Shown: piece after piece, positions 1 through 64,000 of the stretch
How the letters are laid out: each line of letters opens with the position of its first letter
Position numbering within the stretch: position 1 is the stretch's first letter
NCBI RefSeq assembly: GCF_037042905.1
Contig: NC_087251.1
Span: forward strand, 18,044,001 to 18,108,000
Source: Lytechinus pictus
Taxonomy: Eukaryota
Length of the DNA: 64,000 bases
Reading direction: 5' to 3'
Notes under the pieces: model-generated
The model's input: only the letters and a program-made list of their open reading frames with translations
Told to the model about the DNA's origin: nothing
Databases searched by the model: none
Position numbers and translations under genes: made by a program

Positions 1-246
1 TTTTATTATTAACCGTATCAGACATCTGAGCAGGGCAAATTTATTACATTATTGCTGCTTAAGACTGGGATCAAGTGGTCGGTCAATAAATTTCCATTTG
101 TTTAACCACGGACAAATTGCCATAAAATGATAACTACCATGGTAACGGCTCTCAACAGCCAATCAAAATCAATCAAGAATTCCATGCAAGTTACCATTGG
201 ATGGCAAATTGTCCATATTAAGTAACCTTTGTGGAACAGAGCTCAG

Positions 247-948
247 GGCCCTGTCTTACAATGAGTTGTGATTGATCCGATCGTTCACAACTATGGAAAG
301 CCAGCACCGTCAACATCTGAAATGCCTGTTTATTCAAATTATTTTCTAGATATGTCATATATTCATCATTTTCAGTGTGCTTCTCTTTGTTCACAAAGTA
401 CATTGTGTAAATTTTCTGTAGAAAAAATTATGACATTGATGAATTTCGATATAGTTGACATTGATTAGATCAATCGTAACTCTTTGTAAGATGGGGCCCT
501 GATGTTGTGGGTCTGTTAGGTCAGTGTTATTGTCTTGCCTATGCTCAAAACTCAAATGACTCAAAGAAATGAGAGTATATTCAAAGTAGAATCTGTGCCA
601 TTCTATATATTTGTACGGCATTCACTATATGTTGTGATCGCATTCCATAAATTATCAGAATGACAAGCAATCTACTGGTAGGTCAGTCAATATCAAGAGA
701 TTGGCTAGGACCCTGTCTTATAAGGAGTTGCGATAGATTAAACTAAAAATTGTAATTGATATAAAATTCCTATCTCTTAACTCTTTGTAACATGGGGCCC
801 CTGGTCAAGAGTAACGATAGATTCAAATCAAACTTAACATTGTATTTGATATAAAATGAATTCCTATCCGTTATCTACACAAATTCAAATCAATTGCAAT
901 TTGAGTTTGTTTTTAATCTTTCACATCTCTTTGTGAGATGGTGCCCCT
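247..948. mobile_element. Cluster of short degenerate Harbinger-like MITEs
   Basis: GGCCCTGTCTTACAATGAGTTG ... AACTCTTTGTAAGATGGGGCC termini recur at ~247-498, ~708-800 and ~925-948. Confidence 0.55.
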
Positions 949-3084
949 AGTCAACATAAATTGTATTCTTGCTGTATTCTGTCACCAAAATTTTGAAATA
1001 GAATCAGTTTAGGCTGGTTCTGCTTGATTCCTGGTGATTTTAAAAGTGTGAAAGTGGCTTTTAGTCCAGACACTGATATATTACTAGTGAGAGAATTATA
1101 TGATGCAGCAGGTGTTATATGACATGTAATGCATCCCTGCTAATGAATGGACTGGAAGTGAGCAGTCATTAAAAGTGGGGTGTATTAAAGAAACTTTATT
1201 GGCTGGATTGTTAGGTTTCTATGCATCCAAGGAAAATAACACTCTCGAACGGGTTTTCTACATGCATTTGGAAAGTACTTCATTCCTAGTTTGCTATTTT
1301 GTGGATGGATTTGTAGATGTCATTTTCTTTGTTTACATTGACTATTTTAAGTTTAAATTCTTCTGATAGGTATTTTCAGTCTACTGTTTGCAAACTGGCC
1401 TCAGTGGTGCCCAAAAGTTAGTGAACCCTTCCTTAAAATGAACATGTTTAAAGTGTTCAAGTTCTGCCATGTTTTAGCGATTTAACAGTGAAGTCAGGTG
1501 ATCAAATATTTCATTTGATAGTTTGTTTCTCTGGGCTTGCTGAACATTGAAGTGTTGTTGTCTACATTCAACACTAAGCATGGGGAGTAGTGAGGTTCAC
1601 TATTTTTTAGCACAACTGTACATTATCAACATACTTGATGGTTTATTAATTTCTTTGAAGTTTTCAGAACTCAATTTGTATGATATGGTCAAGCCTGATT
1701 TTCATAAGTTTATGTTCTCTATTTATTTGTCTCATCCCATTTATCTTGCCCATAATGATTTTGGATGGACTTCCAGTTGTAGAGCTAAAAATTGAAACCA
1801 TATTGCTTAGTACCCAATCTGTAATCATTTGGACTACTTATTACAATTACATAACATTACCAGTAATATTAGTCAGTTTTTTCCACAGAGTTTAAATAAG
1901 ATATTATCCAGCATCTCAGGTGGGGATGCACACATTTTCTAACAAGCAAAATAGAAAAACATAAATAAATTTAAAAAAAATTTAAATAGAAAAAAGGCCT
2001 AAGGCATTTTTTAGTAGTATGAGAATTGATGCTTTGGATATTGAGCATCTCTGTCTATTAGAATGAAAATGTCTGAATTTAACTATTCAAAATAGTTGGC
2101 AATTGCAGTAGAATTCATTCAGAAAGAGCTATACTGTAAAGCCAGGGTTACACCAAAACCGAATCCTTCCTGAATTTTCTCAAATTCGAGGAGGGAGAAC
2201 AGAATACTCCCGAAACCACCCGAATATATGTATTCAGATGGATTTGCAGGTGAATCGGTTCCGGTGTAACTTGGCCTTGAATAAAGAAGAAATTGTCATA
2301 TTTTGGGGATAGTACTTGTTTCAAAATGTTGTCAAATGTAGTAACAATAAGATCGTTTAAGCAACATACATACAAAATGCAGTAGAAAGTTACAAAACTG
2401 ATGGAGTGAATGCTCATTTGAATCATATTTCTGAAAAGTCACGAGTGGTGAGTTGAATACTGAAAGATCTCTCATGGAAGTCGGACAATATGAGACTGGT
2501 TTTCGTCAACTTCAGAGCAATTTTCTGGTTGCTATCATTTCCAAAACCCTTTTCTTCAATCATGAAATATACATGTATGTACATGTAGTAGCTCTTATAT
2601 ACAGTATTGTATTTGATGGATTGGACAAATGATAGCTGAAGAGCAATTTCTTCACTGCTACTGTTAAATCATTAAATGATGTTTGTGAAATGCAGTAAGA
2701 GCAGGTGCCAAACTTTCATTGTTGAGGTCTTAAACTAACATCAATTGTATTGTATGAAACAATATTTGCATTAAAGTAATTTGACATTTTACAATGCAGT
2801 GTATGATTTGTAAGATGGAGTATCGTATTACCTGTCTTTTCAAGTTTGTTGTTTCATACAAATACTCAACTTTTATTTTATGAGATACAGATCTTATTGA
2901 ATGCTCAATTTTTTTATGAATAATAAAGATATGAATTTAAATATCCCCATTTCAGGTATTCATTTATAATTAGTCTTGCAATGCAGCATTGTTGTTTCCT
3001 GATAATCATGTGCATATTTATTTTTTATTTTTTCAAATTTAATTAATGAATGTATTTATTTATTTTCATTATTCATATATTTAA

Positions 3085-3643
3085 AGGACAAGTCCACCCC
3101 AACAAAAAGTTGATTTGAAGAAAAAGAGAAAAATCCAACAACCATAACACTGAAAATTTCATCAAAATTGGATGTAAAATAAGACAGTTATGACATTTTA
3201 AAATTTTGCTTAATTTCACAAAAAAGTTATATGCACATCCTGGTCGGTATGCAAATGAGGGAACTGATGACATCACTCACTATTTCTTTTGTATTTTATT
3301 ATATGAAATATTATAATTTTCTCATTTTCCTATGAAACAAATTTGTATTCCTCCCTGAACATGTGGTATTACCATTTTTATAACATTTTATGGCTCAGTT
3401 AAGTTGGTCGTTAATGTCAAATTGGTAAAGAAGAAATATTGTATGATTCAAACAGTAAAAAAACAAAAACAATAGTGAGTGATGGACATATCGACTCTCA
3501 TTTGCATGTCACTGAGGTTTTTTTCAAAAACAAGCGAAACTTCAAAATATCATAACTATCTTATTTTACATCCGATTTCGATATGCTTGTTTGATTTTTA
3601 TCTCTTGATTCAAATCAACATTTTTCTGGGGTGGACTTGACCT
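3085..3643. mobile_element. ~560-590-bp MITE family with TTAA TSD and AGG...CCT termini (Kolobok-like), copy 1
   Basis: TTAA|AGGACAAGTCCACCCC ... GGGGTGGACTTGACCT|TTAA with long internal inverted symmetry. Confidence 0.85.
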
Positions 3644-4153
3644 TTAATCTATTTTATTTATTGTATTCATTCTATTATTTTTTTGGGCGGGGGTGCGCAT
3701 ATGTTTGAAGCATGTTCATTTAATTTCCAAGGTGGTTGAAGAGTTTTGGTTCAAACTGCTGATATACTTTATGTAAAGGTTAAATTCTGATGTACTGTAG
3801 TGTGAACAAGGACCCTAATTCAAACAGTCCTTTGCTCATTACACAAAAAAATGCTGATGACCTCAAATAAACAATTGGTTTACTTTACTTGATAAATATT
3901 GACCTACATACATGTATACTGGGTCAAAACAATGAGTTATCAGTTGGCTCAATCTGGAAATAATAAAATCAAGATATGCTTCATTTTCATTGTTAGAAAT
4001 ACAAGAGAAATAATCTTATCAGAATTCAGAACATGACCCTTCTTAGTTTCCAGCATAATATAGCAACATATGCTATTTCCAAATTATTTTTATTTTTTGT
4101 CCTAGAAACTGTTATCAGGTGTTTATTTCAATCAATATTTTGTCCTAAATTAA

Positions 4154-4739
4154 AGGTCAAATCCACCCCAGAAAAAAGTTGATTTGAATCAATAGAGGAA
4201 AATCAAATGAGAATAACACTGAAAACTTCATCAAAATTGGATGTAAAATAAGAAAGTTATGACATTTTAAAGTTTCGCTTATTTTTCACAAAAACAATTA
4301 TATTCACAACTCAGTGATATGCAAATGAGAAAGTTGATGATGTCCACCACTGACTACTTCTTTTGTTTGAATTATACAATATTTCAATTTTTACAGATTT
4401 GGCAATAAGGACCAACTTGACAGAACCATGAAATATTGAAATAATGGTAATTCCACTTGTTCAGGGAGGAATAAAACTTTGTTTCACATGGCAATGGGGA
4501 GAAAATTAGAATATTTCATATAATAAAATACAAAAGAAATAGTGAGTGGATGATGTCATTAGTCCCTCATTTGCATACCAACCAGGATGTGTAGATAACT
4601 ATTTTGTGAAATTAAGCGAAACTTGAAAATATTATAACTTCTTATTTTACATCCGATTTAGATGAAATTTTCAGCGTTATGTTTGTTAGATTTTTCTCTT
4701 TTTATTCAAAGCAAGTTTTTATTGGGGTGGACTTGTCCT
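4154..4739. mobile_element. Same TTAA/AGG MITE family, copy 2 (opposite orientation to copy 1)
   Basis: TTAA|AGGTCAAATCCACCCC ... GGGGTGGACTTGTCCT|TTAA. Confidence 0.85.
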
Positions 4740-7700
4740 TTAAACGTCTTTTAAAATGCAATTGTGATGAGATTCTATAGAACCACAGACTTTACAAGTT
4801 GTTTGAAGTCGGAGATCTTAAGCCTTCTGATCAGAAATGTATTTCCAACTTTTTTACTCCAAGGTATATCTTTACTTCCTGGGTCATCTTGTGGATCTGC
4901 AATGCATGATGGGTGGGCTTAAAAAGGGGGAAACAGAGTGGTTGAATGCTAACCCAAAACAACTGATGTTTGTGTGTTACTCTGTCTAATGCCTATTTGG
5001 TCTTATCCCACATGGTCTAAAGAAACTTGGGCTGGGACTTTTTGAATGTGATTAATACTGAAATTAAATCATCAACAAGATTTAACATCTGATTTCTAGT
5101 TAAGATGCAATTCCATCTTGTAACCATTACTTGATTTGTCAAATTGGTAGAAGACCAAATGGTCAGGAAAAATTTGGAAAAACATTCAACGAAACGTATC
5201 TAGTCCAAAGGTTTGGATGGAATGACAGACCAAATAGACAGACTACTAGTAATAGTTCCGGATTCACAAAGTTCTCAACCAATGGTTGAGTCAAGACCAT
5301 GGATTCTCCATCCAAAAGACCAGTATTCAAAAAGATGGTTTCAAGTAAATCCATTTCTAGTCAGAATATCAGTAGACCGTTTGGGGTGGTCTGAAACTGT
5401 AGTCCCGATGATGAACTTGATTAAAGCCATTCAGTTTTTCAGTCCACTGTTGGAGAATCGGCCTCAGTGAAACAGTGGAATGAAAAACCGGTTACAAGTG
5501 AATCCATATTTATGAATTCAGACAGACAAATAAGACATTGTGGATATAACAAGGGAGGTTACCTGTTTAAATAAAATCAAGTCATCATAAACCATAAAAC
5601 CTGTGACTTGTGCAATTATTACCTTAAAATCCAAAAACAAATGAAATATTTGCTTAGGGGCATATGTACGGAGGTAAGTACAAACTTGCAATGTTAAGGG
5701 CCATATTTTTATGGAACAAAGGCCATTAAATTCAAAGCAACTTGATTTAAAAAAAAATTGCATTTAACAAGATTTTTTTCTGCACACATTTCTCACTCCA
5801 AGAAGTCATAGATATGTGTTTTATATGAAGAGAAGACTCTGTAAAAAGAGTTGTATTTTATTATAATCTATATACATTCTGAACAGTAAAATTTACAATA
5901 TAAGTATGTCAATACACCTATCTATACTAGTTAATGAATATAAATTGTATAATTTATGGATTATATTCTGATTACTTATGACCAATACATGGTTGATAAA
6001 ACATAGATGTATATTTACAGATATTGCATCAAAAAGACATATTGATATAAGGCACACAGAAGGAGAACTTGAAAACAGACATTACAAAAATAGTTGAAAT
6101 GGACAAACAAGTGCATGAATCAAAATGAGAAGTGAAATCCACTATGAAAATAAATGTATTTGAATAGAACAAAATCAGAAAAATTGGAAGGTAAAAAAAA
6201 TGAGCAAAATATGATTTGCTTCCTTTCTTCAAGTTGTGAAGGATGAAATTATTTTGGCTTTACCATGCAAGCTAACCTCTTCAATCAAAGCAATGCACTC
6301 TATAAACCCTGAAAATTGAAATAACTGGCACTGTGATTTAAATCTTTGCATGGAAGAGTAATTTATGTCTTAATTCATTCATTCCATTATCAGCAAAGCA
6401 AAATATGATGGAAATCCATGTACAGGGCTCTTGGGGTAAAGTTCCATTTTGCTAATATGCATTTTATTAATCACATCTTTTAAAAAATATTTTAAATCAG
6501 AATTTGCCTAAATTCTATAATCCAATTCCTTCAATTTTATCTGTCTACTCAGGAGATTAATTTCCGGAGAGGAATTCCTTACAAATATTCCCATTTCAAT
6601 ACATGCATCAAACAATTTTCTAATAATTTTCTAATAATCTTGACGAATTATCATTAAAAAATAGCTTACTCAATCCTATCTCTCCATAATTTGTTCATTA
6701 AAAAATTGTACATTGGTTAAAGCATAAAGTACTGTGATTAACCAAACATAAATTTGTCAATCAAAACAAAGTTGATTATTGTTTTCCATTTTGAGATCGA
6801 TACACATAGGCTACTGTTCAAATATCAATGAATTTAATGAGCCAATTGCATTTGCCTAAAAAATGAAGAGAGAAAATAGATAACATGATCAAAGACACCA
6901 CCTCTGAATACATATCTTACTAAATCAAACCCCCTACAAATGACCTTTGAATATTCTAATAACATAGACATAATAGAATCGTACTTTTAATTCAAAATAT
7001 ATGCTATTTATATACCATGTTGCTATAGCTGAAATGCATAAAATGAAATAATCCTAAGTGTAGTCTTCTAAGCCAGGAAGGCAAAACACCTGTTGTAGCA
7101 CTCTACTATTCTTCTTCATCACAAAGGAAATTCATGAGCCAAACAACCATCTCCAGAGCTTTTCCATCGATCGTACCTTGTCGTTATCGATGGCAGCGAG
7201 ACCCAGAATGAAATGGTGGCAAAGTACGCTTCACATGTTGAATAGAGGTTTAACAGATTCATGACATTAACAGGTGTTTTCCCTTCCCTTCTCCATCAAT
7301 TCACCCACATAGCCTTCGCATCAATCGATGGAGACATCCGGGTTTAGGGCCAATGTTTATCAGTAGAACATGGCCTAATCTTGTCCTTCTTTCGGGATTT
7401 TTTTAACTCACCTTATTACGAATTTCGAAGACATTATTCTTGTTACAAGTCAAACACATCCAGAAGATATTTTACAGAGTACTTTTTCCTTACCTCCATG
7501 ACCTACCAAATTTTATATTCTGATCATTCTAAGCCTTTAAAGAAATATTGATTGACACTATATTACAACCATCTTGGTTCTTTTCCTCTAATTCAAAGAC
7601 ATCAGAATAGAAAACAATATCAACTCAATAATTGTCTAATATTGAGGATTTCTGAGGTATCTTCTATGCTTAATAGCGGTATGTTTATTTTTAATACCAA

Positions 7701-8633
7701 GCAGGTCCATGCAATAAGTTCCTATTTCACCCCAAATATAAAAAATGTTAGAAGCCAAAATATACTCTAAAAAGGAAAGAAAGCCAAAACCAAATATACC
7801 AAACATAAATGAAGGAAACTGACGAAAACTGAAAGCGTGAATAAGAACCAATCAAAAGATTATGTATGGAAAATAGTTTGTTCTAGTATTAAGAGATATC
7901 ACAACTTACAAAGTTATTGCTTTCAAATAAACATAATCAATGCCAAGATGATTGCCAGGGGCAAAATTGGACGGATTATGGGAACAATTTTCTATCCAGT
8001 CCAAAATTAACTTTATTTACTATCGAAAGCTTAACATAAAATGTGATTTAGTCTATTGTACTGCAACATATGTACTTTTACTTTTATTTATGAAACTGGA
8101 GAGTGGAATCATGGCCCAAATTTACAGTCGGGATATACGCAGCTGTCTCATTTGACTAAAATTAGGCTGTTTTGTTAAATTGTGAGGCATGATGTCACCA
8201 ACTTATTCTTTGAGGTTCAATCTTTTAATTACATATTGAACATTGGAACATTAATTGTCTGAAAATAAGTGGATGTGGGAAAAGTGAACATTCTAGTTTG
8301 TTGCATATATACAATCATAATAAAAACAATCAAGTAATGCCTAATTCTAACTATGTGTAAAAATATGGAATTTGGAGGATATTTTTAGACAAAATTGGCA
8401 TCCCCTTTTTAGTTACTAGTCAAAAATCAAATCTTTATAAACTTGACTATTAGATATAAGTTCCCAGTATGTATTCTGATTTGTTATTCACAATTAGTAT
8501 TTGACGATCTTTACTTCAAAAGAAAACAATATTGATTAAAATGAATATGAATTATTGTATCTACATTCAAATATCCCAATGTTAGTAAATGATGATTGCA
8601 TTAAAGTGCTTGAATTAATCAAGCATTTATAAA

Positions 8634-9594
8634 AAACGAGTGGAACGCCTCTGGCAGTCTCGCCTGCATTACACGATTCAATATTGCAACAGTGCTGACT
8701 TTAAAAACAGCTATCGAATACTTATCCACAAAAGAAAACACTCATATGATGATAAAATACTATGTCAATACTATGTCCATTGACCCAACATGACCTTTGA
8801 CCATAATCATGTGACCGAAGACGTGTGCAAAATATACTTGATAACCCTTGTGTCTATGTTTGATGAACTACCTGAACAAGATCCATAAACTGTTAAAGTT
8901 ATGATGACAATTCACAAATATCCCCAACATTATCAAAGTTCATTGACCCTAAATGACCTCTGACCTCAGTGATGTGACCCGAAACTCACACAGAATGTTC
9001 AGGGATACTTAATTGCTCTTATGTCTAAATTTCAATAACTAGATCCATAAAATTTAAAAGTTATGACAATTCCACAAATATCCCAACCATGGTCAAATTT
9101 CATTGACCCTAGGTGACCTTTGAGTCGGGTCATGTGACCTGAAACTCATGTAGGATCAGTGATACACTATTACCCTTATGTCTAAGTTTCATGAACTAGG
9201 TCCATATACATGTACCTTCTATTAAGTTATGACGACATTTCAGAAACTTTACTTTGGTTAAGATTTCAATATTGATTCCCCCACCATGGTCTAAGTTCAT
9301 TGACTCTAAATGACCTTTGACCTTGATCATGTGACCTGAAACTCAGGCAGGATCTTCAGTAATACTTGATTACCCTTATGTCCAAGTTTCATGAACTAGG
9401 TCCATATCTTTCTAAGTTATGATGACATTTCAAAAACTTAACCTTTAAGATTTCAATGTTGATGACGCCGCCGCCATCAGGATAGCGGTGTCTATAGTCT
9501 CGCTCTATAGACACCGCTATCCTGATGGCGGCGGCGTCATCAACATCAGGATAGCGGTGTCTATAGTCTCGCTCTGCTATACAGGCGAGACAAA
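8634..9594 (+). mobile_element. Interspersed element with internal ~120-180-bp tandem units (Helentron-associated HINE-like), copy 1
   Basis: 5' GAGTGGAACGCCTCTGGCAGTCTCGCCTGC; repeated TGACCTTTGACC..CATGTGACCTGAAACTC units; 3' GTCTCGC..CAGGCGAGAC hairpin followed by an A tract. Superfamily is inferred from architecture only. Confidence 0.7.
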
Positions 9595-11791
9595 AATGAA
9601 TAAAATTCCCTCAAACTTCCCATGTGCTATCTAAAATCTACATGAATACTGAATTAGCCAAATGTGAATTTCTACCATCTTTTTCCTTCAAATAGACATT
9701 ACTTAGACTACATAACTCTAGAAAACAAATCCAGAGTAACAGGGTATTTAGTTTTTATAATCACTCTGTACATGTATTTATAGCTAGTGATTATGTCAAC
9801 CTAAGTAACAGATTGATTATCAATATCTTTCAAAACAAAAGGTAAATTTTGTAGTATTCCTGTCCATGGATTTTAAAGTTCTTATTAAAGTTCTTATTAA
9901 AGCCAAAGAAGACAGCTCAATCCTAAATAAATCAACACTATGCAGCACAAATATACATCTCTATATTTCTAATTCTAATATTTCAAAAAGTCAACTAGTC
10001 CTCTAAAAGCACAAAGAAATAATTGCTATACTTCAAAGAGTGAACAAAACTTGAAAAATCACCATATATTCCTCAATTCTCATAAATAGCACTATGAACA
10101 ATTATTTTGTTCATTATCTTATAACACACTACATTTTGTATTGTTCGTAACAAGTGAATTTATTCAAATACATATGAGAACATACTTTCAAATATTGCAT
10201 TAAATCTCCTAAGCTAAAAGAGTGTCTGTCACTATCCTTTATCAGCATTAAAGTATACATCAATTGTGACTTGTACACCAAACATTGCAAAATATATACT
10301 TTGAGAATATTGCATGGCTTGAAAAATGTTGAAAGTGGCTACTATAATACAAACCACATTTATAATCATGGGAAAATATATATGTGTATAATTCTTGATT
10401 TTTTCACTTTTTTACTGAAGTCCAATAAATACCTGAATACAAAGAAATATGGACAATGTTTTCAAAAACACTGCTCATTTTACATCAAATATGGAAAGAA
10501 CAACATTCCTGAAGGTGGTTTTATATGAGATGTAAAATATACGATATAAATATATATACTTTTCAGAACATGATTAAGTTTAGCATTAATAAAAATATCA
10601 TCCTAAATTACATGATAAACATTGTCTACCTTTAATAACTGTTCGCAGTATACATGCTCGACCACAAGTTTATACAACTACCCCTAAATGCAATTATAAG
10701 TGGCAAACCATAGATGGGTTCATGGTACTCGTATCACAGATTTATTCACATATTTTCACAACCATTCTTTTAATGACAGTACTGAACAAGTGTTGACAGA
10801 AACTTCATTTAAAAAAAAGACATGATGCTGTTGTATCATAATTTGTAATGTTACGTCGAGTACTGGAATGTACAACAAGTAAGAGTTTTTTTCTTCCCAT
10901 CAACACATCCGTCAATTTCTCAATTTCTGGACATTTTTAAATAGACGTCTAGTTAGATAACAAGATCCCATGTATGGTAATCTGGAAATGAGATCATCAT
11001 TTAAGAAAAAAAAAGAAATTATCAATTTATGATGACAAATTCTACTTGAATGTACATGACAAAAAGATCATTGGTGAGAAGATTTCAGTGCAATTAAAAT
11101 TTGGCAATTCCATAAAATATGCAAGTCTGACCCCCCATATGTGGGACCTTCATGAAATTTTCTGTCTCTGATTTCTTGTTCTTTTGACAGTCTGTAATGT
11201 TCTCATAAGACCATGAAGTGAAGTTAAACTTGAGAAAAATGGGGGTCGGATGTACCAAAAGGTTGATCGTTTTATGGAATTGCCCAATATGATTAAATGA
11301 TAAGAGCACAAATGCATAGATTTACACTAAGTTCACACCAACAAAATTAACTCCAAACTGACTGATGGTATGTCATCATTGTTTTTGTCAAAATAAAGTT
11401 GGTTTCACATGTGTGATTATAGCATCAATTCAGCTCATTCTCAGCTTGAATGATAAGTGAGATTAAGAATAACCGAATAATCAGATGTACCATTAATAAT
11501 AGGTTTCAAATTCACTGAAAGAATTAAATCGGTTCGGCGGATGAATCATAAAATTAATTCCTGATCAAATTCACGAGATGTGATGTCGTCCCTATGTGGC
11601 CTTTGAAACTACTTTGAGACTACTGTCACCACCTTCCTTCATGTACACTGAGGTTCATGTCCTACAGAATCTGCTTTCAACACACTTGTAGGTAAACACC
11701 TTGCCACTGTCAATATGTTGGATCTGCAGACAAGTTCCAGAAACCCTGCAGCATGACAGTCCTATTCCTGAGGCGCATTGACCAGGTCCTA

Positions 11792-14700
11792 CTAAATGGG
11801 ACAGCATTTGGCCTCTGCTTTTTTCCTCTGTCTCTGCTGCATGATAAGGGCATCTTGTTGCCTTTTTTCCTTCATCGCAGTCAGGTAGTCCTGGTCCTGG
11901 TGTACTGAGATGTGTTCCTGGGGCTTCTGGCCCTCAGAGGTTAGCTGAAGGATGGTCTCCACGAGATATGACATGGCATCACCTGAGGTGCAATATAACA
12001 AATATGATTAATATTCACAACTGATTTTCTTAAACTTTTGTGCAAGGTTAATAATTGACTATTAACTGTTCAGTCATAATTGATTAATATTTAAATTGAT
12101 TTTTAACATTTTTGTGCAAGGTTTGTGATTGACTAAAACTTCAGTTAAAATTAATCTGATCTTTTTAAAACAATAGTTACACAAACCTGGTGTGAGGTAA
12201 ATACTATGGTTACGAAAGGGGCTGATCAATGTGATCAGGAGCCAGTTTCATGGAACTGCCACATAATATGAGTTTGTAATCACTTTGTGTTTCATATAAC
12301 ATGTTTGGAAATATTGTGATGTCACTCCTTCACGTTAATCCTGAGAGATTGGTCGACCAAAGTTACAATAGATTTCACTTCAATATATATGTTACCAAAA
12401 TTTTACAAGACTGATTCTAATTATTACTGAATATGCATGACATATTTGGGTTTTTATTCTTATCATAGATATTATTAATAACCCTTTTCATTTTCCATAA
12501 CATTTTCTACACATATTTAGAATAAATATTTCCAATTGTACAAGGAATGACATAAACCAAAAACTCACAGGAAACATACTGGGGTACATATCAAGGGCTC
12601 CTTGAATACATATGCAAAAACTGATACTGAGGCTTGTTAGGCTGTGTATTAGAGTGCCACATAAGATTCGGGTGAATTTCTATGGGCAGCCATGAGGGCA
12701 ACAAACAGTTGTATAATTTTAAGTGGAGTGGAAGCTAGCCAGACAGCCAATTTTTTCCTTATGGTGTTCTACAAAGAACAAAGCTACCAAGAAGTTATCA
12801 CACTGGCCCTGCCACGTAGAATGAGCAAGCTGCACGCTGCAAGCAAGCAGGGCTAGCGTGGTACATTCATGGCAGCACGGTAGTGCAGCCAGGCCAGCTA
12901 GCTGCATGATCGTTTATGCATGCACCTGATCTGATGTCCACCATCATGGAGTCGGACTTTGAAAATGAGTTAGTCGTTAATTCTTAGAGATTATGATGTA
13001 ATTTCTTGGTAGCTTTGTTCTTTAAAAGACACCATAGGAAAATAGAAATTTACCCGAAACTTATGCACTACTTACATGGCTTTTTATAACAAGCCAACAC
13101 TGAGTGCATCTGGTAGAGGTTCAGAGTTATAGGGGAAAAGCAACACTAAAATCGAAAGCAAGATTCTTTTTAGAGTACCTCAGTCACATTTCCCCTACAG
13201 TGACCGTACGGCGAGTTGACAACAGCCGTTTTAACATTTTCCTGTACTAGCTACATATAGATTGTTTGAATAAAAATTAATAAAACGGCTTGCTGTACGG
13301 CCACCGTAAGGGAAGTGTGACTGAGGTATAAGCTACACAAGAATAATGGTATCACAGATGGATTACAAGGACTATTTGTTACAGAGTATGCAAGTTTAGT
13401 TTCTATGATGAATTTAAATCTTTCCAAAGCAGGATCATATTGCAAACTTGGCATTCTTTGCCAATGGATGTTAGAAACGCTTCCTTATTATCTTTATTCA
13501 AACAACAGTTAAAAAGGCAAGCTTATTAATACACATAACTGTTCTTTACATAAATGCATGGTGGGTGGGTGGGTCGGTTATTAGTTATTAAGTATTGTAT
13601 AAATACATGTAATTCATCATTATCATTAATATAATTTTTTTTACGTTTCGTATTCCATATAACTAAATTATGTATTCTATCATTTACTGATTAATATTTT
13701 TCTGGGTGACCCAACTTTACAAGCAGACTGCTTTCATGGGCATCCAATTTTAATAAGTATATAAAACAAACTATTGTGCATTTCTTTAAGTATGATGCAT
13801 CATCTTATCTGTATAATGTCTTTTTTATACTTTGTAATTTTTATTTGTATATAATTGATTTTGTATATTTTTATGGAAAACAAATAAATTCAATCCATCA
13901 ATCAATCAATATTTCATTAATGTAGGCATAAAAAGCTGTTGAATTTAACTAAGATGATTCTTAGGAGCTTCAATGTAATCTTATTACAAAGTACACATTA
14001 ATTGTTCAAATGTACTGTCAAAGCTGCAATAGAATACTCAGAATAATGATTGAAACTAACTTTTTCAACTTTATTTTAGATATTGTCAAAGTTATCATAA
14101 ATGTACTAAAACATATATTTTGAAGTAGAATTGTTTTTGAGGAGTATGCAAGTCTATCGTTTATCATCTACTGTGTATCATCATAACTGCTCCTGCCATA
14201 AAAATGAAAGCAAAGCACAGCAAAACACACAATACAGTGTGAGTAAAAAAAACCTTGACACCTTACCAATCTCCATTTTAGGAAAAAAAAATGTCATGAA
14301 TGCATAATCATTATATATGACTGGAAAAATTATCTTCTCTGAAATAATTTCATACCATATTCATGTGGTATGTGTTAATGCTTGGATGATCAGTAGGTAT
14401 TCTTTGCAGCAATGTAAATTTTGATTTGTGCCAAAGTAAGGCATGACTGCAATGAATGAATCCAGATCTATGTCAATGATGTCATAATCCTACAAGGGTT
14501 GCATTAAAATCCATTTCTAAACACCTTTTCAGTAATTTACATTATAATCGTTCAATAAACAATTTCATTGAAAAGGGATTTGCAGATATGTTTACTAACT
14601 CATGTAGGATTATTATATACATCATTGGCATCTGGGGTTCATTCATGGCATTCACGCGTTACTATGGTGCAAATCAAAATTTACATCACTGCAAAGAATA

Positions 14701-17700
14701 CCTCAATCCTGATCATCCAAGCACTAACACATACCCTATAAATATGGTATCAAATTATTTGGGAGAAGATACTCTTTCCAGTCATATATAATGATTATGC
14801 ATTCATGACATATTTATTTTCTTCAATTGGGGATTTGTGAGGTGTCAAGCTTTTTTTACTCACACGATATCTGAGCTTATATTCCAACATTCATCCTTCA
14901 ATTTCCAATAAATGATACATCTATATTTTGCGCAAGCTGCAATCACTTCCTGTATTCATTATCCATAAGAAATATTTTCATCAATCAATAAGTCATTGTT
15001 AGAGATTTATGACATGTTAAGTTGACGTAATGATTTATGGAAACACCTGTTGTTTTTTATACACTCGAATCTAAATGACAACTATTTTTTCTTTGTTTAC
15101 AAGACTACTCAGGTGTATAGAAAGATATTCAATATCATCTTTCACCTTTATCGCCCCAACCTTTTATTCTCCTCTCAGAAACATTGTATTATACGTTGCA
15201 AATAAGTGTTCCCTCTTCTTATTTCATAGTGGACTTCAAATTATGAATACATAAATTGGAAAAAATGAATAAGAGAGACTGGGGGAAAACACAAAACAAT
15301 AAAAGACTAGCACATTTGTTATTCTGCTCTACACATGTAGTGGCTCAAGATTCACACAAATAAGACACTAAAAGTAGCAAATACCAACTTTTTGAGTGCA
15401 AATAAAGAAAATAAAAAGCCATGGTGGACTTCGAATTATGAATACATAAATTTGAAAATTGGAATAAGAGAGACTGGGGAAAAACACTAACAAAACAATA
15501 AAAGACTAGCACATTTGTTATTCTGCTCTACACATGTAATGGCTCAAGATTCACACAATAAGACACAAAAAATAGTAAATACCAACTTTTCGAGTGCAAA
15601 TAAAGAAAATAAAAAGAGAAAAAACACAAAAATTTAATAAAATAGTGCAAGTATTAATATCACAAGTACATTGCGATTAGAATAAAGTGCAAGTATTAAT
15701 ATCACAAGTACAATGCATAGTATATGGTGCACATTATGAGCAGAACACATATCTTTTGTGTAAAAGTATATCTACTGAAGTTGTACACTTGTCATACCAC
15801 TTTTGGTACAAACCATTTACTAAATAATGAACAAATATAATAAAAGCCTATCCTTGCTTTTCAAAACCGGCAACTGCAAGTGAAACTTCTAATAAAAAGT
15901 AATTCAATGATCATGAGCCTTTTAAGAACCTTTGAGGTTTAGAATAGATCTTTCTTCAAGTATCCCGAGATACTGTCATTACTGTGATAGGTACCACAAA
16001 CCTCAAGTAGTATACTTTCAACGCAGCTTACATTATAAATGCATTTTTTTTATATTGTATTTTTTTGTATTAGGGGTGGCAATGTTAAAATGATGGTAGT
16101 GATGATTGGGAAGGGGAGGATGAAAGGAACAGGGAGAGTAAGTAAGGCGTTGTGAGAGAAAAAGAGTAGATCAGACAGGTTGTGGGGGTGTATAAAGCTT
16201 AGAATTAAGATATTATACTTGAATAAGGGCTCCCATAGGTGGCAGAAAGGGCAAAAAAGGGGAGGGTAGGGGCTTAAAGAGATATGAAATAAGAACAGTC
16301 AAATGGGAAAGACAGCAAGAAAGAACCAGTAAATGCAAGATCAAGATAGAGAGGAGATGAAAAGAAAAGAAAAGTTGGAGGTATGTGAGAAAAGAGAGTG
16401 AGATAAAATTAAGAGAAAATCAAGTCCAGAAAAAAATTATGAAAAATAAAGAAAATGGAGTAAAATATAAAAAAGAAAAATCAGGGATGGCAATAACAAT
16501 AATAAAAAGTACGAAATTTATATAATTTTCTCATCCCCCCCAAAAAAAGTGTTTTTGGTGGAGGAAATTATTCAAGAAAAGTACAATAATTTGTTGTCTG
16601 AAAAACTGCATTCCTAGAATACTCTGTTTTACTTACCAACATTGGTATCATCCTTAGCTGATGTTCCAAACCAGCCAATAAACTTGTTCTCTTTGCAGAA
16701 ATGATCCAGCATGTCTGCATCTATCACTGTATCTGGCAAGTCACACTGATTAGGTAAAATGATTAACTACATCTTAATAGATCTACAGAAAATCAACATT
16801 TGTAAACTAAACTGTAAAAAAATAAAGTAAAAGTTTTGTTTTTAAAGGCCAAGTCTACCCTAACAGATCAATATGATTAATATTAAATCAAATTATAACA
16901 CTCTAAATTTCACTCAATATGGATTTGTAATACTGAAATCTTGGGTTCGAATCCAAATCAGTTGACTCGATTTTGATTGGCAAGAAATTTCTACATGATG
17001 CATTTGCACTCAACTCCTGTGTAGTGAATGGATACCTGGCAGGAATATTTATTTCTGGAAGTGCTTACAAACTGGTACTGTAGCTGGATTGGGGTGGGTG
17101 GGTATTACATAATAGTACTTCTATTGCTCACCTTATTAGCTAATAATAAAATAGGCACTGGCTGCTCGTTAGCTAACATCACTTTTTCATGCACATCTGT
17201 TGACCACTATAAGAAGCAGAGAAATCGAAAGTTAGAATGTGTGGGTATGAGTATAAGAAATATCTTGTGACATTTTTCCCTTTCTTTTTTGCATTTCAAT
17301 GCAAAGAGGTGGTCATGAAACAAACTTTTAATGAAAACTTGATTTTAAAATTGACAAGATATACAAATATTTTTAATCACTCGTGTATGGCTGAATATCG
17401 TTGCTGGTGTGATTGAAACTTGAATCTCAGATTCTTTGATTCTGAAGAATCATTTTATATCACTTTTTCAATGAGATAATCTGTCAAGTGATGTCCTATT
17501 TGGGTTCAGCTCGCCATCTTGAAAGATTAAGGCCACTGTCCCGTAACTTAGGGAAAGACCTTTGTTTGTCACTTCCTTAGAAATTTTACTTAATTTGGAT
17601 ATAATACAAGATTTTGAGTTTGACCTCCAACAGTGACATGAGAACAATACCTATCGATATGAATGTTTTATAAATTTTACAGGGAATATATAAGCATTGG

Positions 17701-20700
17701 ACATTCCTTAACTTTTATTGTTTGCAGAGTTCTCAGTTTTAAAATGTTAGAAACTTTCCTACTTTTTAGTTTGGAGGTTGTGACCTTATGGAAAATTATC
17801 AAATTATTCAAAATAGCAAGGAAAACAGACAGGGGATGAATTCTTGACCCACAGACCAAGGCAATCCTGCCTTGCCACCCAAAAATGAATACAATGATGG
17901 ATTTAGAAAGGATTTATGTACCTGATGACCTACCCATACACTGTAGATACAATGGCAGAAAGAGGATTATCTGTCCCCCCTTTGTCCAAATTGGTAAATC
18001 TACTTTCTTCTGAATGCACTGAAGTTAAATACTCATCCTTACATATAGGTTACATGTAACAATCCCATTTGCGCATGTAACATTTGACTGAGGTTAAAAG
18101 AGCCTTTCCCTTATAACATAATTAAACATGGGTTCATTTTGAAATTATTATATCAATCATCAATGTTTGGTAGATATTTGATTAATAAACCATCAATTAG
18201 TGAAGTAGCAAATCTAAAATTCATACATTTCAAAAGTTAATTCATCATCTCCTTATCATTTATTTGTAGTAAATTGAAATTCTAATACAATAGTTCGAGA
18301 GTAAAAGAACATGAAGAACCACCACTCAGAAGCTGGCAGTCAGTTTAATTAGGAAAAACGTACATTACAACAGTTTTGTTGAAAGACAGCATGCAAATGT
18401 GAAAATGCTTCACAAAGCAAGGAAACCTCTACTTTTTGTTCATATTACATGTATCTACAGTGAAGTAATCATGCCTACCTTTAATACTGAGTCAAATGTG
18501 GCAGGTCTAGAAGAAAAGAGTGACAGGTATAAGTCATGCAATATCAAGTCCTGACAATTAGAGCAATCACAGAATAGTATTCACACATGATACTGATTTT
18601 TATCCAAGTGGTTCATTAATTGCAATCATGTTATGCCAATATCACCACCCCATTGAATATACATACACCTGTAATTTTCCTAAAACAACTAATCTTTAAA
18701 AAACAAATGCCAAAAGGAAACGTTGCGTTTTTCCATTGATCAGTATTTATGTTGCAGAATTATTTAAATTTCATAATTCTGTCACAAAACATTTACCAAG
18801 AATATTACAAATTCTAGATTTCATCTTATCCCCCTGAATATTTATTACATATAATTCATTTCAATACATGTAAATGTCCTTTAATCCATTTTGAAATTGA
18901 AGTGAACACACCATGTAACAAATTCAAAGCCTTTTCTGTGTTATTCCCTCACTGATATAACTCTTTGTTGTGAAAAAATTCAATATTGGGGTTTTTGTCC
19001 ATAAACAAGGGGTATGGTACATGTAGTATCGCAAAACATTAATCTTGATAGATCAGTTATGATTTGATTAATTTTGTCCTTACAGTGATAAATTTCTTTT
19101 TTTTTAATCGTATTTTATCTTGTAGAAATGCCTCTGGCTACCATAAAAAGTTTCAAATAAATTCTTTCAATCAAATTCAATGCAAACAAAGTAATTCACA
19201 TGATAGGGCAAGTGTGCATATATACAAAGAAAATTCTGCTAGTGCATGTAAGCATGCTAGGCAACACTATAAATTTATCATGCATAGCGCAGACAAGGAT
19301 TCCACTCTTCACCCTAAAAGACCCATATCATTCATCCTACAATTCCAGAAAATAATGTAGAGCACTGTTTCAAAAACAACTGGTCTGTTTTATCAGTATT
19401 ATTTGGAGCAAAAGGATATCAAGTCACATAGATTACACCCATCTCCACAGATCTGAAGATGTGCAATTTATGACATCTAAAATCTACAATTCCAGTGAAT
19501 AACAAATTATATAAACTAATACAAACTATATACTATATTAAAAATTATAATAGACAACATAAAGAATTGTATCACATGTACTTCTAAATTAAAACAACAA
19601 TCCTTTTAATCACAAGGCATGCTAAATCTAGTGCATACTCAGGGGGTCGTTTCATAAAGCTGTTTGTAAGTTAAGAGCGACTTTAAGGACGACTAGTGAA
19701 CCCTTCTTACACGCTAAACCATCTTAACTTACTAACAGCTTTATGAAACACCCACCGGGTCACATAGATCTTACCTTGAGAGATCAAATACAATTACAGC
19801 AGCAATGCTGAAAGTGGAAGAAAATATAGATAATACCATATGGTTATAATTCTGACATCACACCAGTACAGATACATCCAACGTTATAACTGATAAAAAT
19901 TATCATGTAAATCCATAGCAATCCATGTGCATGAAAGTTACAAATAATTGCAAAGAGGGTTACAGGACCGAAGATGGATAATGGATTTAATAACTGATCA
20001 TTCTGTAATGATGGTCACTGGTTTTACTTCATCAATCTTTCATACCTGCAAAGGGTTCATCAAGGTTTGATAAATAATGGGAAAAAAATGTCAGTAAAAA
20101 AAATTCTTGCTTATAACCTATAGTACTTATAGTCACCAATACAAATAATCACTAATCTGGTGAGTCACTGACCACACATCTCTCAAATTTTTATGAATGT
20201 TAATTACTATACTAACTATTACTAAGTTGTTTGTGACATTCAAGCAAAATAATCTTGTTTTTATTTCATTTTTGAACAATTATTATAAAGGTTTAGAAAT
20301 CTAAACTAAAAGATACTGTATTCACATGTACATGTAAGCATTTTTTTCTTCTTCAGTTTATTCATATTTGCAGGAAATAATGAATGTGACACGGATATTG
20401 AATGAAAGATGGAAATGTAATCAAATCCTAGCACTTATCCTCATGATTTATGATGACGTTTAATATGATAGTAAACCTTTCAGATTTCTGAACAAATAAC
20501 CAAAGCAATCTGTTATCAACTTTTTGTAAAATCAAGGGCCTTGGACTCAAGTTTTATAGTCCAGTATCAAAATTTAGACGCATAATAGCTTTCCCCTTTT
20601 TACAGTCATTCAAAGTGAAAGAAAAATATATAACTACTGTTATGTTGTACTTACGCATATTTGTAGTATACTCTTGTCATGTGACCAAATCTCTCATGAC

Positions 20701-23700
20701 CGGCAATATCCCTGTATCACATGAATAACAAACAAACGATTTAACAAATGATGTAACCAGGAAAAGGTTACATGGTTTATAAGGGGGGGGTGTCTAACTA
20801 TTGAAAGGATGAATTAATCTCATAAAAAGGTAACTACGTCAAAGGGGAAGGCACATACAATATATGTAAATACATGTAGAGGGTCATACAGTAGTTTGCA
20901 GTTTGAAAGGGGTGCACAATGTGGCTGTGCCTCCATTCCCTTGGATCATCACCTGAATATGATTACATATTGAAATACTTGACATTATACAGATATTGGT
21001 TATTGAACTACATCTCTATTCCAAAGGTGATTTCTATTCAAGGTCATGCTTTATCATTCTGAATGTGCTTTTATAGATTACAAATGACAACAGTAATAAT
21101 AACTACTGGTACACTATGTAAAAGAAATCATCTTACCATAATTGTAAATTGACTTTAGTATTCTCATCCCAATCTAATGACTTCAAAGCAAAGTCAACAC
21201 CTATTGTTAATTTGTAGTTAGGTGAGAAGTAACCTGGATAATTGTAAAAAGAAAAATGATTTTGTGAATCTAAATTGTATTTTCTTTCCCAAGAGTACAT
21301 TTTCCAGAAGATAGAAGACACTTTTAGTAAGGAAGTTTACCCTGACATCAAGTTGCTTAATTCTCTTTACTAAAATCAGAAAAAAATTGAGAAAAATAAT
21401 TGAATATGAACAATAATTTGTAAAGTTTGATTTTGTGCTGTCATATTCAAGCAGCTGTGCCATATGTGATAATGTCATGTTAAATAATTCAATAAATTCC
21501 CTTTTCCAAATGGTTCATGAGTGAAAATAGTTTTTCTATCGAATCATGTATGAAATAATGGTCTGCAGATATATATATTCTAATGGCACCATATGATATT
21601 CAAATTACATGATATAAGAGAGATTTGGCATCACAAAACCTTAAAAACTCAACTCTACTATCTCTTTGTGGAATTTTCCCCAAAACTCGATCAATGGTTT
21701 TTCTTGTCTTTAATTTCAGCAGATTATGTATAAAAACATATTTCCTACATATATGTTTTATGCTGTCCAGTTCTTAAATGATTTTTTTTTTAAACTGCAA
21801 ATGAACATCATTAACCTTGTGTACAGGCTAAACCTATGGTTTCCTGATAGTACTACATGTAGATAGCTTCTGAAAAAGTGCTCTCTGACCATGATTGCTA
21901 TAACAATAAAACTTAGGCCTGCTATATATTTTTCACTTAATAGTGTATCAGGTATTGAGTAAAACAAGCATTATAAATGTATTACTACCACATGGCTGCA
22001 GTCTGTTTTGTATTGTTTTCTAAAGGGAAAACTCATTTAATGATAACATTATCACATTGAAATCCGCACTGAGAATCTTACAGGTTTTGCCATTTGTGAC
22101 ATTCTATGAAAAAAATAAAAATTTGATGTTTGGCGAGTGATTCCATAAATAAAATATTACTAGGCCAAATAATACAAAGCTAAAATGGGCCTTTATACTG
22201 TTTAAGAAACAACATAATGTGCTTTTAAAATAAAAACTGACCTTCAGTATATCTCCTGATGAGTGATGTCTAGATGAAGAAGAAAAATGGTATGTACAAT
22301 GAATGGTCAATTAATTAAAACCATAAATCAATCAATATCTGAATATTATTTCTTTGTAAAAATAAGCTGTAAAGTACTTGTCTACTCAATACTATTTCAA
22401 ACTGAATGTCTTTGTGAATGGATAATGATGGTACACTTAAAAGAGCCAAGTATGTTCATATGAATTTAGACTACATAAATACATTGAAAAGTTACAAATA
22501 ATTTTAGTATTGAAATACTGTTGTATGATGAATTCTGGTATCTTAAAAAATATTCTAAACTTATATTTACCTTTCCTGTGATCACAATCAATCCAAAGAT
22601 GAAATTTGCAATAAAAAGGGGAAAGAAACAAAAGATAATAATATGACAGCTATTCTAAAGTTGCATGTGAAGTGGTTGAGAATCAGTTTTTTTTCAACTG
22701 TTTTATTTTCTTCTATCACATCTTAACTACAAATGTAATAAGAAGTAAGAATAGTACCGGTACTGAAGATTTGATCTTTGTAGTATTTGTGCAAGAGCTA
22801 TCTCACATGTTAGGGAAGTTGGTCACTTTGTAAACTGGTGTGACGGACACAATCTGGTTCTTAATATCAACAAGAATAAAGAAATGGTATTTGATTCTTC
22901 TTGGCCCCATGAGCCATTACTCATTCATGACAAAAGGCTTGAGCAGGTTTCTAAATTCAAGTACCTGGTAACCAATAAGATGATAAAATTAACTGTCATA
23001 AGTACTCCCAAAACTGATGAAAGGATCTTAGCTCTCTTCTACCAATCTCAGGTACCAAGTCAGAATTCTGTGCTGCTTCTTTTAGCAGTTATATGCACAT
23101 CCTGGGGGGTGTTTCACAAAGATTTAAGTATGACTTAAGTCGCACTTAAATGCCGACGTGTACATGATATGCAACACGCGATCTTATTGATAGATACGCA
23201 GTAGTGCGCATCCTAATGACGCGATCTGACCATTGTCGTCAAGCCTTTCATACCGTACGCAACTCGGTATTATGTGTGACTCTAACTACATGTAAGTCAT
23301 ACTTAAATCTTTGTAAAACACCCCCCTGGTCGGTATGCAAATCAGGAGACTGATGATGTCATCCACTCACTATTTTTTGGGGTATTTTATTACATGTATA
23401 AGAAATATTCTAATTTTCTCCTCATTGTCAAGTGAAACAACAATTAATTCTTCGCTAAACAGTATGTGGAATTATCACTGTTCAATACTGGTTCAGTCAA
23501 GTTGTCAAATCTGTAAAAAAAATATTGTATGCCGGTAATTCAAACAATAAAAAACAAAAGAAATAGTGAGTGGGGGACATCATCATCTGTCTCATTTGCA
23601 TGTCATTGATTTGTGCATATCACTGTTTTGTGAACAATAAGTAAAACTTTAAAATGTCATAACTTTCTTATATATTACATCTGATTTTGATGAAATTTTC

Positions 23701-26700
23701 AGCAATATGCTCCATATGTTCAATTTTTCTCAATTTTTTTCAAATCAACATTTTTCTGGGGTGGACTTGACCTTTAAAGGCCAAGTCCACCCCAACAAAA
23801 AGTTGATTTTAATAAAAAGAGAAAAATCCAACAAGCATAACACTGAAAATTTCATCAAAATCGGATGTAGAATAAGAAAGTTATGACATAATAAAGTTTT
23901 GCTTAATTTCACAAAACAGTTACATGTATATGCACATCCTGGCTGGTATGCAAATGAGGAGACTATGACATCATCCACTCACTATTTCTTTTGTACTTTA
24001 TTACATGAAATATTCTAATTTTCTTCTCATTGTCAAGTGATACAACAATTAATTCCTCCCTGAACATGTGGAATTAGCATTGTTTAATACTATATGGTTC
24101 AGTCAAGTTGGTCCTTATTTTCAAATCTGTAAAAAATGAAATATTGTATAATTAAAACAATAAAAAACAAAAGAAATAGTGAGTGATGGACATCATCTAC
24201 TGAGTCACCTAGTTGTGCATATCACTGTTTTGTGAAAAATAAGTGAAACTTTAAATGTCATAACTTTCTTATTTTACATCCGATTTTGATGAAATTTCAG
24301 CACTATGCTAGTTTGATTTTTCTTTATTTATTCAAGTCAGCATTTTCCTGGGGTGGACTTGACCTTTAACTTACATATTTGCATTTGTACATTTCATTTT
24401 ATATGATAATTAACTCTGTAAAGATATCATTTACTGATAAATCTCATACAAAGAATGTTTATACTCAGGAGCTGCACTGCAAGAATATTGATTCCATTTA
24501 TGTAAGCATGCACAACAAATTTTCATTGTTAAACAAAACATAAAATATTTACAAGATAGAAGTACAGAAATTGTCAATTAAAAAAGCTCTAGTACAAAGG
24601 CCATCCCAAAATCCCAATACCAAAATCAGAAATAATACCACTACTCTCATCAGCCCCGATTAATTGTTCCTGGTGAAGGGCTTTGGGGTAAACAACTACA
24701 AAGTACTAGGTACAAATTTTCATCTAATGATAAAATAAAATAATGTTAAGCAAGGCTCCACATTAACTTTTTTTGGTGGTGGCCCGTTCGGGCCACCAAA
24801 ACCATCAAATAATTTTTTTTGGTGGCCCGATATTAAAGTTTGGTGGCCCGAAAAATATAAAGAAAAACATTAAAAATGAATAAAACAAACTTCTGAAATA
24901 TTAATTCTGCAGCCACTACCACAGCACTAAGTTACTTTCACTTTATACATCTTGTACGTAAACCTTGTTTCCTGTTATTTTACTTTGCTAATTGATCATT
25001 GTTTCTATCGTTGTAAAAATGAAATGATTGAAAGTGAATAAATGAATTGTATTGTTTGCTGGTTGTGTGGACTTTTTTTTTAAATCTCTGTATAGAGATA
25101 ATGGTAAAGTAAATAAATAGTGCATAGCAAACTCAGATAGATGTACAAAACAATGGTTTTTCCTTCCTTCCTCTTTGAATCCTAAAACCTAGATTATGCA
25201 TGCCCCAAATCCAGTTTATTTCTGTTTTCTCTTTTGCAGCATATTATAGAAGGAGAAAATCACAGAAAAATATGCTGCAAAATTAGAACAATGCATAAAA
25301 GGGGGAAACAAACAAAAATAATTTTCAAAAAGTATATTACAAAAAGAAAACAAAAATAATAAAAGAAATTAAGTGAAATAAAACAAAAGAAAGAAAATGA
25401 AGAAAGAAAAAAACAAAGAACAGGGAAAAAAAGAAAAAAGAAAAGAAAAAAATTAGAGAAAAAAGGAAAGAAAATGAAAGAAAAATTAATAAAACAAAGT
25501 TAATATAAAAAAGGGGAAAATTAAGAAGCCATGACATATATTTTTTAACAGCTGTGGCAACAGTCTATTCTGACTGGAATATAATTAAAAGCCAAGCAAA
25601 TAATTTTCACTTACCTTTTGGGAATGGCACATTTCGATTTTTATATCCTTTAGTTTGTATTATTTTATTTTCAGTAGAAACATATTTTTTTATCAGGCAT
25701 ATTCAATGGGAAGGGGTATAAATGGTTTTAACCACTGTAAAAAAAAATGAAAGAAAAAAAAATAAGAAAACGGCAAAAATTATATCTGGAAAAAAAGTGT
25801 GAGAAAAGTCCTTCCCTATATTTGCCAAAATGTTGGGAAAAAAAAATCACATTTCATATCAATGAAATGCCTTCCCAAAGTATTTACTTTCTCAAGAGTG
25901 GTTTAAGAAGTCATTTATAAACAAGAAAGAAAGAAACTGTCTGTTTGTTTTTGGCTAGAAAATACACAGCTTCGAAAGAAACCAAGTATCAACATACATA
26001 CAAATGCACACGTGGGACTGTGATGTACTTGCCTATGTGTTTTTATGTGTATTCATTCATGTGGAAATCGGTCTTTTTGAGTCAAAAGAGAGGTCATAAT
26101 TCCTCTTCTTAAGACTAAATTATCAGGGTACACCAGATTTTCGTAATATAGACTGTAGAATTGCATTTCATTGGTGTAAAATGTGACTTTGACTTAGATT
26201 TTCAAAGTTCTGTGGAAGATTTCTCAGCAGCAACATTTTTTATCGCAGCTCCCTGAGTCTGAATAGGCTGAGCTAGATATTAGAGCACAGGGGCCCGTTT
26301 CTCAACACCGTCATAAGTCTAACTTCTTGACTAAATCAGAGATAGTGAGCTACTTGTCCGCTAACCGTTTCACAAAGCCCTCTTTACCAAGATCGGGTAC
26401 AACAACCTCACTAAATATTTATGACACCTCCGAACCTGTCTTAACTTCTTTCTTAATGACGTAGTGGCATCACGTGGGTAGACTATGACATGCGAAAGTG
26501 CCTAGAAATTTTAAAATTATAATCTTACGTAATCAATCATAGTGGTTGAAATTACATCACAAAACAAGTGGGTTAATGCATTCAATGATAATTGTAATAC
26601 AAAGAAACTATAAAAACTGTTGGTAAACGCCACAAAACCATTCATTTTGAAATAAGTAAAATGATTTAATCTAAAAAGATTCTACCACGTCAGGCCATCC

Positions 26701-28624
26701 ATAATTGAACTCGTATTTGTTGTTTTCAGACCCCTATTAACAGTTGGATGAATTATATCTCTAATTTATGCATATAATTTGTCCAATATCGTATTTTCGG
26801 TATCAATGATTAAAAATGTTCCGTTAAACTATATTTTGATGACGTTTGGAATCGTAAAAGTCCGTATAGTTATCGTCATTTACAAAGAAAACCGTTATGG
26901 TTTACTTTCGTAAACTATTAAAATTGGGTCTCCCGGGGGTACCCATCTCAACGTCCACAAGCGATTTTTTAGTCATGAAATGAATTATTCATAATTTAAT
27001 TTTCTCTGCAATTGAATGCTCCAGTCTTCATGGTCTAAGTATGTATGATGCATAATTAACCTGTGCTATTATTTTGAAAAGATTTATTTCCCAATTTATC
27101 ATAATATTTGCAATTTTGTCATAATTTTTCTTTTTGAAAATTATGCTATTTTGATAGTATCGATATCAAGGTATTCTAGTTAGGAAGCCTTTCGAGAAAC
27201 AGGTTTAGTAAGATTGGAACTAACTCTGTGGTTGGTGGATAAAGATATGACTAACTTGTCCATGTGTTGAGAAACGGGCCCCAGCTAGCTAGTATGCAGT
27301 GGCTTCATGCAAAGCTCACGCCAGCCGGCCGGCGCGGCTGGCTGGATAATAGCTATACTGTATGCTATAGCTGTAGGCCTAATATGCAAACTTTGTGTGT
27401 AGATCAACAAAAAGGGCGCATGACGAACTGGCTTGCAATTTGAGCTGTAGAAAGTTGATAAATGCGTGCAAAATTGGGAGAAAAATTGCGCTACTTTGAA
27501 AATTATTGGTTGCCCGATTCGGGCCACCAAAACTTAACATTTTATCAATAATGGTTGCCCGAGGTGAATTTTTGGTGGCCCCGGGCCACCGCTAATGTCG
27601 AGCCTTGTGTTAAGTAATTAAAAAAGAAAGGAAAGAAAATAGAAAGAAAGAACTTCAAAGAAGGAAGATATACATGTATACTAGATCTTTAAAAAAAAGG
27701 AAAGAATTAAATAAATAAACAAAAAGATGGACAGACAGATAGATGATAGAGAAGAAAGAAAGATAGAAAGAAATAGAAAGAAAAGAAACAAATAGATCTA
27801 AAAATAAGGGGGGGGAAGGTTCCAAGAAAAAAGGACAGAAAAGAAATTTAAGAAAAAGGGAGGAAAAAAAACCCAAGAAAAAAGGGAAAAGAGAATTTAA
27901 TATCATTATCATTTGATCTGTTTAGAAATATTTTCCATGAATGTAGGCCTACTTTTTCTTCCTTCCTTTCTTCCTCCTTCATACAACATAGATTTACATC
28001 CTTTCCTTTCGTTCTTATCAGATTCAGAGTTATCCCTCTTTCTTTCTGTTTCTTCTTTTACTTTCTTTAATTCTTCTTTTCTTTCTTTCTTCCTTCCTTG
28101 CTTCAATTCAGTTTATGACCGTAACTCACAGCACCGTCTTTAATTATAATTCAAATCTAGATAAGTAGCGGATCTGGGTAGGGGCACATCCAAACCGCCC
28201 CCCCTCCTTATTTTGAGAACCATAAAATACATATTTGTTTGTGGAGAACATTGGCATTGCATGATTGTGCATAATTAACAGGCAAGTGAAGATTTTTTTT
28301 TTTTTTGGGGGGGGGGCTTGTCAAAATTTTCTGGCGACAGCCATGACCATCGGGAATGAAGACTTCGATTTGCCTCGTTCATTGAATGAGTGGGTGCAAC
28401 AAGCCCCACGATTCAATTCTGATTCAGTTCAAGTTAACGACACCGTTGTGACGGTTGTCGTTTTATACTCGTTAGCTTGTTATCTTGATTAAACAGCACG
28501 TGAAAATATACGAATGGGACCGATTCAAACCAGGTTAAGAAAGTATCTACTCACCGACTCCAAATTCGCCGATTACAAGTACTTTATAAAGATGTTCTAC
28601 CACTGTTCTTTCGGCGGACGACAT
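11792..28624 (-). CDS. RAB32: Rab32/Rab38-family small GTPase, 10 coding exons, 230 aa (possibly the invertebrate Rab32LO paralog)
   Basis: GT-AG exons read by hand with consistent phases: 28624-28555, 22575-22571, 22269-22242, 21233-21137, 20711-20655, 19807-19775, 18506-18479, 17206-17132, 16745-16637, 11982-11792 (693 nt including TAG). Protein: MSSAERTVVEHLYKVLVIGEFGVGKTSLIRRYTEGYFSPNYKLTIGVDFALKSLDWDENTKVNLQLWDIAGHERFGHMTRVYYKYAIAAVIVFDLSRPATFDSVLKWSTDVHEKVMLANEQPVPILLLANKCDLPD...GWFGTSAKDDTNVGDAMSYLVETIL...AKCCPI. All G boxes are present, with Rab32/38-type IGVDFALK and WDIAG motifs and a C-terminal CCxx prenylation motif. Exact paralog is uncertain. Confidence 0.93.
12652..13070. mobile_element. 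MITE in the last Rab intron
   Basis: CATAAGATTCGGGTGAATTTCTAT vs ATAGAAATTTACCCGAAACTTATG, plus an inner inverted block AAAGAACAAAGCTACCAAGAA / TTCTTGGTAGCTTTGTTCTTT. Confidence 0.65.
13178..13326. mobile_element. ~150-bp MITE with TA TSD, copy 1
   Basis: TA|CCTCAGTCACA ... TGTGACTGAGG|TA. Confidence 0.75.
14235..14867. mobile_element. Tc1/mariner-like MITE
   Basis: TA|CAGTGTGAGTAAAAAAAACCTTGACACCT ... AGGTGTCAAGCTTTTTTTACTCACAC; long imperfect inverted arms. Confidence 0.7.
15229..15617 (+). repeat. Direct tandem duplication of ~195 bp in a Rab intron
   Basis: GTGGACTTC(A/G)AATTATGAATACATAAA...GAGTGCAAATAAAGAAAATAAAAAG occurs at ~15229-15418 and ~15424-15616. Confidence 0.85.
16943..17045 (+). 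mobile_element. Degenerate tRNA-derived SINE fragment
   Basis: Pol III B box GGGTTCGAATCC followed by a TGCACTCAAC..GTGTAGTGAATGGATACCTGGCAGG SINE-core-like segment. Confidence 0.45.
19641..19758. mobile_element. Short palindromic MITE next to Rab exon 6
   Basis: GTTTCATAAAGCTGTTTGTAAGTTAAGA ... TCTTAACTTACTAACAGCTTTATGAAAC. Confidence 0.65.
22571..22575 (-). CDS. RAB32: 5-nt microexon (GAAAG) of the Rab gene encoding the G-K of the P-loop
   Basis: Minus strand reads TGATCACAG|GAAAG|GTAAAT. Exon 1 ends GTC G (phase 1) and exon 3 starts ACA TCA CTC (phase 0); these 5 nt restore both the frame and GEFGVGKTS. Confidence 0.88.
23086..24365. mobile_element. Two tandem copies of the TTAA/AGG MITE sharing one TTAA (23774-23777); the first is truncated and interrupted
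   Basis: ...GACCT|TTAA|AGGCCAAGTCCACCCC ... GACCT|TTAA; full copy at 23778-24365. Confidence 0.8.
23105..23325. mobile_element. PIF/Harbinger-like MITE with CTG TSD nested in a TTAA-MITE
   Basis: CTG|GGGGGTGTTTCACAAAGATTTAAGTATGACTTA ... TAAGTCATACTTAAATCTTTGTAAAACACCCCC|CTG. The empty site GCACATCCTGGTCGG is visible in copy 1 at ~3232-3247. Confidence 0.85.
24751..27607. mobile_element. hAT-like non-autonomous element in Rab intron 1
   Basis: TIR CAAGGCTCCACATTA / TAATGTCGAGCCTTG, flanked by duplicated TGTTAAG (7-bp exact match; hAT typically gives 8). Repeated subterminal GGTGGCCCG motifs at both ends. Confidence 0.75.
26291..27281. mobile_element. Harbinger-like element with CAG TSD nested in the hAT-like element
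   Basis: CAG|GGGCCCGTTTCTCAACAC ... GTGTTGAGAAACGGGCCC|CAG. Confidence 0.85.
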
Positions 28625-29370
28625 ATTTGTCACTCAAATTTCAAATTATCGCAAAATGCTTAAATCGTCATTCGTGGGCTTGACAAAATAGGAAATAAAA
28701 ATCACTCATCCCGACTTACGAATTGTGAGCATCATATCGGTAGGCACTTATGATCCAAGTTTGAAAGGAGACTCGTAAAATGACGTCAGTCTCGCCGATG
28801 AATATTCATTAGATCGTGGTCGTGCGTGTTCAATACACACTGCGTGCAGGCATGCAGATAGTTATATGCGAGGAACTTTGGCTCCAGAGACAAGTTGTCA
28901 AATAACGTGTGTGTGTGTGCGTGTGTGTACCATCGGCTGGTAGTATGCCATGCTGTCTAAGACTTCAAACGCGTCGGAGAGAGTGCATGGCAATTCGGTA
29001 AAACGAAGTTTCCCATATAAAGAGATAATAAAATAACACTATGTACAGTACGCCCGGGGGGGCCACTTACATTGACGAGTGGATACCATGCGCGACCAAA
29101 AAAACACGTAAAAAGGATGTCTTTTTCAAGAGAGGGCACGTACGTAACGTGATAAGGGTGTCAAAAACACAAAAATATTGAAAAAAGGGTATCTATTTCC
29201 AGTACGTTGAGAGGCAAATGTCAGATCATGGGAGGCAGGAGTACAATCAGGTTTTTTGAAAGGGAAGAATAGTGTAGAATAAAAGGTATTATATATAGCC
29301 AAATGATCTAGGTGAGGGAAGTGAACAATGATGTTTTTTAAAAAAAAGAATGAATATACCTTACCTGAAT

Positions 29371-30683
29371 ATTATGGTGAAGCCAATTTAAAAGGAGGTG
29401 AGACAAGTTTCAATGGAGGTTTTAAAAAAGAATAAACTGTATTATGGTGAAGCCAATTTAAAAGGAGGTGAGGCAAGTTTTAATGGAGGTTTTTAAAAAG
29501 AATAAACTGTATTATGGTGAAGCCAATTTAAAAGGAGGTGAGGCAAGTTTCAATGGAGGTTTTTTAAAAGAATAAACTGTACTACAAATTATGGTGAAGC
29601 CAATTTAAAAGGAGGTGAGGCAAGTTTCAATTGAGGTTTTTAAAAAGAATAAACTGTTCTACAAATTTAAAAGGAGGCGAGGCAAGTTTCAATGGAGGTT
29701 TTTAAAAAAAGAATAAACTGTACTACAAACTATGGTGAAGCCAATTCAAAAGGAGGTGAGGCAAGTTTCAATGGAGGTTTTAAAAAAAGAATAAACTGTA
29801 CTACAAATTATGGTGAAGCCAATTTAAAAGGAGGTGAGGCAAGTTTCAATTGAGGTTTTTACAAATTATGGTGAAGCCAATTCAAAAGGAGGTGAGGCTA
29901 GTTTCAATGGAGGTTTAAAAAAATAAACTGTATATGGTGAAGCCAATTTAAAAGGAGGTGAGGCAAGTTTCAATTGTCGAGGTTTTTTTAAAGAATAAAC
30001 TGTACTACAAATTTGAAAGGAGGTGAGGCAAGTTTCAATGGAGGTTTTTAAAAAGAATAAACTGTATTACAAGTTATGGTGAAGCCAATTTAAAAGGAGG
30101 TGAGGCAAGCCTCAATGGAGGTTTTAAAAAAGAATAAACTGTATTATGGTGAAGCCAATTTAAAAGGAGGTGAGGCAAGTTTTAATGGAGGTTTTAAAAA
30201 AGAATAAACTGTATTATGGTGAAGCCAATTTAAAAGGAGGTGAGGCAAGTTTTAATGGAGGTTTTTAAAAAGAATAAACTGTATTATGGTGAAGCCAATT
30301 TAAAAGGAGGTGAGGCAAGTTTCAATGGAGGTTTTTAAAAAGAATAAACTGTACTACAAATTATGGTGAAGCCAATTTAAAAGGAGGTGAGGCAAGTTTC
30401 AATTGAAGTTTTTAAAAAGAATAAACTGTACTACAAATTTAAAAGGAGGCGAGGCAAGTTTCAATGGAGGTTTTTAAAAAAGAATAAACTGTACTATAAA
30501 TTATGGTGAAGCCAATTCAAAAGGAGGTGAGGCAAGTTTCAATGGAGGTTTTAAAAAAAGAATAAACTGTACTACAAATTATGGTGAAGCCAATTTAAAA
30601 GGAGGTGAGGCAAGTTTCAATGGAGGTTTTAAAAAAAGAATAAACTGTACTACAAATTATGGTGAAGCCAATTTAAAAGGAGG
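29371..30683 (+). repeat. Tandem ~70-bp modular satellite in the left foldback arm (~18 units)
   Basis: Unit TTATGGTGAAGCCAATTTAAAAGGAGGTGAGGCAAGTTTCAATGGAGGTTTTTAAAAAGAATAAACTGTA. Variants add CTACAAA or lack the TATGGTGAAGCCAA module. Confidence 0.95.
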
Positions 30684-30699
30684 TTTTTAGGGCTGTTCA

Positions 30700-31433
30700 G
30701 TGGCCAGGGGGGGGGGGGTTGATTCCACCCCCCCCCCCCCAAGACCTCGGTCGCCGATGGCGCGAGTGCTGCAAAAATTTGCACGCTGGTAGTGTGCGAT
30801 GTGATCTACAAGGCTGTATGACAAAATTTTCAAAAATAATGAGATTTTATTTGATATGAGTTAATTATGCTAATTTATGCATAAATCATACTTTTTGTTC
30901 TAATTCACTAAATAAAGCTCCTAGAATGCAAATTTTTTGTAAAATTATTCTTTGTAGCATTCTTAACAATCTCAATTGAAAAAAAATTGTTTTGGAAATC
31001 AATTTCTTATGTATTTCATTGTTTTATAAATTTCTTATGAATTTCTTTGTTTTTCAACCTTTTTTTTTTTTTTTTTTTTTTTTACCAGATTTATTGCACA
31101 ACCTTTTTGAAGCATAATTATGCTAAAATCAATTGATTTCAGCTGTTTAAAGTAAAAATAATCATATCTTTATGACTAAGATGAGAAAACTCAATTCGCA
31201 TTGACTTTGTATATAAAATCACGTTTAGGAACAATTTTTGGTCAGATATGCACTTACAAAATGTTGCGTAATTTCAGAACCGTGTACATGGGGTCGTAAA
31301 TTTGGTCTCAAAAGATGCGCAAGACTTTTTTTTGCAAGTGGTGCAGTAAAAAAAATTTGCGCGGCGGAATGATCGCAGAAAATGTAGAGGGGGGAGTTGA
31401 TTCAACCCCCCCCCCCGGCCTGTTTAGGGTTAA
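30700..31433. mobile_element. piggyBac-like MITE nested in the foldback element (left end damaged)
   Basis: Right end ...GTTTAGGG|TTAA; polyG-TTGATTC(C/A)A-polyC hairpin motif near both ends. Confidence 0.5.
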
Positions 31434-32778
31434 GAATAGTTGGTCTAATCAACTTTAGACTTGGTCTAAGTGTGTATAATTGAGTAGAGACGATCTGATC
31501 AGATTTTGGGGTTAAAAGTCAATGACTCATCAAATACATAATATATCCTGTTCTTGCCGTAACTCAGTAAAGAATCATGGATGGGATCAACTTCATATTC
31601 AAAGTTTAGCTAAGGATCTGATTATATTGCAAGATTACAGATATGCAGTCGTTATATAAATTCAAATAGTTCATTTTCATATTAACTGTACAGTTGTCAA
31701 TAGGGTGAAATTCAAGCTTGGTTCCTGAATGCACATTTAAGGCAGATAATCTCAGTAAATAGTAGTAGTTCAAGTTCATAGGTCACAGACATCAATATGC
31801 ATGTATACCCAAAATATCTCCTATTCCCAAGTCTTATAGAATCATTTGAGGGTTCTACTTCCAATATGGCTTATCTGTGCATATGACTGGTGAAATGTTA
31901 GCCCATGAGGTCAAAGTGCATGGTATAACAGTATGTCCTCAAAAAGCGTATTCTTTCTTCCAAGTGATATTTGTGACTACAGATGTTTTGCATATGTAAT
32001 GAGCTTGATGAAGACCAAAACACAAGCCACGAGAGGATTAGGATGAATCTGCACTCTGACTGATAACTTTTTAATCTCCTGAATTCTTTGAAAGGATCAA
32101 TTTGAAAATTACCTCTTGTGTGAGTGAAGATTTTTAGTCAAATTTCTATTGTCAGCAAGGTCATGTTAAAAATGTAAATATATAATATATTCTTGGTCTA
32201 GCAAAGGCAGTGCCATAAATTTTGACTGCATGTAGTTGAGAATCCATCTAGTTAGTCATAAAACATCAACGGCTAATTGTATCCATTCAACTTAGGGTTT
32301 CTTATTCCTACGATACTTGCTAATGTTAAATCATGGAGAATCACCTGTGTAAATAATGATACATTGTTTGTTAGCATTAATCGGCATTGAGGCTGATAAA
32401 TTTCTTTGATAACTATTTGATGCAAGATTATATGACCTTTGTGTTTTATTCAGTATTTTTAGACTGTCTCATATCATTTTGAACATAATTTGCGACCATT
32501 TTTGCTGCCCACTCAACAGTCTTTGTAGATGTTTGTGCAAAAACTTGATTAGAATGCATGCCGTTATCACACAGTACTTGCTAACTTTTATTATCTTTTA
32601 TCATGATCCTAGGCCTGCCAGTACTGAAAATAAACGTATTTTAAACTGTATTATAGCGTATATTTTTATTTACTCAAGCTGCAGTTGCTTTCCATGATCA
32701 TGAATTGGTTTTATAATACTTGCTGTTAACTAATGTAATTGTCACTTGTTTTTTCTAACAGCGAGAATATATTGCTAT

Positions 32779-33221
32779 ATGTGTCCAGCCACCCCAATAC
32801 CAACAATAAATACATTGATTTAAAGATTCTCATTGATCTTGAGCGATCACATCCTAAGCTGTAAAATGATTTATCTTGTTAATATTGATCAATAATATCC
32901 CTCGCTAGTACTTCATTGAATGCAGAAGAAGTTTGGTGAGAGCTTCAACAAATAAGAGAACAAGATTTGGGGTTCACTTAAGCATGCGATGTGTAATATG
33001 TAGTTCAACTACTTAGCAGTGAGCAAAACACGGATATCAAAGTCTTGTATTTTGTCTTCAACTTTTACAACCTCACATTTTGACAGTATGAAGAAATTTC
33101 TTTTTTTTTTCGGATAAACCAATATTCTAAATATGCGTTTGGAAAACTGAATTACTATTTTGGTTATTTTCTACGAACCTTCCCTGGCAACTTATTGTTG
33201 ATATTTGGGTGGCTGGCCACA
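32779..33221. mobile_element. MITE inside the foldback spacer
   Basis: ATGTGTCCAGCCACCCCAATACCAACAATAA ... TTATTGTTGATATTTGGGTGGCTGGCCACAT imperfect inverted termini. Confidence 0.6.
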
Positions 33222-35219
33222 TTTGTTTTGAGAAAAAATATCAAAGAGTATATGAAAAAAATATTTATGTAAAAAAGCTTGCCTAGCTGTTGGTATTTTC
33301 TTCTATTGTACTTTGTCATGTAACTCTGGTAGATTTCATTTCGTTACACAAAATGGGGTTCAGTATTCAGAAAAACCATTAACCTTGCCTCAACCACAAC
33401 AGTACTTGCCAAACTGGATAAATCAACATTATATCAAGCTGTGTAGAAGAACTTAATGATCATGTAGATACCATTAAGTGCATACATATGTAATGTCTTT
33501 CAAGCTGTATGACAAAAATATTCTTTTCCATCCAACATCAGCTTCTACTATTTTTTAAGGTTAGTTTTTATTGTCATGTTGGCAAATTGTGAAATAGTTC
33601 ATGTTGAAATATGTTGTATTACCTGTCATGCATTTGTAATGTTATTTTTTTAGAATATATTCTGTCATCATTTTCAGTACATAAAAGTTTATTCAATGTA
33701 TGCCTTTACCAAAGTTGGCCATAAGCACAGTGGGTACCAACTATCACTGAAGACAACACAACAATTACTCAAAATATATGCATAGCCTTATGAATGTACA
33801 AGTCAATAAAATCTACTATGACTACATAGCTTTTTTTTGTGCAACACAGTCATATTTCATTTGGATCAATTCAAAATTGAGTGGTGTTTTGGGGGTAATG
33901 CTATGGTAACTGCAGTTCTGTTGTCCTCTGACAGTTGGTGTTGTAAGGATGTGATTGGCAGTGTGTGGACGTCATGTTATAAGAGAAAAAAGAAAGTTAA
34001 AGTGAGAGTGTTGGCTTTGAAATGGACTCAACCTATGAAAATTAAAGTTTGTGCTGCAGAAACTGGTGTGGTAGTGGGATGATAATGATGATGAGGAACA
34101 GGGCCGGTATTCAATGCTACTCTTAAAGCCACAATTTCAAGTATATTTTACTCAGTATTTTGCAAAAGTAAAATACTTATCCATCTTTGGTATTCAATTG
34201 CATTTTTTTTTGGCTAAATATTTTGCTTAAATGTAAGTCAGCCATCTACTAGACTTAAGTCTACATATACAAAAATGATACGCACAGAAATACATTCACA
34301 CATTTGGCACTATTTGGCTCAAAATTTATAACATCACAATGGGTATTAGTATTTAGTTCAATTTGGATAAGGTAAATTCTGAGATCTGATCTGCATACAA
34401 GTTTAAGCATTTTGATAAGCCAGCCAAATTGCTAAGTAAAATACTTACAAAATCAAAACTTAGAATTTAATAGGCGGCCGAGGTATTATTTTCTTCCAGA
34501 GGACATGTACAGATTTCTTGTTGACAAAGGATGACATGATGATTATTTTGCAAATATGGCTTATTAAAAAATATATTATGTATATTCCATTTCAGTGACA
34601 ATTGCATTTTTGGGGAGGGGATATTACGTATTTGGGAATGGAAAAGTTCAAAATTAATGCAAACTTAACCTATTTACGCAGGGGGGGGGGGGGGGGGCTC
34701 TGAGCTCTGCGATTTAAAAAAAAAAGTCTTTTGCATGTTTTGAGACCAGTTTTGCGAAGCCCGGGTACTGGGTTCTGAAAATTACCAAACAATTTGTAAG
34801 TGCATATCAGACAAAAATGGCTCAAAATTGTGATATTTGTGTACCACGTCAATGGAATATGCGTTTTCAACCAAAATTCATGAATGCCTAATTGTTTTTA
34901 GTTTTGTTGAACTAAACTGATTTATGTTATGCTGTTACGAGAGTCCGAGCATCGTTGAAAAAAAACAATGCAATACAAAGGTAAAAACACAAGAAATACA
35001 TTATCGAAGAACACCACAAAGAGTTTCTAAACCAAAAATTAGAACATTTGGAGCTTTATTTAGGGAGTTAGAGGAATAGGTATAGTATACTAATTATGCA
35101 CAAATGAGCATAATCAATTAATAGCAATTTGCATGAAATAAATAACTACACAATTTTGTGGATTATTAAAAGCAATTGCGATCTTTTTCTTCACTATTCA
35201 TTGTTTTTAGAAACCTCAT

Positions 35220-37257
35220 TGTAGACTTGCCTCATGCACCTCTCAAGATGGCTTCATCATTTGAATTATATTCTACACTTATCATTCTTTAAAAAAAATC
35301 ATTGTAGACATGCCTCACCTCCTCTCAAATTGCCTTCACCATAACTTGTAATACAGTTTATTCTTTTTAAAAACCTCCATTAACTAATTGCCTCACCTCC
35401 TTTTAAATTGGCTTCACCATAATTTGTAATACAGTTTATTCTTTTTAAAAACCTCTATTGAAACTTGCGTCGCCTCCTTTTAAATTTGTAGTACAGTTTA
35501 TTCTTTTTTAAAAACCTCCATTGAAACTTGCCTCACCTCCTTTTAAATTGGCTTCACCATATACAGTTTATTATTTTTAAAAACCTCCATTGAAATTTGC
35601 CTCACCTCCTTTTAAATTGGCTTCACCATACAGTTTATTCTTTTTAAAAACCTCCATTGAAACTTGCCTCACCTCCTTTTAAATTGGCTTCACCATAATT
35701 TGTAGTACAGTTTATTCTTTTTAAAAACCTCTATTGAAACTTGCGTCGCCTCCTTTTAAATTTGTAGTACAGTTTATTCTTTTTTAAAAACCTCCATTGA
35801 AACTTGCCTCACCTCCTTTTAAACTGGCTTCACCATAATACAGTTTATTCTTTTTAAAAACCTCCATTAAAACTTGCCTCACCTCCTTTTAAATTGGCTT
35901 CACCATAATACAGTTTATTCTTTTTAAAAACCTCCATTGAAACTTGCCTCACCTCCTTTTAAATTGGCTTCACCATATACAGTTTATTCTTTTTAAAAAC
36001 CTCCATTGAAACTTGCCTCACCTCCTTTTAAATTGGCTTCACCATAATACAGTTTATTCTTTTTAAAAACCTCCATTGAAACTTGCCTCACCTCCTTTTA
36101 AACTGGCTTCACCATAATACAGTTTATTCTTTTTAAAAACCTCCATTGAAACTTGCCTCACCTCCTTTTAAATTGGCTTCACCATAATTTGTAGTACAGT
36201 TTATTCTTTTTAAAAACCTCTATTGAAACTTGCGTCGCCTCCTTTTAAATTTGTAGTACAGTTTATTCTTTTTTAAAAACCTCCATTGAAACTTGCCTCA
36301 CCTCCTTTTAAACTGGCTTCACCATAATACAGTTTATTCTTTTTAAAAACCTCCATTAAAACTTGCCTCACCTCCTTTTAAATTGGCTTCACCATAATAC
36401 AGTTTATTCTTTTTAAAAACCTCCATTGAAACTTGCCTCACCTCCTTTTAAATTGGCTTCACCATATTATACAGTTTATTCTTTTTAAAAACCTCCATTG
36501 AAACTTGCCTCACCTCCTTTTAAATTGGCTTCACCATAATACAGTTTATTCTTTTTAAAAACCTCCATTGAAACTTGCCTCACCTCCTTTTAAATTATTG
36601 GCTTCACCATAATTCTTAGTACAGTTTATTCTTTTTAAAAACCTCCATTAAAACTTGCCTCACCTCCTTTTAAATTGGCTTCACCATAATTTGTAGTACA
36701 GTTTATTCTTTTTTAAAAACCTCTATTGAAACTTGCGTCGCCTCCTTTTAAATTTGTAGTACAGTTTATTCTTTTTAAAAACCTCTATTGAAACTTGCGT
36801 CGCCTCCTTTTAAATTTGTAGTACAGTTTATTCTTTTTTTAAAAACCTCCATTGAAACTTGCCTCACCTCCTTTTAAATTGGCTTCACCATAATTCTTAG
36901 TACAGTTTATTCTTTTTAAAAACCTCCATTGAAACTTGCCTCACCTCCTTTTGAATTGGCTTCACCATAATTTATAGTACAGTTCATTCTTTTTTAAAAA
37001 CCTCCATTGAAACTTGTCTCACCTCCTTTTAAATTGGCTTCACCATATACAGTTTATTCTTTTTAAAAACCTCCATTGAAACTTGCCTCACCTCCTTTTA
37101 AATTGGCTTCACCATATACAGTTTATTCTTTTTAAAAACCTCCATTGAAACTTGCCTCACATCCTTTTAAATTGGCTTCACCATAATACAGTTTATTCTT
37201 TTTAAAAACCTCCATTAAAACTTGCCTCACCTCCTTTTAAATTGGCTTCACCATAAT
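35220..37257 (-). repeat. Same ~70-bp satellite, inverted, in the right foldback arm (~28 units, degenerating inward)
   Basis: Repeated AACTTGCCTCACCTCCTTTTAAATTGGCTTCACCATA..CAGTTTATTC, the reverse complement of the left array. Confidence 0.95.
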
Positions 37258-39199
37258 ATTCAGGTATAAGGTATATATTCATTCTTTTTTTTAAAAACAT
37301 CATTGTTCACTTCCCTCACCTAGATCATTTGGCTATATATAATACCTTTTATTCTACACTATTCTTCCCTTTCAAAAAACCTGATTGGAGCTCCTGCCTC
37401 CCATGATCTGACATTTGCCTCTCAACGTACTGGAAATAAATACCATTTTTTCAATATTTTTGTGTTTTTGACACCCTTATCACGTTACGTACGTAACGTG
37501 CCCTCTCTTGAAAAAGACATCCTTTTTACGTGTTTTTTTGGTCGCGCATGGTATCCACTCGTCAATGTAAGTGGCCCCCCCCCCCCCCCCCCGGGCGTAC
37601 TGTACATAGTGTTATTTTATTATCTCTTTATATGGGAAACTTCGTTTTACCGAATTGCCATGCACTCTCTCCGACGCGTTTGAAGTCTTAGACAGCATGG
37701 CATACTACCAGCCGATGGTACACACACGCACACACACACACGTTATTTGACAACTTGTCTCTGGAGCCAAAGTTCCTCGCATATAACTATCTGCATGCCT
37801 GCACGCAGTGTGTATTGAACACGCACGACCACGATCTAATGAATATTCATCGGCGAGACTGACGTCATTTTACGAGTCTCCTTTCAAACTTGGATCATAA
37901 GTGCCTACCCATCATATCAGTGGAATTCTAATTCTATGGTGTTCTCAATAAATGTCGAAACAAAATTCTGAGCTAAACTAAGTCAAGTTACTAGTTAGTT
38001 AGTTACAGCACAGATGCAGAGCCGTAAAACTCCCTCAAAAATACAAAGATGACAAGCTTGCTATGTAAAAATGTAAGAAATTTATCTCTTGTGAGGAGAA
38101 CTATGTGTGTCTTTATGTGAATGAATGGCGTTGTAATTGTGAGTTTTAGAGAAATGCCCAGGCAAGCTGAGCCTGAGGCAAGGCCAAGGGCCAAGGACAG
38201 GTTAAGGCACTATAGGTATCACAGGCCTAACTCATTCCCCATAGACTCGTGTGTTAAATTGGCATTTTAAAAAATTCATAAAAAATAAGGGTGAAATTCG
38301 GGGGTCGAATGTTTACTACCAGTGGATAGGATTTTTATCTGGCAATCCATATCTGACCAGAAAAGGGTCCCTCGACCGGCTCATTTTAAAAATAAATTGG
38401 CGTGTTTGAAGACACCGTCGGGGGGAGCAGATTCATCACCTCAAACAGCAAAATAGCCCTAATCCTTCCGCCAGTCAAAATATAGTCCAAAGTTGGTGAT
38501 ATTTCTTCCCAATTTGGGAAAAGGAAGTTCAATAATTACCAAAAATAGAATCAGTGTTAGATGGACAATCATATGCATACACTTTGTTAATCAGCCATAT
38601 CAAAATTTAAAAAATAGCAATGGGTTGGCTCGAATGAATATCTATGGCCTGCCTCTAGTGATTAGGCCCGTGAAGCCCTAACGTTAGGCCAAAGACGTTA
38701 CGGCTACGCACGGGATGCGGTCGGTGGCGCGCTGGCGGGGGCCGGGGCGGGCGGGCGGCGGCAGCTGGTGTGGACCTAGACAGCTTGCAGCCGTCTGTTT
38801 CGAGGAGTTTTTTAATCATATTTTCTCCTCGTACACTGGCGGTACACAGATGGCTCGCGATCGTGCAGCTGCCATTATTTAGGGGGTAAACAATGCAAAA
38901 TCCCCCCGACGCAGGGCTCATCAATTTTTTTCTTTATTTCATAAGAACTGGGCCAAAATGAAGATTATATTATTCCGTTTTGGCCTGATGAAATGCACCA
39001 AAGCAAAACGGAAAAAAATTAACTTAAATGGGGGAAAAACAGTGACTTAACTTCGGCTGTCGCGCAACTCCCGCGGCCTGGTTTATCCGAACTTAATAAA
39101 CATATCATCATATGGCCATTGTCTTTGATACGTCCCTGTACTGTAATCTGTACAGATCGAGTTAGAACTTTGGTCTCTGTAATTGGTGACTGGAGCCAC

Positions 39200-39432
39200 T
39201 CACACGTCTAGACCAAAACAAAAGCTTCAGTCTCTGTAGTTTGATTATTTCGCTGAACTGCGTTGGCTCACTCACCAATACATATAGTAAAATAAATCCC
39301 CAGAAACGACGGTTATTCCTGTCTATCACACGTCATGCAGGTATTGTGACTAATACTATACTAGGACTGGAGCCAACGGAGTTCAGCGGAACAACCAATA
39401 AAACAGAGACCGAAGCTTTTGGTCTAGTGTGG
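39200..39432. mobile_element. Palindromic MITE-like element upstream of ATP5S
   Basis: CTAGACCAAAA..AAGCTTCAGTCTCTGT..CGCTGAACTGCGTTGGCTC vs GAGCCAACGGAGTTCAGCG..ACAGAGACCGAAGCTTTTGGTCTAG. Confidence 0.65.
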
Positions 39433-39822
39433 ACCGTGCAGACAGACGCTAGATCAAGGCGAGTAGGCGACATCGACAGGAACGGCTGACAAGTCATGAA
39501 AGGGGTACTTTAGTTTAGGGCCGCACACCTACTGTCTACTACCATCCATGAGCATGATGAGTGCCCCCCCAAGTTGGCTGCACTTACCTGCTTACTCCGA
39601 AATTCACATGTAGATTTCTTTTTCATGACTGTCTTAAAGTTTGCGTTACTCCGTTAGAATTTCTTGCTTTTTTTATAATGCAAATAACTTTTTTTTTTTT
39701 TTTGTGAGTGGGAATTATAAATGAAATTTGTTACCTTAGCCTAGCCCTAGGGCTAGGCTTAATAAAGCTCGCTAAATTAAATTCTTCTATTTCTAATTGT
39801 GTTTGTTTTGTGTACAAAGTTG

Positions 39823-42800
39823 ATGGAGGGGAAGTTTGTCACCAGGTATTAATTATTAAATATTATTATTATTAAATATAAGAGTCGTGAACAGCTGCTT
39901 CAGTTGTCTGATAGTAATAAATCTCATATTAGTGAGGTGATGAATTGTGGAACAATTAAGACCTATAACCCAAAATGAATAGATAGAACAGATTAAAGGA
40001 AAAAATATCAAATGATAAGGAAGTGAAATAAGATCAAAATGAAGCTATTGGAAGAAGTATGGTAATTCATTGGCTCGATGAAAAGAAAAAAAGAGATAAA
40101 TTTGAGAAAACCAGAAACGAGGTGATAGAATGACAAAAGGAAAAGAATGGTACTTTCAATTGCAGAAAAAAATATTCCAGACCCAACATTAAAATGGAGA
40201 ATTAAACAGAAGGAATTCAAGAAAGTCAATAGAAAGAAAATGAGATATTCCCTGTTTCCTTTGACTATTTATAGCTTAATGATGAGAGCTTTTTGAGTAG
40301 ATCTATGCCTACATTGTTATGCTAATGTTGGTCTACTTTTTTGTCAATGGAACCTTGGGAAATTTCTATTTGCTATTGGACCTTTCAAAAGACCCTCTTT
40401 TCCAATTTCGCTGGCAAATTGTTGTAGGCAAATGTGAGTGTTTGAGAAGGATATGGCAAATTGGTTATGGCCTATTTATTTAAAACAGGTCTTGCTTTGT
40501 ATCTGTCTAAAAAAAAATAGACACCTTGTTGGAGTTTTCCTGTACATTTGCCACAGTGCTTGTCTTGGATTTCTTGAGTTTTTTTTTTTTACCTCAAGAA
40601 TGCATTAGAATATGAATGTTATTATTTTTCTTTTTTGTATATTGCTGTTTGAAGATTTGCAATCCAGGTAGATCCATTGCAAGAGGTATTCTACTGCAGC
40701 ACCATCTCCAGTCACGTCCACTCTGGGGGATGTTAAATGCTGTCTTTAATCAGTAAGTTATGCTTTTATTTCGATAACTCTGCTAATAGGGACATGTATC
40801 CCTATGTATCGAGTGCTATATAAAAATACTATGGTTAACAATAACGAGATTAAAAACCTGCAATTTTCTATATCGGGTACTTCTGTAGTCGTGCAGTTTT
40901 GAAAGTAAAACCAATCATCAATCACAAATATGACCACAACAAGGAAAGAAGCCAAAATTGAAAATTCATTATTAATATTATACTTTTGCTGTTTTGCATT
41001 TAGTTTCTTGCTCTGAACAGACATTAATCGTCAGAAATGAAAGGCTGAAAATTAGCACTTAACTTACAATTGGTGGCTATACATTGAATGGTACTAGTCC
41101 AGATAATAATTTTGCATTTACATATATTGTCACAAGACACACGTGTAATTCTCAAACAAAATGAAATTACAGTACTTTACAGTACTTTATGTAAGACCTG
41201 TCCAAAAACAAAATATATGTAGAATGACATTGCTCCATCTCTCTGAAATAAGACATACAAAATCCACCCTTTTATTCATTCCTCTCCCTCTCCCTTCCCC
41301 TCTCTCATCTTCTCTCCATCTCCCAATTCTATCCCTCTTGATCTCCTAGGGTAGACCGATCCAGAATCAAAGAGGTAGGTCCAGACCGAGCTGCAGCAGA
41401 ATGGTTGTTGAGATGTGGAGCATCTGTGAGGTTCAACAATTTTGAGAGGTGGACAGTAGATTACAATCTTTTGCCGACTGGAGGCAGAGACAAACTCAAG
41501 ATTTTTGAAGTTGATGCAACAGATTCATCGATCATGCACATTGGCTTTGAACACTTTGGTAAGTTCTTAAAATAAGCTGGACTTTGTGGTGATCAAATCT
41601 GTCCACAGAAATCCTTATCTGCATCTCTGAAGAGAATGGTTCTAGGTTTTTCACTCATTAGTGACATGAACTTGAGATTGAGAATATAATCATAGATATC
41701 CTTTGAAAAATAACAAAATGAATGCTGGACATTTTTTAAGTTTGTGGAAATGCAAGATATAATTGTTGACTTTTTAAAGTTTGTTGATAGCATTTTTATC
41801 ATTGAGCCCATTGTGGTTGCATTTCAATGAGTGATTGGCAGGAAAATGCTAGAACCTCTTACTGTTAATCTGTTTACGTTATTATTACTGTAGAGGGAAT
41901 AAAACACCTTCGATATCTGAAGCTTCACCACTGCACCTATCTACAGGACATGTGTGTCTCCAAGCTAGTGCTTCTCAAAGACTCTCTTGAAGAACTTCAA
42001 ATAAGCAGCTGTGGTGATGTCACAGATAAGGGGCTTGCAACACTCAATCACCTTCAGTAAGTGCATGATAGCGATAGTTAACCTAAAAGCTAATGTATAA
42101 TTGTGATGTCACAGCTATTCATTCCCATGGCAAAATGGTTTGTAAATAGTTTCAAATTGCCCAAAATGTGTCTCTGATTCAAAGGTTGGAAACAGTGAAA
42201 ATCCCTGGATATAACTATGATACACGCCTGGTGCAAGGATTCTTGTTTGGAACCATCGCTATGCTGTAAAAAGACTGTGACATCATCACTTCAGAACTCT
42301 AATTGAGTTTTGTGCTCTTTTCAGATTATATGATGGACAGGGGAAAAGGAATTATTTTTGCTCAGTGGATAGATTTGTTCTTCTGTTCATACTGAATTAC
42401 ATTGTTTATTGAACCCAAATGCATTTTATGAGGGCTTTTTGCAATATATATGAACTTGGGCTGAAAGAGCCTTAACCCCTGGGTATTTTCCTTGGCTAGT
42501 GGTTGGTTGATATTTTCTAAAGGGTAATTTCAAAGTGAACAAAGTGTCATTTATGGTAGATTAGGCTGTAGTTTGTCTTTAAAAATAGTTTAATTTTGGC
42601 CCCGAGAATAAAATTTGAAAGAAATTTTCTTGCAATAATTGAGAAATATTGATCATAGACAATCCATGGATTTTACTTTGATGGTTAAGGTTCCAGAATC
42701 ATGAAAATTGTACTAAGTCCGCTCAGATCATTTGAGAGTCAAATGCAAATTATAGGAGCATCACAAATTTCTAATGAAACATTTCAGCAAGCTTTTGTTA

Positions 42801-43143
42801 AATTATAAGTGCAGACATTAAAAAACAAGTCCTTTATGTGGATATTTTTGTGGTAATGTTTTTCTTGTATAATGTCAAATATGTGAAGCTCTCACAAGGA
42901 TTGTTTTCATCCATCCTGCAAGCACACTTCCATTTAATGCAAACACAAATATCTTATTCTTCTTACAGTAAACTGGAGAAGTTGTTTCTGTGTGACCTCC
43001 CAGCTGTGAAGGACATGGAAGGGATCATTAAGATTCTTGGATCGGCTTTGCCAAACTGTGAAATCAGGTATCTTTCTCTGGAAGGACTCAAAGATTTAAA
43101 GAGACTTGGTAAAGATAATATCAGAGAGACTTTCGATACATAG
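39823..43143 (+). CDS. ATP5S: ATP synthase subunit s / factor B (ATP5S, DMAC2L), mitochondrial leucine-rich-repeat protein
   Basis: Exons ~40655-40752 (..SRPLWGMLNAVFNQ), 41350-41558 (VDRSRIKEVGPDRAAAEWLLRCGASVRF...DATDSSIMHIGFEHF), 41894-42056 (EGIKHLRYLKLHHC...ISSCGDVTDKGL), 42969-43143 (KLEKLFLCDLPAVK...*). These match ATP5S motifs (WLNAVFN, VGPDRAASEWLLRCGA, SCGNITDKG). The first coding exon is uncertain: 39823-39845 (MEGKFVTR) or an ATG at ~39496. Confidence 0.9.
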
Positions 43144-43344
43144 AAGATTCATATTTCCTATGCATAATGAGTGTTGTGATTGTTTCCAGCCCAGGAGATG
43201 AGTGATCTCATCCTGCATGAGGACTTGAATTGACTTCCCAACAGGAAGGGTTGTTCTTCCATGACTAGTATGGCATTTCTTCTGTGAAGGACAAGGCCAA
43301 GCAATATTCTCAGATCAAACCTTCTAAACTGAAATAAATCTCAT

Positions 43345-44801
43345 TTTTGTCTCACCTGCATAGCAGAGTGAGACTATAGGCGCCGCTTTTCCGACGGCGG
43401 CGGAGGCGTCAACACCAAATCTTAATCGAAGGTTAAGTTTTTGAAATGACAGCATAACTTAGAAAGTATATGGACCTAGTTCATGAAACTTTGCCATAAG
43501 GTTAATCAAGTATTACTGAACATCCTGCCTGAGTTTCAGGTCACATGACCAAGGTCAAAGGTCATTTAGGGTCAATGAACTTAGACCATGTTGGGGGAAT
43601 CAACATCAAAATCTTAAACTAAGGTTAAGTTTTTGAAATGACAGCATAACAAAAAAAAATATATGGACCTAGTTCATGAAACTTGGAACTAATGTTAATC
43701 AAGTATTACTGAACATCCTGCCTAAGTTTCAAGTCACATGACTAAGGTCAAAGGTCATTTAGGGTCAATGAACTTTGGCCAAGTTGGGGGTATCTGTTGA
43801 ATTACCATCATAACTTTGAAAGTTTATAGATCTGATTCATGAAACTTAGACATAAGAGTAATCAAGTATCACTGAACATCCTGTGCAAGTTTCAGGTGAC
43901 ATGACTAAGGTCAATGAACTTTGGCCAAGCTGGGGGTATTTGTTGAATTATCATCATAACTTTCAAAGATTATATAGTTTATAAAATGTGGATATAGGGG
44001 TAATCAAGTATCACTGAACATCCTGTGCGAGTTTCAGGTCACATGACTAAGGTCAAAGATTAATGGTCTTTGATCATGTTGGGGGTATTTGTTAAATAAC
44101 CATCATAACTCTGAAAGTGTATGGATCTAGTTCGTAAAACTTGGACATAAGAGTAATTAAGTATCATTTAACATCTCATGGGAGTTTTAGGTCACATGAC
44201 CAAAGTCAAAGGTCATTGAACTTTGGCCATTTTGTAGGTTATTATTAGATTGCTGTCGTAACTTTCAAAGTTTATAGATATAGTTTATAAAATGTGGCTA
44301 TAGGGGTAATCAAGTATCACTGAACATCCTGTGCGAGTTTCAGGTCACATGACTAAGGTCAAAGATTAATGGTCTTTGATCATATTGGGGGTATTTGTTA
44401 AATAACCATCATAACTCTGAAAGTGTATGGATCTAGTTCATAAAACTTGGACATAAGAGTAATTAAGTATCATTTAACATCTCATGGGAGTTTTAGGTCA
44501 CATGACCAAAGTCAAAAGTCATTGAACTTTGGCCATTTTGTAGGTTATTATTAGATTGCTGTCATAACTTTCAAAGTTTATAGATATAGTTTATAAAATG
44601 TGGATATAGGGGTAATCAAGTATCACTGACAAGTCTTAGGTCGCATGATCAAGGTCAAATGTCATTTATTGTCAATGAACGTAGTATTGTATCATTATAT
44701 GAATGGTATTTTGGTGAATAATCATTTTATAGTAGTTTTCAAAGACAGCACTGCTGCTATATTGAATTGCAGGTGAGACTGCCAGAGGCAATCCACTTGT
44801 T
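43345..44801 (-). mobile_element. Same HINE-like family, copy 2, just downstream of the ATP5S stop
   Basis: TTTTTGTCTCACCTGCATAGCAGAGTGAGACTATAG ... GCAGGTGAGACTGCCAGAGGCAATCCACTTG, the reverse complement of the copy 1 ends, with more internal units. Confidence 0.75.
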
Positions 44802-45673
44802 GAAGGGTTTAAATCTAGAAACGTTCCTGTCACTGATTTTCACTCAAGCAATTTGTTGATAATTTCATATTGTGAGGTAGTAAGTGTAAAGCCTTAGTTC
44901 ATCTTGATAGCATATTTTTGTTAACTTTCTTGGAATTGAAAAACTAATTAAGAAAAAGAAATATACAAAATAACAGAATTGGCCATGTAGAAAACCTGTC
45001 CAAAGCAATTTGGGAAATCTCATTTAGCACGAGAAAGGGGTCACCCGTCATGCTTAAAGTCATGCATAACTTACCAACATTTTTATAAAACACCAACCAG
45101 GTACATGACTAAAGATGAAGAGCTCAGGCAAATGATTAATAACTGTAATGGACTAACAAGCTTGAGTCTTTCCTTGTTAAATGAAACTTACTCTGTTGCT
45201 TGATTTTTGACAACTTTACAATCAAAAGTTTAATGAAATTTCTACAAAAATGTTCTTTAAAAGTTCACTAACTTTTCATATTCATTTCATGCAATAAAGT
45301 TCAAGTATAAAGAGGTTCTCAAGACCATAAACTATCTTGTTATAACAGAAGAAATTTCATGTTTTAATGGTAATTAGAAGACAAAGTTCTGGAATTAGGA
45401 GTGGTGTTTGTCTATACCATTTTATACCCTTAAACTTGTGTTCTATTGTGATTTTTTCAAATCATTATTATTAAAGTCAGTTGAATGACAAGATATTGTG
45501 GAACGGCCAATATACATATGTGGAAATTTCATAGTCAGATGTGTACATAATATTGGTGGTATTAAAGCATTTGGGTTGTGAGTGAAAAATTAGCATGATT
45601 GCTTTAAATACCTTGGAAATATACAAAAAGTATATATATATCCCTTTGTGGTCTTGTGAAGAATCAACATTAT

Positions 45674-45947
45674 TGTATGAGCTGTTATTTTTGCGGGGGT
45701 TTTATTTCGCGGATTCACGAATTAACACGAAAATATTGACACATTTAGTAATCATTGTCAATGTCCCCAACAGCAAAGGCATGTCAGCATGGGGGCTTTG
45801 AGGAGCATATTTTTGCACATGTTTTGCACTATTTTTGCTTCTCTGAAATGCTATGGAAGTGTTTAGTGCATCTTCCGATCGCGAATTCAACAACCCACGG
45901 AAATGTTGAGACCCCCGCGATACGCAAAAATAACAGCTTATACAGTA
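45674..45947. mobile_element. MITE ending CAG|TA
   Basis: TGTATGAGCTGTTATTTTTGCG ... CGCAAAAATAACAGCTTATACAG|TA. Confidence 0.65.
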
Positions 45948-46519
45948 TGCTTCCTTTTAGAGACACTGAAGAGCAGTGGTTGAACATAAATATGCTTTTG
46001 AGTATTTATTCTTGTATAATTGTTACGAAGGACTCACATCTCTAGAAGTATGATTTTGATTGGGACTTAAAGAATTATAGTTTAAAAAATCAACAACATA
46101 GGAATGGAAAATAATCTTGCCACCTGACTTGTATTCTACTGTTATTAGGCCCTATAATGTATTTGTTATGTTCAAAATTATAACAAACAACAATGAAAGA
46201 GGCATCAGAACATTTTTTTCAAAGTTGTAGAAAATTTATTTGAATAAATATATCTCTATCTCATATAACAAATACATCACATCACAGTGGACATCTTTTG
46301 AAATAACAGAATGCAATTCTGTATTTGAGGCTAAGGAGTTGCAAGAAAATTTGTTCGCAATCGGCTCTTTAGAAATTATAAGTGATAGACCCATTTTCAC
46401 GAGAGCAAATCAATTTATTTTCTGTTGAATGAAGCAGAACAGCAGTTCATTGCAAACTGTAAGTAACTGTAAAGTAAACCATATGATTGATTTTTGGAAC
46501 CTAAAATTGATAAGTAATA

Positions 46520-46667
46520 CCTCAGTCACATATGCTCTACGGCAGCCTTATGGCGAGTCGAAAACAGCCATTTTATTTATTTCTATTCAAACCACATATA
46601 TGTAGCTGGTACAAAACAATGTTAAAACGGCCGTTTTCGACTCGCTGTAGAGCAAATGTAACTGAGG
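46520..46667. mobile_element. ~150-bp MITE with TA TSD, copy 2
   Basis: TA|CCTCAGTCACATATGCTCTAC ... GTAGAGCAAATGTAACTGAGG|TA. Confidence 0.75.
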
Positions 46668-47441
46668 TATTAGTTGCAATTGTTTGCCTGTTTCTGGCAA
46701 TGCTCCCTTGAAGCCTACATCAGTCTGTAGGACATGTCCTAAATCACAATGTTCATGACTGACCACTCAATCATCTCTGATGTATGTGTTTATCCATCAA
46801 GTGAGAACGGAATGTAATTGGCTGGCTTTCTCTATAAAAGCACTGGGTAAATAAAATCTTTATGCAAATCATATTAAAATCATTTCCATTTCAATTCACT
46901 TTCCCCCTTGCTATTATCATTTGTTTCAAATTGGAAATCCTAACTGCAAAAGATGTAGTGAACAAAATACACATTAAATATTTAAATGGCAAACTTGTCA
47001 GCAATGTTTTGTAAATTATATGCATAAACATAACTTTATCAAGATTTGAAGAGTCATGCAATGAAAGAGATATTGCTTTGAATAAGATTAAAAAACAAGA
47101 GAGTTGAAGTTGTTGACTTTGGACAAAACCTTTAATCACCAACATAAAGATATAATGAGGTGATTGTCATAGATATGCTTTAATAATGTGAATCAACAGG
47201 ACATGAAATGCTGAAATGGATGGCTCAAGTCTGTTGTGCTTGGAGAGGATATTTTGGGGTCACAAAACCTGCCATGTACTGATTCATAACCTTTGATGTT
47301 GAACAAAACTCTGGACATCATTGTTCACATTAAAATGATATAAGTTAGAACTTGAAAGGTATTTGAGTCATGTTTCCATTGTATCTTGCATCCTAGTGGT
47401 CAATGGCTTGTTTGCATTCATACCCGATGAAGTGCCCTTGA

Positions 47442-50400
47442 TCATGTTTCCTGCATGACAGGTGGAAGGCAAGAGAGGGCATCCCCTTGAGAGTTCCATA
47501 CTTTGTATTCTACTGATAAGAATTCTCGAACTGTGGCAGAAAAATAGGTTAAGAGGGGGAAAAAACATTTGTTGAGGACATTGTTTCCATTGTTTGAAGT
47601 AAAATAAAAAATTAGCAGGGAGACAAGAACTATACTTTGTAAACAATGTTTGATGTGGTGGACACAGATGAGTGATTGAAAAGAGTGTATAGATCTCTAT
47701 AGTCCTCTCATTGCCCATCTTGGCTCATACATTCAGATATTCAACTTTGTTTGCAGAATTCTCTTTCAGAAAACAAAAATTTAGTATTTCATACTTGCAT
47801 TTTAAACTAGAAAATACAATACAAAAGATTGCTTGAACGCAAATCTAATCTGAGTTACACATGAAAACTGGGATTCTATGGTAACAAACAGTGTGCATTG
47901 ATTACAGTCTGAAGAAGAGTTTTAAAGAATAATGACAAACCTGATGTGACCTTGACCTTTGAACTTGGTTTTATTTGAACTGAACGAGTATCCACTTTAC
48001 ATCCACTGTGTGTATAGTCTGATACCTTGAAGAAGATCTATCATCAAGAAGAAAACAACAAACTTCATTAATTATTTCAAAAGTTATGTCAATTATATTC
48101 TGTTTTTCTATTTCCATCACTGTTGCTTGTAACTGGATTTGTCCACTTCATTGTTTACGTTATGGGAGTTCAAGCACTTTCCAGTATGGAGTAAGCACCA
48201 TTACATCCTTAGGCACAAGTAATGAGACCTAAACTGATAGAATAACCACAATAACAAAAGTATACATATAGAGTTCCCCCCCAAAAAGAATATGTATTCT
48301 TCAACCATCACTACTTTTAAGGAGAGCTCAATTTATATATAGTTCAACACAGTAAAGGAAAACCATTGGAGGAGAAGGAATAGTAGTCATTACTCACAGA
48401 GGCATAAGTGTTGAGTCCAACACAGAAGGAGTCCTTGTTGACATCCTTCTCTTCGGGTCCAAACTGAACAGTTGCTTGTAGACTGGCTTCAAGACTCCTT
48501 GAAGGTAGCTTCTGACCAAGATTCCACCCTAATCTATGCCTGTCTTGAGAAAGGACCACACTGCCTATGCTTGGATTCACATCTACCCCTACCACCACAC
48601 CTCTGCAAAGATCAAAAAGAGGGATACACAGTGGGAATTTCATCAACATTTGTCATCTGACAAGTTGTCCAATCAGACAACTATTCACAGCTTTGATTGG
48701 CTATGAAAAACAGGCGTCTGACTGTTCCTATGGTATTAATAGTAAGATAATGACAATTTGTCATTGCTGACATCTTTCAGTTTAAAAGCAACAAGGATCT
48801 TACCTATTGAAGAAAGGAATCTGAACTTCAAAGTACTCAAAGGAATTCTTGACACTTCCACTCAGCTTGAGTCTGAGTTTGACTTGCACCTCTCTTTCAT
48901 CACCTGTCATCTCATAAGCAGCTTTGATTGGCAACTCGGAGGGTGTGGCTAGTGATTGAAAGGACAGCTGCGATGGTGTCGGAGAAGACGACCTCTCCGA
49001 AGAAGGCGTCACCACCTCTCGATGGGTCATAGACCCTCTTGTTGGGGTTTCCAGTCTTGATTCTCGTAATGAATAGTTTGTTGACCTAGACATGGAGGTG
49101 GGTGTTGCGGATCTTGCCATGGTTACAGATGGTGGTCTGCTGGGAGATGTGACTGTGCTAGTTTGGTCAGATGAGGGAGCTGTTGCAGTGTAGTGGCAGA
49201 GAATGAACATTTCGCTGGGTGGATTGAAATGAAACTTTCGTACCGTGGAAGTTACTTCTCCTGAAATTCAATTGGTGAGAGAAATGTTGTTAATAAGCCT
49301 TATCTATAATTTTAAACCATCCTTTATAAATTTGATGCAAGAATCAAAGCCAGAATATGGCTTTGGTAAAGATGAAACATACCAATCAATTGTATTAGAT
49401 TACTTGTAAACTTCAAATCTTAAAACTGTGTGACAGTTATTCTTGATTAAATGAGTTTGATAACATTTAGCACCCTTATATTATAATAAGCTCTGGATAA
49501 ATCTGTCTGAACACTAGTATTTCACAAACATATACACAGACTGTATCATTTCACTCTCTTCCTATCCTATGCTTATGAGGTCATTATTATCATAAAAAAG
49601 CTTATTGGGCAGGTGATTTTAGCTATTTTGGATATATTTGTGGTATAATTTAATCATTAATCATCTAAACTGACACTAAATAGTAAGAATTCAGATTTTT
49701 TTTTTTTACATCTAACTTTGCATCATTCCCTAAAACTGGAAAAAAAAGCAAAATGATGCGAAAATGGGGAAAAAAGTCTTTCAAGTGGGTGGACCAACCT
49801 GGTTGTATATTCAAGGGGTCTGTTGCTGCCACGCAAGGATGTATGATGAGATTCTCCAGAGGGGGTATGTCCGGTGGAACAGCCAAATTCATGGATACCT
49901 CTGGCATTGCACCCTCCAGGTCAGCCTTCAGAAAAAAAAAGATAACAAAGATAAAAGCGCTCTTCACTCGAATGAAATTTTTGCTACATGAATTTTAATA
50001 GTAAAAGCCTTCTATGGTCAGCAATCTTATACAGCAAATAATTTTACTTCTCAAATTTGATGAACAGTTGACGCTGATGGGGAAATATGTCTACAAAGTT
50101 TTGTACAGTCAATTGTAACAACCTGCCACATAAAAGGCATTTTGTGTAAAGTATTTATTTCAAAACATTCATAGCAAATTACAATGCAATACCAGGAAAA
50201 TCATTCCAGGGGAATATTTTATGGGAGATGTTGAAGTTATTAAACAGAACTTCAATTTTTTATTTTTGTTTTTTTATTTATTTATCTTATTTACCCAGGG
50301 TAGCCTGTTCAGTGATTGAAACACTGTTCTCAATCAGGGCCCTGCAATAAGAAACTTCTATCAAATCCAGGATCCATCTCTGTATCACTTTGATACTTCC

Positions 50401-53400
50401 TTGGACCTTGATGATATATAGTCGACAATATTTTAGCTGATGGTCTTTTCATTTCATTTTTATCTGTTTTACCCTTGCATTGTAGTTCAGTTTATAACAA
50501 AACACAAACCTTGCAAGTGACAGTTCCATAAAGTTGGTAGACATCGTCAATATCCGGTCTGTTGTACAGTACTGCACGTATCTGCTCTGTTATGGCAAAG
50601 TGAATCTGAGGTTTGGTTTTAGGAACCACTGGACGCCATGCAGGTTGCTAAAAAGTTTCAAAAAAATATTATGAGGATTCTGGCTGTATTACTAATATCT
50701 CTCCATCCCCAAAACCCTCCCATCCTTATCTTTGTCTTGTTCCTCTCTTCATATATTATCTTCTCTCCTCTATAGTCACATGTATATCAACATTCAACCT
50801 TATATTGCTCAATCAATTCATAATCTTTTTCAATTTCAGCCTATTAGTATCCCCAATTAAAAATTCAAATGAAAATTATGTTCTTTTTACAAAATCTTTA
50901 TTACAATTGAATTTGATGATAAGATCCACAATATGCAAATAAATGATTTTCTAATTTTTATCAAAATATCATGTCTTCTATATAACACAATAAATAATTC
51001 TTATTTAAATAAAAATATAACAGAAATATTGGTCATGACGCTATACCTTTGTGTGAGCAGAAATTGACTGTGAGTTGATGAGACCGCTGATGGTAGATTT
51101 CACTGTGGTTGGATTTGAATCGACGACTGATCCAAAGGGCGCTGCTTGTGATAGGTAGCAGTATAGCTCCTGAACTTTAGGATGTAACTATAAAATGAAT
51201 TCACAAAAAGATTAATATCAGATTACAAACCTGTGGTCAATAGACCAGTCCATGGTAATTTCATTACACTGCACTTGTCAAAATCATATACTCAATATTC
51301 ATTAACCATTCTTTAGACAATTCACTGTAACAGGCAATGTTCGTCACCCAGAATGGAATCTAATTTCATGAATGACAGGCCACTGGCATAGATATGAGCA
51401 GTAAAACTATCATCCTCCACTTGGATGTTGTAATGTCATAGATCTACACCCATGCACACTCAGTAATGCTCTGTTCATTGTACTTAATGCCTCACATAAT
51501 GAAGCTATTATCTTAGTTTATCTGGCTAACAATACCTAGAGCAAGCCAATTTAACCACATCTTTAAGAATGTAGCATTAATTCAGGTATTCCCAATGCTT
51601 TTTCACAAAATCTAGTGTCAGTATTATAGTTGACTTTATAACAACCCTAAATTCTAACTTCTAAGTCCTATACAGCTATATTTCGGATGAATATATTGAA
51701 TCCAAATGCATTATTGGGTTCAATACATTAACTTCTAAAATACTAGTATACCAATTACTATATCGTTTGCGAAAAAGAAATGTCAGAGATAAAATAATGT
51801 CTTTGCAATGAATAAGATTAGAAAAACAAAAGTAAAAGGGTTAAATCTTAATTGTATCATGTATGAAATACTTGTAAGAGTCAAGAGAACACACATTTAG
51901 AAATTACAAGTGGAATTATGGGATTTTACCTCATTCACATTCCTTGGAAGAGCCCCTACTACTTCTGCCATTTGGAATAGGAGAGAAAATCCCATAGATA
52001 CACCAGGGCTAAGACAATGAGAAATAAAAATGTAAGGAAATATATAATACTTAAAGGTGTGGAAAAGTAGTGGTAATGGCAAATAAATCTTGTTGAAAAT
52101 GGTAAACTAAAATATGTTAACACTTACGCAAATAGGCTTATGATTATTGATATATCACATCTCCTTAATAGTAATAACGTATATTGTCACAATACAACAG
52201 AGCTAATTGGAAATACAAAATATGACTTTCTTCAAAGATCAGGAATATATTTGGAAAGTTCATTTGGCACGGCGTAGTAAAGTTGTTTTATAGCATCACA
52301 GCTAGATAACAGATTAAAGCATTGTAAAGGTGGTCTTATGTACAACATATATGAAAGTTGCAGAATTGGTAGTCAAAGCATTATCTTATGATAAAAAGAA
52401 CTCACATATCAATGAGAGGTGGTCTGGATGATGAAGTCAATTCAACCACAGGCAGGCAAATGTATAATAATCCAAACTATTAAGAAATGGCAAATGGATT
52501 ACATCAGTACAATGAAATATGACATCAATAAATATGTTTCTCCTCTCTTCAAATATAGGCCTACATGTAGTCTATGGTGATAAATAAATTTTTTCATATT
52601 TTCATGGATTTTTTACGAATCAAAAAGCCTATAGATCTCTAATCTTGAAGGAAAATCATGGAAAGGTATTTTTTTTCATAAATTACCTTTAAATAAAGAA
52701 AATCATAGTCAAATGTAATAGAAAACACATAAACACAGGATATCAATTAGACAAATTAAAAAGCACATTTCCAACACATTAAATTCAAACATAATATGAT
52801 ATTGAATAAGTTCGGCAGTATTTCATTTAATTTTGATAATTTCTCAATGAATAGCAAAATTAAATTTGAGTATGCTTCTATGAAACAAGCAGACAAAGCA
52901 GCATTACAGATTGTGAAAGGAGTCACAGATTAAGCAGAAGCAAGGGGAATGGTAAAAGAGTGCTCAAGTGAGGGGGAGGAGAAGAGGGGAGAGGAGCTTG
53001 ATACAAATTGAAACAGGAAAGGATGAGAGTGAAAACATGGCAAAGTTTTACTCTTTATCAAAATGAATTATTTCCCCTTTATTAGTGGATTTATTCTTAC
53101 CTTTTCTATCATGATAACAGGCCATAACTTCCCTTCTTTGACAGTGAGCTCAAAGATTGGTTTCTGATATACCATGTCACAGCTATCCCTGGAATCTATA
53201 AACTGTTGGATTAATAGATAGAAGTGTAAAAAAGTAATACATCCAAATATGGAAACTCTGTTAATACAAGGTGTTCTAGGGAAAGTATCATTAAAACATA
53301 AATGCACTGCATTATCATTGTTTTGATTAAGGGGGGGGGGAGACACCAGACACATTAATTTCTTGATGTGTATTCGAGAAAGTTGACTAATTCCAGTGGT

Positions 53401-55238
53401 CGATATTTACCATGAAGACATTAATCCTTGAATTTATATCATACTTTGGAATCCTTGGATACTGTAAATTTATCTAAAACTACATTTTTTAAATTCAATA
53501 AAATATATATATGCATGATTGTTTTAAAAAGATGGATTAATATTCTTATACAAAACATAATATCTGAGGTGTGACAAAAATCCAATATTAAAAATTTCAA
53601 ATGTTTGCGAGAATGAATAAAAAAAAGATTAACATTTTTATAGATTATACTGTAGTTTCTTAAAAATATGGATGCAAGGTTTTGACTCCCCTGTGAAGGT
53701 ATATTTCCATTTTAAATACCTAGTATTACCAACATAACATTATTATTCCACCTTACTTGGATGATTACCTTGTGGGAAGGATGCTGCAGCCCAAGCTCAT
53801 CAATGACAGCTTTGTAGATCTCTATTTCATTTGGGATCTTCACATAGTCATTCCTATCAGCACCTTCTCCATAGATCTTTGCTCTTTTCTCTACAGTTGG
53901 GTATGTCCTGTCAGTTTGCATGAAGATTGCATGATGGTTTTTTTTTTTAAGTATAAAATCCGAGGTAATAAAATGATATTTCAAGCATGAAAACATTTTT
54001 TTTAAACATTGCTGTTGCATTAAACATTGAACAATGATTTCATTTTACATAAGACTGCCAAATGTTGATCACACACAAAAAAAAAATTCAGGTAAAAAAT
54101 ACACCCACACCTATAAACGCAAATGAAATAGGAGTAAAATATCTCTCAGATCTGTTATTTGAATTTGATCATGATGATCAACTTTATTGCTTAGCTTTGT
54201 TATCTCATCAAAAATTTGTATTGAAAAAAATATATATATGTATATCTTTCATTTTTCAAATACAAAGGGCATTAAAAATTTTCTTGGATTTCATCCATGT
54301 CAAATCTGGAACATGAAACTGTTTTTTTTTCTTTCTTATAGGGTCGACTCATATAAAGGGCCATGGAATAGTTTTGAAAGGGAAGGGGGGGCTGACCACA
54401 TAGAAAATCACAATTAAACCCCTACCCTCAGTTCCTGATAGATATAAACAGGTAATTATTACTATACACTTAGCATCCTCCCTCTCTCTCCCCAGACAGA
54501 GTCACTGCAATTTCTCTGAGAAATACGACATTTTATTCAGATTTTATATCTGGAATCATTTAAAATCAGACATCAATATAATAGTAGGCCTACTAAAAAG
54601 GTTTGTGGTTCAAACTGCTGTCAGACAATCCCCAATTATTATGTCTATAGGCAGAGCCTTTGCCTATTAATATTTTAATAATTGTCATTGTCTGACATTA
54701 CTTCCAAACAATATTGCCAACAGCCAAGTTCTTGTAATTGCCGTCTTTAATTCAGGCCAAAATTCTTTTCGGTATTAGAATACCTACATGGGTATAAAAA
54801 AATTCTTCTCGATTAGCAATGACTCGTATAATCATGATATGTCATTCATTGACAAACTACCTCATCTAAAGTTGTTGTTATTTTGAATAGGCAAACTAGT
54901 CAGTTTTGACTATTGTTGCCTTGTTAATCTGCTTTCCTTTTTTTTCCAAATCAGAATAATTTCTTTGTTGAATCTATATTCTTGTAGTTCTACTTCTTCT
55001 AATCTAGTACCATAATTATAACAACAGTGAGCTGTAAGTTAGTAAGTTACAGCTCACTGTTTTTATAGTTATGGTACTAGATAAGTAGAACTACAATTCA
55101 GTTGAGCCTGAGGCTGAAAAATGTCAATGATTGGATAATCTAGTGTAACATAGTAAAAACAATTTACAACCTTGAAAATAGGACTGAAGAAGGTCCATTG
55201 CCTGGCAATGGTATTACCCATATTGCTCGGAGGGCCAT
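47442..55238 (-). CDS. AP5M1: AP-5 complex subunit mu-1 (MuD/MUDENG), 12 coding exons, ~570 aa
   Basis: Phase-consistent GT-AG exons: 55238-55171 (MALRAIWVI..VLFSR), 53907-53769 (TYPTVEKRAK..), 53202-53101 (FIDSRDSC..LWPV), 52476-52406 (..RPPLID), 52008-51930, 51187-51047 (QAAPFGS), 50647-50510 (QPAW..GTVTCK), 49925-49799 (ADLEGAMPEV..IHPCV), 49260-48804 (..IPFFNR), 48602-48398 (WNLGQKLP), 48037-47941 (DYTHSGC), 47530-47442 (YKVWNSQG..*). Motifs are colinear with AP5M1 as I recall it. Confidence 0.93.
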
Positions 55239-55676
55239 GCCGTTGATTCTTATTAAATTTCAGTCTTTGAAATGAATTGTACACTCCCTCCTTGACAATG
55301 GGTATGAATCAATCGCTTTTGATACATGGATGTGAGTACGTGGGACCAAGCTTCAGATTGATATCACCGACAGTCAGAGACTTTGTTTACAATGCATTGC
55401 TCCGCCTCCGCTCTCAGCTCTGTGTATCGTGCATGCACTACGTGTGCCAAGCTAGCTCAACACGTGTGCATTGTCACTTCCGGGTTCAGGGGAGAACAAT
55501 ATTATCAGGAATTAGATCATTATGGTGACGCTAATACTCTCCATCCTTGCTATTTTTATGGTGTTTATTGTCTGTACCGTCATCTGGGCAGTATGTAGAT
55601 CCATGGAGCCAACTAAGCATAAGGTTTAAAGTAAAAAAATACCCAAAGATCAGGACGGAGTACTCCACAACCAGCG
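55239..55676. promoter_or_regulatory. Bidirectional promoter / 5' UTR region between AP5M1 (-) and SELENON (+)
   Basis: Divergent ATGs only 438 bp apart. Locally CpG-rich, with an ETS-type ACTTCCGG (~55476), an E-box CACGTG (~55462) and GTGCATGCAC. Confidence 0.7.
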
Positions 55677-56060
55677 ATGCCGTCGAAAGATCGAAAAAAG
55701 CCGCCACATCGGGGCGGTGAAGGACGATCACCCATCAGCTCTGGGGGCACTGGCTCTGTTGATTCTGCTACCCAAACCACTGATCAATACCCTCCGACCT
55801 TTAGACGTTCTAAACGGGGAAGATGCCGGTGGAAAGGACTGACGTTTCTGTCCATTTTGGTGGCCGTGGCTGCTGTGCTTGCTGGCAACTTCGCAAACAG
55901 AATATTGATGGAGAAATTTGTGATGGAGGAAATGAAGCTTACCATTGGGGAGGAAGGAGTTAGCATCTTCAATGCTTATGATAGAGATGGTGATGGCCAT
56001 CTAAATGTTATTGAATTTGAACCTCTCTTGGAAAGACTGAATATTGAAGACAGCACAGAG
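55677..56060 (+). CDS. SELENON: Selenoprotein N, coding exon 1 (basic N-tail, signal-anchor TM, EF-hand); no later exon identified in the window
   Basis: Basic RRSKRGR stretch, hydrophobic LTFLSILVAVAAVLAG, then LTIGEEGVSIFNAYDRDGDGHLNVIEFEPLLERL, which matches SELENON [34 protein letters not shown]. Donor GAG|GTATTC at 56060/61. The Sec codon and SECIS are not visible here. Confidence 0.85.
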
Positions 56061-56101
56061 GTATTCCAATTCCAACTTTCATAATTATAGTCATGAAATG
56101 T

Positions 56102-56110
56102 TGATGAATG

Positions 56111-56142
<32 letters not shown>

Positions 56143-56194
56143 GATGGTGATGGTGATGATGATGATGGTTATGATGATTGGTGATGATGATGAT
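56102..56194 (+). repeat. (GAT/GGT)n microsatellite at the start of SELENON intron 1
   Basis: Direct reading of the sequence. Confidence 0.9.
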
Positions 56195-59100
56195 GCACGA
56201 TGTCTGGAAAATTATTGTGTTGTACGTATTTGAACTCTGTCGACCAATTTTGTTTCTTTTTCATTATTTAGCAAATTTTGTTAAAGCGTTGGTTTGATTT
56301 CTATTACATAATACATATGTAAAGTGCATGGCCTGTGCATGGCTAACCATAATACTACATTGTAGATCTGCCCTTTTCAGTCTTTTATGAAAACATAATG
56401 TTCATAAGAAGACTGAAGAGTTGGTTGTAATATTAAATAGATAAGAGGGGAAGAAATTTGATACTGATACTGTATTAAATGTTACACTTTTCTGAATTTT
56501 TCACTTGAAGGATTCCTGATTTTTTTTCTTCCATTTTTACTTAAGTTTTATTTTTAATATATGCAAGTCTTTTTTTATAGAATCCAATGCCTTCTAAAAT
56601 AATTTGCTTTTTGTAGTTTTATCATTGACAAGCATTTTCTTAACTTCCATTTCAAGGAGAAGTCCAGGCCGAAAATTCTATCTTAATAGAGTAAAATTCA
56701 ATGAGCAAAATACTGAAATTTCATGAAAATCTGATGGAAAATAATAAGGTTATTAAATTTCAAACGTTAGAAAGTTCTGCAAAAACAGTTATATACATGC
56801 CATCATGAAGTGGGCTGATGCCACTGTCCCCATTTTCCCTTTTATTTTTTATCATGAAGAAAGTTATTTCATATACATGCAAGTATATAAAACATGTATC
56901 CCTTGTAATAAAATAGGTTTCAGCAATGATTGTCTTGAGTATCATAAAGTTTACCTACTTTTACATAGGCCGCCTCCATGTGCTCGGTACATAAAGTATG
57001 GTCTCAAAATAATAATGAAAAAAACACAATTTGAAAGACATCGTTTGTTATAAATGAATTAGCTGAGGCCTGAGGATGTGTTTAAAGTATACATCCAAAG
57101 AATCAAAAGTATTTTATAATGACTTTATGTGATCATCATTGTAAAGGGGAAGTATTACTAATCAGATATATAACTTCACTTTTCAAAATAGTGATCAGAG
57201 ATTGCAGAAATCAGCTCTCAAAAATGATTTATTTTCATGCCATATTTCTGCCTTCCACCGGTCCTCTTGCGAGCTCCAGCTGAGTGACGTCACACAATGA
57301 GCAGTGAGCAGCTGAGCTGACAGCAGCCCATTGGAGACGATCTTTCCAATCAGCGTTTTTTGCTCTTAGAATTGTTTATTCCTCTTAAGATTGGTCTTGT
57401 TATATAGATAAAAGTTTGAATTTACTGAACAGTGAAAAAAAGTGCACATTTAACGTATTTTGGTGACCGATATTTAGCTTAGATTTTTTTTTTTTTTTCA
57501 AGAAATATAGGTGAATAAACAAAGCATATTTTCACGTAGAAATCACACTTGCGTCACATTAATGTTATAGTCAATATAAAGCATAGACATTCTTCTTTAT
57601 GACTGAACAAAAATTATGAAATTTCATTAAGTAGCAAAGTCAGGAATCAAAAAAAAAACACGGCAATATCCATCGCGAAATGACTGAAATTGCAGTTGAA
57701 TTGCCGAAGCATTATTAGGAAACAGCGGCGAGCGGACTCTCTTTCATATATCTTAAAAATGCCTTCCTGTTAGGGCGATGGTCTGTGGCCAAATGCGTTG
57801 GCCATTGTTTTGTCATGTGCGAGGACCCTGGTTCGAAACTCGGATTTTTTTTTTCTGGGTATTTTTTTTTTATTCCTTCCCCGTCCCTACCCATCTTTTT
57901 TTTCTCTTTTTATTTTCTTGTGAAATTCTATTCAGACCTGTATTTATCAAATCTTGCTTCTTAATTGCTGCTTTTGATTTTCAAGTTCTTGATTAGATTA
58001 TTTCTACTCTTATTCGGGATGGGAGGGGTAGAGTTAAAAGTCAAGTCCACATCAACTAAAAATTATTTGAATAGAGTGATTTCCCTTGTTGTTTTTACTC
58101 AAAACAGTCATATACACAAAACAATGATATGCAAATTAGAGTTGTCACTCACATCACATTCGTTTCTATTTTTTGTGGCATTTTGTTTTTTATTCTTTGC
58201 AGATTTGACGATAGGAAACTCTTCATCTGATCACAATAGGTTATATTTACGGAACTGTTAAAATAGTAATTATATAAATTTGAATCAAAGTTTTTATGAA
58301 ATTTCCTGCAATATCTTGTTATTTTTCTTTAAATTCAAATGAATTTTTGATTGCGTGGACTTCTCCTTTACTCTTAATGTAGGGAATGCATAGCAAAATT
58401 TATCCAGAAACAAAATTGTCTTAGAATATGCAAATCAGTAATTGGACACATGTTCACTTTTCTTTCATCCAGGCCACTTCCTCACATCCACCAGGCTTTC
58501 AGTCTGATGATGAACCATCACACAACATTCACAGTGCTTCACAATAAATATTTCACTTCTGTTCATACATGCAATAAATATTGTGGAAAACAAATAAAAG
58601 GCGTACCCATATTCAAATACCGTGTAAAAGGACAAATATATTATACCTTTCGAGAAAAATCAGCACGTTAAATATCTGATAACAAAACATAATTATGGGG
58701 CACTGCAAGAAACTTATGTTCAATTGCAAATCAAGCGTAAGTCTTAAATTCAAATTCAAGCGTAATAAGGTCGAGTTGCAATCGCAATTCAACTACATGT
58801 TTAATCAAAGGACTTTCCCTTGATTTGGGACGTGTGATTGAGTATAACATTTCTCGCAAAATGCCCTAGTAACATTAAAATTGTTCTTTCGTTTTAAATT
58901 GTGTGTTATTATTTTTGACAAGCTGTATTCCTGTCCGAGTAAAATTTCTTAGTTCTCTCCAAAACTGTGCTCAAAATTGTTTCCAAGATTGATAAAGAAA
59001 TTTTTTCTTTTGTATCATTATCATTCCACAACTTGCAAACCGTAGGTCCTGGAAAGAGTGAAGAAAAAAATGGCTATATCCAAATCATAGTAAAAGGACA

Positions 59101-59335
59101 TGATGGAATCTCCCAGATTGAGGTAGCAAGCAGAGACCAGAAGTCACCAGAGTTAGCAATTGTGCAGATCTGTGTGTAGAAGAGAGAAAAAAAGAAATAG
59201 TTTAAATAATCAAATCAAAGTATGAATTTAATTATCGTGATGATTGATGACGTGCGGTGGCATGTAATTCCCGGTCAACAACAAATGATAGTAGGTTTAG
59301 ACACCTGAAAAGTTCCACTCAGAACACTGGTGCTC

Positions 59336-59492
59336 TACCTCAAGTGATGTTTGTGTAGGCCCCACTCCACTTCACTACCGCTACACTACCGTACATGTAC
59401 GCCACACCTACCCGGGTAAGTGTGTAGCGTAGTGTAGGCTGTAGCAGTACTCCAGTAGTGAAGTGGAGACTACACGAACATCACTTGAGGTA
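59336..59492. mobile_element. Short MITE with an 8-bp TSD (hAT-like)
   Basis: TGGTGCTC|TACCTCAAGTGATGTT ... AACATCACTTGAGGTA|CGGTGCTC (7/8 TSD match). Confidence 0.7.
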
Positions 59493-59615
59493 CGGTGCTC
59501 TCTGAGTCTCTGTGTCATTACAAAGATTGCATTTATCTTCATTGTTGAAGGCATTACGCATACATATATGCAGCAACACTCTAATCAGAAAGAAACACCA
59601 GACTCTAATTTTGGC

Positions 59616-60233
59616 CCACCCAAGGGTTCATTACATGCCGCCGCGCACAGAAAATTCAAGCAATAGAAGTCGTGGACCCAAGAAGTGAGATCCCAGCACG
59701 CGCGACCCACTAGTTAGAAATCCACTGCCAAACGCGGTTCGTGGTTAGTATACTAATACTAACCTCGCAATACGTACTAGTAGTATACTATTATACTAAC
59801 CTCGCAATACGTGTGAGTGATTTTGGCCAGGAATCAGGGTAATCACTGCTGAAAATTTGTCTGGCTTCATGACATCGGCATCATGGTGATATAATTCTGT
59901 GTATAATAAAAACTTAAACATTCCTCTGAAACAGCAGATTTTCAGCCATGGTCCATACCACTCAGTGCTCCTAAATAATTTAATTGCCTGCCTGAGTCCT
60001 GACCAGTTTTAGAAATCTGAAGAAAAAATCTGCTGGAATTGTGCCACTCACACGTATTAAGTATACTAACCCCGCACCACGAACCGCGTTTGGCAGTGGA
60101 TTTCTAACTAGTGGGTCGCGCGTGCTTAGCCTGGAGGCGTCTGGGATCTCACTTCTTGGGTCCACAACACACGACTTCTATGGCTTGATTTTTCTGTGCG
60201 TGGCGGCATGTAATGAACCCTTGCCTTGGGTGG
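59616..60233. mobile_element. Element with ~150-200-bp imperfect inverted arms
   Basis: CAAGGGTTCATTACATGCCGCC..GACCCACTAGTTAGAAATCCACTGCCAAACGCGGTTCGTGG is mirrored at ~60077-60223. Confidence 0.75.
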
Positions 60234-60983
60234 AATTGTACAAAAACATTTCCTATTTCTAAAATAAAAACTTTTTAATTTTAATAGTAGTTATGCCAAA
60301 ATGCATGATTCTAAACTTATATCAGATCTGTATCTGTCATCTGACCTGAATGCATCGTCAGAACAAGTACAGTTTCCAAACATGCTTACCTTGACTTTTG
60401 ACTGGATCAAACAGCGTAGCCTGCAACATGCATCGGGAGCAAGTGAATGGGACCGTGCAGCTTGGAGTTTTTCAATAGTTAGTAGAGCAACACAACGAAG
60501 ACTGTCGAGTGGACAAAATCGATCTTTCCAGTTCACAATTCCATAAAAAACGGGCAAAATAACACAGTTCTGGTTCCCTTATAGTCTGAAGTTGTCGAAA
60601 ACAGAATTCGGATGTCACATTACATGAAGAAAACGGAAAATTCGGAAGATATTGAAGAGGTCAGTAAGGTGATTCAGTGTATTATGCACAGAGGGATGAT
60701 GAGCTCGATTATTGTGTGACGTCATTATTCTCGACTGTTTTCACTGCGTGAACTGTCGGTCTGGGGGGCGGCTGGGGGGCTTAGAATGGTCTCTAATAAT
60801 TTCATTTCTTGCATTTCCACGACATCGATAAGACTTTTTAGTGACATATTTGTGTATAAAAAGACAAGACCTTTCCATTCATATATAATTTGTCTATAAT
60901 CATCACTTTCGTGAATTTTCTTTGTGTGTATACTTTAAAGATATTCCACTCAACCAAACTACATGTATCAAGTCTTACACCAG

Positions 60984-63143
60984 GGGTGGTATTCTGAAAA
61001 CGTTCTTATCTTTGTTCTTATCTTTGTTCTTATCTTTTATCTTATCTTTTATCTTATCTCATTGAGATAAGAAGACGCTAAAATCATTGCAAATCGGTAT
61101 TCTGAAAATTTTCTTAACGCGTTCTTATCTCTGTAAAGACTGCCCCCTTCTAATCTTCAATACGCCCATTTTTAAGATATTACCAATCAAAATGCGCTTT
61201 ATATTGGCAGTTTAACCAATAGAAGTGTTCCTTATGTCAAGAGAATATCATGGGCACTGCGCGTACACTGTTTCTGGCGCATTGCGGGAAATAGACATTT
61301 TTATACGCAATGACTGATTATTATTTCGAGACACGTGCACAAAATAAAGAAAGAAATTAAAGAAAAAAAGTAAATAAAGCAGGTACGAATAAAGAATTAA
61401 ACAGGAAGAAAAGAAAGTAAGTAGGTAAGAAAGGAGACAGAAAATGGTCAGAATGAATCAGAAATAAATAAAAAAGATGACAGGAACAAAGCAGAAAATA
61501 ATGAAAGAAAGAGTAAATGAAAGAAAGCAAGCAAAAAGAATTTAAGAGAAAATCAAAAATTAAAAGAAAGAAAAAAGAATGAATAAAAGAAATAAAAAGG
61601 AGGAGAAAGAGAATGATTATCAATGATAAAGTGAGCAATAAAAAATGAAGGTAAAAATAAAGAAAGAAAATGAAAGAAAGAAACTTAAAGGGAAAAAACG
61701 GAAAAGGACAAAATAAAAAGATTAAAAAGGATAAAATGAAGGAATAAAGAACAGAAAAAAAACGAAAAATGAGCGAAAGAAAGTGAAAATGAAAGAAAGA
61801 GAAAAGGAAGGAATAAAAAATGTAAAAAGTGAAGGAAGAGAGAAAAAAGGAAAATGAAAAAAAAAAAGAGAGAGAGAGAGAAATACAGGAAAATATAAGA
61901 GAGAAAAGATGAAAGAGAAATTAAAACAAAAATAAAGACTAAAGAAAGATAAATCGAAAAAGAAAGGTAAATTCAAAGAAAGAAAGAAAAAGAACGAAAA
62001 GGGAAAATAAAAAGGCAGGGAAAATAAAAAGGCAGGAAAAATGAAGAATGAATGAAAAAAAAACGAAAAACATTCATGGAAAGAATAAAGAAAAAGATTT
62101 TTATAAATTAATAGAAGAAAGACAGAGAGAAAAAAGAAAATAAAGAAAGAGAGTAAATCAAGAACGAACGGAAAAGAATGAGCGAAAGAAAGAAAAAAAA
62201 AGAAATAAAGAAAGTAAAAAGAGACACAAAAGTGTCAGAAAGCAGAAATTTAAAAAAATGAGAGCGAACGAACGAACGAACAAAAAAAAGAACAAAATTG
62301 AAAATAAACAAAACAAAGAAAAATAAGGGAGGAAATTTGAAATTTAAGGGCAGGAAGAAAGAAAGAAAAAAGGAAAAAACAAATATAAAGACGAAAGAAT
62401 GAATGAAAGAAAGAAAAATAAGGAAGAAATAAAAATATTGCAAAAAATAAATTGAAGGTAGACAGAACAAGAAAAAAAAGAGAAATGGAAAGAAAGAGAG
62501 AAAAAAGGGAAATAAAAAAGCAGAAATAAAGACTTAGTAAAGAAAAAAAAGGAAAATGGAAAATAAAAAAGGAAGAAACATGAAGAATAAATGAAACAAA
62601 GGAAAAGAAAAATAAAGAAGAAATTTAAAGATTAAAAAGAATAAAACAAAACAAACCGGATAATGAAAGGAAGGAAGACAGACAGACAGATAGAAAAGAA
62701 GAAAAAGAGAACATAAATATATAAATTTAAAAAAAGGATAGAATAAGAGACGGGCAAAATAAAGGGTGAATTAAAGAAAGGGTGCATGGGAGAAATACCG
62801 GTTACTACCAGTGTCCATCTATTTTTTAGCAAGAAAGAACGCGGACATCATGAGATGTGATAACCCTCTCGCTATCTTAAATATTATCATAAATATCGTA
62901 AGAAGATAAGAAAGATAAAAGATAAGAACGTTTTCAGAATACCACTTATCTTGATTTTGTTCTTATCTTTTTAGCGCGCTTTTGTATATGCACGAGTTAT
63001 AAATTTACGCGCTCAGCATAGGATGGAAAGCAAGATAAGAACAAAAGATAAGAAAAAGATAAGAACGTTTTCGGAATACCAATTTGAGAACGTGACGTAG
63101 ATAAGAACAAAATTAAGATAAGAACGTTTTCAGAATACCGCCC
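60984..63143. mobile_element. Harbinger-like non-autonomous element (CAG TSD) with a purine-rich low-complexity core
   Basis: CAG|GGGTGGTATTCTGAAAACGTTCTTATC ... GATAAGAACGTTTTCAGAATACCGCCC|CAG; repeated CTTATC/GATAAG subterminal motifs; A/G-rich tract at ~61340-62780. Confidence 0.85.
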
Positions 63144-64000
63144 CAGGGAGTTGGGAACTCCCTGCTTACACGCACACCCTTCCTTTGTACACAAACTCTT
63201 TCCCTTCAACTATATTCAAATGTTATGTAACACCATTGTATTTTGTGAATTGGTACAGAGAGAAGGTCTTAGGGGTCGTTAGGAGGGTTGAGCATTGTTT
63301 GTTGCCTACCTTGGTCTGGGTACAATTCATCATCATTAGTTTTGGATCTGTCTTGTATTTACTTTAGTATGCCAGCCAGCAGTCCTTGTGATACATGTAA
63401 ATGTGTAGACTGAGAATGAGATGTCTTTCTTCCAATTTATAGTGTTTAATGGCAGGAATTTCTTAGGATATGGGACAAAAGTGTTTTGGTGCAAGAGGAT
63501 GCAGAGTCTATGTATGTAAATGTACTGTAGTGTAGAAATAGAATTTAGATTTATATGTTTTCAATTACATTTACATTGACCAAAAATTAACCTGAAAATA
63601 CAGTTAAGTCTGTATATATGTAAATTGCATAGATGTTTAGGCACTTGTCGACCATAATATGCAAAACATGTAGGCCTACAGTATTAATTACGTGTACACC
63701 TTCTCAGTCGTACATGTATTCGGCCCAAGTCAAACAAGCCTCTGTGTTCCCAAGAGATTGAACCCAGACACATACTGTATAAGTATGAATCCCTTCACAC
63801 AAATCTTCATCCAGAATGTAGGCACATGCCCCTCCCCTCCCCCTCCCACATACTCAAAATTGGCATTGCTGCACATCTCTCCTGTTTTAAAATAAATGAG
63901 AGACACATGTACTCTGTTCATCCCCTGGTCTGAAAAGCTGTAACTGAATACCATAATTAAAGTGAATAATTGTGAACCTAAAGGAAACCCACTGTAAAAA

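Follow-up and report, generated by a model that had tools for sequence, protein, structure and literature searches.

Gene structure and identity

The question raised by this locus, on the minus strand of the 64,000-nt stretch of Lytechinus pictus DNA that was analyzed (hereafter the window), is how a Rab GTPase gene encodes the Gly-Lys pair of its P-loop when its first exon ends inside the Gly codon and its next sizeable exon starts with Thr. The Walker A Lys is required for nucleotide binding. The initial annotation had proposed that a 5-nt microexon supplies the missing bases, and that its inclusion could act as an on/off switch coupled to nonsense-mediated decay (NMD). The first proposal was right in both coordinates and sequence and is confirmed by an RNA joint: 22571-22575 is a real coding exon of Rab32B (Rab32LO) that supplies the P-loop Gly-Lys. 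As to its nature, we consider it likely that the microexon, real and present in most mRNA of the runs read, is an ancient and constitutive exon, and that its two introns probably had a spacing of five bases before the origin of animals. The gene has the following features in the window:

28555..28624, minus strand: exon 1, coding part, from the ATG through base 1 of the Gly codon in the P-loop (model and RNA reads)
22576..28554, minus strand: intron 1, 5,979 nt, phase 1, splitting the Gly codon, with interspersed repeats inside
22571..22575, minus strand: exon 2, the 5-nt microexon GAAAG, comprising the final two bases of Gly24 and the whole of Lys25
22270..22570, minus strand: intron 2, 301 nt, phase 0, the shortest Rab32B intron
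22242..22269, minus strand: exon 3, 28 nt (model and RNA reads)
21137..21233, minus strand: exon 4, 97 nt, with switch I and FALK (model and RNA reads)
20655..20711, minus strand: exon 5, 57 nt, with switch II and its two His (model)
19775..19807, minus strand: exon 6, 33 nt (model)
18479..18506, minus strand: exon 7, 28 nt (model)
17132..17206, minus strand: exon 8, 75 nt (model)
16637..16745, minus strand: exon 9, 109 nt (model)
11792..11982, minus strand: exon 10, coding part, 191 nt, with the CC motif and then the stop (model)

The microexon is preceded by CAG and followed by GTAAAT (22575-22571, minus strand), the exon 1 donor is GTGAGT, and exon 3, which starts with Thr, is preceded by TAG. 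There is a single AG-GNAAR-GT site in the 6,285-nt gap between exons 1 and 3. Under a Markov null, at least one such site occurred in 16.6% of 1000 simulated introns, or in 1.6% with the strict YAG/GTRA context, and so the site by itself is only modest evidence. Other ways of bridging the gap were rejected: among 283 in-frame candidate filler exons of up to ~60 nt, exactly G-K was obtained solely from 22575-22571, and no direct join of exon 1 to exon 3 (≤40 nt) restored G-K-T, the sole in-frame one losing V-G-K. The order of exon 1, microexon and following exon that had been proposed is upheld by the RNA joint and the gene model, but the following exon, which had been called sizeable, is only 28 nt long.

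The ten-exon model (70, 5, 28, 97, 57, 33, 28, 75, 109 and 191 nt) translates into a protein identical to L. pictus XP_063958193.1, with seven differences over 230 positions from the Rab32B of S. purpuratus (223/230 identical), the later part of which agrees with the Rab32LO entry in the portion of the PMC4728774 supplement considered here. When exon 4 was used as a query, 104 relatives were obtained, the top one being L. pictus Rab32B-like. The model protein scored 135 bits against Pfam Ras, and the closest solved structures were those of Rab32, Rab38 and Rab7L1. The FALK stretch after switch I and two switch II His, which are given as marks of Rab32LO, formerly Rab32B, in the sections of PMC4728774 consulted, are both present in the model. 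According to the same sections and those of PMC4355727, Rab32B/Rab32LO is an ancient paralogue that was lost in tunicates and vertebrates. For Tim9, whose microsynteny is reported for sea urchin and amphioxus, a crude motif search gave no match within the 64-kb window.

RNA evidence for inclusion

Evidence from RNA was obtained for L. pictus only, the relatives described below being known from metagenome loci. Approximately 6% of each of three stranded, raw rRNA-depleted runs (X19-X21; one study, tissue unspecified, NMD active) was aligned to 20600-28750, and the contig set of run X1 was also used. The inclusion joint 22271->28554 was found in 16, 35 and 33 raw reads of X19, X20 and X21, respectively (84 in total), and in an X1 contig. 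Among the 12 of 96 between-letter rows listed, this contig alone provided the two letters lying between the sides of the joint (TT on the plus strand). The joint coordinates, the letters between and the shared edge bases together spell out the 5-nt exon, and since a skipped mRNA would join at 22269/28555 or 22270/28556, the 22271->28554 joint cannot come from skipping. The junction between exons 3 and 4 was covered by 15, 27 and 24 reads (66 in total). Inclusion reads amounted to 72%, 96% and 90% of the estimated exon-3 depth in the three runs (pooled, ~88%), and part of the remainder consists of reads whose length does not allow a joint to be called, so that skipping is at most ~12% in the sampled runs. 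The junction check that the initial annotation had suggested came out on the side of inclusion, with no skipping joint among the 15 of 73 joints listed for the three runs and the contigs. Depth was zero in the intron bins 21960-22231 and 22504-22775 in all three runs, and Rab32B reads fell on one strand only. In the runs read, the microexon is spliced into most Rab32B mRNA.

Two further features were apparent in the same reads. A common T>G variant at window position 20669, in exon 5, was present in all three raw runs. Within intron 1, reads of the three runs skip 1,013 nt between inverted arms (26278-27292), which probably reflects repeat copies elsewhere or an allele without the insertion.

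The microexon in relatives

A degenerate switch I pattern identified 45 metagenome loci, and 17 of these, representing ~11 lineages once near-duplicates were merged, carry the same microexon (GNAAR), in answer to the question of whether it is found in orthologs. The lineages comprise three that are cnidarian-like (93-99% to coral and anemone proteins), four that are sponge-like (three clear, L035 uncertain) and four that are non-animal. The remaining loci were distributed as follows: two had the Gly intron only (L043, full, and L015, on a partial contig), both being nearest to bilaterian proteins; four near-identical loci had a different intron, at T26; nine had a contiguous G-K-T, of which four are without any intron and may be cDNA; three had an acceptor before Thr with too little upstream sequence; seven were too short to tell; and three matched the pattern without being Rab32B. 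These last three (L003, L031 and L041) are intronless, divergent small GTPases, possibly prokaryotic.

In 16 loci the two flanking exons are covered, the Gly codon is split by a donor and Thr is directly preceded by an acceptor, and each of these loci contained a single AG-GNAAR-GT site, the null means being 0.000-0.025 per locus; L008 is the 17th microexon locus. With a profile-based spliced aligner that has no special rule for microexons, the two introns were recovered in 16 loci as well as in the window, L029 being missed. The microexon was found as GAAAA, GGAAG, GAAAG and GCAAG, variants that differ by synonymous changes only, and the same two intron phases surround it in coral, sponge-like and non-animal loci. 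In all 16 aligned loci, the downstream intron has a length of 54-163 nt. This intron is the shortest of the gene in the urchin, L016 and L024, and in the coral loci L022 and L026 the two introns flanking the microexon are the two shortest. The bilaterian-like locus L043 is without the second intron, as L015 probably is. Given the lack of the Lys intron in L043, and apparently in L015, a separately skippable exon appears dispensable.

Consequence of skipping and possible regulation

The claim that skipping would remove the Lys and shift the frame was borne out by computation: with exon 2 skipped, a stop arises at codon 32, 401 nt upstream of the last junction and so beyond the 50 nt that mark an AS-NMD switch exon, and skipping of the microexon shifts the frame in every relative as well. 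When exons 2 and 3 are skipped together (33 nt), the frame is kept. An early stop so placed would suit a regulated switch, in which skipping tuned by tissue or stage silences Rab32B while decay conceals the skipped mRNA. The urchin microexon acceptor offers further points in its favor. Its pyrimidine tract is shifted to -75..-35. Among the nine Rab32B acceptors, this one is the poorest in pyrimidines proximally (0.55) and the richest distally (0.80), and it has a 72-nt AG-free zone, long zones of this kind being reported for eMIC-regulated exons in the part of PMC8797185 seen. The motif ACTTCCG in the downstream intron, present in all six cnidarian-like loci that cover the region, can also be counted for a switch. 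Nevertheless, we regard such regulation as unlikely. Inclusion at ~88% of exon-3 depth, zero depth over the flanks and the lack of a skipping joint among those listed all speak against the on/off proposal. The acceptors of exons 3 and 5 have AG-free zones of 67 and 80 nt, and hence that of the microexon is not special; the nearest TGC, corresponding to the UGC found near the 3' splice site of eMIC exons, lies at -35. In addition, the microexon occurs in lineages older than the bilaterian eMIC domain and is fused to the next exon in L043. The flanking introns are little alike between lineages, with local alignment scores near those of other introns, and the one conserved stretch was the 7-nt motif within cnidarians.

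It is about as improbable, in our estimation, that the microexon has been kept since a unicellular ancestor as a regulated splice-and-decay gate on the P-loop, a gate that would be independent of eMIC, would long predate the neural microexon programme and would have ACTTCCG in cnidarians as one control site. A more doubtful idea still is that the introns flanking the microexon are spliced late (detention or retention), and that expression is governed in this way rather than by skipping. Several Pocillopora RefSeq models (P0118, P0122 and P0124) start in or read into the introns flanking Gly-Lys, and a flanking intron is detained for 50 of the 69 constitutive microexons of Arabidopsis (PMC8831610, in the portion consulted), but over the urchin microexon flanks the depth was zero in three rRNA-depleted runs.

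For a constitutive exon, our preferred reading, we propose that there were two old introns five bases apart, the bases between them being held by selection on the Walker A Gly-Lys, and that the microexon is probably recognized via its short flanking intron or introns: the short intron would be removed first and the five bases would then join the neighboring exon, sparing the spliceosome from having to define five bases across the exon. The shortness of the downstream intron in all aligned relatives and in the urchin fits such an order of removal. In the urchin, the pyrimidine tract set back from the acceptor may help recognition. Skipped transcripts, if they arise on occasion, would be cleared by NMD as waste and would have no regulatory role.

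The cnidarian motif could be a splicing element. It lies in the intron after the microexon in L006, L022, L026, L027, L038 and L044, at +28 to +36 in the four complete ones, and is also present in L025 and absent in the urchin. Shuffling gave P values of 0.003-0.009 in the three loci tested, for a motif that was chosen after the data had been seen. Alternatively, ACTTCCG in these loci may represent a transcription-factor site of the ETS type. Two protist lineages have a wider TTCCG motif, which was set aside as post hoc. Also rejected as a general mechanism was a hairpin between the microexon and a complement in the downstream intron, which was found in 4/4 cnidarian loci but only 4/13 others, with varying folding; two of the four non-cnidarian matches were at chance levels of 0.3-0.5.

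Age of the microexon

The presence of the microexon in both animal and non-animal loci implies that it probably predates animals. The non-animal loci (L001, L008, L013/L020 and L033/L034, plus copies) contain compact genes, and in two of them, L001 and L020, each of the seven core-domain introns lies at a position that is also occupied in coral and sponge-like loci: G24.1, K25.0, W67.2, K106.0, K131.0, W156.2 and G168.1. Seven positions in common point to inheritance rather than parallel gain. An apparent intron at H11.0 in L013/L020 was discarded as an artefact of the aligner edge.

Trees of Rab32B were constructed with no Rab32A outgroup. In a careful tree of 26 rows, the non-animal loci formed a clade (100/98) that lay outside animals (92/95) and apart from choanoflagellates (100/98), and this clade, animals and choanoflagellates together were separated from amoebozoans and Fabomonas (98/94). 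A quick tree of 86 rows instead placed the clade on the amoebozoan side. Its placement as sister of animals was not rejected (p-AU 0.18). On L034, a RACK1 gene had its best named matches among early fungi, Capsaspora and animals, with identity of at most 79%, and its position in an unrooted quick tree was outside both the named fungi and the group of Capsaspora plus animals. Amoebozoan-like genomic loci (L007, L010, the L028 group and L036) are without both introns, and consequently the age of the microexon cannot be taken beyond the non-animal clade. As judged from these genomic sequences, the microexon is probably older than animals, and an opisthokont-wide age is plausible. The clade has a GC content of 30-69%, is intron-rich and has its own Rab32B switch II variant, Cys-Met-Thr-His.

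A parallel gain, in which animals and the non-animal clade acquired both introns independently at proto-splice sites and the microexon is not ancient, is very improbable. In its favor, both introns are absent from the amoebozoan-like loci, no choanoflagellate is among the genomic loci spanning the site, and the AAG before the second intron is a favored context for intron insertion. Against it, the two introns are held in common together with as many as five other positions, which would need many coincidences.

Comparison with known microexons

Descriptions of published systems in this section are drawn from portions of the papers cited. The Rab32B microexon has the features of a constitutive, frame-shifting class: it is ≤30 nt, not a multiple of three, bounded by AG and GT, coding and highly included in mRNA. 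Members of this class in human are MPC1 (4 nt), TNNI1, KSR1, TMEM237 and MUSK (PMC9929638), and the MPC1 exon is constitutive even under cycloheximide (PMC9929638). Like them, the Rab32B exon is coding, frame-shifting and <10 nt, with no skipped form detected, and like that of MPC1 it is exon 2 of its gene (PMC9929638). The two differ in that MPC1 has long introns on both sides whereas one Rab32B flank stays short (PMC9929638). They also differ in that conservation of the Rab32B exon reaches corals, sponge-like animals and non-animals, and in that the status of MPC1 includes cycloheximide treatment whereas the Rab32B reads come only from material with NMD active.

Among small plant microexons, roughly half have a length that is not divisible by three (PMC8831610). 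The conserved ones resemble that of Rab32B in being often non-3n, often mis-annotated and within conserved domains; however, 35 of 45 plant clusters go back to the ancestor of land plants but not as far as green algae, whereas the Rab32B exon crosses the boundary between animals and unicellular relatives (PMC8831610). Both classes of microexon also occur in Drosophila (PMC8042270). Neural eMIC microexons are of bilaterian origin and poorly shared between phyla (PMC8797185). The Rab32B exon is like these SRRM3/4-dependent exons in its tiny size, set-back pyrimidine tract and long AG-free zone, but they are mostly frame-preserving and neuron-specific, whereas it is 5 nt long and older than bilaterians (PMC8797185). 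Neither the frame-preserving length nor the bilaterian origin of the eMIC class is found in it.

For Rab32/38, the ancestral intron is at a position other than those of Rab32B (PMC4728774; PMC4355727). The matches in text and supplement of these two papers hold no description of a 5-nt Rab32B exon, and in the portion of PMC4739763 considered microexons are mentioned in the methods only. No report of the Rab32B microexon was found in the open-access literature, subscription papers and figure-only supplements being outside the scope of the search. Constitutive frame-shifting microexons are already known; what is new here is the age of the exon and its spread across relatives. Here, a 5-nt exon that shifts the frame has been retained, in a clear-cut manner, from unicellular relatives to sea urchins with flanking introns of 54 nt to 6 kb. 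The case indicates that such exons were spliced long before the bilaterian eMIC machinery, and it offers a natural series for testing recognition.

Annotation of Rab32B

The expectation that automated annotation would mis-model the gene was often borne out, but not for the present proteins of three urchins. By hand count, 12 of 65 NCBI-sourced homologue models are without the P-loop motif: six resume exactly at Thr, two break before Gly, two join exon 1 to exon 4 and two start at exon 4. For L. pictus, an older model (XP_054759401.1) also has no P-loop and resumes at Thr, and the P-loop is missing from the S. purpuratus Rab32LO sequence in the section of the PMC4728774 supplement consulted. 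Conversely, the P-loop is intact in the proteins that RefSeq now gives for L. pictus, L. variegatus and S. purpuratus. The microexon explains why many public Rab32B models, and one sequence in a published phylogeny, are without a P-loop and could be misread as dead GTPases. The impact is limited in that Rab32B is little studied and the proteins of the three urchins are already correct in RefSeq.

Montipora and Pocillopora RefSeq isoforms (P0112, P0118-P0126) vary near the microexon, with starts in flanking introns, read-through after Lys and an alternative exon. This variation may reflect intron retention in corals. The alternative exon of the Montipora model P0112 was not found in the coral loci.

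Neighborhood of the gene

A 9.2-kb foldback-type element lies at window positions 28739-37909, 115 nt upstream of the Rab32B ATG, and the X1 transcript contig extends to 28739, the edge of the element. The element has terminal inverted arms of ~630 nt (96% identity), inner 70-nt tandem arrays in inverted orientation and a 9-bp target duplication, CATCATATC. Its middle contains no ORF of more than 94 aa, and we take it to resemble a non-autonomous Mutator-like element. On the plus strand, exons at 41342-43143, which have no Pfam match, look to us like ATP synthase subunit s/DMAC2L, and an EF-hand protein with a weak Pfam match is encoded at 55635-56084.

What the first reader, a model, noticed from the sequence alone, without database searches (positions are those of the whole stretch)
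28730..37918. 9.2-kb foldback element with satellite-filled inverted arms and a perfect 9-bp TSD
Seen in sequence: CATCATATC flanks both ends. Each arm has a ~630-bp unique outer domain followed by an inner ~70-bp tandem array, and the arrays differ in length (~1.3 vs ~2.0 kb). The ~4.5-kb spacer holds only other TE fragments. Established knowledge: modular long TIRs with 9-bp TSDs characterise Foldback/Mutator-type elements. Inference: this is a young non-autonomous element, mobilised in trans as a unit, carrying a satellite and able to form a multi-kb hairpin; the family may be uncatalogued.
Basis: partly seen in the sequence, partly recalled or inferred. Interest (0 to 1): 0.7.

Follow-up and report, generated by a model that had tools for sequence, protein, structure and literature searches.

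The report
Foldback transposon splitting a shared promoter
A 9-kb gene-less jumping element with mirror-image, repeat-filled arms sits between the start codons of two back-to-back sea urchin genes; it is a known kind of element, and its interest lies in whether its ends now drive those two genes.

Summary
The structure is real: a 9,171-bp element (28739-37909) between two exact 9-bp target copies. Each arm has a ~630-bp outer domain (324 bp perfectly inverted from the tip) and a ~70-bp array (about 18 vs 25-28 units). No coding trace was found. It fits a non-autonomous Tetris/Rehavkus-type foldback, probably Mutator-mobilised (Merlin not excluded). This scan has noted at least five other satellite-armed foldbacks in this genome (unchecked notes, none matching by sequence), so the class is ordinary.

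New here: (1) It sits 105 bp from the Rab32B start codon and 130 bp from the ATP5S start codon, so it splits a head-to-head gap of about 244 bp. A spliced ATP5S contig identical to this haplotype reaches to 32 bp from the element's tip. (2) Both arms carry the same ~150-bp piece of a very abundant repeat that a relative's copies lack, which points to arm-to-arm copying. (3) The tip is shared with a far more abundant family in that relative.

Not shown: an empty allele, TSDs of other copies, a transposase partner, youth, hairpin formation in vivo, or that the whole spacer is TE-derived.

The parts
28555..28624 (-). Rab32B-like gene, first coding exon (ATG at 28624, 105 bp from the left TSD); the gene runs leftwards to 11795
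   Evidence: tblastn of P0056 (named Rab-32B-like, Lytechinus pictus): residue 1 maps to 28624; further exons at 22269, 21234, 20710, 19854, 18511, 17224, 16766, 11983
28730..28738 (+). Left target-site duplication, 9 bp
28739..29052 (+). Left arm, terminal part of the outer domain; begins GG; CpG-rich (o/e 1.17 vs 0.44 for the window); one CRE-like octamer at 28781 (motif recalled)
   Evidence: on the right-arm twin, depth in the relative's DNA contigs is 27,000-66,000 at 37852-37859 against 12-34 in single-copy bins
29053..29206 (+). Nested piece of a very abundant repeat, bounded by a 7-bp direct repeat (29046-29052, 29200-29206); present in both arms
   Evidence: 7-bp repeats; depth 2.1 million in bin 37434-37577; a contig of run X9 skips 37422-37619
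29232..29355 (+). Two degenerate array units at the outer edge
   Evidence: alignment to the unit scores 58 vs a maximum of 39 in 100 shuffles
29370..30684 (+). Left tandem array, ~70-bp unit (58-79 bp variants), about 18 units; ends abruptly with no degenerate inner edge
30685..31433 (.). Nested ~750-bp MITE with its own G/C-run inverted ends; intact end plus TTAA at 31430-31433, damaged end at the array junction; piggyBac-like by TTAA and CCC end (hallmark recalled)
31434..34664 (.). Spacer core, 3.2 kb, AT-rich and CpG-depleted (o/e 0.31), no coding trace, origin unknown
34665..35159 (.). Truncated, diverged relative of the left MITE in inverted orientation, TTAA at 34665-34668, different end sequence
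   Evidence: 322 of 426 aligned bases identical (76%), score 245 vs a maximum of 54 in 30 shuffles
35197..35310 (-). Degenerate array units at the inner edge of the right arm, similar to those at the outer edge
   Evidence: score 87 vs shuffle maximum 36; outer vs inner edge 81 vs maximum 41 in 200 shuffles
35311..37258 (-). Right tandem array, about 25-28 units, with arm-specific variants and a 489-bp higher-order repeat
37259..37909 (-). Right outer domain (nested repeat piece 37433-37595 between 7-bp repeats at 37426 and 37596); ends CC
37910..37918 (+). Right target-site duplication, 9 bp
37941..38072 (+). ATP5S (ATP synthase subunit s / factor B) first exon as far as a transcript contig shows it; ATG at 38049, 130 bp from the TSD
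   Evidence: X1 record 6: bases 1-132 = 37941-38072 and 231-439 = 41350-41558, 0 differences; the 98 bases between equal the predicted exon 2 length; N-terminus matches P0001

Best explanation
A non-autonomous cut-and-paste DNA transposon of foldback type, most likely moved in trans by a Mutator-superfamily transposase, was inserted as one 9.2-kb unit (or a shorter unit that grew later) into the short shared promoter of the head-to-head genes Rab32B and ATP5S. SHOWN: the anatomy, the 9-bp direct repeat, no coding trace, the position between two start codons, and multi-copy arms in a relative. INFERRED: (a) a staggered 9-bp cut made the TSD; (b) open promoter chromatin was the target; (c) the arrays grew from an older diverged tandem block by unequal exchange or slippage within each arm; (d) the outer domains are kept alike by repair that copies one arm from the other, which put the same nested repeat piece in both; (e) the left arm lost its inner edge in a deletion at a nested MITE; (f) the spacer core is captured host DNA or a decayed interior.
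For: TSD exact only at 9 bp and only at the tips. Anatomy matches Tetris: flanking domain, variable tandem domain, non-coding middle, 8-10-bp TSD (PMC4079207 passages), and Rehavkus (PMC12581902 passages). Gene models are fixed by named proteins and a spliced contig. The gene pair shares a contig length in 5 of 5 urchin species listed and has near-consecutive accession numbers in 2 of 5. Arm homologues are multi-copy in run X9. The nested piece has 7-bp flanking repeats in both arms and is skipped in an X9 contig of depth 345, close to the 321-436 of the adjoining inner domain. Array variants are arm-specific: two motifs 0 left / 5 right, one 3 / 0, and 1 unit shared among 15 and 18 distinct units. 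Animal MULEs give 8-9-bp TSDs, favour genic regions and have non-autonomous copies with host-derived interiors (PMC5225508 passages).
Against: No empty allele, no second complete copy and no other TSD was seen: no genome is held, and only 24 of 1,527 loose-end rows were shown, none at the tip. No transposase was found (0 of 46 element ORFs; 0 of 12 read-through frames). The repeats here are ~70 bp and start 630 bp from the tip, unlike the 12-bp subterminal repeats shown to bind Muta1 transposase (PMC5499845 passages), so a binding role is not established. All reads of X21 (10 of 10) and X24 (3 of 3) and all X9 depth at 37859 carry another base, so they come from relatives of this copy. Accession numbers are not consecutive in 3 of 5 species. 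Summed contig depth is not a copy number (tool's own warning).
Confidence: 0.68

Rival explanations
1. Same insertion, but mobilised by a Merlin transposase (or another non-Mutator DDE enzyme).
For: Merlin has 5'-GG ends, 8-9-bp TSDs and often internal tandem repeats (PMC8101967 passages). Foldback shape has arisen in several superfamilies, e.g. Galileo in P (PMC3169594 passages).
Against: Merlin TIRs are reported as 24-462 bp, against about 2 kb or more here. Most foldbacks with a known enzyme are Mutator (PMC4079207).
Confidence: 0.2
2. Not one transposed unit: the spacer is native intergenic DNA, and two arm copies inserted separately in opposite orientation beside the two genes.
For: The core looks like ordinary host DNA with nested MITEs. 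The empty site was not seen.
Against: Separate insertions would not share one exact 9-bp direct repeat at the two outer tips (chance about 6e-6), and no second TSD pair was seen at the inner edges. The core is CpG-poor (0.31) while the Rab32B flank is CpG-rich (1.63), as expected if the promoter lies outside the element.
Confidence: 0.06
3. Assembly artefact (mirror-image read or mis-joined repeat).
For: No listed run holds half or more of the queried stretch (0 of 24). No long read was laid across the element.
Against: A mirror artefact makes no direct repeat outside the arms. The arms differ in outer-domain bases and array variants. The genes on the two sides are neighbours in other urchins.
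Confidence: 0.04

Closest known systems
Tetris (and MITE DAIBAM), Drosophila virilis (PMC4079207; passages and section 19 read)
   Same: Outer flanking domain, then a variable tandem domain, then a non-coding middle; 8-10-bp TSD; no transposase found; repeat unit related to the adjoining flanking domain; probable short high-copy derivative sharing the ends.
   Different: Unit ~70 bp rather than 220 bp; no clear shared inner domain; nested repeat copied to both arms; sits in a bidirectional promoter. No sequence comparison was made.
Rehavkus foldback transposons (PMC12581902; passages read; placement in MuDR is recalled)
   Same: [quoted passage not shown]
Muta1 (Aedes aegypti) and Tm1/Phantom MULEs (PMC5225508, PMC5499845, PMC3169594; passages read)
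   Same: 8-9-bp TSD, G-rich tip, repeat-bearing TIRs of unequal repeat number, non-autonomous copies with foreign interiors, genic insertion bias. The tip shares 6 bases with Tm1 motif A2 (too short to count).
   Different: Their repeats are 12-15 bp and start at the tip; their TIRs are about 150 bp; transposase partners are known.
TU elements of Strongylocentrotus purpuratus (seen only as a citation in PMC4079207; structure recalled)
   Same: Sea urchin element with long modular inverted repeats and a variable middle.
   Different: As recalled, TU has short tandem repeats in the outer domain and an 8-bp TSD; here the outer domain is non-tandem and the TSD is 9 bp.
Maize Mu insertions with an outward-reading promoter (bioRxiv 10.1101/2023.06.05.543741, abstract read; 10.1101/2020.01.09.900282, passages)
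   Same: Insertion at gene 5' ends; a TIR could supply transcription to the neighbouring gene in either orientation.
   Different: Shown in maize (20 of 33 alleles). Here it is untested, in an animal, and would act on two genes at once.

Membership tests
Foldback-type non-autonomous DNA transposon | Long modular terminal inverted repeats containing tandem repeats of variable number | tested here: met
Foldback-type non-autonomous DNA transposon | Target-site duplication at the exact tips | tested here: met
   9 of 9 bases; exact only at length 9 among 6-13
Foldback-type non-autonomous DNA transposon | No intact transposase inside | tested here: met
   0 of 46 element ORFs (of 104 listed at 35 aa or more) and 0 of 12 read-through frames hit Pfam; small intron-split remnants could be missed
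Foldback-type non-autonomous DNA transposon | Dispersed copies at other sites with their own TSDs | tested here: inconclusive
   Arm sequence is multi-copy in run X9 and present in X1, but no flanks of other copies were displayed; no other copy in the window
Foldback-type non-autonomous DNA transposon | Empty allele with one target copy | tested here: inconclusive
   24 of 1,527 loose-end rows and 16 of 17,799 piece rows shown, none at 37909-37918
Mutator/MULE superfamily | MULE DDE transposase in an autonomous partner with the same ends | not testable with these tools
   No genome held
Mutator/MULE superfamily | 8-10-bp TSD and long TIRs | tested here: met
   One copy only; TSD size is shared with Merlin
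Merlin superfamily | 5'-GG ends and 8-9-bp TSD | tested here: met
Merlin superfamily | TIR of 24-462 bp | tested here: not met
   Outer domain alone is 631 bp
Merlin superfamily | DDE_Tnp_IS1595 transposase in a partner | not testable with these tools
   No genome held
Tetris, Rehavkus or TU as a named family | Sequence similarity to the family consensus | not testable with these tools

The most novel reading that the evidence does not exclude
The insertion cut a bidirectional promoter, shared by Rab32B and ATP5S from Diadema to Lytechinus, in two. Because the arms are mirror images, each gene now has the same CpG-rich transposon tip directly upstream and is transcribed from it. One foldback would then act as a symmetric replacement promoter for two animal genes, a two-sided version of the maize Mu outward promoter that lets these elements survive in housekeeping promoters. 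Hints: a transcript contig identical to this ATP5S haplotype starts 32 bp from the tip; the same run holds contigs with this element's own base at 37859 (depth 16); family reads at 37859 in the stranded run X21 run outward 8 to 2. None of this links a transcript to the inserted allele.
Probability: 0.2. Interest if true: 0.62.

Novelty: new member of a known kind. Interest (0 to 1): 0.38.

Why it matters
The element type is known and recurs in this genome, so the foldback alone is ordinary. The site gives it value: a 9-kb insertion in a gap of about 244 bp between two conserved genes is a natural test of whether a Mutator-type end can stand in for a promoter in an animal, on both sides at once. 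The copy also records how long TIRs evolve: a foreign piece copied into both arms, array variants confined to one arm, and old units left at the array edges.

Tried and rejected
Whole-genome copy search: no genome held. Tip pattern in metagenomes: 1 match, L001, a 21-base chance hit with no further similarity; viral contigs: 0. Earlier notes by sequence, tip and array: 0 look-alikes; near this place: 0. Rfam: 1 weak hit, mir-933, 25.6 bits vs gathering 100, E 0.07, on a G-run/C-run hairpin; rejected. Pfam on the element: nothing. Idea that the array unit came from the inner MITE: score 30 vs shuffle maximum 35; rejected. Idea that the two inner MITEs are an old inner TIR domain: not accepted, since they are 76% alike with different ends and unlike sequence beyond their TTAA sites; their mirror placement remains unexplained, and they are the only 2 copies in the window. 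Folding of the tip and of two units: z -0.64 and -0.99, no special structure. The bacterial promoter scan does not apply to this organism and found 0. Run search: no RNA holder on record among the indexed rows, and no run of organism A listed as DNA. The single read lay covered only the right outer domain and flank (37290-41600), so the arrays, spacer and left junction were not examined in reads. Paper searches (listings) showed no description of this family or locus; most subscription papers, Repbase and Dfam were not searched, and no supplements were read.
Full report
OBSERVATION. The 9-mer lies at 28730-28738 and 37910-37918 and nowhere else in the window. Only length 9, among 6-13, gives an exact direct repeat at the tips. 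Inverted identity is perfect for 324 bp inward and drops to 14 of 40 outward, so the ends were not chosen to fit the repeat. Chance by base composition is about 6e-6. The element is 9,171 bp. The outer domains differ by 3 substitutions in 629 columns and 7 indel events. The arrays have period 70, with 18.4 copies on the left and 25.0 on the right, plus further units to 35311.

ARRAYS. Units are 58-80 bp. Both arms share unit types, such as a short 62-64-bp form, but carry private variants: two motifs occur 0 times left and 5 times right, one occurs 3 times left and 0 right, and only 1 unit is identical among 15 left and 18 right distinct units. Degenerate units lie at the outer edge of both arms and at the inner edge of the right arm, and these edge units resemble each other (81 vs shuffle maximum 41). 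I infer that the arrays grew inside an older tandem block, each arm on its own. The left array has no degenerate inner edge and stops at a nested MITE.

SPACER. A ~750-bp MITE (30685-31433) and a truncated 76%-identical relative in mirror orientation (34665-35159) lie at the two inner borders, each with TTAA at its intact end (the piggyBac label is recalled). The 3.2-kb core has no significant match elsewhere in the window beyond two 30-38-bp hits at E 0.014, and is CpG-poor. Pfam found nothing in 46 element ORFs, of 104 listed, or in 12 read-through frames. Rfam gave one chance-level hit. 'Only TE fragments' is therefore shown for about 1.25 of 4.5 kb.

CONTEXT. The nearest named proteins are from the sea urchin genus Lytechinus. 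Residue 1 of a Rab32B-like protein maps to 28624 on the minus strand, with the whole gene to the left. ATP5S starts at 38049 on the plus strand: the predicted start and exon 2 give the N-terminus of P0001, and record 6 of run X1 joins 37941-38072 to 41350-41558 with 0 differences and exactly the 98 bases of exon 2 between. Without the element the start codons would be 244 bp apart. The two genes share a contig length in 5 of 5 urchin species listed; accession numbers are near-consecutive in 2 of 5 (L. variegatus, D. antillarum) and not in the other 3. I infer an old head-to-head pair with a shared promoter. The Rab32B flank is CpG-rich (o/e 1.63 vs 0.44 for the window).

OTHER RUNS. Of 24 runs listed, 20 hold part of 37290-43200 and none holds half. 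Four were laid on 37290-41600. In X9 (DNA by guess, organism B), single-copy bins have depth 12-34. The inner outer-domain has 321-436, position 37634 has 1,287, and the tip has 27,000-66,000 at 37852-37859. The tool warns that summed depth is no copy number, so I take only the order: a modest family with the long arm and a far larger one sharing the tip, as DAIBAM relates to Tetris. Bin 37434-37577 has depth 2.1 million. That piece is bounded by a 7-bp direct repeat in both arms, and one X9 contig of depth 345 skips it (37422-37619, 31 other letters). Record 1 of X1 also stops at 37425. The simplest reading is one insertion into one arm, later copied to the other; such arm-to-arm repair is proposed for Galileo (PMC3573991 passages). 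Loss of the piece in the relative is the less simple alternative. Against my reading: the junctions of an empty allele or of other copies were not among the rows shown (24 of 1,527 loose ends), and at 37859 all X21 reads (10 of 10), all X24 reads (3 of 3) and all X9 depth carry a different base. X1 has the window's base there at depth 16. X21 differs from the window at two ATP5S codons, so it is another haplotype and says nothing on this allele.

MECHANISM. Most likely (0.68) a Mutator-type DDE transposase made elsewhere bound the two ends and inserted the unit through a 9-bp staggered cut in open promoter DNA. Animal MULEs give 8-9-bp TSDs, lean towards genes and carry foreign interiors (PMC5225508 passages). 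More subterminal repeats raise Muta1 binding and excision (PMC5499845 passages), but those are 12-bp repeats at the tip, so the same role for this array is a guess. Merlin fits the GG ends and TSD but not the TIR length (PMC8101967 passages); I give it and other enzymes 0.2. Two separate insertions (0.06) and an artefact (0.04) fail on the direct repeat. 'Young' is not shown, because arm identity is reset by copying. A hairpin across a 4.5-kb loop is expected in denatured DNA but not as a cruciform in vivo (own knowledge).

COMPARISON AND NOVELTY. It works like Tetris (PMC4079207, passages and section 19), Rehavkus (PMC12581902 passages) and Tm1 (PMC3169594 passages). Membership of any named family could not be tested. 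Earlier notes of this scan report at least five other satellite-armed foldbacks in this genome, three titled with 9-bp targets (unchecked), none matching this one by sequence, and small elements in divergent promoters of other genomes. Eight paper searches listed no account of this family or locus. Verdict: a new member of a known kind.

MOST NOVEL READING. Each gene now faces the same CpG-rich tip (o/e 1.17, one CRE-like octamer 43 bp from the end; motif recalled). In maize, Mu ends start transcripts into the host gene in 20 of 33 alleles, in either orientation (bioRxiv 10.1101/2023.06.05.543741, abstract). The ATP5S contig begins 32 bp from the tip, but a contig cannot show a start, and the coding haplotype may also exist without the insertion. 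Family reads at 37859 run outward 8 to 2 in X21, from 10 reads only. I give the two-sided replacement promoter 0.2; if true it would deserve about 0.62. Overall interest 0.38.

Noticed in passing
window 30685-31433 and 34665-35159: The only two copies of this TTAA-ended MITE family in the window sit in mirror orientation at the two inner borders of the arms, each damaged on the arm side; unexplained.
   Followed up: partly
window 30684-30702: The junction of the left array with the MITE holds short inverted pieces of the MITE's own end, like templated filler from break repair.
   Followed up: partly
window 32779-32809 and 33192-33222: A 31-bp inverted pair (28 of 31 alike) inside the spacer core; possibly the ends of an old 444-bp element.
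   Followed up: no
window 38154-39449: ATP5S intron 1 is packed with high-copy repeats (depth up to 190,000 in X9).
   Followed up: no
window 41437 and 41504: Two amino-acid differences in ATP5S (N/K, F/V) between the window and X1 on one side and X21, X9, X24 and P0001 on the other.
   Followed up: partly
window 3080-3650, 4146-4748, 23325-24373: Several ~600-bp self-inverted MITE-like copies, about 80% alike.
   Followed up: no
window 43409-44629 and 8635-9506: Related 153/193-bp tandem arrays at two places.
   Followed up: no
window 48800-49267 (-) and 55635-56084 (+): Exons of an adaptor mu-subunit-like gene (weak Pfam hit, E 0.011) and an EF-hand protein (E 6.5e-5); the names AP5M1 and selenoprotein N are recalled guesses.
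   Followed up: no
window 61337-62650: A long GA-rich low-complexity tract.
   Followed up: no
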